Assembly (NCBI RefSeq): GCF_964194155.1 | Contig: NC_135894.1 | Span: 89,280,001-89,344,000, forward strand | Direction of reading: 5' to 3' | Length of the DNA: 64,000 nt | From: Cetorhinus maximus | Lineage: Eukaryota | In this document: piece by piece, positions 1 through 64,000 of the stretch | How positions within the stretch are numbered: position 1 is the stretch's first letter | Layout: every line of letters begins with the position of its first letter | Notes under the pieces: generated by a model | What the model was told of the DNA's origin: nothing | Databases searched by the model: none | What the model saw: the letters and a program-made list of their open reading frames with translations, nothing else | Made by a program: the position numbers and the translations under genes

Positions 1-589
1 CCGAGAAAGGGGGGCGGGGTTGGGGGGGGGGTGGGTGCCAGGTTTTGGAGGCTAGGTGGAGGCAATCTTTTGGGGTATGCACAGGGCATCCCTGCCTCTC
101 CCCCCTCCCCAACAGTGGGAGGTAACACTCCCACTATCCGCCCATCTGCCCATGTGACTGTATTATGGCATGGGTAGCATATTAATTGGGTCAACTGGCT
201 TGTGAACAAGCTCAATTGACCATCAATTATTTCTTTAAAAATGGCAGGCACGTTGCTGATTTCAGCACCCCTGCCCACCCACTATTTCATGGGAATCAGT
301 TCAGGGTTGGGCGGGCAGGTGACGGGCTAGACACCCATCATATTTTACATGTTTCCCCCCCACACCCCCACCACCAAAAATACACCCAGCTGGGGGGAGG
401 GGGACGTTAAACCCACCCCAATATCTTGTTCTGTTTTAGAACGCTGCAGGACTTAGAAAATGCTACAAAAGGTATCAGATGACCACAGCCAAGCTCATTT
501 TGTGAGACAATTTTGAATTTTTTTTTATATAAGTCAGTAAGGCTTGAATGAATCCTGTCAAAGCTTGCAGGCCAGTTGTTGAAAGAAAA

Positions 590-1110
590 GAAACAGCTTG
601 TGTTTCTATAGGGTCCTTCACGACCTCAGGACATTCCATTGCACTTTACACTGATGAAGTACTGTTTGATTGAGACGACAATCAGATCAGCCCTGATCTC
701 ATTGAACGGTGAAGCAGGCTTGAAGGGCCGAGTGGCCTACTCCTGCTCCTAAGTCCTATGTTCCAATAGACAGGGTGCCGTCACAGTTGTAGAAAATGTG
801 TCAGTCAATGTGCACACAGCAAGCTCCCACAAACAGCAATGAGTTAAATGACCAGATCAGCTTGTTATTTTGGTGCGGGTTAAGGGATAAATATTTGTCA
901 GGCCACTGGGGAGAACTTCCCTGCTCCTCTTCAAAAAGGTGCCATAGGATCTTTCACTTCTACCTGAGAAAGGGCAGATGCAACATTAATGTCTCATCCA
1001 AAAGGTGGCGCCTTTGACAGTGCAGCACTCCCTCAATACTGCCCCGGACTGTAGACTGTATTATCTGCTCAAATCTCTGGAATGGAATTTGAACTATTGA
1101 CCTTGCATTG
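590..1110 (-). mobile_element. tRNA-derived SINE with Deu-like core (SacSINE1/DeuSINE-type), interrupted by a CR1 3' tail at ~668-770
   Basis: Shares GAGGGAGTGCTGCACTGTC...GAAGAGGAGCAGGG...GCTGTTTGTGGGAGCTTGCTGTG and an L2-like tail with copies at 13205-13635 and 39610-40000. The family name is from recall. Confidence 0.7.
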
Positions 1111-1964
1111 ATATGAGGCGGTTTCTGTTTCGTTTTCAATGAGAATAGTGCGGTGCAACTAAGAAGTGAAGTTACCCAAACTGCATTTAAGCGGAGACCA
1201 TCTCGAGGAAGCAGTCTTGCTGTACTTTTAGCTCTGTACTGGCTGTGATATAGCTGCGAGCCAGGCATCTGCTGGTTACATGGGGCAGCTAATTGACGTG
1301 AGCCTTCTCCAGGAAAAAAAATAATCTCTTCATCCAATTGTTCCTATTAAAGTGTACAGTACAGTTAACAAAATTGGTGCCCCATTGCTATCTGGGGCAG
1401 TGGGGATGTCGGTGGGGGAGGGGCAATTCCCAATAACAAGATGCCCCATTAAGCAGTTTGCACGGCTTAAATATTCAGAAGGCAAGGAGGAACATTTCCA
1501 TGCCTTGTCACCTCGCAAGGAGGAGGCACTTTTCATCCCTGTCACTTGTCAAGCAGGCAACTCCTAAACAGAGAGCGGCAATGACAACTTGTGTCAAAAT
1601 GCACTGTAATTAAAGAACAGCTCCTTGGGAGCATCTCGTGGAGTCTGCATATTCTCCTGAGTACTGTGTTCTGACTTGGCCTGTGGCAAACAATACACTA
1701 GTCAGCCCATAACAACCTCAAGAAAATGTGTGTTTTGCAAAATCACCACCATTAACATTATAAACATGCAAGGAGAGTTACATGTGTATGTCCTAAGGAT
1801 ATCAGCTGCACAATTTCTCTTTTTGTAGGAAAAGGGAAATATTAAAGCCCAATCCTTGTATTCATGGCAACCCACTGAAGAAATAATTGAAGCCAGATTC
1901 CTCACATTCTAAAAGCCAACAGTTATTTCTTGAATACTGCGGCAAATCGTCCCTCTGCATTTCA

Positions 1965-2595
1965 CGTGATGACATCAACATCCTCGGACCAATCCTCTCC
2001 AGCTGCTTCATTAATGACCATTCTTCCATCATAAGGTCAGAAGTGGGGATGTTCGCTGATGATTGCACAATGTTCAGCACCATTCATGATTGCTCAGATA
2101 CTGAAGCAGTCCATGTCCAAATGCAGCAAGACCTGGACAATATCCAGGCTTGGGCTGATAAGTGGCAAGTAACATTCAGTGCCAGGCAATGACCATCTCC
2201 AACAAGAGAGAATCTAACCATTGCCCCTTGGCGTTCAATGGCATTATCATCACTGAATCCCCCATTATCAACATCCTGGGGGTTACCATTGACCAGAAAC
2301 TGAACTGGACCAGCCATATAAATACTGTGGATACAAGAGCAGGTCAGTGGCTAGGAATCCTGTTGTGAGTAACTCACCTCCTGCCTCCCCAAAGCCTGTC
2401 CACCATCTACAAGGCACAAGTCAGGAGCGTGATGGAATATTCCCCACTTGCCTGGATGAGTGCACCTACACCACATGGACTGCTGCAGTTCAAGAAGGCA
2501 GCTCACCACCAGCTTCTCAAGGGCATCTAGGGATGGGCAATAAATGCTGGGCCAGCCAGCGAAGCCCACATCCCATGAATGAATTTTTTAAAATT
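1965..2595 (+). mobile_element. CR1-group LINE family B, 3' fragment (RT C-terminus and tail)
   Basis: LGPILSSCFIND...VGMFADDCT...AWADKWQVTF; tail GGGCAATAAATGCTGG...CCCACATCCCATGAATGAAT. Confidence 0.9.
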
Positions 2596-3129
2596 ATAAT
2601 ATAATGATGTATTATATGTAAAGAAACTCAACACTGTCATGCCTGTTTCACAGGCATAAGACGATGATAGATTTGGCAGTAGGAAGGCCCAGGCCTGGCA
2701 CTGCTACTTTTAACGGTGAAAGCCTTTGTGTAAGGCGATTTATAAAGGTTAAGCTTAACTTCTTTGTCAGAATGTGATCCCAGAAACACTGTAAAACTTG
2801 GGAAATCTTGCCTGGCCCAGATACGGAACAGATTTGCAAATTGGCAATACCAAGAGATTTAGACTTGTTTAGTCAATGTAAACTGATAAGCCCAATAAAT
2901 AACCACAATCAGAAACTGAAGGCCATAAAAATAAATTGGTAAGAAATTCGGAATGCAATAAAGATAGAATGTGACCTATGCAGTTACTTTTAGCCAGTGG
3001 TCTTAATTATAAAGAATTAAAACATATTGCAGACTAATAAATTTTAAGAAGAACATCTCAAGGAAAGTTCAGTCCACAGTGCACGGAACAGTCATTGTGG
3101 TCCAGTATCCTGAGTAACACTTACAATAT

Positions 3130-3375
3130 GTCAGTTAAGGAATGTGGCAGCCACATTGCACACAGCAAGGTCCGGCAAACAGCAGCGTGAGAAATGACCA
3201 GATAATCTGTTTTTTAGTGATGCCTGTTGATGGATCAGCATTGGCAAGATCACTGAGAAGAACCACGCTATTCTTCTTCAAAAGTGTGATATGGGACCTT
3301 TCACCTGAGAGGGCAGACGGGGCCTCGGTTTAATGCCTCATCTAATGCAAGACGGCACCTCAGACCGTGCTCACT
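3130..3375 (-). mobile_element. Deu-like SINE fragment
   Basis: AATGACCAGATAATCTGTTTTTAGTGATG and CACCTGAGAGGGCAGACGGGGCCTCGGTTTAA are shared with the other copies. Confidence 0.7.
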
Positions 3376-4834
3376 AGCTCCCTCCCTGACTCCCTGTCCT
3401 TTGAGTGAATTAGGTCAGTGAAATGCCTCTCATCCATAATTTCACCAAAATGTCGATCCATGTACAAAAAAAGCGTTTTCCGTTTCTTTTTTTTAAAAAA
3501 CTGGCGCTTTCAACAGGAGAAATTTCAACCTCTACCACGGCCGAGTGAAGAGAAAAGGAACCTTCGTTCAGTTTTAGAGGAAAATTGTTTTCATGGAAAC
3601 TGTTTGGCAAGCCTTTTCGTGTTTGGACAATAGGAAGAGCCAAGTCATTTTCATCATAATGATCTGATGATGTGTTTCGGAGCAATTGACTCCAGAGTGT
3701 CATGTTTTCGTAAAACAAAACAATAAAAGATTTGCCAAGTTTTTTATCCCCCCCCATGAAGACACTTCCCTTCAAAGTGTCCAGCGACCGGAGAATGTAC
3801 CTGACCTTCTCGGAAGCAGACGAGATAAAGAAGACGATTGTCGTGGCAGCAAAATAAAGAGATGTTTATTTGTTTTTTTCATCACCCTTCAAATGCAAAT
3901 GGTAACTCACTGCTGCAGTTTATTAATATTTAACTGCTATTTTTAAAACGTGCAAATCTAATACTTGACAGCTTAAAATGGCATTTGAGTGCAAAAAATA
4001 AACGATTGCAGGAGCTGTTGCTGTCGCCACTAAAAACAAAACAAGTACGACACACAGATTTACAGAGAGCTGTCAGCGAGTGACTTTTCAGAAAGCCCAC
4101 TGGTTTCCAAAAGTCCCCCACAATCGTCGTGCAAGACCATCTGACAACCTTCCGTCACAAGCTCACATCTTCAATTCAGCACGGAAAGGCAATAAGACCC
4201 TCGTAATATTGCGTGTCAAAGAAAGGTCTGCCTGCATCGCCGCGGTATGAAAAACCAGTGAAGTTTCTAGAAAGTGCCAATTTACAGTATCTTCCCTTCT
4301 AATTTATGCTAATTTATTCCTTGGTGCGGATGGGCTTAATGTCCCATTGTAAGGTCTGGGACTGTTAAGCATTTTTCTTTTCTCTCTATTGCTGGCAAGG
4401 TTTTCAAAGAGAGGTAGAGCAAAAACTTTAGTCCCCAGACAATTAAAAGGAGAATATTCCTAAACAGCCCAGTGGAATCTAAAGATTATTTCGCCATTGG
4501 AGAAAGGTTGAATTATTCATAGTGGGCTGCAGGCTGAAGTTAGTTAATTAGGCCTTTCTCACAAATGAGATAACCTTCAGATTTCATTCAGCTCCGCTTG
4601 CGATCCACTTTATTACCTATCAGAAGGACAATTTTATTTAAACTACCAATTACAAATTTCCAACAAAAAAAACCCCCAAGTAAAATATTTAAAGAGTGTG
4701 CGGCTGCTAACCCTGAACCCTTTCTTCACCCACCAGAAAATACAATTAAAAACAAATTCAAATGGTTATTAAGAAATTTCACTGAACATCAAGCGGGAAT
4801 AAAAATTGCCTGACAGGTCGGTCAGCATGCTATG

Positions 4835-5978
4835 GACTCCCTCCCAGAAACATGATAGGGTCCCCCTTGTCCTCACTTATCACCCCACCAGCCTCCGCAT
4901 TCAAAGGATCATCCTCCGCCATTTCCGCCAACTCCAGCATGATGCCACCACCAAACACATCTTCCCCTCACCCCCACCCCCGGCGGCATTCCGCAGGGAT
5001 CGTTCCCTCCGGGACACCTTGGTCCACTCCCCCATCACCCCCAACACCTCAACTCCCTCCCACGGCTCCTTCCCAAGCAACTGCAGAAGGTGCAACACCT
5101 GCCCCTTTACTTCCCCTCTCCTCACCGTCCAAGGGCCCAAACACTTCTTTCAAGTGAAGCAGCATTTCACTTGCACTTCCCTCAATTTAGTCTACTGCAT
5201 TCATTGCTCCCAATGCGGTTTCCTCTACATTGGAGAGGCCAAACGCAGACTGGGTGACCGCTTTGCAGAACACCTGCGGTCTGTCCGCAAGCATTACCCA
5301 GACCTCCCTGTCGCTTGCCATTTCAACACTCCGCCCTGCTCTCATGCCCACATGTCCGTCCTTGGCCTGCTGCAATGTTCCAGTGAAGCTCAATGCAAAC
5401 TGGGGGAACAGCACCTCATCTACCGACTTCCGGACTGAATATTGAGTTCAACAATTTTAGATCATGAACTCTCTCCTCCATCCCCACCCCCTTTCCGATC
5501 CCCCCCTTTTTTTTCCAATAATTTATACAGATTTTTCTTTTCCCACCTATTTCCATTATTTTTAAATGTATTTCCATCCATTGTTTTATCTCTGCCTTTT
5601 AACCTCTCTCGATTCCTTCACCCCATCCCACCCCCACTAGGGCTATCTGTACCTTGCTCGTCCTGCTTTCTACCCTTAATTAGCACATTCCTTAAATAAT
5701 ATCACCACCTTCAACACCTCTTTGTCCTTTTGTCTGTGACATCTTTTGGTTAGCTCCATCTATCACTGGCCCTCTATCCAGCTCTACTTGTCCCACCCCA
5801 CCCTTAAACCAGCTTATATTTCACCTCTCTTCTATTTTTACTTAGTTCTGTTGAAGGGTCATTCGGTCTTGAAACGTTAACTGTGTTCCTCTCTGCAGAT
5901 GCTGCCAGACCTGCTGAGTTTTTCCAGGTATTTTTGTTTTTGTTTTGGATTTCCAGCATCCGCAGTTTTTTGCTTTTA
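4835..5978 (+). mobile_element. Penelope-like retroelement family P1, 5'-truncated (GIY-YIG endonuclease, 3'UTR, hammerhead-like tail)
   Basis: ORF 4806-5438 contains NLVYCIHCSQCGFLYIGEAKRRLGDRFAEHLRSV (GIY-YIG-type) preceded by a CxRCxTC motif. Tail GATGCTGCCAGACCTGCTGAGTTTTTCCAG. Confidence 0.9.
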
Positions 5979-6179
5979 GCTTAGATAAGGGTCTGGTGAC
6001 AATGGAGCAGTGGCTGTGGTGCCCATCCACAATCTTATTCCTGATGCTTGGCTGCAATATAGATTGTCAGACACCTGGAAGAGAGCTCTGCACCTGTGGG
6101 CTTACAGGCATGCACAGAATTGCTCTCCCAGATGTTGAATTCTGCATATATTGAGGCCTACACTTTAGATGAATTTGTA

Positions 6180-6432
6180 TCAGCTGTGGGTCGGGGTGTA
6201 CCATGTTCACCTCTGAGTCAGAAGGTTTTGGGCTCCAGTCTCACTCGACTATAAAATCCAGACTGACACTCTCAGTGCCGTACCGAGGGACTGCGACACT
6301 GTCAGAACAGCTGTCTTTTGAAGGAGACATTAAACAGAGGTCCCCAATTTCCCTCTCAGGTATTAAAGATTCCATAGCCGTATTCGAAGAAGAGCAGAAG
6401 AGTTCTCCCTGGTGTCCTGGCCAACATTTATC
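6180..6432 (+). mobile_element. Deu-like SINE, 5' half (continues at ~8560-8745)
   Basis: tRNA-like head and core end at CCTGGCCAACATTTATC. The consensus continuation ATCC..CA..AACATCACTAAAACAG resumes at ~8560. Confidence 0.75.
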
Positions 6433-8378
6433 ATACAAACATACATACGAATTAGGAGCAGGAGTAGGCCATTTGGCCCCTCGAGCCCGCTCCGCCATTC
6501 AATAAGATCATGGTTGATCTAATTATGGCCTCAACTCCACTTTCCTTCCTACCCCCTATACCCTTTGATACCCTTTTCAATCAAGGATCTACCTATGTCA
6601 GCTTTAAAAATATTCAGTGACCCTGCCTCCACACTCTGGGGAAGAGAGGCCCACCGACTTAGGACCCTTCGAGAGTTCCACTGACTTACAACCTCTCCAT
6701 CTTAAATGTTCTACTTATGGTCTCTCCCACAAGGGGAAACACTCTTTCAGCATCCACCCTATCAAGTCTCCTCAGGATTTTGTATGTTTCAAGAAGATCA
6801 CCTCTCATTCTTCTAAACTCCAATGGATACAGGCCCAACCTGTCCAACCTTTCCTCGTAGGATAACCCCCATTTCAGGAATCAGTCGAGTGAACCTTCTC
6901 TGAACTGCGTCGAATGCAATTATGTCCTTTTGTAAAAAAAGGAGACTAAAACTGTACACAGTACTCCTGATGTGGTCTCACCATTACCTGATACAACTGG
7001 AACAAAACACCTCTATTTTTATATTCCATTTCCCTTGCAATAAACAATAAAATTCCATTTGTCTTCCTTGTCACTTGCTCTACCTGCATACTAACTTCCT
7101 GTGATTCATGCACTAGAGCACCCAGATCCCTCTGTACCGCAGAGTTCTGCGATCTCTTCCCATTTAAATAATATGCTGCTTTTCTATTCTTCCTGCCAAA
7201 GTGAACAAGTTCATATTTTCCTACATTACACTCCACCTGCCAAATCTTTGCCTATCTATATCCCTTTGCAGGCTCCTTATGTCCTCATCACAACTCACCT
7301 TCCTACCTTTCTTTAGTCGTGTGGTAGTACAGAATTTGAGTATTGCTGAAAAAAAGAGAGACTTTTTTTGTCAAAGCTTTTCACCTTGCACTCATCAGGA
7401 CAATTGGCATTTTCTTGTAAATTGTCCTGATGACTGCAAGACGAAAAGCTTTGACAAAAGAAATCTGTTTTTGTCATCAGCAAATTTATACATTTGATCC
7501 TATCATTCAAGTCATTAATATAGATTGTGAATAGTTGAGGTCCCAACACTGATCCCTGTGATACTCCACTTTCTACATCTTGCCAACCCAGAAATGACCC
7601 ATTTATACCTACTCTCTGTTTCCTGTTAGCTAACCAACCCTCTATCCATGCTGATATGCTACCCCTACATCATGAACACTTTGGTGTGGCATCTTGTCAA
7701 ATGCCTTCTGGAAATCTAAGTGTACCACATCCACAAGTTCCCCTTTATCCAAGTTGTTTGCTACTTCCTCAACATGTTCTCATAAATTAGTCAAACATGA
7801 TTTCCTTTCACAAAACCATGCTGATTCCGCCTGATTGCATTGACATTTTCTAAGTGCCCCACTATAACCTCCTTAATAATAGATTCCAACATTTTCCCTA
7901 TGACAGATGTTAGCCTAACCGACTTGTAGCTTCCTGCTTTCTGTCTCCCTCCTTTCTTGAATAGAGGAGCTACATTTGCTATTTTCCAATCTGATGGGAC
8001 CTTTCCAGATTCTAAAGAGTTTTGGAAAATAAAAACCAATGCATCTACTGTTTCCACAGCCACTTCTAATAAGGCCCTAGGATGAAATCCATCATAGCTT
8101 GGGGGCGTGTCAGCTTTTAGTTGTAATAATTTTCTCAGCACTCTTTCCTTGGTGATTGTAATTGTTTTACATTCCTCCATACCCTTCATCTCTTATTTCT
8201 GGGATGTTATTTGTATCCTCTACAGTGAAGGCAGATGCAAAATATCTGTTCAATTCATCCACCATTTCCTTATTTTCCATTTTTAATTCCCCAGAATGAC
8301 TCTGTAGAGGAGCAATGTTCACCTTACTTACTCTTACGCTTTTCCTTTTTAAACGTTTGTAGAGACTCTGACTATCTG
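6433..8378 (-). mobile_element. CR1 LINE family A (HER1-like), 5'-truncated degenerate ORF2
   Basis: ORFs 7791-8189 (VPSDWKIANVAPLFKKGGRQKAG...NQHGFVKG), 7313-7549 (LGPQLFTIYINDL) and 6946-7236 (NVGKYELVHFGRKN); tail GGAGCAGGAGTAGGCCATTTGGCCCCTCGAGCC. Confidence 0.92.
7316..7468. mobile_element. Short Penelope family P2 insert with two inverted minimal hammerhead motifs, nested in CR1
   Basis: 7368-7403(-) and 7422-7457(+) both read TTGTC-CTGATGA-[G/C]TGCAAGRY-GAAA-AGCT-TT-GACAA. The same tail occurs at 23346-23440 and 35110-35165. Confidence 0.8.
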
Positions 8379-8477
8379 AAAAGCTTCAAAGTAATTTAAA
8401 GAAATCAGTGTAAGCTGCTGATGTTTTGTGGAATTGCATGAGGTACATGAGAATTGAGAAGTCGGAACTAAAATCAG

Positions 8478-8551
8478 TGCCCAAACAGGGACTTGAATTC
8501 TAGATCCTCAGATTGAGAGTCTAATGCTCTTACCAACTGAGCTATCTGGAA
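8478..8551 (-). pseudogene. tRNA-Lys(UUU)-derived pseudogene with anticodon altered to CTC
   Basis: Minus strand TTCCAGATAGCTCAGTTGGTAAGAGCATTAGACTCTCAATCTGAGGATCTAGAATTCAAGTCCCTGTTTGGGCA aligns to vertebrate tRNA-Lys-TTT (GCCCGGATAGCTCAGTCGGTAGAGCATCAGACTTTTAATCTGAGGGTCCAGGGTTCAAGTCCCTGTTCGGGCG). D stem intact; T stem and B box damaged. Confidence 0.85.
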
Positions 8552-8559
8552 TAACCTGG

Positions 8560-8745
8560 ATCCTTTCATTAACATCACTAAAACAGACCAGCAGGTCATT
8601 ACCTCATTACTGTTTGTGGGAGCTGACGTGCACAAACTGGCTGCTGTGTTTACCAAATCTCTACAGTGACCAAACTTCAAATGTACTTCACTGGCTGTAA
8701 AGTCATTTGGAAGACGGTGAAAGGTGCTATATCAATGCGAGTCTT
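8560..8745 (+). mobile_element. Deu-like SINE, 3' half
   Basis: AACATCACTAAAACAG...TGTTTGTGGGAGCT...GAAAGGTGCTATATCAATGCGAGTC tail. Confidence 0.75.
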
Positions 8746-8819
8746 AAAATTGGCAGGAGATCCAACAAGGGACTCCAAGCACTTGGCAAACCCAGCAAGA
8801 TAATGAATTGAACTGAAGT

Positions 8820-9900
8820 CGGGGATGGTATCATAGTGGTTATGTTACTGGACTAGTAATCCAGAAACCTGGACTAATGATCAACCACAGCAGCTGGGGA
8901 ATTTTAATTGAATAAATCTGGAATAAAAAGCTAGGATCAGTAAAGGCGATCATGAAACTACTTAATTGCTGTAAAAAACCCATATGGTTTATGATTATCC
9001 TTTAGTCCTTACCCAATCTGACTCACAGCAGCTATGTTTGACTCTTAACTGCCCTCTGAAATGGCCTAGTAATCCACTCAGTTGTATCAAACTCCTACAA
9101 GAAAGTTGAATAAGGGTGAAACCAGATAGACCACCCAGCCAGGACCTCAGCACAGACATAACAAAGGCACATTTGGCCCAGTTGACCCAAATGTTATTAA
9201 CATCTGGGAACTTGTGCCAGAATTGGGAGAGCTGTCCATAGACTATTCAAACAGCAGCCTGACATATCATACTCACAGAAGCATAACTTATAGCCATTGA
9301 CCAGTACAGCTACAACACTGGCAACGACATGGCAAAGTGGAAAATTGTCCAGGTATATCCTGTCCACTAATAGCAAGACAAATCCAGTCTGGCCAATTAC
9401 CGTCCTGGCAATCATCAACAAAGTTATGGAAGGTGTCATCAACAGTGCTATCAAGTAGCACTTGCTCACCAATAACTTGCTCTCTGATGTTCACTTTGGG
9501 TTCCAGCATGGTAACTCGATTCCAAACTTCAATAAAACCTGATCCAAACTTGTACAAAAGAGCTGAATTTAAGAGGTGTTGGGAGAGTGACTGCCCTTGA
9601 TATCAAGGCAGCATTTGACCAAGTGTGGCATCAAGGAGCCCTGGCAAAACTGGATTCAACGAGAACCAGGTGGAAAACTCTCCGCTGGTTGTAGTCATAC
9701 CTAGCACAGAGGAAGACGGTTGTTGTTGATCCCCCAGGGTAGTGTCCTAGACCCAACCATCTTCAGCTGCTTCATCAATAACCTTCCTCCCATCATAAGG
9801 TCAGAAGTGGGAATAGTCGCTGATGATTGCACAATGTTCAGCGCCAATCCCAATCCTCAGATAACAAAGCAGCCCATGTCTACATGTCACAAGACTTGCC
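8820..9900 (+). mobile_element. CR1-group LINE family B with tRNA-like 5' head, internally deleted
   Basis: Head GGGGATGGTATCATAGTGGTTATGTTACTGGACTAGTAATCCAG, then an APE N-terminus (NIW.LVPELGELS.RL.KQQPDI..LTE-like, ~9198-9280), then RT pieces (PQGSVLDPTIFSCFINN...ADDCT). Confidence 0.85.
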
Positions 9901-10419
9901 CAGAATCCGGCTCAACCCACCTCTGGGCTTTCACTGAAGGGAATGAACCTCAATCATGGTAACTGGCATTTTCTCTTCACAGACGCCGGCTGATTTATTG
10001 TATAATTCCAGCATTTTTAATTCCAGAGTATCTTTTGCCTTTTTCCTAAACTCAGGGTAAATAGTTGCAACACAAACACTGAGCACCCCAGAACTCCTGG
10101 TGCTATGGAGGGTGCTTCGACTGGTGCATTGGCAGGAGGGTTGGTGGGGGTGGCGGGGTTGTGGGAGAGAAGGTGGGACTTGGAAAGGAACTTCATCCAG
10201 CAAATCCATTTGAATGAAGGGACTATTCCGCTCAGTTACTCCCTCAAAAATGCTCACGTTCCATGTGCACTATAAATCCGCCCAAGCTATAAACCTGTAT
10301 CGACTGTTTCCATTTTGTGAAGTGCTCTGGGGTGATTCTTTTCTTTCCCATTCAATGCCTGTACAAATGCAAACTGCGATTGTGGTTGTGTACCTCTTTA
10401 TCATGTCAGGGTACCTAGC

Positions 10420-11150
10420 AGGGGAGGTCCTGTGGCGCAGTGGTCAGCGTCCCTACTTCTGGGCCAGAAGCTCTGGGTTCAAGCCTCACTTTAGGGCTTA
10501 ACGGCCAAGGAAAGTGAGATCGTAATGCAAGGTTGATTGTCAGCCTATAAATCCTTCCAATACACCTGATGGCAGGTCTTAAGAATGGGAGAGCTTCCTG
10601 GTTGCTTTCCTTAGAGCTGAGGGGTGATCCAATTGAAGTGTACAAAATTATGAAGGGCCTAGATAGGGTAGACAGTAAAGACTTGTTTCACCCAGCTGAG
10701 GGGTCAATTACCAGGGGGCATAGATTTAAGGTGATTGGTAGGAGGATTAGTGGGGACATGAGGAAAAGCTTTTTCATGTAGAGGGCGGAGGGCGTCTGGA
10801 ATTCACTGCCTAAGTTGGTGGTTGAAGCTGAAACACTCAACTCATTTAAAAAGGTACTTGGATCTGCATCTGAAGCACTGTAACCTACAAAGCTATGGAG
10901 CAGGTGCTGGAAAGTGGGTTTAAAATGAGCGGCTAGTTTCTTTTTCATCTTTTGCTGGCTGGCACAGACATAATGGGCTGAATGGCCTCTTTCTGGGCTG
11001 TAACTTTTCTATGGTTCTATGGTCAGCCATACTGCAGAAGGCAATAGCAAACCACTGCAGTACTTTGCCAAATATAATCATGGACCAATCCATGGTTGCC
11101 AATGCCCTCATAGGTCGTGGTACCTGAAGGAGGAGGAGTACCTAGTGGAT
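10420..11150 (+). mobile_element. tRNA-derived SINE with RTE-like 3' part, split by a CR1 insertion (~10612-11020)
   Basis: A box TGGCGCAGTGG, B box GGTTCAAGCC; 3' part GGCAATAGCAAACCACTGCAGTACTTTGCC...CATGGAC and a GAAGGAGGAGGAG tail. An uninterrupted copy lies at 48050-48340. Confidence 0.75.
10612..11020 (+). mobile_element. CR1 LINE 3' fragment
   Basis: LRGDPIEVYKIMKGLDRVD...TRGHRFKVIG; ends in TTCTATGGTTCTATG. Confidence 0.9.
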
Positions 11151-11944
11151 TAAAAGCAGTGTCCCTAATATGTGTCAGTACAGTTATAGGACTTCTGCAA
11201 TAAAACAGAAGGGGGCTTGACATGTTACTGCACAATTAGTGCTAAATTATTAGTGTTGTTCTGCCCAGGAGCATCGCTGATGCCCAACTGTTTAGGAGGT
11301 GGGATATTTCTGCATAGATATAAGCAACAAAGCATGTACAGATTACCCTGGTGAACAAAACTCCCTTACGTCTGACAGCCTTAATATCTGACAGCCTGAT
11401 GCAATGCTGACAGGCGCGTATTTAATTTTCCTGATTCCCGGGTGAAACGTCAAAGGGGTATTTGAGGTAAATAGCATAGATGCGTTGATGTGGAAGCTAG
11501 TTAAGTATTTGAGGGACAAAGAGATAGTGAGTATGCCGATAGGGTTAGTTGAAGCGTGCGGAGCAGAGTCACCATCATGGACCGGTTGAGCCGGACGGCT
11601 TATTTTGTGTAACTTGAGCCAAACTACCTCGAATCACCAGCTCCTCTGAAGGAAAATGAATCTTCTCCATATAAAGTTATGATCAGACAAATTGTTTCAG
11701 GTTTAGTTTTATTGTGAGCGTCAGTGCAGAGTATGCATCATATTGCTACATTTTATATCCTGTGGGAGAATATTTAGGCTCTGCACATTACTGTAAACGA
11801 ATTGTTTGCTTTTGCCTGTTTCCTTACCTTTTTATATTGTTATTTAACGCCTGATCTGATAGTCTCTGGTTTTTATAACCTTTTGCCAAAAATCTAGGAG
11901 ATGATATACATGGAGATGGTACAAGCCTCATAAAGCAACCAGGG

Positions 11945-12124
11945 ATAAAAACAAAAACATGCTGCAAAATACTCAGCACATACTCCTGAACTGAAGAAGA
12001 GTCATATTCGACTTGAAACATTAACTTTGTTTCTCTCCACAGGTGCTGCCTGACCTGCTGAGTATTTCCAGCATTTTCTGTTTTTATTTCAGATTCCCAG
12101 CATTTGCAGTTTTTCACTTTTGCA
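11945..12124. mobile_element. Short Penelope P1 tail insert with 5' inversion and ~13-bp TSD
   Basis: Flanked by AAAGCAACCAGGG (11932-11944) and AAAGTAACCAGGG (12125-12137). Contains CTGAAGAAGAGTCATATTCGACTTGAAACATTAACT. Confidence 0.8.
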
Positions 12125-13204
12125 AAAGTAACCAGGGTGTCTGTTCTACTCCTGTCTTCATTAAAATTACCCAGATTACCCTGTCATGAGGAAAATGTCT
12201 AAGGTAGACATTATGAGAATTGCACCAATGTCTCTCTGACCAAGGTTCTTTCCAAATCCTTGCAAAGGCTATACACACCCCTCCCCCAATGCAATATCCC
12301 AGCACCATTCTGCATGAGCAATGCCACAGAGTATTCATTAAATACTATAAGTACTCCTTCTCTCCATAACTGAATGAAGTAAAGGTCATCACCAAGGAGA
12401 TGATTCACCAATCCTGTGCTCCTAGCTCAAAGAAAGAATGGGTCTCAGTTTGAGCTACAACAATGCTGTGTCAAGTCGTCAACTCTTTAAGCCTAGCTTC
12501 CCCATTAATTGTGCAGGATTAGTTAATTTATCCTTAGGTGTATGTTGCCTTTCTGAAAAATGACAAGAACAGCTCATGCAAGTCATTACAGCAGTTTCCT
12601 TTATGTCCTTTAATGCAGCCTTCATTGACATCTGGCTCATGCTCTATCCAGTACTGCCTCCCAACTGTCAGCTTCAGGCCCTTGATGACTGACCTCACTG
12701 ACTGCTATATACCTGCCCCCACCCCCAACCCCCACCAGCAACCCCCACCCATTCGCCCATCTGCACTACTCCTCTCTTCAATCGCAATCAATGTCAAAAT
12801 CCATCAGACATTCCCAAGGAACAGTTGATGATTTCTGACATGTACGCACATCCTCAACAGTGAAGCTACATGACATTTTTATAAACCTTAGTCAGTATTA
12901 AACATGTCGCAGACATTTAAGTTCCTTGTCTTCTCAATTACTGTACGGCATGCAGCCAAAGAGAAAGAACCCTATCTTGCTATGGGATTTGATTTCCTTT
13001 TCTTTAATTATCTAGTGTTTTCTGCACAATAGTTGAGGGGACATTGCTAACTGGCGGAACACGTACACTACAATTGGCTTCAGTGAATTCCCTCTCCCGG
13101 GCTAGAATAAAGAGAGAGACAAAACCTCTAAACAGATTGCCCACACACCACAAATGGTCACTTGGGCACAGCACCAGAGGGCTGCCATCACCTTTTGTAA
13201 CCTT

Positions 13205-13635
13205 TTGGGTATCGTTGCTCAGTTTTGGGCTAAAAGATTGAGAGTCCAAGCCCCATTCCACAGACTTGTGCACGTGATGTAGCTTGGTATACCCGTGCAG
13301 TACTGAACGAATGCCACACTGTTGGAGGTGACGCCCTTCCAGGTGAGACAATAAACTGAGGGCTCCACTTGCCCCCTCAGGTGGATATAAAAGACCCCAT
13401 GGCACTATTTCAAAGAGAAGAAGAGTTCACACTGATCTCCTGGCCAATATCTATCCCTCAACCAACATTGCCAAAGCAGATTATCTGGTCATTATCACGT
13501 TGCTGTTGGGGCGATCTCACTGTGTGAAAATTGGCTGCCACGTTTCCTACATTAAAAAATCCTTTATTGGGTGTAGAGCACTTTGAGACGTCTGGTGGTT
13601 ATGAAATGCAAGATATAAATGCAAGTCTTTCTCTT
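13205..13635 (+). mobile_element. Deu-like SINE, near full length
   Basis: Core CCCTCAGGTGGATATAAAAGACCCCATGGCACTATTT...AGATTATCTGGTCATTATCAC; tail ATATAAATGCAAGTCTTTC. Confidence 0.8.
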
Positions 13636-14927
13636 TTTTTTTTGCAGCTGAGCCCAAGTAGGGCTCAACAATTTCAGGGGCAGGAGAAATTAAACACGCC
13701 AGAAAGTAACATAGAAAAAGCTGCATCAGAAGTGTTCACAGTGCACCATGCACAGTATTATAGAACCTACTGCAGTACAAACTCTCTCCCCCGCCCCCCT
13801 TGGTCACATAACAACACTGCAGCCCAGTTATACAGGGCAAACCAATGCCAGCACCAAACAGGATGATAATGGCTTTTTGAACCAATGACTGAAATGAAAA
13901 AACATGGGCCTGCAGTTAGCCCTGAGAATCTCTAAGGAAGAGAAATTCAAAAGGACAACAGATTCGGCTTGCAGCCTGACACCCTGTGCTATTTGGTACT
14001 AGGCTATTGCTGCCCTGAACAGTCACATGCACTCTTGGCAGACAGCTCGAAACAGTAAATGCAACAAATTTGACATTAACACAACTAGGCGATTAAATAA
14101 ATTTAAATCAAGATTGGCCTCCTCCGAGTTATTTTCAGCAGAATTTGAGTCGGATAAAAAAAAAATTAAGATGCACTACGGGATTCAATTTTAAAAAAGG
14201 CTGCAAAGGTTAGAATTCAACCGTCGTTCAGGCTAACAGGACATATTTAAAATGGGGGGAGGGGAAGCGGGGGTGGGGAGTCGGTGGGGGGTTGGTGGCG
14301 GGGGGGTGGGTGCGAACAACTTTCTCTCGGTTAAAATTCAGCCTCGATGAAGCGGAGAAAAGTTTCCATAAAATGACTTTAGCTTGCATCGGCTTGGGTC
14401 ATGTCGTCCATAATTCTGCATGAGATTGGAATGAGAATGCCTGATGGGGAATTAGGGAGAATTCTGCGTTCGTCACGTAGCTGGGGCAGAAGATTCAGTT
14501 TGTTCAGAATGGCAAAAGTGCTTGATGCTGATTGTGCGAAAATTATGAAAATAACCTCTTTAGACAAGGAAAGTGTGCCCCAAGTCATATGCAGACCATT
14601 GTTACAGGTAGGGATTACACTGTAGTGAAGGGCCTGGAGGAATACACGCCAACCTCCTTGAGTTTCTGCTTTGGGCAGAATTGACAATCTGGGCACAAAT
14701 TGTGCCCAAGTTCTTTTTACCTCAAACATCCACTCAAACTCATTGGATTTTGGCGAACGTAAAATCTGCCATGGTTTCATGTGCAATAGCTTCAGAACGT
14801 AACTTTTATTTTAATCTCGCAATGAAATAAAATACAGGACAAACTTAAGACTGGCAGCCTGGCGCAGATTTATTACTGTAGCTGAAAATGGGTTTTTCAT
14901 CAAAAAAAAAGCATTTTAAATCAGAGT

Positions 14928-15144
14928 AAAAGGAAAATAAGGCAGATGCTGGAGATCTGAGAAAATGCTGGACAAACTCAGCAGGTCTGGCATCATCTGT
15001 GGAGAGAGAAACAGAGTTAATGTTCCGAGTCGAATATGACCTTTCTTCGGCTCAGAAGAAGAAGTCACACTGGACTCAAAACGTTAACTTCTGTTTCTCT
15101 TTCCAGAGATGCTGAGTTTGTCCAGCATTTTCAGTTTTTATTTT
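14928..15144. mobile_element. Palindromic (inverted pair) Penelope P1 tail insert with 9-bp TSD
   Basis: AATCAGAGT at 14919-14927 and 15145-15153. Arms AAAATGCTGGACAAACTCAGCA / TGCTGAGTTTGTCCAGCATTTT are exact reverse complements. Confidence 0.85.
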
Positions 15145-15714
15145 AATCAGAGTGGCTGGTCCATCACCGTCAATAACCCAATTTTAAGGAACTGAAATTG
15201 TCTTTTAAAAAAAAAATACAGAAGCATTTCCAAGTTATGCTGGTATGCAGCAGTCAGTTTATTAGAATTTTTTTAAATTAATATTCAAAAACTTTTAAAG
15301 CATGGCTGTTAGCCTCCTCATGCAAACTGGCACCAACAGTGGAAAGCTGCCATGATGATTAATTCAATCCAAGGGCGGGCCTACGTTTGAAGGCTGTGTC
15401 AGCTTCTAGTGCAGTGACTTGAAACTAGCGCCAAAGACCGCCGGAACTCAATCTGCGCTGAATGTAATCTGCGCTTGAAATTCCGCCGTCTTTTCTGCAA
15501 CCTTTGAGAAACGGTAGAACTCCTGGGTCCTTTGTAGCATAGCGGGTGGAAAGGGCATGAATCCCATGTCCTCAGCATCCTATGGAAGACTGGGAAAAGC
15601 ACCCACTTCCCCAGCTTGAAGGGCAGAGGAATAAATCCCAAGCCTACTTTGTTAAATTTAATCTTCGGATTGGAGATCCATACTTTTGCACACACGAACC
15701 CCGACGTTCAATGG

Positions 15715-15985
15715 CCTCTCTCCCTTGCTTTCCTCCTTTAAGATGCTGCTTGAAACCCATCTCTTTGACCAAACGTTTGGCCACCTGTCCTCATATCACG
15801 TCATGTGACTCGGTGCCAAGTTTGTTTGTTAACGTTCCTTTGGAGCAGCCTGGGACATTTTACTACAATAGTCCTTTTTTTTTTAAGGCAGCGAGAAGTA
15901 ACGACCTGGAACTCGTTGCCTACAAAGGTGGTGCAAGCAGAGACGATGAATGATTTCAAAAGAAAATTAGATGGGTACTTGAACA
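15715..15985 (+). mobile_element. L2-like 3' tail followed by a CR1 fragment
   Basis: CTCCTTTAAGATGCTGCTTGAAACC...TTTGACCAA...GGGACATTTTACTAC (reverse of the 21700-22080 copy); then WNSLPTKVVQAETMNDFKRKLDGYL. Confidence 0.65.
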
Positions 15986-18755
15986 AAATTAACTTACTGC
16001 CACCAACAATCTTTTTTTCTGGGGTGGGGGGGCGGAGGCAGCTAGGGTTGGAAATCATTTTGCCTCCATGCTGAGGTAAAAGCAGTGAATTATCAAGATT
16101 TTTAGCAGTTTATTCGCTTTGCAAGCAGTTCTTGCATACATCCTTGTCAAAACAACTCACTAGGAGTCAGCGCTGTAATCTGAAATATTCCAGCTCATTC
16201 ACCCTCAAGCAACAGCCCCCTGTCACACAGGCATAGGCTAGTATCATAAATGTGACCCTCCTCTGGGAGAGGGGAAGGACAGACACAAGTCCGTTAAATG
16301 GTGTCCTCCTACTGGACATGGGCACAAAAATGCATCTTTATAGTGTCTCAGGTTCATTGTTAGTTAAACTGAATTGGATAGCTACTCAATAAAATTTGAC
16401 TTGGAAGCAAAAGCTTTCCCTCTTATCACCAGCACCAGGTACAGGCTATTTAACAATATAGGGCAAACCTTTCTCTGAGCAAACCAGAAATATATGCTGT
16501 CAAAGAGCAGAGGCAACATTAGCATAATATATTCATAGGATCAATAGCTATTTTATTCTCTAACACAACGCATTCAGGACAAGTGAATACCTAAGTAAAA
16601 CAATCTACTGAATGGCTTTTTATTATTACATTCTCTGCTTTTATTTATTCATACTCCACCACAACCACCTCCCCACCTCACATTCCTCACAACGCACCCA
16701 AGCTTAAGCAGGGGACAGCCAGGTAACTTCTACCCTGGGTCTATGCTAATGCTTCTCTGTAACCGGCTGCTGGAATCTGTACCTCAGCAGCGAAGGTGGA
16801 CTCTCCTGACAATTCCCTCTCCCCAATTTCAGGAAGGAGAATACGCGAGGATGGTATGGTAAGAATCCTGGCCACCAACTCAATACCCCCCCACAATGGC
16901 ATCAACCTTCTCACCCTAGCAATTTACAAATGACAATTTAGTAATTCTCTCCTGTTCATATGTTATTCTGTAATGTGTTTATGTTATTTATTTGAAATCA
17001 AAATCACAGGCTCAAAAATAATAAGCCAGAGACATTGGTCAGCACATAAAGGACTGGGACACGACTGTTAGTTCCCCACAAATGCCACCCACCCCCACCA
17101 ATTTATCAGCTGACTTTTCAGCTTCTCGTTTGTTCCTCCTCATTCCTGGCACTGCCTGTCTCAAATAAATACTTAGCACCCATTCTCAAGATGAGAATTG
17201 AGACTGAATGTGTCCATTTCTCACAATCCTGGGAAGTCGAAAATTAGAATTCATTTTTTTCTCTCTAATTCATCCGGGTTGTCAGTCTTTACAATGTGAT
17301 GAAGGGTCAAGAAAAATGAGCTCAGAATTTATATGGAACCAAATCATTGCCTGACAATCAATTTAGCATCTTTCACTGGAGTCTGCAATACCCCTTAACT
17401 AGGAAACTGCAACACTGAAATTTTGTTACAGAAAAACCCAGGCTTTCCTTTTCCCTTCACCCAGCGTTACTTGCCTTGTAGGCTTATGTTTGAGAAATAC
17501 CTTGCGTTTGTGATGGTTGAAAATTCATGTCAATTTAGGGGGGAAAAAAGTGGGAAAAAAAGCAGCTGGGGTGCATTGAAATGTGTTTGAAGCATTTAGT
17601 TTGCAGGATTAATCGAATTATAATTTAATCATTTGATCAAACACCAATTAGCATAATCACTTGAGGGGAACTGTTGGGAGCCTTGGAGAGCGGGAGAGAA
17701 AAAGAGTCAGAACTACTTCAATCAGAGATGACAGCTTTTAAACAGAACAATTTTGCTTTTACAAAAGACCTTTCTCGAGTGAATCTGAAATAAGAGGAGC
17801 AAAAAGGTTGTTGCAAGAACAGATACATCAATTTCTATTAAATAAACTGAGCTGCTATCAAAATCTCATGGCAATCTAAACGGACTCTGTGAAGATGTAA
17901 TAGACGCTCTCTAGAAATAATTTGTTAGTAAAATGTTCCAGTATCTGTAAATTGCAGAGGTCACGGATCATTTTGTTTTAAAAGGTACACAGAGTCTAAA
18001 ATTATTTGCATTCTGCTTTGTCGGGTGCAGGTTTGGGAATGTTACAAAATAAATTATCGTTTTTTTTTTCTTCTTCCCTGTAAGTTTTAGGTTTTGGGAG
18101 CTAAGTACCCGCTGAGCATTAACATACAGAGAGGGGGCAAATCCTGGGTTACTGCTGTTGTGTGTGTGTTTGTGTGTCTCTGTTATCAGAAAGCTCGGGA
18201 GAGTTTGGCATTTAGTATTGAGGTGATTTTGCTCAAATGCAATGCATTTAAAAATGAGGTTCTATAAATAGCAATGCTGTCTCACACTTAAATCTTGCTC
18301 ACAGCTCCAGGAGTCAAAAGAACTTCAGCTGCAAACTGAGGGTCATTTATCTATCATCTTTCCGTGCCGTCTACCTTCACCCATTCATTCATCCCTTCGC
18401 CATTGAATTTCCCTAGTAACCTTTGGATTGATGCAGGAAATCAGAATTAGACATCTGGCTTAATTACCTGTCTATTATTTCTAACTTTTGCTTTATAGAC
18501 ATGTCCTTTTTTTCAGAAAAACCTCACCTCCCCCCCCTCATGCCGCACACCATCCCCACCGTGCATCTACATTTATTCTGCACAGGGTTAACTTGCCTGT
18601 CAGAGAGGCTTCTTATCTAATCCTGCCAACGTACCCCAAGTAGAAATACATGCATCTTATGTCTCAGTCTCCGTCAAGCTCATTTTGGTTTCGCCTTTTG
18701 AGACACAATCTCGATCTTACACCGCATTTTCAGTCTCTCACTCTATAGCTTTGTA

Positions 18756-18868
18756 CATATATATATATTATATATATACACATACACACATATATATAAT
18801 ATACACATATACACATAATATATACACATAGATATATATACACACACACATATATGTATGAGAGAGAT
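18756..18868. repeat. Imperfect (TA)n/(CA)n microsatellite
   Basis: Direct reading. Confidence 0.95.
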
Positions 18869-19236
18869 ACCGTTCTAATTTTCTTCTATTTCACACACTT
18901 CATTCTTTCTACCTCTTCCTCCTGTGAGATCACATTTTGATCATCTATATACATATACACACAATCAATCATCAGTGACATTTGCATAATGCCATACAAA
19001 GATATAAAATTTAGATTAATTGCAGCTTATAGAAAGGCAAGATGCAATGTCTGCATTTGTTTGAATTGGTCGTATTATAGCACCAGGCTCTGACTCTGCT
19101 GGGTAAGCTACTTTAAATGATTACAGTGCAATTTTCTGTCTCCTGCTGATCACAGAGTAGAGGGAAATGTAAAGAAACATTCACTGCCATCCCACAGCCT
19201 TAATGTGGAAATAGACAATTTCATTAACTAACTCAC

Positions 19237-19279
19237 CATTCAGGATGCTGTGGAGTAAGAGGGTTACCACGATCCACAT
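19237..19279 (-). CDS. DSCAM: First coding exon (signal peptide) of Down syndrome cell adhesion molecule; CDS continues beyond the left edge of the window
   Basis: Minus strand reads GGGC-ATG TGG ATC GTG GTA ACC CTC TTA CTC CAC AGC ATC CTG AAT G|GTGAGT = MWIVVTLLLHSILN plus a phase-1 G. It has 14 codons + 1 nt like human DSCAM exon 1 (MWILALSLFQSFAN-V); DSCAML1 (MWLVTFLLLLDSLHK-A) is one codon longer. Consensus donor at 19231-19236, G at Kozak -3, lies in a TE-free island. Confidence 0.85.
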
Positions 19280-20950
19280 GCCCTAGGCTTTGTCCTTCTT
19301 GCAATGATCCTTGTGCACTTGCCCGTCTTCTGTTATATTTGAAAATTGTTACTGTATATGAAGGTTAACATCCACACAGTGTGAGAGAGAGAGAGAGAGA
19401 GAGCTCTTGGCTACAGCAGGCACTGGAGATCAAACCGGCTTGCTTTGGTAGCCCTTTATGCTGGGGCTAAGAGATATGTGTTTCCTGGCTGTGTCCTCTC
19501 TTCCTTTCCTTCCTCTTGAGTGCAAAAGAAAACGGATCAGAGATTCAGAGGGTGTGTGTTAGTCAGCTCCTGCAGCCCTGAGAGACAGCCAGGTGTGCTG
19601 GGACACAGAGACACTGACAACACCAGTAGCAGCAGTAGCAGCAGGTCGGAGGCAGGTCCACAGGTACAGCACTACAGCACAACAGTCAGCTCTGCAATCA
19701 GCCTCCAAATTCAACACCATCCAACACATCCACATCTTCCCACAGCTTTAATCACATTGATCCTAGCGCTAAACCAACGCCTGATACCATTAGATCACAA
19801 CCCATTAACCCACTCCCAGTCTTAAAGCAGTGTGTTAACCCTTTCTTTGCTGCCGACCAGATTTCAGTTTCCTCCTCACCCTTCTCTCTCCCTCTCTCTC
19901 TCTCTTTCTCAAATTGAATGCCACATAAAGGACAGCCCGGGAACCTTCATCCAACATTGAATGTCTCCTGCTTAGCATTTTATTTATCATTGACAAAGTC
20001 CTGCTTGCTCCTTAAAGGGACAGAGTCGATCCTTTTGTTGCCTGCGGTAGGTGCAGGAAAATCCGAGCTGCAGGAATATACAGTTAGAAAATTGGCGAGG
20101 GGGGCGTTGAGAGGGAAAAAAATGCCGTTCGGAATATTAGCCACAGCTTTAGTCGTGGTCAGCTTAAAAATTCGGAGACATCTTTTTCACTCACCGGGAA
20201 GCTAAGTTTGAGTGAATGTTGCATTTGTTGACTTTTGCATTTTAAAAACAGCCAGTTTCCAATATCCCTGGTGTGTGGAATTCTCTTTAAAAGGTGATTT
20301 TAATAGAGTTGTTTCATATCGATACAAAAATATCCATCCCTGTTCAAATAGTATTTATAATCAGTGGTGTAGAGTGACATCGCCTGTATAAATATTAAAT
20401 CAAATTAAACTCTTGGATAAATATTGTACCTCTAAGGCGTTCGGCAGCCAGCTGTTTAAGCTTATGGATAAGACTAGAAACCGAAACAAAAGAGCGTCTG
20501 CTTTTAACCCTTTCTGCCCTGCTGCACACCCAGTGTAACTGCCCGGAGCCTTACTTTTATTCTAAATTGGATTTGACGACCTGCTCCCCGCTGTGCTGGG
20601 ACATTCAGCCCAGTCTCCTTAAAGAAAAAAGCCTTTGTCATCCCCTCGTGCCCCCAGCCTCCATGAAGACCTCCCAGCCTTCCAAGGGAATTGGATGACC
20701 GGGTGATGGTTAATATTTCCCCTTACCAAACTTCACACAGAAGAACTCCCCTGTTGAAAATAGGAAACTCTCAACCAAGCCCCACATTTATGGGATATGC
20801 TGTTGTTCTTCGAAGCACAAAAGGTGGAGCAGTGGACCAGACCTACATGACATGCATTGTCCAATCTTTACTTCTTCCAACTATGTCACTCCTACACTCT
20901 ACTGCCCAATGGGGCACTGTCCAAATATTAATACATAGTTCGTAAAAAAA
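19280..20950 (-). promoter_or_regulatory. Putative DSCAM 5'UTR and proximal promoter
   Basis: Directly upstream of the ATG and TE-free. Contains GA/CT tracts, a CAG-like tract (~19622-19645), locally raised CpG (~20020-20200), a GC-box-like GGGGGCGT (~20100) and repeated TTAACCC motifs. The TSS cannot be fixed from sequence alone. Confidence 0.6.
19382..19403. repeat. (GA)n microsatellite, read as (CT)n in the putative DSCAM 5'UTR
   Basis: About 11 GA units; a second CT tract lies at ~19882-19910. Confidence 0.95.
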
Positions 20951-21697
20951 AGAAATATTGACATGTTTAACCCTCTGTGAAGAGATATTACTGCACTTTG
21001 AAATTGCTTCATTGGCTGTAAAGCACTTTGGGACATCCCATGGCTCTGAAAGGCACTATACAAATCCAAATCTTTCTTTCAGGATATTAATTGTGAGAAC
21101 CTTTGATGATTCAATAAGTTAAATTCCATTTTCAAAGCGCAAACAAGGACACGATGGGCCGAATGGTCTCCCTCTGCGCTACATAGTTACAATCGAATTA
21201 AGGGTTTTGTCCCTGGTGTGTGGTAGATTGCATTCCAAAGTCTTTGCCCGCTCCCCTTCCACATTTATAATTAAGGGCTATGGTGATTGGGTAGATTAAA
21301 TTCTGTATTTATTACCTGAGATTTTTTACTTGTTTTTTATGGAGCCGTCCATTTTTTCAGTGAAAACCATGCATTATTATTGCTTGGTAAACACAAAGGA
21401 CATCAGTGTCAAATGAATATGTCTGCTCTATCCTCCATTAAAGGGTGACAAGGTCAGCAATCGCTCTGAATTATTTAAGGGATACCAGAGTAACACTTGA
21501 TTCCTGAGGTATCATTCCTGAGGCCAGGTATGGGATGTATAATGATTAACATCACTCAGTGCAGTATCAACGATCACACCATTAGATAGATCTTTTGGCG
21601 CACATACTGTGGCTTTTGTAAAGTGGGACGTTTCAGCTTTAATGGCTGTGGGCTATCTTACACATTGAGGAAATGTGATCAGAACAGTGCTTAGAAG

Positions 21698-22200
21698 AAG
21701 AACAACAACTTCTATTTATATAGCACTTTTAAACAGTAAAACATCCTAAGATACTTTGCAGAAGTGGGTTATCAACAAAATTTGACACCGAGCTACACAA
21801 GGAGAGCTGACCAAAAGCTTCATTGAGGAGGAAGGTGTTAAGCACCGTCTAAAGGAGGAGAGAAAGATAGAGAAGTGGAAGGGTTTGGCGAGGGAGTGGG
21901 GAGGGTGGTGGTGTGGGAGCTTAGACATGGACTGCCAACAGTGGAGCAACTAAAATCGGGAATGCTCCAGAGGCCCAGAATTGTAGAAGCATGGGTATCT
22001 TGGAGGGTCGTAGGGCTGGAGGAGATTACAGGGATAGGCAGGAGGCGAGGCCCTAGAGGGATTGGAAAACAAGGTTGAGAATGCCATCATTATAAAATCT
22101 TCTGCCACAGAATGAGGCCATTGGCCTATCATACCTGTGCAGCCTCTTTGAAAGAGCAGTCCATTAGTCACATGCCCATTATTTCTTACTCATAACCTTC
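21698..22200 (-). mobile_element. L2-like 3' fragment plus a short CR1 tail
   Basis: AACAACAACTTCTATTTATATAGCAC...AATTTGACACCGAGC...GACCAAAAGCTT; then GAGGCCATTGGCCTATCATACCTGTGC. Confidence 0.65.
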
Positions 22201-23124
22201 ATACATGGGCAGGGGGTGGGAGGTGCAGGAAGACATTAACTTTAAAGTCAGCAAATATTGCTTGATTAAATAGCTTATAACTATGCAAGCAAGAGTATAT
22301 TTTAGCCATCAGAAAAATATTTCCTATTCATTGCATCTGCTCCCTTGGTATATTTATGCTGTGTCCTAACAGAACACCTATGACATTGTCCACAGGACAG
22401 TCAGAGCATATGCTATTTCACAACAATATGGTTGTTCCCAAGAAAGTGTGACAGGTCAAGTGTGGCAAGCAATAAGTGTGACACTAATGGGAAGTCTGTG
22501 TGGTAAGCAAAACTTGCATCACTTGGATACTATGGCCCTAAATATTGTGCAGCCATTTCAGCGGACTCCCCGCTTTAAGTCCAACAGGACTGGCAGAACA
22601 GGCACATGTTCAGACAGAATCTAAATACACTGGATTCCCATCTTGCCTAACACTTCTGGGATAGCATTGTAGGAACAGAGCCTTCTCCTGCCCCTATAAT
22701 GCCATGGATAGGAGCAAGATAGGGCACGCCCAAACTCAGAACCACTCCTGCAACCTCAGTCAGAATTCCAGCAGAAATGATAAGCGAGCTCCCAAACCAC
22801 CAGAGGCCCTCTGATCCCATGAACTTCGGTAAGGCCACTGCAGGAGTTCTATGTTGGCAACATTCCTATGGATTTATCTTGGCCTATGCATTGTACTGAG
22901 AAGCTAAGATGAAGGATCAAGTTCCATAATAAAGAATGCTAAGGTTCAAAAGAGAAAAGGAGATGAGGTGAGTTAAGTATGAATGAGGTGATGTCAAGCT
23001 TAAGCTTTTAAAGACGGGAAATTGGAGGACTGAGGGGGAGAAGGAATTCCGCAGTTTAGAGTTTTTGTGAAAATGAATAATGTGACTACAATCACTTAGC
23101 CGAAAAAAGAGACAAAAGGTTGGG

Positions 23125-23440
23125 GGACAGCCATTCCCTGGTTCATTCCCCATGGCAATGCCTTGACCAAGCAGAGTCGACCCGTCTGGTTTGAATTTAA
23201 ACAAGAGTTTAGTAGTTAACTGTTTCCAAGTGCATTCTCCATGGCAATACCTCTACCAATCAGAATTCACTTGCCAACCAATCAGCACCTCTGCTAATGC
23301 AGTATAAACTGTTGTTCCCCTTTGAGATTTGGTATTCTTGCGAATATGTCCTGATGAGTGCAAAATGAAAAGCTTCAGCAGCATGTCTCTTATTTTTTCA
23401 GCAATACTCGAGTTCTATACTACCACGTGACTAATCATTT
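23125..23440 (+). mobile_element. Penelope P2 solo terminal repeat (promoter-like module plus hammerhead)
   Basis: Homologous to 34880-35165, which follows a GIY-YIG ORF. CTGATGA...GAAAAGCTTC at 23351-23376. Confidence 0.8.
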
Positions 23441-23764
23441 AGTTATCTAGTGACCCTTATGCAGGTGAAGATCTCAAAACCTCTTTCAAGGAGAAGAGGT
23501 GGGCATCGAAGAAGAAAATGAATAATTAGGCAAAGGTCAAGAAAAGTTTTAATGAGATAGGTATTTAGGTGGCCTCTGAAGGCAGGAGGAGAAGCTTTGG
23601 AAGCAAATTCCAGCCACATGGAAGTAGAATATAAATATGGTTCTATAAATAGTAGATCAGTTGGGTTTGAGTAGTTTGCCTTAATTGAAGTTTCTTGAAT
23701 TCTGCCTATTAAGAACACATGATTTTTGTATTTTTATTATCAAACAGAATAACAATGGCTTATA

Positions 23765-24185
23765 TAAACGCAAAATACTGTGGATGTTGGAAATCTGAAA
23801 TAAAAACAGAAAGTGCTGAAAAAACTCAGCTGGTCCTGCAGCATCTGTGGAGAATGAAACTGAGTTAATGTTTGAAGTCCAATATGACACTTCTTTGGAA
23901 CTGAAGAGAGGTAGAAATGCGATGGGTTTTATGCCGTTGAGAAAGGGGGAAGGGGGATCAGGTGGAACAAAAGGGGAGGTCAAGGATAGGTTAGAAGGCA
24001 GGGGAACTTAAATATCAAAGATGGAGCAAAAGGCAAATGGAATGGTAATGGTAGTAGTAAAGAAGCAAAGAATTGGTCCAGTGTAGGTGCTAATGGAATA
24101 AAGGTCAACACTGAAAACAAAAAACATGAAAACAAGATACAAACTGGCACTTGGGGGGAAAAGATCAAAATGGAGGACAGAGCCT
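23765..24185 (-). mobile_element. Penelope P1 3'UTR/tail
   Basis: CAAAATACTGTGGATGTTGGAAATCTGAAATAAAAACAG...CTCAGC...CAGCATCTGTGGAG, the reverse complement of the P1 tail. Confidence 0.8.
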
Positions 24186-25099
24186 TATAACCTGCTCGAC
24201 CCTGTTTCCTAAAAGGTGTATGGATCAGCGACAGAGTACAATTGGCTTATTACCATGTGCCTCATTACATTTGGTCTGAAGGGATCCAGATCAGGAAGGA
24301 TATTAGTGTAAGCCACCTAGAACTTAATACACATCAGCTTTTTTAAATTGAACAAGTACTCCTGATGGACTCATCAAGATGTGGAATACTATCAAACTAA
24401 CAACAGCATACATGGATGAGGCAGATGAAGAGCTGAGGATGCTCCTGGTGTCCTGACTGAAATTCTGCCCTCAAGCATTACAACAAAAGTAAAACGAGTC
24501 AATTCATTGCTATTTATGGAATGTTGCTGGTCCAGAAGGTTTGTTACACTAGAGGCTACGTAGCAACAGCCAGTGTGCATCAGAGAAAAAGTAATTCTTG
24601 TGCAAAGAGCTTTAAGACATTTTGGTAATGTTCTATCACTTTTTTTCAACTCAGACTAGTTGTTTTGTTACAAGCAAAATCCAGTTGTGCCAAAAAAATG
24701 TTTTTCGGCCTACATATGTCTGTAAAAATGATCAGATACATTAAACAAAAAGACATTAGGACAGATGACCAAGAGTCTTAAGGAGCTGCTTAAAGGAGAT
24801 GAGAGAGATAGAGAGACAGAGATGTTTAGGTAGCGAGTTCTAGAGTTTAGGACTTAGACAACTGAAAGCATGGTTACCAATGGTAGAGACATGCTTTTAA
24901 CTTTTATTGAACTGACTTCAATTGTCTGCTTCAGTGGCTTTCCTTGGATAATCTGTGTTATAAACATGTCACTCTTTGACTGAGAATTCCAACTGTCCTC
25001 CGTGTTTACTCCCATAAACAGCTGCTATTTTAAAGCAGATTACTTGACACCTGAATTTACCCCTGTTCCTAAATGGAAGAGACTAATCTCCATTTTAAA

Positions 25100-25620
25100 T
25101 AAAAAGTTCTTGTCAGCATTTGGGTGATGCCATCCCTAGTTGCCCCGAAAATGCGATGGGTGGACAGTATCCTTCAACTGCTGCAAACCATTTAGGTGAT
25201 GGGGTTCACAAGATAGCTCTGGGTAGGAAATGCCAGCGTTTTAACCCAACAATGATGAAGGAACGGCAATATATGTCCAAGTTAGGATGAATTGTTACTT
25301 GATAGGGAACTTGGAGATGGGTCATGTTCTCGTGCACCTGATACCCTAGATGATAGAGATCACAGGTTTGGAAAGTCTTGCTGAAAAGGCCTCAGAAAGG
25401 TGCTACAGTGCTTCCTGTAGGTAGCATGCACTGCAATCAAAATGCCCTGGAGGGCGAAGGGGTGTGGATAATGAATCCTGGGACACTAATCAAGAAAACT
25501 GCTCTGTCCTGCATGATGCCAAGCTTCTTGACTAATTTAATGGTCACACACATCCAGGCAAGTGTGAGTGTTCCAACGCAATCAGGACTGAGAATTGTAC
25601 ATGCTGGAGGGGCTTTAAGA
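25100..25620 (-). mobile_element. Degenerate CR1-group family B 3' fragment
   Basis: CAGCATTTG...CCATCCCTAGTTGCCC and TGAAGGAACGGCAATATATGTCCAAGTTAGGATG. Confidence 0.7.
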
Positions 25621-25624
25621 AAAT

Positions 25625-25758
25625 CCCAAGTGGGAAAAAACAGTAAAAACTGGGAAATAAGGGTACTGGTCCGAACTGGTCTTGCGTACCTTAAAATGGA
25701 ACACCAGTTCAGACCAGTACTCTTATTTCCCAGTTTTTGCTGCTTTCTCCCCACTGGG
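25625..25758. repeat. Foldback / MITE-like inverted repeat (~56-bp arms, ~22-nt loop)
   Basis: AAAAACTGGGAAATAAGGGTACTGGTCCGAACTGGT pairs with ACCAGTTCAGACCAGTACTCTTATTTCCCAGTTTTT. Confidence 0.9.
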
Positions 25759-25859
25759 TGGGGAGGCATTGAGGGCCCTATGATGGTACAGCTGAGACTA
25801 GGAGCCCACCAAGCATAGGACAGAGGACAATTAGCCTATCAGTTTCTGGTACAGCTCAC

Positions 25860-26185
25860 AGGAATAGGAGTAGGCGACTTAGCCACTCGAGCCTGTTCTG
25901 TACTGTTCAATGAGCTCATGGCTGATCTGCAGCCTAACTCCATATATCTACCTTTGCCCTTACCGCTTATACCTTTGGTTAGCAAAAATCTATCAATCTC
26001 AGATTTAAAATTAACAATTTATCTAACACCAATTGCTATTTGTGGAAGACCATTCCAAATGTTCCTACCCTTTGTGTGTGGAAATGTTTCCTAATTTCAA
26101 TCCTGAGAGCTCTGACTCTAATTTCTAGACTATGCCTCCTCGTCTTAGACTCCCCAACCAGCAGAAATTGTTTCTCTCTAGCTAT
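25860..26185 (-). mobile_element. CR1 family A 3' fragment
   Basis: FLLVGESKTRRHSLEIR...RKHFHTQRV; tail GGAGTAGGC...CTCGAGCCTGTTC. Confidence 0.85.
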
Positions 26186-27619
26186 TCTCCTTGATTTTCT
26201 AGAAAACCTTCTAAATTGCAGCCCATTGGCATTTCGACAAGCTGTGCCATTGCACATGAAAGACTGAGCAACATAACTACAACACTACAGTGATGTTAAC
26301 AAGTTGGGCAAGAGAGTGGAGAACATTCATTATATAATTACGCTGATATGGTTTAGGCAGTCAATGCCATTATTGGCAAGTGATGCAGTACTTAAGTTAA
26401 ATGAATTCAAGACCAAATAATTTACTGAAAAAAATTGCCTTTGACGTGTGAAGAATGTGAAGACGGGTAACAAATTGCCGGCCATTACCGGATTGGCAAT
26501 TCAGAGCCAATGATTGGATTGGCCGAGGTGGGGGAGGAGGGGTGTGGGGGTGGGATGGTGTTTAACCCAAGATAAAAATCCTTTATTTGTATGAGCAACA
26601 TGAGGGTCCTGAGATCACAGTTGGTGTTGCACAACTTGCATTCGGTGCCATCTCAGGCATGGTTGGTCCTAGTGAGAGGCATTGGTTGGGGTTGGGGGGG
26701 GTGGGGGGGTGGGGGGGGGGTGGGGGGGGGTGCGAGGGGGGTGGGGGTGGTGGTGCGGCGGAGGGGGGTTAATTTTGAACTTTGACCTTTGGTTGGAAAG
26801 CTAGCAGAGTGGATTACATGCCCTGCCTTTAGTGAACCTGTCAGATTTTTGTTCCATTCATTTCAATAGAATGAAAATCCAACGTCAATGGGCGAGCGAC
26901 CTGGTCCCTTGTTAGCCACCAAATGGCAAAGCTGATAACTACCTCACCGTGAGTGGGGATAGTGATTGAAGGTTGCTCAGATTAACACGAAAACCACCAT
27001 GTTCATTGCCTCATGAAGACACTAACAGGAGAAGATCTAATCCATGCAGCCTGTTACACACACAACTATGTCACCTTACATATCACAATAGGGGCTGCAG
27101 GAAGGCAGTTCACCACCACCTTTTCAAGGGCAATTAGGGATGGGTAATAAATGCTGGCCTAGCCAGTGACACCCACATCCCGTAAATGAACACAAGAAAA
27201 ATTTTTAAAAATACATATACTCTCCATCCCACCCAAAAACATTGAGGAAAATTTCGGTATTTGTGTGACAAGTCACTCCACATGCATTAACTTGCAGAGA
27301 GTTGCAAGATTGTTCATATTGTGCTATGCCAAACCCAACAATGAATGGAAAAGTATGGAAAAGTTGGGCAGCACTGTAGACTCATGATGGACTTGCTGGC
27401 AGAACATATGATGCCACATTAGATGTAATCTCTTTGCCCAGGCTTCCTCCAGTCAGCCATTTCAAGTGTAAAAATAATGTAAAACAAGCCTTAGCTTTTA
27501 TACTGCATGTATGAGGCAGGTGGCTGCCTACAGCTATTAGTGTTTACTGTTTGTCCTACACCGTCTCTAGACAGCTACCTGCATATTTATATTGCACACA
27601 GGTATAGAGCTCCTCTTAC

Positions 27620-28050
27620 TGGTATCCAGGACAAAGCAGCCCACTTGATTGGCATCCCGTCCACCACCTTAACCAGTCATTCCCTCCACCACCAACGCAC
27701 AGTGTGTACCATCTACAAGGAGCGCTGCAGCAACTCATCAAGGCTTATTTGACAGCACCTTCCAAGCACGCGACCTCTATCGCCTAGAAGGACAATGGCA
27801 GCAGATGCGTGGGAACACCACCACCTGCAAGTTCCCCCCCCCCACAAACCATTCACCACCCTGACTTGGAAATATATCACCGTCACTGGGTCAAAATTCT
27901 GGAACTGCCTATCCAGTAGCACTATGAGTGTACTTACAACATATGGACTAAAGCAGTTCAAGAAGGCGGTTCACCATCATCGTGAAGGGATGGGCAACAA
28001 ATATTGGCCTAGCCATTGATGCTCACATCCCAGGAACAAATAAAAAAAAG
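27620..28050 (+). mobile_element. CR1-group family B 3' fragment (short additional tail at ~27090-27200)
   Basis: IQDKAAHLIG...SLHHQRTV...TLTWKYI..TGSKFWN; family B tail. Confidence 0.88.
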
Positions 28051-30166
28051 CCTCGTTAAATTTATTGTTAGCTAAGAACTAAGTGAACAGTCAGTCTTTG
28101 CCAGCACTAGAGAGACGTCCTTTTGTTTAGTGCCTTACCGCTTCCCTCAGAAACATATCAAAACACTTCAGTTTGAAGTTCAGTGACAATTGCTTTATGG
28201 GTGGCAGTCATAGCAAGGCCTCAAAAGCAGCGATGTGAACCATTGGTTAATCTGCCACCCATTCAAATCCAAGTGCATGTGAAACTGTTTTCATGAGGCA
28301 GTTTCACATCACTTGCACAATTCAATCCAAGTGATTTCACTCACGGGTTTTACAGCTTGTATCACCCCACATGAAAGCAAAATTGTCTTCTGCAATTGAC
28401 CTATTTAGGCAAGGGTACAGCTAACTCCTTTCATAACATTTCATTACATGCATAGATGCCTACAATAAATGCTCCCTTTAACAAAAATGAAACTAATTCT
28501 CCGTAACCCATACTTACTTGAGACAACGTTCACGCAAAACAAATCACAATAAAAGATATTGCACAATGATTAATTGTACATTGTGGTTTCCTGCAGCTAA
28601 TATTAAAAGCTCCCTCAAGATGATCCCCATGCATCAATCTCTACCTTCCTGTTCTGTCAATATTACACATCAGCAGTTTATGTCAATTGCATTAAAATCG
28701 ATTGATGGGGGCTTAAAGAAATTGGCATGCTGGAAATTAAAGGGCCTACATTATTGATGATTGATGCATTTCTGTAAATGTCTGGTATTTACATGCCAGT
28801 CTTTGCCATGCAGTCAAACTAATTCCATCATGTGTACTTCACTGCCCCTCTAGCAATGAATATCTGGCAATCTGCTTAATAGTCAGTAGCAAAATTGCCG
28901 CACTCTGTTAATTAGCTTAAAATCAAAATATTTGTTCTGTGGAACATTGAGAAACAATCTGGATTACAACATTTAAGTCACTCAGAATCTCACATACTTG
29001 CAGACTTTGATAGATGTCAATGGCTGACGTAAGATAGACAGATTCTAAGTGTTGTAGTCCAGAAAGCCAGAACATAAGGAATGGAACAGAAGCCAATCTT
29101 TACACACATTTATAAGCATTTATTTATAGAGATACACACTACAAACATGCACCTCCTAACCCAATAATTTCAATTTCAGTCTGTTCATTTTTTATAGGAG
29201 CACAAAACCCCTCTACCTGCATATAATTAATATATAATTAACAGAGTTGCTTCTCTCTCTTTAAGTAAAAAGTGGTTCATTTGTACAGCCAAAATTTTAA
29301 AACAAATTAAATCATAGATTTCCATATTCTATACAAAGCATTACATTGTGAGATGCCCCTCCTCTGGGGCCTCGAACAATTTATTTGTCCACGCATGTCT
29401 TATTGTAAAACCATTTAAAATTTGATGACTTACATCCATTGATTTAATTTCACAGATTTCCTTTCTCTCCAAAATTTATTTCAAGCAGCAATGTCAATCT
29501 GTAACCTTCCCTCACTTGCATTTTTCATAGAATGTACATTATCCCACAAAGAGTAATCATCTACATAATAATCTTTGGGTACACTATCTTCTGTATGTAC
29601 ATTGTACAGCATCGCGCTTAAATATTTGACAAATAGGCTCCCAAACCAACTGCCTCAAAAACAGCCAGTGTTTCAGCAACTGGAGTACTTTTAACAACTG
29701 TCTTTATTTTCCTACCTTCCCAAGGTAGAGAACAATATTTCCCATTTTCACGCATCAGAAATATTATAAAACCAGCTGCACTAGAATACCCATCAGGAGC
29801 ATAACAGGTAAAGCATCGCTAACAATGACAAGGTCATGTTTTTCGAGACACCTAAGGATGGGAGCTTAAGTATGATTTCTCCATTTTCAACTTTCTTAAT
29901 GTTTTATTTCTTCTTAAAAGATTGTCCACTTTAGGATGCTTCATTGTAGCACTTATCTCCAACACACGAAACCTAGCATCTGGTCTAGCCTGAGTTCACA
30001 ATCTATTAAACTAACCAATCAAGCTTCATATTGGCTCTGTCTCTTCTTTAGATCTTTCTGTGATGATCTGGTGTAATTAATTGAATGAGAGTAACATTCT
30101 CTAAATAGGAATGTTGATTGAAATTTATTACAGACCTACTTTTCTTAACATCTAAACAAATATACT

Positions 30167-30985
30167 TAAAACAAAAACAGAATTACCTGGAAAAACTCAG
30201 CAGGTCTGGCAGCATAGGCGGAGAAGAAAAGAGTTGACGTTTCGAGTCCTCTTGACCCTTCAGCAGAACTGAGTAAAGTTAGGAGAGGGGTGAAATATAA
30301 GCTGGTTTAAGGTGGGGGGCGGGGGGGTGGAGGGAGAGAAGTTGGGGTGGGGGTGGTTGTAGGGACAAGCAAGCAGTGATAGGAGCAGATAATCAAAAGA
30401 TGTCACAGACAAAAGGAACAAAGACGTGTTAAAGGTGGTGATATTATCTAAGAGAATGTGCTAATTAAGAATGGATGGCAGGACACTCAAGGTACAGCTC
30501 TAGTGGAGGTGGGGTGGAAACATTGACAGGGCATTACAGTTATAGATTTAAAAATAATGGAAATAGGTGGGAAAAGAAAAATCTATATAAATTATTGGAA
30601 AAAACAAAAGGGAGGGGGAAGAAACAGAAAGGGGGTGGGGATGGGGGAGGGAGTTCAAGATCTAAAGTTGTTGAATTCAATATTCAGTCCGGAAGGCTGT
30701 AAAGTGCCTAGTCGGAAGATGAGGTGCTGTTCCTCCAGTTTGCGTTGGGCTTCACTGGAAAAATGCAGCAAGCCAAGGACAGACATGTGGGCAAGAGAGC
30801 AGGGTGGAGTGTTAAAATGGCAAGCGACAGGGAGGTTTGGGTCTTTCTTGCGGACAGACCGCAGGTCGCCCAGTTTACGTTTGGTCTCTCCAATGTAGAG
30901 GAGACTGCATTGGGAGCAACGAATGCAGTAGACTAAGTTATGGGAAATGCAAGTGAAATGCTGCTTCACTTGAAAGGAGTGTTTG
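30167..30985 (-). mobile_element. Penelope P1, 5'-truncated GIY-YIG plus tail
   Basis: ORF 30655-30969 NLVYCIRCSQCSLLYIGETKRKLGD...LIFRLGTLQPSGLNIEF; reverse complement of ~5150-5940. Confidence 0.92.
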
Positions 30986-31649
30986 GGGAGTGTTTGGCTC
31001 CTTTTTTGAAAGGAGCAATATGCTTAAAAGCCTAACAAGTCTGACTCCCAATTTTAAATTCTATTCTAATTGTATTAATAACACATTTCTCAAATTCACA
31101 GTACCACTTCATAAGAAATCATCAACATGCATCATGAAGATGCCCGAAAGTGTTCAAACATCCCATATGATGCGAATCAAGCAACGTAGGATCTGCTTTT
31201 AGTTGAACACAACCTATTTTCAGCAAAACATATCTCACCAAAAAATACCATGCCCTGGAGGCATTCAGGTCATAGTATCATTTGTTTAGTGTCCACAGTT
31301 TTCCTTCTGCCACCGCTGCCCCTTTGGGCAGTTTCAGAATACTTTCTCTGCAGAAATGCGGTGTTTATGTTGATTGTCCTACACTCCCATGAATATCTGG
31401 CCAAAGGATTTTTAAGATTATTCTCCCAGCTGTGGGAGAATCCACCCTGATATCTTTATCTCCCAGTAACTCTTCAAAACCCTAGCAGCTAGCCTCGCTT
31501 TAGCCTTATACGTCCCACTGTGAATCCGTTTATGCGACAAGGCTGATTAACCTTTATTTGGTATCTTAAAATCAATTTCAAACTCGCAACAAATTATCTA
31601 ACTCTCTTTGTTTTATCTCTCTTGTTAGTTTATCCGCAGGCTTATTGGT

Positions 31650-33865
31650 ACATACGAACATATGAACATATGAAGTAGACCATTTGGCCCCTCGAGCCTG
31701 TTCCACCATTCAATAAGATCACAGCTGATCTGATTGTAACCTCAAGCCCATATTCCCACCTACCTCCAATAGACTTTCACCCCCTTGGCTTATCAAGAAT
31801 CTATCTACTTCTACCTTAAAAATATTCAAAGATTCTGCATCCACTGTCTTTTGAGGAAGAGACTGCCAAAAAATCACAACCCTCTGAGGAAAAAAACTTC
31901 TCCTCATCCCTGTTTAAATGTGTGGCCCCTTGTTTTCAAACTGTGACCCTAGTTCTAGATTTTCCCACAACAGGAAACATCCTCTCCACATGCACCCTGT
32001 CAAGACCCCTCAGGATCTTATATGTTTCAATCAAATCACCTCTTACTCTTCTGAACTCCAGCAGATACAAGCCTAACCTGTCCAACTTTTCCTCATATGA
32101 CAACCCACCCATTCCAGGTATTAGTCTAGTAAACCTTCTGTGAACTGCTTCTAATGCATTTACATCCTTCCTTAAATAAGGAGACCAATACTGTACACAG
32201 TGCTCTAGGTGTGGTCTCACCAATGCTCTGGATAACTGAAGCATAATTTCCTAACTTTTGTATTCAATTCCCCTCGCAATAAATGATAACATTCTATTAG
32301 CTTTCCTAATTAGTTGCTGAAGCTGCATACTAACATTTAGCGATTCATGCACTAGGGCACCCAGATCCCTTTGCATCTCAAGGCTCTAAAAATCTCTCGT
32401 CATTTAAATAATATGTTTCTTTTTTATTCTTCCTGCCAAAATGGACAATTCCACATTTTCCCACATTATGCTCCATTTGCCAGATCTTTGCCCACTTACT
32501 TAACCTATCCATATCCCTTTGTAGCCTCCTTATGTCCTCTTCACAATTTACTTTCCTACCTAGCTTTGAGCCATCAGCAAATTTAGCAACCAACCATACC
32601 TTTGGTCCCTTCATCCAAGTCATTTATATAAGTTGTGAAAAGTTGAGGCCCCAGCACTACTCCCTGTGGCACATTACTATTTATATCTTACCAACAAGAA
32701 AATTGTCCAATTATGCCTACTCTCTGTTTCATGTTAGCTAGCCAATCTTCAATCCATGCCAATATGTTACCTCCACACCATGAGCTTTTATTTTCCACAA
32801 TAACCTTTGATGTTGAACCTTATCAAACGTCTTCTGGAAGTTTAAGTACAGTACATCCACCCCTTTATCCACAGCACATGTTATTTCTTCAAAGAACTCC
32901 AATAAATTGTATTTTTCATTCATTCATGGGATGTTGGCATCACTGACTATGCCAGCATTTATTGTCACCTCTGAGAAGGTGGTGGTGAGATGCCTTCTTG
33001 AACTGCTGCAGGCCATGTGATGTAGGTACACGCACAGTATTGTTAGGGAGTGAGTTCCAGGATTTTGACCTAGCAACAGTGAAGGAACGGCGATATATTT
33101 CCAAGTCAGGATGGTGAGTGGCTTGGAGGGGAACTTCCAGGTGGTGGTGTTCCCACATATCTGATGCCCTGGTCTTCTAGATGGTAGTGGTAGTGGTCGT
33201 GGGTTTGGAAGGTGCTGCCTAAGGAGCCTTGGTGAGTTTCTGCAGAGCATCTTGTTGATGGTACATACTTTTGCTACTGTGCGTTGGTGGTGGAGGGAGT
33301 GATTGTTTGTGGATGGGGTGCCAATCAAGCAGGCTGTTTTGTCCTGGCTGGTGTCGAGCTTCTTGAGTGTTATTGGAGCTGCATTAATCCAGGCAAGGGG
33401 AGAGCATTCTATCACACTTCTGACTTGATGACTCCTGACTTGATTTCCCTTTCACAAAACCATGCTGACTCTGCCAACGATTTCGAATTTTTCTAAGTGT
33501 GCTGCTAAAACATCTTTAATAATAGCTTTTATCATTTTTCCTATGACAGATGTCAAGGTAACTGGCCTGTAGTTTCCTGCTTTCTGTCTCCTTCCTTTTT
33601 CGAATAAAGGGGTTCCATTCACTATTTTCCAATCTGATGGAATTTAGGGAACCTCTGGAAAATTAAAACCAATGCATCAACTATCTCACTAGCCACTTTT
33701 TTTAAGACTCTAAGATGAAGTCCATCAGGACCTGGGGACTTATCAGCCTGTAGCTCCAACAATTTGCTCAGTACCATTTCCCTGGTGATTGTAATATTCT
33801 TGAGTTCCTCCCTCCCTTCCATTTCCTGATTTACAGCAATTTCTGGGATGTTGCTTCTATCCTCC
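31650..33865 (-). mobile_element. CR1 family A ORF2 remnant, interrupted by a family B insertion
   Basis: ALVRPHLEHCVQYWSPYLRKD...; AKFADGSKLG; KSPGPDGLHLRVLK. Confidence 0.92.
32913..33428 (-). mobile_element. CR1-group family B 3' fragment nested in family A
   Basis: AAPITLKKLDTSQDKTACLIG...TILTWKYIAVPS; tail TTCATTCATGGGATG on the plus strand. Confidence 0.9.
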
Positions 33866-34124
33866 TGGTAGCCATCAACTTCACAGTCATGAGGACTTAT
33901 GCTTCTAATTCTCTTGCTAAACTGTTCTTTTTAGAGATTGTGGTCTTTATTTCTTTGTCTAATGCAAGTGTGATAGCCAGAGAACAGATGGTCCAAACCT
34001 GATGAGTGTTTCCAGCATTTTCTGTTCTTAGTTCACCATCCATTTTACTTTTTTAAATTTATGTTAGCTCCTTGCGATTAATCAAAATTAATTACATGTA
34101 CGTTGGGATTCTTGCAGTTCCACA

Positions 34125-35165
34125 TGTTATAAGACTGGTCTTATCAGTAACCTTGTATATAAGGTCCAAGCCACTTATTCACTATGCAAGCTTGATGCAG
34201 AACTAGGGTGCGTTAAAGGTATCCTGTGGGATAATGGCTACCTGATCAGATCATTTCGCACTATATATCATGCAAACTCATGAATGGGCCTAAGTCCGTC
34301 ACTTTTGGCCCTGAAAAATGCCCAGTCTACCTCAGATTACCCTGGAAGGGCAAGGTATCTCAAAACATTGAGCAACAGGTGAAGCTAGCTGTATCACGCT
34401 GCTACTGCGCATTAGCAACACGAGTGGTATTCGCCACTAACAGGATGCTGTCGTCAAGCCAAAAAGACATTCTGCCTATCACACAAATGAATAATGTGGT
34501 ATATGAGTTTCAGTGCCAGAGTGATGCTAGGTATGAAGGCCGTACATCCCAAAGACTGGCAGATTGTATCAAACAACATGTCCCAGCCGCTGTTCGCAAT
34601 GCGCAGGGTACAGACCATAGCCAACTGGCCCATGCTTGCAAATCTCAAAACACAGTGTCCAACATTTGATGTGATTCCGCAATTGGGCAACATTCGCTAA
34701 ATAATCCTCAGTGTGCTAAGGATTATGCTGACAACCAAATTAAGATTGTCAGTCGGCATCGCAGACTGATGAATTGGCATGTACTAGAAGCTACATATAT
34801 TAATATGCAGGGCCTGTTCTTTGCAGACAAAAAGAACATGTACACACATTGCGTCTATTTCAGCTAAACTAAATAAGTGACAGCCATTCGCTGACTCATT
34901 CCTCAGGGCAATGCCTTTACCAAGCAGGGTCAGGCTGCCTGGTTTAAATTTCAGACAATGCTTGGTAGTTATCTGTCAGTCACTATCAATTGATGCATTC
35001 TCCATGGCAACACTTCCACCAATCAGGGACCACTTGCCAGTCAATCAGCACTTTCTTCTCATACAGCATCTGTTGTTGTTTTTCCATTATATTGGTACTC
35101 TTGTGAAGAGTCCTGATGAGTGCAAGACGAAAAGCTTTGACATGTCTCTTTTTTTAAGCAACACT
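34125..35165 (+). mobile_element. Penelope-like family P2 (GIY-YIG C-terminus plus terminal repeat with hammerhead)
   Basis: ORF 34280-34669 VYLRLPWKG...NNVVYEFQCQSDARYEGRTSQRLADCIKQH (GIY-YIG-type). Hammerhead at 35110-35141. Confidence 0.88.
35110..35141 (+). ncRNA. Minimal type I hammerhead ribozyme motif (Penelope-associated)
   Basis: GTC-CTGATGA-GTGCAAGAC-GAAA-AGCT-TT-GAC: core CUGAUGA and GAAA, short stem II, palindromic AAGCUU stem III, UH site, stem I GUC/GAC. Confidence 0.7.
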
Positions 35166-36484
35166 ACCTCATACAGCATAGTTAAAAGAGTCCATGACTT
35201 ACATATTCATCACATGATTACAATTCTTTTGACCAGTATACTTTGTTCAGATTCATCATTATCTTCATCTCATTCTTCACAATTCTCTCTGTCATGTGCC
35301 ATTTTGAGGATCCTGCCTCTTTGCTCTGGGCAGTTCACACCTGAAGCTCCTATTAACTTTTCCTTGAGCATTCCTGGGATCCATTCGCCAATTATTTTTG
35401 TCTTCTGCTGAAACAGCCAAAACTGCTAAAGGTGCTTCCATTATCTGCCTTTAATCCGTCCATTGTATTGAAGCCTGTAGCCTCTGTATGCTAGCCCTAT
35501 ACATTTCAGTTTGAATTACTTTGACAGTCTCAATTGAGTTCTTTCTGGACAGTGGCCCACAACATGCTCTCTATTTACATGAATTGGTGATTTCTCTGAG
35601 GTTGTAAGGTAGCTGGTATGGGAATGAAAAGTGATATGCTGGTGTATATGGACTGAGGGAGCCCTTCTGTGCATTGAAATTGGACAACTGGAGCAACCAG
35701 ATAACTGAGCTGTTGAAAACTGCCCTTTTCCTGTCTTCTCTACATTGAAGACAGATGTCCATTTTATATTTGGTGAGGAAACTCTGAGGCTTGGGTTAGC
35801 ACTTTCCGGAGCATTAGTATTACCTGGAGGCCAGATATGAGAATTAAGTAACTAAGGTTCAGTGCCCATGGTGACCACCTTGCAGAGTCTGTGCCAAGGA
35901 ATTGCTCCTGAAGCTCTGCACTTCCAACTAATGGAGCAACTGCAGAATTGCATATGATGTGTGTCCATGATGTGGACAGGACAGTGATGGTAAGGTGCTT
36001 CAGATTTTATGGTAAACTGAACTGCTCATCTTAACATTTAGAAAGCTTTCCATTACCTGCTGTGAGGTAAAACCTGTGCTTATTAGTGGTCTCATAACCA
36101 ACCAGTGATTATCTTCTCAGGGTGGAGGGGAGGGCTGAGCAGTTTGTCTTTCTGGCTAAGTTAGTTCCAGTGATGGCATATTGGCAATAAGTATTCTGCT
36201 GCAGTCAATAATCTGAAGTCAAATCGGCAGTATTGTTGATGATTGGCCAACCAGTGTGGCTCAATAATGGGGACTTGAGCTGACAGGCCTATCTTTGGGG
36301 ATGGTTTGTTTCCAGAGCACCCTGTAACAGAATGGCTCATCAGCACAAAGTATCCCAGGATGTCCCAAAGGTGTTTTGCAGCCAATGAAGTACTATTAAA
36401 GTGTCACTGTCAACTAGTGGGATCTTTCCCATTACTTTGTAGTTACGCAGCATTAGCTAGTCAAAGTCCAGCAGAATGTTCTTT

Positions 36485-36900
36485 TTCTTTATTCTTTCAT
36501 CAACGTGGGCATCGCTGGCAAGGCCAGCATTTGTTGCCCATTCCTAATTACCCTTAAATGGAGTGGCTTGCTAGGCCATTTCAGAGAGCAGTTAAGAGTC
36601 AACAAGATTGCTGTGGGTCTGGAGTTACATGTAGGCCAGACCAGGTAAGAACGGAAGATTTCCTTCCCTAAAGGACATTAGAGAACCTGGTGGCTTTTTT
36701 AAAAAAAACAATTGATGATAGTTTCATGATCACCATTACCGGGGCTAGCTTTCATTACCAGATTTTATTAATTGAATTTATTATTTTAGTTAAATTCCAT
36801 CAGCTGTTGTGGTGGGATTTGAACTCATGGTCCCTGGGTATTAGCCTGGGCCTCTGGATTACTAGTCCAGTAACATTGCCACCATGCCACCATCTCCCCC
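36485..36900 (-). mobile_element. tRNA-headed SINE = family B head plus family B 3' tail
   Basis: A-box-like TGGCATGGTGG, CTGGA-CTAGTAA-TCCAG stem-loop, B box GAGTTCAAATCC. The body is joined at GCAAGCCACTC to the AAGGGTAATTAGG...AAATGCTGGCC tail. Confidence 0.85.
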
Positions 36901-37917
36901 ACAGTCATATATCATTAAATACAATTTGTAATGACATGTTACATACACTAAAATTTCTATGCCTCAGTTCTTGACAACTTGTACCTAAGCTCTCTGTGAT
37001 CACTTAAGGGATGCTATTGAGGGAGAAAGGAATCGAAGGTTATATTGAATGACTTAGGTGAAGAAGGATGGGGAGGAAACTTGTTTGGAGCATAAACGCT
37101 GCCATGGACTAAGTGTGCTGAATGTCCTGTTTCTATACTGTAAATATGCTGTAATACTTTGTCAGTACTTGTGTGTGTCCATGTGGTAAGACTGCACACT
37201 CCATATTAAGCAAATAGAAATTATTTATGCATTTCTCTCTAGTTTGGTTTGAAGACTCTTAATATACTAGCAATGGATTTCTGTGTATTTGTCCAAAAAT
37301 AAATTCTGTGACGAGGCAGAAGCAGAAAATGTCATTACAAATGAAGGGAAGGAGAGCTAAAAAGATAAATTGCACATGTTTTGACATACAATATGATAAC
37401 AAAACCAGCACTGTGCATAATTTGTCATAAGTTCTGTGATGGTTTCATGCCCAAATTCACAGGGTTTCCAAGGGCAATCAGATGACAAAAGTTTATTGTT
37501 ACCACATGTCATCTTCATGTGCATGATGCAGTTACCATTGAATAATTGTGCCCGTGATTTCTCACATGGACAGTTTTGGATCTGAGAAAGGGGAATGGGA
37601 CTGTATGTAACTCAAAAGAATATTAATTCGATATAGACATTACAAAAGAAAATTCATTTTCTTTTTTAAGGAGCTAAATAATTTAAGGTAAGTAAATACA
37701 TTGCGGGTCAGAGATTGTGGTCAGTAGGGAACACACTGTGCCAGCTGGTCATTGCATTTACATTTGCCCACAGGTTTTCTGTTGGTTTTTGCACTGGAAC
37801 TTGCTGTGATCAGAAAACCATCTCAGCGCAACACTCTCTACAGGGAATCTGAGACCTGTGTGTACAGGGCAAGCAACTCATTAACCAATCAAATTGAAGA
37901 ATCCAGACTGAGACACA

Positions 37918-39063
37918 TGGGGCCCAATTTTTGCCATCAAGGTGGGAGGCAAGAGTCAGGGATTTTCCTGACTCGGCAGACCCATCTCCATATAATGGCC
38001 CCTCCATGCATTATTTTTGGTCTGGGGAGGTGGGTGTGGGATCAAGTCGGGTCCGTCGACCCCGGAAGCAGTTCAGGTGCATTCACAGAGACAGGCGAGT
38101 GCCAAGGCAAGCTGGTTAGAAGGACCACCTCGGTTCTCTGGTGCTTTGTCCCAGTTTTATTAAAGGCTGTTAGGCCCTTTAGCCTTCACCCCTCACACAC
38201 CCTCAACTGCCTCCCTCAACCACTCCCCATGACACCTCCATGCCCCTATGCGGTCTCCATGTACCCCATACTCCATCCATGCCCCCATGTTGCTTCTATG
38301 GCCCCCCTGCATCCTCCATGCCCCAGTATGCGCTATAGAACCAATGAGTCATATAATAACAATGGAAAGTCTTGAGATACACTTGAAAAAAAAACACCTT
38401 TGATAAAGAACTGTTGCTCTTACATCCTCACAGCTCTTAAAAGTGTCAATCAGACAGAACCATTCGTAGTATTAATAAATGAAGCTTTACCTCACTTCAT
38501 ACCCCTTATTCTTATTTAAATAAACATACAGATATTGAAAAATATCACAGAAAAATAGCATATTATAACCAAAGGAAACACTCCACTTCAGCCTAAGAAA
38601 AAGACCCCTACTGAGCGAATCCATTTGTTGATCTTGGAGTTCAGCCAAGCATTCATCATGAGGCCATCTGGGAACTGTATCAACAGAAACAGATGGTCAG
38701 ATGTTTTGCTAGATGGAGTAAAGACATGCGATGTTGCAGAGGCAGAAATAGGCAGTCTAAGAGACTTACCACACAATTAAAAATTTACTTACACTGGAAT
38801 GGACAACCCTAACTTTTTTCTGGCATGTTTCATAGGTATCCATTACATGAGTACCCCAACTTCACATCCTTCCATGTGCTCCAATGGCAAGCCTCAGCAA
38901 GATACTGGTGTAGCAATGGTCCCGGAGGAGGGAGGCACCAACATGCCTTAATTTCCACATTTAACTGTGCACATGCATTCGCCAGATGTTGATGTCCAAT
39001 TAATCTTTAATAATGGAGAATGCCGATTGCCTGACAGTTATTTATTCCTGTCAAATCCAGGCC
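37918..39063. mobile_element. Possible non-autonomous DNA transposon(s) with GGGC..ATTTT-type termini
   Basis: Left GGGCCCAATTTT, right reverse complement GGCCTGGATTT; internal CCCCATG-rich low-complexity tract. No ORF recognised. Confidence 0.35.
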
Positions 39064-39609
39064 ATTATCTGTTACCGTCACTTATTTGATTCTTCACCAG
39101 CTCTTAAATAAATTTGCTTGTTAGATAAAGTCTGAAATAAGGTCTGATGTGATATTGTCAATACCGAAAAGATGCTTTGCATGCACAGGATAAGTATGGC
39201 CCCTGTAGTAATTAATACCAATGTTTTTTTTCTGTTTATTATCCCAGACACAGAACCGAAGGCTATATATCAGGAATACTGAAGGTACTCTGCATTTCAC
39301 AAGGAATTAGGACGTGTGTTGGAGAGTAATCTAAAATATCAAGTAAAAATATCCAAAGCAAGAAGGATAGGAAAGAGCCTAAAGGAAAAGAAGTCCATAT
39401 AAATGCAAACTTAACCACAGTAATTTGAATAATCCAATCTGAAATATTAATTTTGTTCCTTAAAAAAATTTAAATAGAGTTGGGAAAAACATAAGCTTCA
39501 ACATTATTCCATCTTCTTGGAATATTCATTTCATTTAAACTAAGTTCAGTTTCCATGAGCCATTAAATTACTAGCTCTTTCTGGTTTACAATTCAGAATA
39601 CCTGTGGAT

Positions 39610-40001
39610 GTCAGCTGTGGTTCCATGGTAACTCTCCTGAATTTGAATCAGGTGGATGTGGGTTCAAATCTCAGGTCCAGTACTGAGGGAGTGCTGCACT
39701 GTAGGCACTGCTGCACTGTCTTTCAGTTGAAATTAAGCCATGTTTCTACTTGCCCTCTCAGGTGAATGTATAAGATTCCTTGGCACTATTCTGAAGAAGA
39801 GCAGCGGAACTATCCCTGGTCTTGGTCAATATTTATCCCTAAAACTGATTATCTGATCTGATCTGATCATTGCTGTTTGCTGCATGTAAAGTTGGCTGCT
39901 GTGTTTCCTACATTATCACAACGTCAAAAGCAACTAATTGGCTGTAAATGATTTGAGATGTCCTGAGATTGTGAAAGGCACTATATAAATGTAGCCTTTC
40001 T
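39610..40001 (+). mobile_element. Deu-like SINE, full length
   Basis: B box GGTTCAAATC, core AGTACTGAGGGAGTGCTGCACTGT, tail GAAAGGCACTATATAAATG. Further fragments at ~20990-21080, 24420-24650, 40640-40790 and 50430-50620. Confidence 0.82.
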
Positions 40002-41174
40002 TACTGACACATGTAACGTAATGGTAGCAGTGTTTACTCCTAGTCCACCCTAATAAACTGTTTAAATATTAAACAGCAAAGGCAAAGAATTTCTCACACT
40101 TATTATTTGGGGCAAAACATGTTTTAATTATGATGGCGAACAATTATCATTAATATAGTCACACACCCATTGCTCTGTTAGTTACACCAACAGCTGCAAA
40201 CTATCACCAGAAATATTAATGGTGTGTTAATTATATTATGATATACAGCTGAAGGTCATTGTTTAATTAAGTACTTAGAGCACTTATAAAGAGAGACTGC
40301 TGGGTTAGTAGGTGGGAGGCAGCCAAATGTAATGTTGCATTCTGTATAGAAACCAATGAACAAGAAAGGGATTTGTGCCCACTTTCATACTTTACAATGT
40401 GGCTTGGGATCCAATTGTCAAAGAATTTCTCTTGATTGATTCATGGTGGCTATTTGGAAGCACAATTAGTGCAATCTAACTTGATCCCCTGCTGTCCTGA
40501 AGGCAAACACTCTTGATAAGGTTAAGGTCCCCCCCAATCTCCATCAACATATCATTCTAACAGTGTAAGCCATCACAATAAGCATTGGCATACCGATGGC
40601 ATCAGCAATCCCCACCCTACGCCCAGCTTTCCCATAGCCTGTAGCCTTTGTGGGAGCTTTCTGTGAGTAAATTAGGTGATACATTTTCTGCATTACGTCA
40701 GTGACTACATTTCAAAAGTACTTCATCAGTGTAAAGCACTTCAGGATGTCCTGAGGTCATGAAAGGTAGGTGTACAAATACAAGTCTTGCTTTCTAATGG
40801 GCTAAGAGCTGGGATTTTCCTGATCTATCTGATCTTTACGGGGCCTATTAAATCAGCTGATCTCAGTGGCAGTGTGAGTGGAGTGATTAATATAATGAGT
40901 CTGAGCTGGGGCCAGAAGTAAAGAAAAATCAGCAATACTCCCTGCTCCTAATTACTATACAGTGACTTCACTATATGTGCGAATGTTAATTGTTGGCAGA
41001 CTCAAGCTCAGCTGCAACCATCCCTTATAATTGAACAGACCAGTGATATTCAGCGTGTGGGTTCACACATAAAGAATGAGGCAACCGAGTGCTTGTGGCA
41101 TTATAACACCGCCCCCCACAACAATCCACCACCTCCCTCCACCACCTCACTCACTTACACACATACACACACAC

Positions 41175-41545
41175 ACAATACCATCTACAAAATGCTCTGC
41201 AGGAATTCACCATGGCTCCTTCGACAGCACCTTCCAAACCCACGACCACTACCATCTAGAAGGATAAGGGCAGCAGGTAGATGGAAACACCACCACCTGG
41301 AAGTTCCCTTCCAAATCACTCACCATCCTGACTTGGAAATATATCTGTGTTCCTTCACTGTCGCTGGGTCAAAATCCTGGAACTCCCTTCTTAACAGCAA
41401 TGCAGGTGCACCTACACCTGCACAGGGACTGTAGCAGTTCAAGAAGACAGCTCAGCACCATCTTCTCAAGCGCAACTAGGGATGAGCAATAAATGCTGGC
41501 CCAGCCAGTGAAGCCCACATCTCTTGAATGAATAAAAAAAAACAC
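41175..41545 (+). mobile_element. CR1-group family B 3' fragment
   Basis: TIYKMLCRNSPWLLRQHLPNPRPLP; family B tail. Confidence 0.9.
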
Positions 41546-42179
41546 ACACTAAACTCCTGTGACTTTATTGCTGTGGAGAACACAACGAAAGGACTGACAC
41601 CTGGGCCCGGGGATAAAATCCACCTGTGCAATATTTTGTGTGTAATAATTAACATGTCTGTGTCACTTTCTTCTGTGCACAATTACACTGAAATTGTTCA
41701 TGCAATTCACTTCAACAGTTTAGAATGACACCGAGATGGATTTGATACATACGAGTAACCCAGCAGGTTAAAAAACAACAGCACACAGGAATTCTGGGCT
41801 CCGTTTAGGTTTATGGCAGAGTTTATGGCACAGATTTTGTGCTGGTAATAACGGCAAAACTTTCTATTCCACTGAAACTGACAGCAATGTCGGGAGTCCG
41901 TACATGCACTGAATAACGTGAAAGCCAGTGAGTGTATGCTTAACCAGGGGTGTGTTCCCTAAGCCGTCAGTGAATTGACGATAACTTTTACAACTGTTAG
42001 CCTTACTGTAAAAACGTGAAAAAGTTACATCTTGTTAAATGAGGTGTAGTTAGATTTTAATAGTGTACTAAGTTCACAATTACTGATAGGCATCCTCTCT
42101 GGTCCTGAATAGCTATTTTTATATTTGTGAAATGTCAAAACTTTTCATTATGATAAAAGAACTTCTAGAGTCAACATGG

Positions 42180-43285
42180 TTCTGTAAATTGATAGAAAAT
42201 TGGCTAGCTAACAGGGAGCAGAGAGTTGGCGTAAATGGGTTTTTTTCTGGTTGGCAGGATGTGACGAGCAGTGTGCCACGGGGCTCAGTGCTGGGACCTC
42301 AACTATTTACAATTTATATAAATGACTTGGATGAAGAGACCAAAGGAATGTTGGCTAAATTTGCTGATGACACAAGGCTAGGTAGGAAAGTAAACTGTGA
42401 AGAGGGCATAAGGAGGCTACAAAGGGACATAGATAGGTTAAGTGAGTGGGCAAAGATCTGGCAAATGGAGTATAATGTGGGAAAATGTGAAATCATTCAT
42501 TTTGGCAGGAAGAATAAAAAAGAAGCTTATTATCTAAATGGTGAGAGATTGCAGAGCTCTGAGATTCAGAGGGATCTGGGTGTCCTAGTGCATGAAGCAC
42601 AAAATGTTGGTATGCAGGTATAGCAGATAATTAGGAAAGCTAATGGAATGTTATAATTTATTGTGAGGGGAATTGATTACAAAAGTAGGGAGGTTTTGCA
42701 TTAGTTGTACAGGGCATTGGTGAGACCACATCTGGAGTATTGTGTACAGTACTGATCTTCTTATTTAAAGAAAGATGTAAATGCGTTAGAAGCAGTTCAG
42801 AGAAGGTTTACTAGAGCAATACTAGGAATGGACAGGTTGTCTTCTGAGGAAAGGTTGGACAGGCTAGTTTTGTTTCCACTGGAATTTAGAAGAGTAAGAG
42901 GTGACTTAATTGAAACCTTTAAGATCCTGAGGGGTCTTGACAGGGTGGATGTGAAGAGCATGTTTCCTCTTGTGGGAGAATCTAGAACGAGGGGTCACTG
43001 TTTAAAAATAAGGGGTCGCTCATTTAAGACAGAGATGAGGAGGAATTATTTCTCTCAGAAGGTTGTGAGTCTTTGGAACTCTCTTCCTCAAAAGGTGGTG
43101 GAAGCCAAATCTTTGAGTATTTTTAAAGTAGATTTAGATAGATACTTGATTAACAAGGAGGTGAAAGGTTATTGGGGGTGGGCAGGAACGTGGGGCTGAG
43201 GTTACATTCAGATCAGCCATGATCCTATTGAATATCGGAGCAGGTTCGACAGCAGGTTTGACTCCTGCTTCTAATTTGTTCATAT
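42180..43285 (+). mobile_element. CR1 family A RT/C-terminal fragment
   Basis: ORF 42132-42623 VTSSVPRGSVLGPQLFTIYINDL...AKFADDTRLG; ORF 42828-43199. Confidence 0.95.
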
Positions 43286-43439
43286 AATAATATGTTTTTA
43301 AAGTTTGTTTGTGATATTTTAGCTTCCATCTTAATCCAATCATTATCATTTATCTGACTATCTGAAAATTAAATTCAAAGTGAAGGATAATCAATGCTTT
43401 CAACTACTTTGCTGTCTTTGACAATACTGCAATGTGATT

Positions 43440-46400
43440 ATTTTTTTATTCATTCATGGGATGTGGGCGTCGCTGGCTGGGCGAGCATTTATTGCCCATC
43501 CCTAATTGCCCTTGAGAACGTGGTAGTGAGCTGCCTTCTAGAACCGCTGCAGTCCATGTGGTATAGGTATACCCACAGTGCTGTTAGGGAGGGGTGTTCC
43601 AGGATTATCACCCAGCGACAATGAAGAAATGACAATATAGTTTCAAGTCAGAACAGTGAATGGCTAAGAGGGGAACTTTCAGGTGGTGGTGTTCCCATGT
43701 GTCTGCTGCCCTTGTCTTTCTATGTGGTAGTGGTCATGGTTTTAGAAGAAAAATCTGTGCTGTTTTTCTGGTGTTGTCCAAGGAGCCTTGGTGAGTTCCC
43801 GCAGTGCATCTAATAGATGGTACACACTGCTGCCACTGTGCATCGGTGATGGAGGGAGTAAATGTTTGTGTGTGGGATGCAATAGAGAGGGTGGCTTTGA
43901 CCTGCATGGTGTCAAGCTTCTTAAGTGCTGTTGGAGCTGTACTCATCCAGATAAGTGAAGAGTATTCCATAGCACTCTTGGCTTTTGCCTTGTAGTTGGT
44001 GGACAGGATTTGGGAAGTCAGGGGTTGAATCACTCTCCGCAGGATTCCTAGCCTCTGACCTGCTCTTGTAGGCACAGTATTTATCTGGCTAGTCCAGTTC
44101 AGTTCCTGATCAATGGTAACCAGCGGGGTGTTGATAGTGGTGGATTCAGTGATGGTAATGCCATTGAATGTCCAGGGGCGATGGTTGGATTCTCTCTTGC
44201 TGGAGATGGTCATTGCCTGGCACTTGTGTGGTGCAAATATTACTTTCCACTTGTCAGCCCAAGCCTGGATATTGCTGCATTTGGACGTGGACTGCTTTAG
44301 TATCTGAGGAGTCACGAATTGTGCTGAACATTGTGCAATCAACAGTGAACATCCCTACTTTTGACCTTATGATGGAAGGAAGGTCATTGATGAAGCAGCT
44401 TAAGATGGTTGGGCCTAGGACACTACCCTGAGGAATTCCTGCAGTGACGTCCTGGAACTGAGATGATTGACCTCCAACAGCGGAGAATTTTCCCCTTATT
44501 CCCATTTACTTCAGTTTTGCTTGATGCCACACTTGGTCAAATGCTGCCTTGATGTCAAAGGCAGTCTCTCTCACCTCACCTCCGGAGTTCAGCTCTTTTG
44601 TCCACATTTGAACCAAGGCTGTAATCAGATCAGGAGCTGAGTGGCCCTGGTGAAACCCAAACTGACTGTTAGTGAGCAGGTTATTGCTAAGCAAGTGCCA
44701 CTTGATAGCACTGTTGATGACTCCTTTCTCACTTTACCGATGATGGAGAGTAGATTGATGGGGTGGTAATTGGCCGGGTTGGATTTGTCCTGCTTTTTGT
44801 GTACAGGGCACAATTTTCCACATAGCCAGGTAGATGCCAGTGTTGTGGCTGTACTGGAACAGTTTTGCTAGGGGCACAGCAAGTTCTGGGGCACAAGTCT
44901 TCAGTACTATTGTCAGAATATTGTCAGGGCCCATAGTCTTTGCAGTGTCCAGTACCTTCAGCCATTTCTTGATATCACGTGGAGTGAATTGAATTGGCTT
45001 AAGTCTGGCATCTATGGCGCTGGGGTCCTCCAGAGGAGGCCAAGATGGATCATCCACTTGGCACTTCTGGCTGAAGATTGTTGCAAATGCTTCAGCCTTA
45101 TCTTTTGCACTGATGTGTTGGGCTCCCCCATCATTGAGGAAGGGAATATTCCTGGAGCTTCCTCCTCCAGTGAGTTGTTTAATTGTCCATCACCTTTCAT
45201 GACTGGAGGTAGCATGACTGCAGAGTTTAGCTCTGTCTATCACTTGCTCCTTCTGCTTTTTGGCATGCAAGTAGTCCTGTGTTGTAGCTTCACCAGGTCG
45301 ACACCTCATTTTTAGGTATGCCTGGTGCTGCTCCTGGCATCCCCTCCTGCACTCTTCATTGAACCAGGGTTGGTCCCCTGGCTTGGTAATAATGGTAGAG
45401 TGGGGGATATGCCAAGCCATGAGGTTACAGATTGTGGTTGAATACAATTCTGCTGCTGCTGATGGCCCATTGTGCCTCATTGTTACCCAGTCTTGAGTTG
45501 CTACATCTGTTCGAAACCTATTCCATTTAACACAGTGGTAGTGCCACACAACACAATGGAGGGTATCCTCAATGTGAAGACAGGGCTTAGTCTGCACAAT
45601 GGCTATGTGGTGGTCACTCCTATCGAAACTGTCATGGACAGATGCACCTGCGACAAGCAGGTTGTTGAGGATGAGGTCGAGTATGCTTTTCATTCTTGTT
45701 AGTTCCGTCACCACCTATGTCCTTTAGGACTCAGCCAGCTCAGTCTGTGGTGGAGCTACCAAGCCACTCTTGGTGATAGACATTGAAGTCCCCCATCCAG
45801 AGTACATTCTGCATCCCTACCACCCTTAGTGCTTCCTCCAAGTGATGTTCAACAAGAAGGAGAACTGATTCATCAGCCGAGGGAGGGCGGTATGTGGTAA
45901 TCAGCAGACTTCATGGGGTCCAGAGTCGATGTTGAGGACTTCCAGGGCAACTTGCTCCCAGCTGTATATCACTGTGCTGCCACCTCTGCCCAGTCTGTAC
46001 TCAATCGTCCTGGCCCGATGTACCACCCACTCTACCATTACCACCAAACCAGGGTTCAATGAAGAGTGCAGGAAGGCATGTCAGGAGCAGCACCAAGCAT
46101 ACTTAAAAATGAGGTGTCTGCTGCTGCTTGACTAGTCTGTTCCTAGGAGAACTTTGCAGGGTCGATAAGGCTGAGTTTGCCATTGTCGTTTCCGGTGCCT
46201 AGGTCGTTGCCAGGTGGTCCATCCGGTTCCGTTCCTTTTAGACTTAGCAGATTATACGACTGAGTGGCTTGCTCAGCCATTTCATTTAAGAGTTATCCAC
46301 ATTGCTGTGGGTCTGGAGTCACATGTAGGCCAGGCCAGGTAAGGACGGCAGATTTCCTTCCCTAAAGGACATCAGCGAACCAGATGATTTTCATGACAAT

Positions 46401-46558
46401 TGACAATGGTTGTCATTAGACAACCATTTCAATTTTTGAATTTTTCAATTCCAGGTTTATATTGAATTCAAATTTCACCATCTGCTGTGGTCCCCAGGGC
46501 ATTACCCTGGGTCTCTGGATTACTAATCCAGCGATGACGCCACTACGCCACCACCTCC
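43440..46558 (-). mobile_element. Near full-length CR1-group family B LINE: tRNA-like head, single degenerate APE-RT ORF, tail
   Basis: Head at ~46558-46260; RLVKQQ at ~46140; QNVLWMGDFN at ~45780-45810; LDLILNN...SDHH; KTMGPDNI...ELAVPLAKLFQ; QFGFHQGHS..D; DIKAAFDQVWH; GIPQGSVLGP; tail at ~43450. Many frameshifts. Confidence 0.92.
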
Positions 46559-47399
46559 TTACCCTGCTTGCTGACATCCCCTTTGATTTGGCAGCAGGTT
46601 TAAACTTGCATTGGGAAAGGGGCAATCCATGCCACAGAGATCACCAGATCTTGGCGGGCAACATTCTTTGAGCTCGTGGTGTGCTTTGCTGCTGACTGCA
46701 AAATTCAGCCCTACGCTATAGCAAGCTGTGCTGCCTGAGAAATATCTCTGTGCGAGGGGATAAGGTAATGGACTGAGTTAACAAGCTGTTCTGAAAAGAT
46801 AACCAGGAAAGTTACAAATGATAAAGAGAGATTCTAGAATGACAAATTCCTTTAAGGTAGTTTCATTTTAAAAAGGCCACCAATGGCTTTTCTGCAAATG
46901 AAGAGGAATATGTATGGTTGTGATTTCCATTAAAGCTGTGGGCATATTAGAAATTGATGTGTGTTTCCAGTCTGTGATTACTAAGTGGAATTTTATTTTG
47001 TCTGGAATTTTATTTTTTTAAATTCCTGACCTCAATCTTATACCAAGCTCAATGCTGCCCAAACTAATCAAGTATAATGCAATAAGAAACAGAGTATCTC
47101 AACGAGTTCCACCTCATGTTGCTTATTTTGTTATGATATTTATTTCATTGTCAGCATGATGCAGGTTGTAGTACAATAATATGTTGATACTTAATCTTTT
47201 TTTCTGTCACTCAACACAGGTGCACATTGTACGGGAACAGTTTTAGAGAAAAAAAACAAGGGTTGTTGGGTGCCCTCAAGTGGTCATTTTACAAACACAG
47301 GAGGATATCTCTACATGATAAGATCGGCAGGAACCCCAATTGTACAGATCACTGATGCTTGCAACTTAGTCCAGCTTCTGGTGCACCCACCTTTCCTTT

Positions 47400-47975
47400 T
47401 TATTTCATTCTTGAGATATGGGCATCACCAGCAAGGGCAGCATTTACTTACATTCCTTAATGCCCTGAGAGGACAGTGGTGGGACTTCTTGCTTGGCCAC
47501 TTCAGAAGGCAGTAAAGAATCAACCATATTAAGTGTAGGATCGGAATCATATCTAGGCCAGACCAGGTAAGGATGGCAGGACACAGCAGCCTGCTTGATT
47601 GATGCCCCATCCACCACCTTAGACATTCACTCCCTCCATCACCAAAGCACAGTGGAAGCAGTGTGCACCATCTATATGCTGCACTGCAGCAACTCACCAA
47701 GGATCCTTCGACAACACCTTCCAAACCCGCCACCGCTACCACCTGCAAGGGCAAGGACAGCATATTCATGGGAACACTGCCACCTGCAAGTTGGCCTCCG
47801 ACCCACACACCATCCTAACTTGTGGCTATATTGCATGTCCTTACTGCCACTGGGTCAAGAACTCCCTTCCTAACAGCATTGTGGGTGTGCCAATACTACA
47901 TGAACTGCAGCTGTTCAAGAAGGTAGCTCACCACCAACAATACCCACATCCCCTGAATTACTAAATATAAAAAAA
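47400..47975. mobile_element. Family B SINE fragment (-, ~47400-47580) abutting a family B LINE 3' fragment (+, ~47580-47975)
   Basis: GGCCAGACCAGGTAAGGATGGCAG followed by GACACAGCAGCCTGCTTGATTG...SLHHQSTV. Confidence 0.75.
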
Positions 47976-48049
47976 AATGTTTTCTATAGTCACTGTTTCT
48001 GATACCAGCTCTTTATTTCCATGTTTTTAAATTGAGCTAACATTTTCAA

Positions 48050-48340
48050 GGAAATCCTGTGGGGCAGTGGCTAGTGTCTCTACTTCTGGGTCAGAAGCTC
48101 TGGATTCAAGTCCCACTTTGGGAATTAATGGCTATGGGCAGTGCATTTATAATGTGGCCAAACAGGTTGATTATCAGCCTGGGGATCCTAATGGTAAGCA
48201 GTAAGAGTGGGACAGTTTCCTGGTCAGCCATACTGCAGAAGACAACAGAAAACTGCTGCCAAGAGTAATCATGGGCCTATCCAATGGAAACCCATGGTCA
48301 CCAGTGCCCTCTTAGGGCATGGCACCTAAAGGAGGAGGAG
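48050..48340 (+). mobile_element. tRNA-derived, RTE-related SINE (second copy)
   Basis: TCCTGTGGGGCAGTGG...CAGAAGCTCTGGATTCAAGTCCC...GGTCAGCCATACTGCAGAAG...AAGGAGGAGGAG. Confidence 0.75.
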
Positions 48341-48779
48341 CATTTTCAAACTGCTACAGTGGGATTTAAATTCATGTAGTCTATATTATTAGGCCAGGTC
48401 ACTGTATTATTAGTCTAGTAGCATAACCATTACATTACAAACCCCTTCACCTGTGGCCTTCTGTAGACAATTGCTAACACCTATCGCAGGCTTCATTCAT
48501 TGCTTGACCAACATAGTGATTTCCTGAGCTGAGTTTACATTCCGGTTCTTTTCACCTCTCTTGATCTCCAACAGAAGAAAGCTTTGTATTTTGAGTGCCA
48601 CATTATGTCTCTCAGAAGCTTCCCAACGTGATTCAGAGACAATGGCCTCAATATTAAAGGGAGAGTGAAAAGGGTGAAGGGGAGCCCAACAGTGGGAGAC
48701 AAACTCGGCAAGGCTGGTGACATGGCAATAAATTCATCCGCTACACTCAGCGATTGACTACCTAGCTGGCATGCAGGAG

Positions 48780-49915
48780 TTTTTTTTTAATTTGTTCGTG
48801 GGATGTGGTTGCTGCTGGCAAGGCCAGTATTTGTTTCACAACCCTAATTGCTCTTGAGAAGATGATGTCGAGCCACCTTCTGGGGCTATTCTAGTCCATA
48901 TAGTGTAGGTACGCCCACAGTGCTGTTAGGAAGGGAGTCTGCAAAGGGATGCAGATAGGTTTAGTGAGTGAACAAAAATTTGGCAGGTGGAGTATAATGT
49001 GGGAAAATGTGAGCTTGTCCACTTTGGCAGGAAGAATGGAAAAGCAGAATCTTATTTAAATGGAGACTGCAGAATGCAGAGGGATCCGGATGTCCTCGTA
49101 CATGAATCACAACAGCTTAGCATGCAGGTACAGCAAGTAATTAGGAAGCAAATGGAGTGTTGGTCTTTATTGCCCGAGGGGGGGATGGAGCATAAAAGTA
49201 GAGAGGTGTTGCTACAACTGTACAGGACACTGGTGAGACTGCACCTAGAGCATTGTGTACGGTTTTGGTCTCCTTTCTTGAGGAGGAACATACTTGCATC
49301 GGAGGCAATTCAGAGAAGGTTCACTAGGCTGATTCCTGGGATGAAGGGGTTGTTTTATGATGAAAGGTTGAGCTGGTATTGGAGTTTAGAAGACTGAGCA
49401 GTGATCTTATTGAAGCATATAAGTTTCTGAGAGGTCTTGATAGGATAGATGCTGAGATGTTTCCTCTCAAGGGGGAATCTAGAACTCGGGAGCAGCTTTT
49501 AAGATTAAGGGTCTCCTGTTTAAGACTGGGATGAGGAGGAATTTCTTCTCTCAGAAGCTTATTAGTCTTTGGAATTCTCTTCCACAGACGGCAGTGGAGG
49601 CTGTGTCATTGAATATATTCAAGGCTGAGTTGAGAGTGATTTTTGATTGGCAAGAGAGTCAAATGTTATGGGGGACAGGCAGGAAAGTAGAGTTAAGGCC
49701 ACAATCAGATCGGCTACAATCTTATTGAATTGTGGAGCAGACCCACGTACCCCCATCCTCTTATATTCTTATACTCTTATTTTGACCCAGTGTTTGGGAT
49801 GGAACAGCTATATGGCTCCAAGTCAGGATGCTGTGTGACCTGGAGGGGAACTTGCAGCTGGCTGTGTTCTCATGTGTCTGCTACCCGTGTCCTTCCAGGT
49901 GGCAGAGGTTTGCTG
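48780..49915. mobile_element. Family B fragment (-) interrupted by CR1 family A (+, ~48940-49780)
   Basis: Family B tail at 48785-48938 resumes at ~49800 (CCAAGTCAGGATG). The insert encodes YNVGKCELVHFGRKN...LVRLHLEHCV. Confidence 0.85.
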
Positions 49916-51384
49916 GGGAGGGACACTCCTGGGCAGAAAGTGGGAAGAGGACTTGAAGGGACATCAGGGATGGGGTTCCAGCCAGATTGGGAGAGGGAGG
50001 CCAGAAGACCTGAAAGTACCAGAAATCCTTAAGGAGTCCACGAGGGATGGGGAAGGCATACTCCTTCTCCTCCACAAGGAGTTCTAAAAGGTGAAGATCT
50101 TGATTATTTTATACTGTCAGTTGGTACCTCCCATTTTGGATGTGTTGCCCTGCATCTGTTCCTCTAGACTTCCCCTGGCATTCAATTTCATTTGTGTCAC
50201 AGTGCCCGTGACATGGTCAGGCTCTGACTTGTTGACGTTTTCTCGTTCCACCTCTGGTCTTGAACAGGAACCTCCTGATGGCCTAATTTGTGCTAGGAAG
50301 GAGTTAAATGGCAGCAGTTTGGAGTCAGGAGGTAGATTTTTAAAAGTTTACCTTCACCCCATGCACCATTTCTGCTGCCTTGTGAGGAGAGTTAAAATTG
50401 ATATAATTAATCACGTTGAAGTCTGTGTTCAAGTGCAAAACTTGGCAGCCATTTTGTAGTCTACAGGATTCCACAAATAGCAATGAGATGACTGACCAAA
50501 CAGTTGGTTTTTAGTTTTGTTGGCTGAAGGAGAAAAATTGGTCAGGACATTGAGTGAATTCCATTATTCAGTAGTGCATTTTTCAATGCCCATGTGAGTG
50601 ATCAAAGGAGGCAGACAGGGCAAGGCAACACTATTAGGAGGCAGGCCAATTCCAGCTTTGACGCAAACAAAAAGGTCCTATTAAATGGGAAATATTTAAT
50701 AGGGCTATCAATTGTATTGTGGTTCTTCTTTTTGCCCTTGCCCCTCTGGAAGTTCCCGAGCTTCACTCAGCAGCTGCCCACAGCAGCATGATCGAAACCT
50801 CTGCTCACTCCAAGGAAATCACCAGCAGAAAACCCCATCCCAACACTGCGTGAAGTGACGTTTGACAGAGTTCCAGAAGGTGAGCCTCGAGTGAGAGAAT
50901 CTATACATGGCTGGTGCGCTCCTTGCAAAATGGACATTCTCATTCTGACACCCAGATCCAGAACGGATAATTAAAAAGCAGTCTGCGGTGACCTGGCACC
51001 ATCACTGGCATCGATGTGATGTGGCACAGAGCAGGAGGATCCAAATAGAGAATTAACAAGTGATACACGAGGTGTGGACAGTGAAACGGGTACCCAGCAG
51101 AAGTAATTAATGCCCTGTTGGTTAACTTCACCAAAAAAAAAAGCTGGATTAGTATCTGGTTCACAGTGGGACTGAGAATTATAAGGATAATTACAGACTG
51201 GAATGATCCGCTACTCCCTTGAATACAATGGCTCTTCTGCTGCTGTCATCTACTGAAAGGATTTGGCCAGGTTTAAAAATAGAGGTATAAATAGTGTGAC
51301 AATTTGCTTAGCTGTGCTAAAAGGTTGGGAAGAAAATTTAAAGAAACTTTCTCTCAAGTGATTGTATCGTGGACTCCTTGACAA

Positions 51385-52072
51385 TGTAAATTGTACACTT
51401 GAGTGTAGATGATTGAGGGGTGACCTGTTTGAGGTGTCTAAAACATTAAAAGGGTTCAATAGGGTAGATACAGAGAAACTATATTTCCTCTGATGGCATA
51501 ATCAAGAAGGAGGGGACATAATCTTAAAATTGTAGCCAGGCCATTTGGGAGGGACATTAGGAAACTGTTCATCACACAAGAGGTAATAGAAATCTGGAAC
51601 ACTTTCCCTGAGATGCTGTGGATTCTGGGGACAAGTGGAGCTTTATCATAGAATTATAAAATGATACAGCAAAACAGGAGGCCCTTCAGTCCATCATGCC
51701 TTTGTCAGCTCTTTGTACAGCATGACTTAGGTTTCCTGTAAAATGACTTAGGTTGACTTATTGCTGTTAGATTTTTGGTCGTGCCTTCCTCCTGATGGGA
51801 TGGAAAGCAGGAGACATTAAACAACAAGAGGATTGCTTTGCACCATCATCCCTTTTGTCATGTAATGTCTCCTTCCCTCCACCTGATCACATGCCTCCTC
51901 TTTTTCTCTTTCCTTCCACCCCCCTTTACCTGTCTCTGAACTTGCTTCAAAGCTGAAACTTCTCTAACTTTTTCCAGTGAAAGGCCAGCGACCTGAAATG
52001 TTAAATCTGAGTTTCTCTCTTCAGACGCACCCTGACCTGAGTGTGTCCAGCACTTTTAGTTGTAATTTCAGT
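51385..52072 (+). mobile_element. Degenerate CR1 3' fragment (~51385-51720) and degenerate Penelope P1 tail (~51810-52072)
   Basis: GATTGAGGGGTGACCTG..GAGGTG...; CCTGAAATGTTAA...CCTGACCTGAGTGTGTCCAGCAC. Confidence 0.65.
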
Positions 52073-52543
52073 TAAAATCCTTATTTGATTTCTTATTTGA
52101 TCCAAAGCCAGTCTCCTAACTCCTCAGTGACCCACATTCATTTGAGCTGCTGTACTATTGTGTAAAACACATCATTTGCCTTTTTTTATATATGTTATGG
52201 TTATGGAGGGGGAGGGGGAGGGGGAGTTTAAGCATGGCTACTTTTTATTTAAAGCACTCACCCAATGGGTAGAATCGTCCCAGGTTTGCACTAAGTGCGG
52301 TAGCGAGTGGGTAAAACGATGTTTTACCCGTTGGCCGCAATGGCGGCTTTTCACGCTGTATCGTCCCAAGCCCGCCGCATTAATAATGCATTCCCGGGAA
52401 ACACGTCGTTTCCACGGCGGGTGGGCTCTCATTCACCCGCCGCGCCATCACCTCGCTGCTTCAGCGCGCCGGGCGTCATATTTAAAGTCCAGCCGCGTGC
52501 TCACCTCTCGGTGCTTCCAGTCCACGGCTGCTGCAAAGAAGAC

Positions 52544-53185
52544 ATGGCCATGAAAGGTTAAAAGGCTGTAGTCCCCAGGTTCAATGATGGGTCCCTCAAG
52601 GGCCTTTTGGATGCAGTGGAGGCTGGCCGTGATATCCTCTACCCCCACTCTGACTGCAGGGTGGGCAGCAACCCATTTGGCTTGGGAGGTGATGGCAGCA
52701 GTGGTCAGCTGCAACACCCTGAAAAAGAGGACAGCCACCCAGTGCCACTACAGAATGAGTGGTCTCATCCATTCCGCCAGGGTAATTCACTTTTCTCATC
52801 ACTCTCAACTCACACACTCACAAACCCATCGCACATCCACAGGGATCTCATGCCTCAAGAGGCAACACCCACTAACTCCCACACACACCCTCACATCTCC
52901 ATCAGGCTCATACCCTCTCAAGCTCACATACTCATCCTGTACATGGCTCTGCTCACCACACAAGTATTCCACACAATGCCTTGTGTCCTGCTCACACTCT
53001 CTCCATCTGTTTTCATGTAGGAGAAGCCTTCTCACATCAGCAGGAAGAGGTCCTGCAGTGGGGGTGGAGCTGCCCACATTAGACCCCTCACTTACTTTGA
53101 GGAGCGTGCCATCGCGCTGACTGGTGAGGACATAAATGTCTGGGGTGACTGTGAGGCACCGCATCATCCCTCTCCCAATGCAAAT
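52544..53185 (+). pseudogene. Myb/SANT-like DNA-binding protein gene (Harbinger accessory ORF), exons ~52544-52781 and 53021-53185, further exon from 53255
   Basis: PRFNDGSLKGLLDAVEAGRDILYP...AWEVMAAVVSCNTLKKRTATQCHYRMSGLIHSAR|GTAATT; acceptor TTTCATGTAG|EKPSHISRKRSCSGGGAAHIRPLTYFEERAIALTGED; donor GTGAGT at 53186. Frameshifted. Confidence 0.75.
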
Positions 53186-53703
53186 GTGAGTGCTCTGTCT
53201 CTCCAGCTTTTGACTCTGCTGCCATGCGCTAATTATCTCTACTTTGGTTCTCAGGGAGCTCTGCCAAGCGACTGACACCCTCAGCCAGCCAGTCCCTCAG
53301 CTCCATCCACGTCCTCACCTCCAGCCAAGAGGACATCTCCTCCATTGAAAAGCTGGAAATAAGCAGCCTGGAAGACCCATCACAGCGCTTACCCACACCC
53401 TCCACCAGCCCTGAGACACACACCTCAGTGTTACCTCGATCTTGAGCAGGCTCGGGTTCACAACCTGGTGGTCACTGCACGGACAGGTGTCCACAGCAAC
53501 AGGAGGCAGGATCGTGCCTGGCATCCCTGGCACTCGGAGGATGGCTGGGATTAGGCACCTGTGGGGTCTGAGTCAAATGATGAGCCTCTAGATTTGGCCT
53601 TCCAACCCATCCTGGAGAGTCAGCAGGAGGCGTGGGAACATTACACAGAGCTGTTGGATGTCCCCAGCAGAGTGGCACATGAGTCAGAGGAGTGTGACTG
53701 CCT

Positions 53704-53890
53704 AAACAAAAATAAAAATACCTGGAAAAACACCTCTTTTCTATTTTTCCTTAGTTCTGTTGAAGAGTCATATGGACTCGAAACGTTAACTGTGTTCCTC
53801 TCCGCAGATGCTGCCAGACCTGCTGAGTTTTTCCAGGTATTTTTATTTTTGTTTTGGATTTCCAGCATCCGCAGTTTTTTGCTTTTATCT
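53704..53890. mobile_element. Young Penelope P1 tail insert with 5' inversion and perfect 14-bp TSD
   Basis: GAGTGTGACTGCCT at 53690-53703 and 53891-53904. The body is nearly identical to 5822-5978. Confidence 0.92.
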
Positions 53891-54529
53891 GAGTGTGACT
53901 GCCTGCTCTCTGATGAAGTGGTGCCCACATGTGCATATGTGTCTCCATGGGGAGGATGGCAGACGCCATGGAGACCTGGTCTAGCAGAATGCGGAGATGT
54001 ATGTAGACCTGCACTCCATCACAAGAGTTCCTGCAGTGGCAACATGAGAGGGAAACAGGCACCTCTCCGTCCCCTCAGGTGCTCCTTCCCCTCAAGATCT
54101 CAGGCCAGGGCCCCTGGGCCCGAAGGGAGGAGGAGTGGCAGCTGGACACCCCTGGGTCATCCACTCAGGAATCTCAGAGGCTGTCCTCTCCCTCCGAGTC
54201 CCCTTTGCCTGTAAGCCCCTCAACCTCATCCTCTGTCACTGCAGAGGGAGCAGCTGGCCAACGAGTGGTTCTGGAGAGAGAAGCGTGCGTGTGACAGGGC
54301 CTTTCAGAGCCTCGTACAAGCTCTCTCCCACACACGCGGATCCTTCACGTATCAGACTCACCTCAATGTCCTGAGCATTTTGAATGCTGTCTGCTGGGGT
54401 TCGCTTACTTGTCCATCTGAGCTGACCTGCCTCTCTGCCCACCCAACGATCACACTCCCATGCAGCACATGGTCCCGCCCACCATGACTGTCATTTCATT
54501 TTTGATTTGGAAGCATGGTCTGCATTCAG

Positions 54530-55045
54530 TTTCCCGTGCTTTCCCCCATCTATTCCCCTCTCCCAGTCACCCATTTCCTTTCCCCCATCGCAGTTGACCC
54601 CCCTGGCATCACCTTCCACCCCCCATCCTGACCTACCAGCCACAACTCTTTTCCTTCGGGGATGTCCAGGTGAATGTGCACATTTCTGTCCTTCCTGAAA
54701 ATCCCACCCCCATCCACATTCACCTCCCCGGCCTCCTCCTTCCCACCCCCAGAGCCTGTGTCTGTCTCTGAGCCTCCACCAACCACCCTAGCCTTCCTGA
54801 CTCCTTCCTCCAATTTTAATTCTTCCTCCCCCCCGGGCTCCCTCCCCTCTCCACACTCCTTCCTCCCCCTGGATTTCCTCTCCTCTCTGCATTCCTTCCT
54901 CCCCCTGGATTCCCTCACGCCTCCCAAACTCACCCCTCTGACACCGTCATTCCCCCGCCCCCCCCCCAACAATGCCCCCCCCCGAGTACCTCTTCCTCTC
55001 CCAGTTGCCCCTCGACCTGCCTCTCCCTCCCCCTCGACCATCATC
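54530..55045. repeat. Pyrimidine-rich (C/T) low-complexity tract with short internal duplication
   Basis: TCCTTCCTCCCCCTGGATT occurs twice (~54858 and ~54893). Confidence 0.85.
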
Positions 55046-55784
55046 CGTTATGAACATCAATGGTGACTTTCCAACTTCCATGAGCTGCTTCACAGCAGAG
55101 CCATGCCAATGAGAATCCACTCAGCGTACCATGGACGTTCCTCCAGTGTGCTGTTGCTATTGGGCTCCAGCATCTTCTGCTCCTCAGATGTCCGCATTGT
55201 GAGCAAGGCCCTGGTGGTAAGTCCTGACTTTTGCACGTCACAGTTGTCAAGGCATATTCTCTACGGGGATGTTTTACAGCCGACGTGGGTAGACAATCCA
55301 ATGCCGGGGGAATGAGTCTGGCGGGCTGGCCTTATAATGACACGCTGATGTGTTACAATGATGTTCTCGATGTCCGATGGTGGGGAACGCGGCCGGCCAT
55401 CGGTGGCCTGAGTGTACAATCACAAACTGGTTTTACGATGTCGTGAAACCGATTTTTGGCCTTCTCACCATATTATCCACTCACGCAATCGAACATGGCC
55501 AATGCCAGCGGGAACAGAAAATCCCATCCAAGTGTACATAAAAAAAAATCCCTCTCAACCTTACTTACTTCAGTGGAGATCTTTGGTCTTCGAACTGCTG
55601 CATTGACAAGAAAGTGGCTATAACCTAGAGCTACTTATTCATTTTAAAGAGGTACACAATTTGGAAGCAATCTGAGAGCCTTCAGGAGCAATTGGAGTTT
55701 GTTGTAACCAGTAGTGTTTCTTTTCTGGATTTGAGTTGCTTTAGATCAGGTCCTCCATTATAGTAACATAATATATAGCAAAAG

Positions 55785-55985
55785 GCCATAAGGAACCATA
55801 GGCATCTCTCTCTCTGTTAGCTTGAGGGGCATCACTCCACATCAAGCGTGGGGCAAGGCAAGGAGGCAGTCCTCCAGTCTAAATGAACTACCATAGCTGG
55901 TACAGGGAATTGAACCCACACTGTTGATGTCATTCTGCCGCACTCCAGCCATTTGGCAAATTAACCAGGGGGAGCTAACCAACCC
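55785..55985 (-). mobile_element. Probable tRNA-derived SINE remnant
   Basis: Minus-strand B box GGGTTCAATTCCC (~55905-55917). Confidence 0.45.
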
Positions 55986-56829
55986 CCACAATCTTCCATC
56001 ATGCCAATTTTTTTCTCTTTATTTTGGGAATAGTGAGGGCCCATTACCTTCTTTTCCTCCCTTATATGTCCGCTCATCCTTGGCAGTCTATGTGGTATGT
56101 GTGAAGCATCATGTTCCAATGTCCCAGGTTCCTGACCAGCTGCCTTATGGAAAAACCCTATTTTCTTTTCTCCTGCCCCTGTACTTGATCTCCATCATCT
56201 CCTTCCCCACAATAACCTGGCAGAGTGGTCAATCACCTCTACATCCAAATTTCCTGCACTGCCATCACATAATTCTTAATAAAGAGAAGCCAACTAGTCA
56301 GTAGCCTCGATACCAGCTCTAAGGTTACCATGGCATTTTCAGCATTTTCACTGCGCAGCTCATTTTTACACCCAAGAGATGAACTTCTGACAGCTTCTCT
56401 TTTTTTTGATTCTCCAGCTATCTCCTTCTACTTGCCACACTGCCCCCGTGTCTCTAGAGTTACGTTCATTCAGGTTTGTATACGAACCATTCCCACATTC
56501 GAATGAAGGACCCAAGTGTTTCACGGTTATGAGACTATTCTGTTCATCAGTGAATTAACCTCATCTAAAGCATTTCCATGCAAAACACGCACATTATGTG
56601 ATAACACTGCCTTTGGGAGCTCAATATTAATAATGGGGTCTATGAACTTGGCTGGCTGTCCCATGTAGCATGAAAAAAATCAGAAGCCAGGGTTTAACAT
56701 GTATAATTTAGCACCATGTCTCAGAGAGTAACAAGGATAGGGTATTATCTAAATATTACTGCACTTAACCAAAATCAATTTGATGTTGGACTCTTTCTTG
56801 ATGTTTTATGGCTACCTTACCTATATCCA

Positions 56830-57150
56830 TCGCAGCTTCCTCCAAAACCTCCAAACCCACAACCACAGCCGCCTAGAAGAACAAGGGCAGCAGGCACATA
56901 GGAACACCACCCGTGGAAGTCCCCCTCCAAGCCACACACCATCCTGACTTGGAAATATATCGCCGTTCCTTTGCTGTCGCTGGGTCAAAATCCTGGAACT
57001 CCATCCCTAACAGCACTGTGGGTGTACCTACACCACAGGGACTGCAGCGGTTCAAGAATGAGGCTCACCACCACCTTCTCAGGGGTAATTAGGGATGGGC
57101 AATAAATGCTGGACTAGCCAGCAATGGCCACATCACATTTAAAAAAAAAT
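56830..57150 (+). mobile_element. CR1-group family B 3' fragment
   Basis: CCATCCTGACTTGGAAATATATCGCCGTTCCTT...GGGCAATAAATGCTGG. Confidence 0.9.
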
Positions 57151-58259
57151 CCTCCTGCTGCTGGTCTCCCCATGGTAAACATAGTCCTTGCATGAGGAAC
57201 AATACCAATTGTGAAAATTGGTGGGTGGTTTTTTGAGAGTGATGACTCACCCTCCAATTTTTTGTTTCCCTCCATATGCGGGAGCAACAGGCTTCCATTT
57301 GTGACTCACCAAAGTGAAACTACTTGTTGTGAGCTCAGAAATCTCCCCAAAACCCCTCTCTTAATCCGTGCCCCTGTCCAAACACAACTTCTCTGGTTCC
57401 TTTATTTTTCCCTCCATCCATTACAAGCATGGCTAAAATTGGCAGGTCGTTGTAAGTAGACTTGCAGGTCTGTGAGCCACGATTACATGGCAAAACAAAT
57501 GGAACATCAGTGCACCGCCTATTGCCACTGTTGGATAGAGCTGCTTCGTTTCCAGGCTCTTTCTCAGCCAGTGCAGTCAGAATTAGATGTTAATTCTCAT
57601 GCAACACGATGCAAAACTCCTATTGGTATATTTAAATGCACATGGGATTGATTTATTTTTGAAAATAACATTTTGGGATCCAGGTTAAGAGTAATTTGAT
57701 ACAGGGCATGTCGTAACCACAGAATCTTGAGAGGAACAAGTGACTTTGGACCTATAGTTCCCACAGATCTCCACCACTGGGGTTTTCCTTGTATTGTTCC
57801 TAGGTTTGTTGTAGGCTAATTGATAGAGATTAATTGCTATGATTAGTCAGCAGCTCCCATTATTGTTGTATCATGTGTCACTATATCACTAGTGTGGTCA
57901 AAGGCAAACAAGATCTTGGCCTTTTTCTCCTCCAGCAACCCCTATTTTCAAAACTTTTGGCTTGGTAATGAGTTTTCTTTTTCTTCATCCCATTGCACGC
58001 CTTTTACCACAACACTTCTTGCTTTAAGGAAAGAACAGTCTTTACTTGGAGCTTACCACAGCTGCTGTCAATTCTGAATTGAGGTAAGCCAACAGGAGGC
58101 ACCATTCCATAGAGCTCAGCTATGGCAAAGGCCAATTCTATAAAGTACCACTGGACCATTTTTGGCTTGTCTTGATTCACTTTCAGTTTTTAATTTGTTG
58201 AAATTGTTTCCTGCATTTACCATTGGCCTGCAACTGCATATGCTCATCTTAAAGACAAA

Positions 58260-58852
58260 GGGCGGAATTTTCATGCCCGCTGATGTCAGGCGTGTTTGGA
58301 CAATATGGCGAGAAGGCCAAAAATCGGTTTCACAACATCGTGAAACCAGTTTGCAATCGTCTGCTCTGCCTGTCAATAGCGGGCCAAATTTCCAGCTGTC
58401 AGCATATCATTATAAGCCCAGCTCACTGGAATCATCCGAACACACGCCAATGTTTTACAACTGTACATAAGCAACGTGCACCTGGTGAGCTGCACTTCGC
58501 TTGGGACCTGAGGCTTGTTTCCCTACCTTGATTTGGGCAGCACTTGCAGTCACCCGCGCCAGGCTTCACAGGCAGCACCACATCATGTTTAGGGGGGTCA
58601 CAGGCAGGTCTCTATCTGCCAGACCAGCCATGAGGCGAGGGTGGCTTTGCAATGGCTATAGAGCTAGGGCTTGCTTGGGGAAGGTGGAGAAGTGGCCTCA
58701 GACAAGGGAAGAGGCTGCAGGACGACAGCTGTACTGGGGAAGTTGGGTATCCCAGGGTGTGTGTGGGGGCATATGTTAATCTGTGCATGTGGCTTCAAGA
58801 TGGTGATGCCTGAGGAGGCAGTCTCCAGAGGTGATGAGGCTAGATGGAGGTG
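58260..58852 (-). mobile_element. Harbinger-like element right end (inverted relative to the 52267 and 60398 copies)
   Basis: GGGCGGAATTTTC...GAAGGCCAAAAATCGGTTTCACAACATCGTGAAACCAGTTTG is the reverse complement of ~55425-55529; 58560-58850 is the reverse complement of ~61010-61310. Confidence 0.75.
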
Positions 58853-60128
58853 TGAAGGTAAAGCGCCTAATCAGAAGATGAGATGCTGTTCTTCCAGCTT
58901 GTGTTGGGCTTCACTGGAACAAGGACAGAAATATGAGCATGAGAGCAAGATGATGAATTGAAATGGCAAGCGACCAGAGGGTCAGTGTCATGCTTGCGGA
59001 CTGAGTGTCTGCAAAGCGGTCATCCAACCTGTGTTTTACCTCCCTAATGTAGAGACCACTTATGAGCAGTGAACACACTGAATTGAAAGAAATACACATA
59101 AATCACTACTTGACCTGAAAGGAGTATTTGGGGCCTTGGATGGTGAGGAGAGAGGAGGTAAAAGGGCAGCTGTTACACGTCCTGGCATTGCATGGGATGG
59201 CGCCATGAGAAGGGGACAAAGTGTTGGAGGTGATTGAGGAGTGAAATTTTGAAAGGGGTGCAGGAGCAGAAAGACCTGGGTGTATATGTGCACAGATCAT
59301 TGAAGGTGTAGGACAGGTGGAGAGAGCAGTTAATAAAGCATACAGTATCCTGAGCTTTATTAACAGGGGCATAGAGTACAAGAGCAGGGAGGTTATGCTG
59401 AATTTATATAAGACACTTGTTTCTGGAATATTGTGTACAGTTCTGGGCGCCATATTATAGGAAAGATGTGAACACATTGGAGAGAGTGCAGAAGAGGTTT
59501 ACAAGAATGGTTCCAGGGATGAGAAACTTCAGCAATAAGGATAGACTGGAGAGGTTGGGACTGTTCTCCTTGGAGAGGAGAAGGCTAAGAGGAGATTTGA
59601 TAGAGATGTTCAAAATAATGAGGTGGCTGGACAGAGTAGTGAAAGGATCAAGAATGAGAGGGCACAGATTTAAATTGATTTGCAAAAGAAGCAAATGTTG
59701 TGTGAGAAAGAAATTTTTCACACCACAAGTGGTTCGGGTCTGGACTGCACTGCCTGGAAATGTGGTGGAGGCAGGTTCAGTTGAGGCATACAAGAGGGCA
59801 TTAGGTTATTATTTGAATAGAAACAATGTGCAGGGGTATGAGGAAAAGGCAGGGCAATGGCACTAGGTCATAATGCTCATTTGGAGAGCTGGTGTAGACA
59901 CGATGGGCCAAAGGGCCTCCTTCTGTGCTGTTAAAATTTCTGTGATTCTGGGTGTCACAAAGGAAACGGTCCCTTCGGAACGCTGGCAGGAGAGGGGAGG
60001 AATAGATGTGTTTGGTGGTGGCATCATGCTGGAGGTGGCGGAAATGGCAGAGGATGATCCTTTGAACGTGGAGGCTGGTGGGGTGGAAAGTGAGGACAAG
60101 GGGAATGTAATCGCAGTTCTGGAGTGGC
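58853..60128 (-). mobile_element. Penelope P1 fragment split by a CR1 insertion (59244-59950, +)
   Basis: YIPLVLTFHPTSLHVQRIILCHFRHLQHDATTKH (59951-60128) and CNSCPFTSSLLTIQGPK / GLYIREVKHRLDDRFA (58853-59243). The CR1 insert encodes LEYCVQFWAPYYRKD. Confidence 0.9.
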
Positions 60129-60397
60129 TGGAACCGCACCTCTTAATTAGCAAAATGGACGGATGTGGACTTATGGTGTTGGAATTGCGCATCCAAACTC
60201 ATCTCACTACTTCCTCAGCCGTCACAGGAAAATGCCAATTGTCTCCTGCCTTCCTGCTACATCATATGCTGTCCACATGGGCTAATTGTCTTAATGCAAT
60301 ACACCCACTTTAAGTGGTGGGGACTGTATTAATAAACGTATTTGTATCTCTTTTTATCATATGCAGGACCATATAGCAATTCAGGTAAATTTACTTC

Positions 60398-61655
60398 GGG
60401 CTGAATTGTCCCAGACCTGCACCAAGTGTAGTAGCGGGTGGGAGAAAGGACATTTTACCCGCCAGCCGCAATGGCGGCGTTTCACGCCGTATCATCCCAA
60501 TCCCACCTCATTCCAGGCATTCCTGGAAATACGCAGTTTCAAAGGCGAGTGGGCTCTGATTCACAAGCCATGCCGTCACCTCACTGCCTCATCACGCCAG
60601 GCGCCACAGCCACGCGCACACCTCTCAGTCCTTCCAGCCCAGGACTGCTACAAAGAAGACATGGCCCCAGTAGGCAAGAAGGCCGCAGCCCTTGGTTTAA
60701 TGACGCATCCCTCGAGCGCCTTTTGGACGCCGTGGAGGCCCACTGTGATGTCGTCTACCCCCGCTCTGCAGGACGGGCAGCAACATCACCACTCCATCAT
60801 GGCAGGCGATGGCAGTGATGTTCAGTGCCAATGCTGCACAGAAGAGGTTGGCCATCGAATGCAAATAGAGGATGAATGATCTCATCCGTGCAGCCAGGGT
60901 ATGGCAACAATCTCTTCACTCTAAACTCACACGCTCAAGCCCATCACACATTCACTGGCATCTCACTCACTGCCAGCTCAAAGGACATCACCATCCATTC
61001 TCACACACACCCTCACATGTCCATATAGCGTCATCTCCTCTGGAGACTGCCTCTCAGGCATCACCATCTTGAAGACACTTGCACAGATCAACATGTGCCC
61101 CCCCCACACACACCCTGGGTTACCCTCCTTCCCCAGTACAGCCCTCACCCTGCAGCCTCTTCCCTTATCTGAGGCTACTTCTCCCCTTTCCCCAAGCAAG
61201 CCCTAGCTCTGCAGTCATTGAAAAGCCACCCACATGCTTCTGATCTGGAAGGTAGAGACCTACCTGTAAGCCCCCCTAAAAGTGATGTGGTGCTGCCTGT
61301 GAAGCCTGGCGCTGATGACTGCGAGTGCTGACCAAAGCAAGGTAGGCAAACAAACCTTGAAGTCCCGACCAAATTGCAGCCCGTCAAGTTCACATTGTGA
61401 AACACGTCGGTGTGTTTTCCCGCAGACAATTGAGTGCAGGGGGAGGGGGGGGCGTGGATGAGTCTGGCGATCTGACTTAATAATTGTATTACAATGAGGC
61501 CCCTGACATCTGATGGTGGAGAATACGGCTCACCATCGGCAAGCTGAGTGGATGACCGCAAACTGGTTTGATGCTGTCGTGAAACCAATCGCACCACATT
61601 GTCCGCTCACGCCACCGAACATGCCCAATGCCAGCGGGCACAGAAAATCCCAGCC
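60398..61655 (+). mobile_element. Shorter Harbinger-like copy with Myb exon 1 remnant (60661-~60898)
   Basis: MAPVGKK...WFNDASLERLLDAVEAHCDVVYP...MNDLIRAAR|GTATGG; termini GGGCTGAATTGTC / rc GGCTGGGATTTTC. Confidence 0.72.
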
Positions 61656-61679
61656 ATTGATTTCAATAATTTCAGACAG

Positions 61680-62165
61680 TGGAGTCTGGCTCCCATTTGG
61701 ATTCTGCTTTTTTTGTCATGTGCCCAATTAGTATCTTGTTTTCCATGTTTTTCCTTTTGGACAGAGCTGTTCATTATTCTGCCATTCACACTCACTCTGG
61801 GGACAGTTAAACATGAATCCTTTATTCTTATCTCTTCCTACCAGACTGTCTCTGCAGGTACTTGTATGTAAGGTAGCCTCAAGTGGACAAAATGCACTGT
61901 GCAATTTTTGATACATTACAACATATCTGTTATTGAATCTCTCCCATCCTCTACCCTATCCCAGAGCTTCCCTTTTGTTCTTCCTCTGCCTCCTCCCTTT
62001 CAATGGCATAAAACCCAAGACATTTATACTTTCCCTCATTTCTGATGAAGAGTCGTATTCGATGGGAACGTTAACTCCACAGATACTGCTAGACCTGCTG
62101 AGTTTTTCCAGCATTTGGTCTTTATTTCAGCTTTGCAGCATCCACTGTATTTTGCTTTTATTTAA
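61680..62165 (+). mobile_element. Degenerate Penelope P1 3'UTR/tail
   Basis: TCTGATGAAGAGTC...ACGTTAACT...CTAGACCTGCTGAGTTTTTCCAGCA. Confidence 0.7.
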
Positions 62166-62499
62166 GGGCTTTTAGTGTTGTGTTTGCAAGTATCTGATGC
62201 TCTTTGCATGGAACAACCCTAAAAACCTATTGACGGTACCCTGTCCAAACAATTTTTTTCCCTGCTTTGAATGGTCTGCAATAAGAATGGGTAATTGGCC
62301 CTGCTCTACTGGACGTGACTATGCTGCATAATACAACGAGGGACCATCAGGTTGCAGTTGGGATATGTATCTGCACATCAGCGAAATGGTTTGATCTCTC
62401 AAGACTGCGAGCGCTGACTAAAATCTCCAGACAAATCCAACAAGAACTTTTGTACACTGATGGCTGTGGCCTCAAGGCACATTCCTTGGGAACCTTCAG

Positions 62500-63450
62500 C
62501 TGTTGATGGATAGCAGCTACGGTCTTACAGTTAGTCTGAATAAGACTAAAGTAATATATCAACCAGCTCCTGAAATGCCACATCGATCACTATTGGCGAA
62601 ACTGAATTGAATGCAGTCAAGGAGTTCACTTAACTTGGAAGTGTACAATCTGATGATGCAGGGATCAATGAGGAAGTGATGGTTCGCATACAGAGAGCAA
62701 GTATGGCCTGTGGTAGACTGTATGGAATCAGCGCAGTGTCTAGGTTGCCACTACACTGAAGGTTTGTAAGGCTGGTGTTCTTACCAATTTCCTGTGTTGA
62801 TGTGAAACTCTATAGAAGGTGCACTAAACAACTGGAAAGGTATCATCAAGGCACCTTTGCATCTTATTTCGTATTAGGTGGCAGGGCAACATCGTTAAAA
62901 ACAAGTTACTGGGACATTCTGACAGTATTGGCATTGAGATTGCGATAATCAATGCTGAGGTCTGTTGGGTTGTGTATATTGTTAGGTTGGATGATTATCG
63001 GTGTAGGCACTGGGTTGTGAAATTGGTCTCCCACAGCAGTGCCAAATGGGCTTGTTGCAAATCGGCCACCAATCTTTCCCCAGCCCAGTTGTTATTTTCC
63101 ATTGATTTGGAAGAAATTGTCAAGATTTTAAATTTCCAAACAGGTAAATGTGATAGAGTCCAGGAAGCAAGTCTCTAAAAAGAGCTCAAATGATCGTCCT
63201 TTGAACTTCAGTGAGAAGAAGGTTAAGCACGGTGGAGACTTGGCTGATTTGCTTTGAGCCCTGTTTCATGCTGCTTCACTCTCACAATGTGGTCCAGTGC
63301 AGAGGCAAGATGCAAGAGATGAAAAGATTGGCCACGACCAAGATACCAACACAATAAGCCCACGGGAAGGAGGGGTTGTGAGGGGTTGTGCTAGACAATG
63401 TCTGTCATACATTGGCCGGTGCAGCCATGAAAACATCATCTGCCATGGAG
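62500..63450 (+). mobile_element. Old RTE-clade LINE 3' fragment (with a small insertion ~63005-63125)
   Basis: Frameshifted LNAVKEFT.LGS...INEEVMVRIQRASMACGRL...LKVCKAGVLT..L..CET...KQLERYHQ...RIRWQ and a terminal CARQCLSYIGRCSH, resembling the C-terminal motif of RTE ORFs. Confidence 0.7.
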
Positions 63451-64000
63451 TTCTACCCTCTTCTTTGTTGGTGCCATTGTCTTTGAGTGTGAAAAAAAAA
63501 CTATAATTGATGTTTGGGAAGATAGTTAGCCATATTGTAAGATCTTGATGCCTTCCTTAACCAGAGTGCTTTGTAAGGGTTTGTAATACAGCTATCACCT
63601 TTAGGAAATGAAGAGGACAATCAATACCAGCGAAATAGCTGGGAATATTAACACCTATACCTTTTACACAATGATCTAGTTGTGGTTCACTGATATAACA
63701 TCCACCAGGGATGGAAAATGAAGGTCATCCTTGCCCACTAACTGAGACAACAGCTATTTCCAACTATCTTCTGGACAGCTTTCTTTACTGATCCATCAAA
63801 ATCCGGAATAATTTGCCAGCAGCAACTTTCTTTTTCCCTGACTGAACGAGACAATATAAAGGTTCAAGTGTCCTGTTTGTAGATGTCTCCTTTCCACATT
63901 CCCACAGTACGACACCAGCGTCCGTTTATTTATTAATGCACCATCCTGACATACCCTTGACATTTGTTGGGGGCTGTTTGGGGGCTGGCACTAGGCGGCA

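Follow-up and report, generated by a model that had tools for sequence, protein, structure and literature searches.

Decayed copies of a tRNA-headed CR1-Zenon LINE and its partner SINEs in Cetorhinus maximus, with sequence features suggestive of transcription by RNA polymerase III

The stretch of DNA analysed here, called the window, comprises 64,000 nucleotides of the Cetorhinus maximus genome (NCBI RefSeq assembly GCF_964194155.1, contig NC_135894.1, positions 89,280,001 to 89,344,000, forward strand). Its main element, at 43440..46558, belongs, as a dead copy, to a retrotransposon family that is very abundant in sharks and rays. The features of this copy and of its relatives in the window are as follows, numbered from the first letter of the window.

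43440..46558, minus strand: decayed, near full-length Zenon LINE copy with a lineage A head, 80-84% identical to the family majority
46482..46558, minus strand: tRNA-Ser-derived head of this copy (majority head: identity of 60/81 to the genome's own tRNA-Ser(AGA) genes)
46540..46550, minus strand: A box TGGCGTAGTGG; the family majority has it at the corresponding place (position 11)
46515..46531, minus strand: anticodon-arm stem-loop CTGGA-TTAGTAA-TCCAG, as in the cloverleaf of the majority head
46493..46511, minus strand: long variable-arm hairpin CCCAGGG/CCCTGGG, a class II tRNA feature, from sequence and cloverleaf
46259..46481, minus strand: conserved non-coding body common to the LINE and the SINEs, also present in published shark and ray consensi
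43502..46255, minus strand: remnant of a single APE-RT frame (969 codons in the family majority)
46008..46118, plus strand: segment of the element's own interior (family positions 1230-1352), inverted and lying within the APE region, in this copy only
43440..43512, minus strand: 3' tail with poly(A) end, the portion common to the SINEs
8820..9912, plus strand: older Zenon copy with a lineage B head (family positions 16-536 and 1825-2491)
36485..36899, minus strand: head+tail SINE of junction class B, with a lineage B head and an intact B box
47419..47579, minus strand: second head+tail SINE of the same family, 5'-truncated and more diverged

The two LINE copies and the first SINE were found where a preliminary description of the window had placed them, and a common head was recognized in all three. 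The 46.5-kb copy aligns with the family majority across positions 3-435 and 591-3289, with many small deletions, stops and frameshifts; family positions 436-590, whose loss had escaped the earlier description, are mostly gone. The inverted segment at 46008-46118 and the internal join of the 8.8-kb copy had likewise been overlooked. A 17-nt deletion has removed the T-arm and B box of its head. The announced anticodon-like stem-loop (46531-46515) and CCCAGGG/CCCTGGG arm (46511-46493) are both present, and the RLVKQQ codons lie at 46138-46121, about 120 bp past the end of the head (about 46259), a distance of about 165 bp where the copies are intact. In the 8.8-kb copy, head and APE start are joined to part of the RT (about 536 to about 1825), and the element stops at about 2491, with no tail. 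Its stem-loop is also in place (8848-8864, plus strand), but the A-box-like motif and the RLVKQQ motif, both attributed earlier to the LINE copies in general, read here as a degenerate TATCATAGTGG and as RLFKQQ, and a 21-nt deletion has taken its B box. The SINE at 36485..36899 is indeed a head (36899-36561) fused, right after GCAAGCCACTC, to the last part of the LINE, a tail of 71 bp (36555-36485).

This architecture was confirmed to be real and family-wide. The family majority (3,289 nt) consists of a tRNA-Ser-like head with an A box at +11 and a B box at +75, a body of about 220 nt, one APE-RT frame (basic leader, endonuclease, RT and a C-terminus ending within the tail common to the SINE) and a poly(A) end. 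Like a tRNA gene, the element begins about 10 nt ahead of the A box, and the majority holds no second sense-strand frame longer than 106 codons. Pfam Exo_endo_phos and RVT_1 were matched on open stretches of other Zenon copies. A search for intact APE-RT frames found no intact copy in this genome; in the white shark, 0 of 2313 Zenon copies are intact according to the accessible part of PMC13343379, which gives 3 of 612 for the Atlantic stingray and 1 of 1419 for the whale shark. Among the top 30 head matches, 17 continue into the ORF leader (the window copy included, and one match ending at the APE start) and 13 into the tail. Head-to-tail elements with unrelated upstream flanks were found at 25 of 40 fetched loci, and A-rich 3' ends in the 25 full-length copies.

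An arbitrary sample of 58 stretches of 10 kb (580 kb of this genome) gave the same picture. It contained 6 head+APE elements, 18 head+tail elements and 8 head-only or other matches, mostly degraded SINEs. The head-to-APE junction was at the same place in 6/6 head-bearing LINEs; two APE starts had no head, both being truncated inside the ORF start, and no upstream element other than the head preceded an APE start in these 580 kb. The fetched loci and the arbitrary stretches thus bear out the earlier proposal of a CR1-group LINE of one ORF, whose 5' head is fixed and tRNA-derived and which has no ORF1 upstream. About 9% of the sampled DNA matches the Zenon family, which has therefore shaped shark genomes.

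By its sequence, the LINE is a CR1-Zenon element, a group for which the lack of ORF1 and internal-deletion partners were already known. The elasmobranch Zenon consensi of PMC13343379, as far as accessible (CarCar_Zenon-1, RhiTyp_Zenon-1, ScyCan_Zenon-1, HypSab_Zenon-1 and SquAca_Zenon-1 to -3), represent the same family, with no ORF1 and a poly(A) tail, a 3' end described there as unique to Zenon among CR1-group elements. By eye, CarCar_Zenon-1 (3,288 nt, against 3,289 nt here) agrees with the majority almost letter for letter over its first 400 nt, and in the first 400 nt given in that supplement 7/7 consensi, from five elasmobranchs, begin with the tRNA head, the A and B boxes being kept at the exact 5' end in all five species while the head differs elsewhere. 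Three hagfish and coelacanth consensi have no such head and contain runs of T4 or more in the 400 nt compared, again by eye. Chimaeras lack Zenon. In a quick tree of 82 rows, with no named Zenon reference among them, the element falls in a clade (99% SH-aLRT) with a whale shark protein and proteins of invertebrate type, the shark CR1 control lying outside it; identity to the RT region of the genome's own CR1 is about 26-27%. An assignment to canonical vertebrate CR1 was rejected on account of this separate RT clade and the lack of an ORF1 (esterase). The absence of ORF1, presented earlier as unusual, is the rule for CR1-Zenon, which 'universally lacked ORF1' (PMC13343379, accessible part). The LINE consensus was already published; its tRNA head, its SINE partner and its T-run depletion go unmentioned in the accessible text and supplement of that paper, where 'tRNA' occurs 0 times. 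In the open-licence literature, no Zenon was found described as tRNA-headed or as transcribed by Pol III, although the SINE may be catalogued in Repbase or Dfam. The tRNA head on elasmobranch Zenon consensi, the T-run depletion and the sorting of SINEs with LINE lineages are apparently new, having not been found in print in that literature.

The alignment of the majority head with tRNA-Ser(AGA) scored 71, against shuffle maxima of 47-53, and ARAGORN folded this head into a cloverleaf at a lowered threshold. At default settings ARAGORN reported no tRNA at the heads within the window, nor at any of the 45 metagenomic LINE loci submitted to it, out of 80; since this setting misses the shark head too, the blank on the metagenomic loci says little. 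Rfam, applied to one head, gave sub-threshold matches only (tRNA at 14.8 bits, E 3.7) and no ribozyme family, so that an HDV-like ribozyme in the body is unsupported. The LINE majority carries the B box GGTTCGAATCC. Among heads not picked by a B-box-less query, the B box is kept in 37/41 LINE and 76/79 SINE heads; it is absent from 4/41 and 3/79, roughly the deletion rate elsewhere in the head. The loss seen in both window copies is real, but its reading as a LINE feature was abandoned: the excess in a first sample (12/22 LINE heads, 6/10 SINE heads) was an artefact of querying with the B-box-less window sequence. The idea that LINE and SINE differ in transcription mode through the B box falls with it, and the LINE looks suited, on the contrary, to the same polymerase as its SINE.

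The short element has the features of a SINE2, namely a tRNA head with A and B boxes, small size (class majorities of 365-399 nt), no coding capacity, a tail shared with a LINE and dispersed copies (18 in 580 kb); it is also made only of the 5' and 3' ends of its partner LINE, as in the Persaeus-type SIDE. At least four junctions exist, classes C, D, B and A, and most copies show a gap of about 0-1 nt there. Head clusters follow lineage and not element type (k=2). Lineage A heads occur in 59 LINEs and in 31/31 class-A, 5/5 class-C and 6/7 class-D SINEs; lineage B heads in 4 LINEs and 37/38 class-B SINEs; and 3/3 of the lineage-B LINE tails seen carry the class-B tail mark. Lineage B rests on five fetched copies, the search for such LINEs having returned mostly lineage A (5/21 clear B heads), so that no reliable B majority was built. 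The preliminary description had proposed a SINE born by internal deletion of the LINE, or the reverse. That the SINE equals the two ends of the LINE stands, and the sorting of SINE heads and tails with LINE lineages favours repeated LINE-to-SINE deletion as the probable direction.

Runs of T were also counted. The sense strand of the majority contains no T4 and six T3 runs, where base composition predicts 4.3 and 21.4 (P=0.013 and 9e-5, for a test chosen after the head was seen) and a first-order Markov model 12.5 T3; runs of A, C and G are at expectation. Within the ORF, four T3 are present against 12.6+/-2.5 in synonymous-codon shuffles (0/2000 so low), and no T4 against 2.0 (P=0.09, weak alone). 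This poverty holds without CpG correction and recurs in 21 copies forming a second set; no T4 run occurs in any of the four SINE class majorities, as would fit Pol III transcription of the short elements. The canonical CR1 ORF of the same genome has 13 T4, and 37 T3 against 37.4 expected. T4 runs are found in 66/66 metagenomic LINE ORFs (2.6-17 per kb), whose lowest T3 observed/expected ratio is 0.69 against about 0.22 in Zenon. The Zenon pattern is shown by 0/67 control LINE ORFs, which are T-richer (24-36% against 20%) and of which only one DNA control, L266, lies in the Zenon-like clade. In dead copies, T4-creating transversions are about as frequent as the background (0.0139 against 0.0119), and mutation bias therefore fails to account for the gap; T4-creating C>T changes are rarer than background (4 events at 6 sites, 0.018 against 0.047). 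The strong signal lies in T3, which is not known to be an efficient terminator, and not in T4. The pattern is the one that Pol III transcription would predict.

The window holds dead elasmobranch Zenon copies of a LINE that, with somewhat better than even probability, was transcribed by Pol III over 3.3 kb and lost its middle repeatedly to give SINEs. The RNA is likely to be Pol III-made because a tRNA-derived promoter head is combined with the lack of any T4 run along 3.3 kb. An ancestral Zenon would have acquired the head before the shark-ray split, by a template switch onto a tRNA or tRNA-SINE that replaced an earlier 5' UTR, and source elements would then have been selected against Pol III terminators. 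The RT would recognise the 3' tail and insert by target-primed reverse transcription, as the known biology of the family suggests, and any deletion sparing head and tail would yield a complete promoter-plus-tail SINE, as probably happened in both LINE lineages. The first in-frame AUG of the majority is codon 284, past the endonuclease, so that translation would have to begin at a non-AUG codon, or else by frameshifting or by re-initiation from an out-of-frame AUG that is conserved just upstream; entry independent of a cap is predicted. A short upstream ORF overlaps the basic leader. The fuller proposal is given an even chance: an autonomous coding element transcribed end to end by Pol III from a captured tRNA-Ser promoter, free of T-runs since before the shark-ray split, translated with neither a cap nor an in-frame AUG, and shedding SINEs by single deletions; such a LINE would at the same time be a SINE of 3.3 kb. 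On the side of translation, an observation counts against the Pol III reading: an uncapped RNA of 3.3 kb, bearing 11 upstream AUGs and lacking an in-frame start, would still need to be translated.

A capped RNA would solve that difficulty, and the accessible part of PMC10886601 states that non-LTR elements are, as a rule, transcribed by Pol II. It is therefore conceivable, if unlikely, that Pol II transcribes the LINE, with the head as a captured 5' UTR (a Pol II promoter, a TFIIIC landing pad or inert) and Pol III serving only the short derivatives. T-run poverty would then stem from composition, from avoidance of U-rich processing signals or from RT slippage; the T4 absence is not significant against codon shuffles, and TT is generally under-represented (ratio 0.71). 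This account has to accommodate the absence of the T-run pattern from all the control LINEs, the persistence of both boxes at the exact 5' end of the published consensi from five species while the rest of the head differs, and a start about 10 nt before the A box, like that of tRNA genes.

The other serious alternative concerns origin only, and either polymerase fits it. A tRNA-SINE with a Zenon tail would have come first, the LINE taking its head and body by template switching, and the SINEs would then form one lineage, losing small pieces step by step and repeatedly swapping heads and tails with the LINE. Such a history can accommodate the nesting of the four junction classes (C, D, B and A) inside about 25 nt; module shuffling among SINEs is well documented in the accessible part of PMC5786205, and the body matches no Zenon 5' UTR compared (the 5' ends of L266, hagfish and coelacanth differ). 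It is nonetheless considered improbable. The younger A-type head goes with the longest junction class, C, and the older head with the shorter class B, so that a single serial lineage needs exchange of both head and tail; among 89 classified SINE copies none was seen to combine this head with a foreign tail, although the classifier required a Zenon tail; and a one-off deletion with a different junction (L224, 349 to 3143) shows that the LINE does yield head-to-tail products. As for SINEs inserted by chance beside 5'-truncated LINEs, or an ORF1 further upstream in full-length LINEs, the high repeat density of this genome is all that speaks for them. The head-to-APE junction is at the same place in the 17/30 top matches cited above and base-exact in dozens of copies, no SINE tail intervenes between head and ORF, upstream flanks are unrelated, and published consensi of five species share the 5' end. 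The fetched full-length loci and the 580-kb sample rule both out, leaving them a negligible probability.

Pol III is normally reserved for short non-coding RNAs, and the standard division assigns Pol II transcripts to LINEs and short Pol III transcripts to SINEs. A natural coding Pol III element of 3.3 kb would break this division. If true, Pol III can make translated retrotransposon RNA in an animal, and a compact element for cap-independent initiation would be indicated within the conserved 220-nt body. LINE-to-SINE deletion would moreover be a one-step route for SINE birth. If the LINE is instead a Pol II element, a modest but real annotation remains, that of a tRNA-headed Zenon with SIDE/SINE partners.

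Several known systems resemble this one in part; those of PMC5786205, PMC4494074, PMC10886601 and PMC6740152 are compared on the accessible parts of these papers. The described shark SINEs (HE1, a V-SINE; SacSINE1, a Deu-SINE; CmiSINE, a CORE-SINE) are defined by a V, Deu or CORE body and a HER1- or L2-type tail, and their partner LINEs (HER1, CR1-4_DR-like and L2-2_CM) are not described as Zenon (PMC3747384, PMC5499810). RTE-1_DAn and related elements are, like shark Zenon, autonomous LINEs containing a tRNA-like sequence (PMC5786205, the only source naming RTE-1_DAn in the open-licence literature searched). They differ in belonging to the RTE clade, and the passage in question gives neither position, promoter role nor polymerase. 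The bipartite SINEs Bov-tA, SINE2-1_ACar and AfroSINE (PMC5786205, PMC4494074) combine, like the shark SINE, a tRNA head with LINE 5' and 3' parts; there, however, it was a non-autonomous deletion product that received the head, with no clades but RTE and Vingi involved, whereas here an autonomous CR1-group element has it. The TRIMp3 elements Cassandra, Helenus and Ajax (PMC10886601) are also retrotransposons that, without being SINEs, have a Pol III promoter derived from a small RNA, but they are non-coding, non-autonomous LTR elements below 1.3 kb. A further parallel is the lepidopteran SIDE Persaeus with its Zenon partner (PMC6740152), which is likewise short, made of Zenon 5' and 3' ends, produced by repeated internal deletion and clustered with its own LINE. 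Neither tRNA homology nor a Pol III promoter is present in Persaeus, whereas the 5' end of the shark LINE is a tRNA head and its deletion product is a SINE2 in structure.

The tRNA-headed LINE of the window is assigned, from its sequence, to CR1-Zenon. According to the accessible part of PMC13343379, Zenon occurs in elasmobranchs, coelacanth and hagfish, where all its members lack ORF1 and end in poly(A). The family majority (the 3,289-nucleotide consensus of genome copies, along which family positions are counted) agrees with CarCar_Zenon-1 (3,288 characters) from the accessible supplement of that paper, as compared over the first 400 nucleotides. In a quick RT tree containing no named Zenon reference, the element groups with a whale shark protein inside a clade of invertebrate-type proteins (99% support), and the canonical CR1 of the shark lies elsewhere. 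The three elements of the preliminary description were found as described and can be aligned along their 5' unit of about 300 nucleotides; they are listed here with the other features of the window.

43440-46558, minus strand: LINE copy (the 46.5-kb copy), family positions 3-435 and 591-3289, 80-84% identity
46008-46118: inverted piece of the 46.5-kb copy, its own positions 1230-1352, in place of part of the APE region
8820-9912, plus strand: LINE copy (the 8.8-kb copy), family positions 16-536 joined to 1825-2491, without the tail
36485-36899, minus strand: SINE of junction class B, family positions 1-311 and 3218-3289
1981-2584, 25130-25616, 27098-27190, 27625-28047, 32912-33427, 41179-41539, 47577-47936, 48784-48938, 49779-49909, 56850-57134: ten more Zenon pieces, 5'-truncated or fragmentary
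6534-8379, 31752-33864, 42192-43172, 48936-49632, 59234-59860: canonical CR1 LINE fragments
8477-8551, minus strand: tRNA-Glu(CTC) found by ARAGORN, degenerate, adjoining a repeat at 8560-8745
4803-5435, plus strand: open stretch of 211 codons within a repeat

The inversion in the 46.5-kb copy possibly arose from a template-switch or repair event; weaker inverted similarity between the same two element parts is visible in many copies. The tRNA-Glu(CTC) could be a pseudogene, or it could head a different SINE, and the translated open stretch is possibly similar to the C-terminal portion of Penelope-like elements. The canonical CR1 is a family separate from Zenon, ordinary in its T-run content, and served as control.

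The high-copy tRNA-headed architecture is real. Searched with the head, the C. maximus genome yielded 6,019 candidates, 40 of which were scored and 30 retrieved. The claimed direct passage from head to endonuclease was borne out, since 17 of these 30 heads enter the ORF leader, all at one base, and the other 13 enter the tail. Elements running from head to tail account for 25 of 40 longer loci and mostly measure 3.1-3.3 kb; the upstream flanks of full elements disagree, agreement climbing at the G run that opens the head, and copies are 89.4-94.5% identical to their own majority. The majority holds a single 969-codon frame (APE, RT, C-terminus) whose first in-frame Met is codon 284. No fully open copy was present among 88 protein matches, and predicted Heterodontus, Pristiophorus and Rhincodon proteins contain ORF fragments. 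Both junction types proposed earlier recur in 58 arbitrarily placed 10-kb stretches (580,000 bases), with 6 head-to-APE LINEs and 18 head-to-tail SINEs, beside 8 head-only or degraded hits, 39 LINE fragments, 14 tails and 2 APE starts, both truncated within the ORF; the family occupies 52,931 of these bases. Simple scaling, with a wide error and for large chromosomes only, puts the LINEs that bear a head at about 40,000 and the SINEs at about 120,000. Three Zenon 5' hits of equal score, spaced by about 80 kb (L137-L139; G000 C35 1835040, 1913769 and 1995565), suggest a tandem segmental duplication.

The direction between LINE and SINE was analyzed with 152 heads (63 LINE, 89 SINE) clustered on their common 288 nucleotides. 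SINE junctions, written as left/right family positions, recur in four classes, A (292/3217), B (315/3216), D (315/3213) and C (~317/3202), beside one-offs such as 349/3143, a head-and-tail locus (L224, 6760-7246) keeping extra LINE sequence on both sides. The heads cluster by lineage rather than by element type: lineage B combines 4 LINEs, the 8.8-kb copy among them, with 37 class-B, 1 class-D and 2 unclassified SINEs, and lineage A combines 59 LINEs with 31 class-A, 5 class-C, 6 class-D, 1 class-B and 6 unclassified SINEs. In the three lineage-B LINE tails seen, the tails split as the heads do, and the majorities of the class-A SINE and the lineage-A LINE are 97.6% identical. The longest junction, class C, carries an A head, although class-B SINEs are the more diverged (89.9% identity to their own majority, against 92.8% for class A). 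The simplest reading would be that the SINEs arose by repeated internal deletion of the contemporary LINE, in a Persaeus-like manner. A single SINE line that exchanged parts along the way is also possible, because the junctions are nested. The ultimate source of the head may be a tRNA or an older SINE.

Aligned from its 5' end, the majority head matches tRNA-Ser(AGA) genes of this genome in 60 of 81 positions (score 71, shuffle maxima 47-53), retains the long variable arm, and is folded by ARAGORN at a lowered threshold into a cloverleaf whose loop is now AGT. Its A box at +11 and its B box, GGTTCGAATCC, at +75 match the motifs given in the accessible part of PMC10886601. Both window LINE copies lack the B box, each by its own deletion, and the proposed contrast with a SINE that keeps it did not survive: among heads not picked by the B-box-less query, the box is lost in 4 of 41 LINE and 3 of 79 SINE heads, a rate like that of other head losses, so that the contrast reflects two decayed copies. 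Directly after the head, at about family position 115, the majority carries AATAAA (altered near 46460 in the window copy). In a transcript made by Pol II such a signal would be an awkward feature, but those so close to the transcript start are often weak. The main consensi of four of five species in the accessible supplement of PMC13343379 carry it too.

Pol III reading through a whole element requires a sense strand without runs of at least four T. The sense strand of the majority contains no T4 against 4.3 expected by composition, and 6 T3, which alone are no strong terminator, against 21.4 (12.5 under a first-order Markov model); A, C and G runs match expectation, and the antisense strand carries 15 T4. 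Within the ORF, T3 occurs 4 times against 12.6+/-2.5 in 2,000 synonymous-codon shuffles, none of them that low, T4 is absent against 2.0 (P=0.09), and Phe is encoded by 14 TTC and 4 TTT. These counts stay the same when CpG correction is left out, and they recur in another set, of 21 copies. As for the controls, which are richer in T than Zenon, the CR1 ORF of the same genome, an 801-codon majority built from 20 copies, contains 13 T4 and 37 T3 against 37.4 expected, and T4 runs occur in all 66 N-free ORFs of at least 300 codons from 80 metagenomic LINE loci, their lowest observed/expected T3 ratio being 0.69 versus about 0.22 for Zenon. The sole control in the Zenon-like clade, L266, has 20 T4 runs and a 5' region without a B box. 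In 38 dead copies, T4-creating and T3-creating transversions are as frequent as background (0.0139 and 0.0102 against 0.0119), T4-creating C>T changes being fewer (4 events at 6 sites); five lineage-B copies bear 1-3 T4 runs apiece, one position being common to two. This signature, from a test picked after the head had been noticed, fits Pol III transcription, and we consider the full Pol III reading of elasmobranch Zenon as probable as its contrary or slightly more so.

Eleven AUGs lie upstream of the endonuclease and none opens the long frame, which starts with an arginine-rich leader as in several relatives. An out-of-frame AUG at position 348, opening about 35 codons that overlap the APE start, is present in all five lineage-B copies and, by eye, in six of the seven consensi in the accessible supplement of PMC13343379. 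Non-AUG initiation, frameshifting and re-initiation are possible start routes.

The accessible supplement of PMC13343379 has the tRNA-like head opening all seven elasmobranch Zenon consensi (white shark, whale shark, catshark, three from dogfish, Atlantic stingray), the stingray B box being shorter by one base; the three hagfish and coelacanth Zenons there have different 5' starts. The invertebrate-type L266 carries at ~390-480 two copies of a 5' UTR motif, GGGCGGATGAG ... GGCCATC, one copy of which is also seen in the 5' region of the hagfish EptBur_Zenon-2 of this supplement; the motif might be an RNA element that headless Zenons conserve. The word "tRNA" occurs in neither the text nor the supplement of PMC13343379, and no description of a tRNA head on an autonomous Zenon was found in the open-licence literature searched. 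From the descriptions in PMC13343379 and PMC6740152, Zenon was already known for its single ORF and for having a deletion partner; the family is known, and its predicted tRNA promoter head is apparently undescribed. In Lepidoptera this partner is Persaeus, a repeated internal-deletion product of Zenon that itself lacks a Pol III promoter according to the accessible part of PMC6740152, and the same route is proposed for the shark Zenon SINEs.
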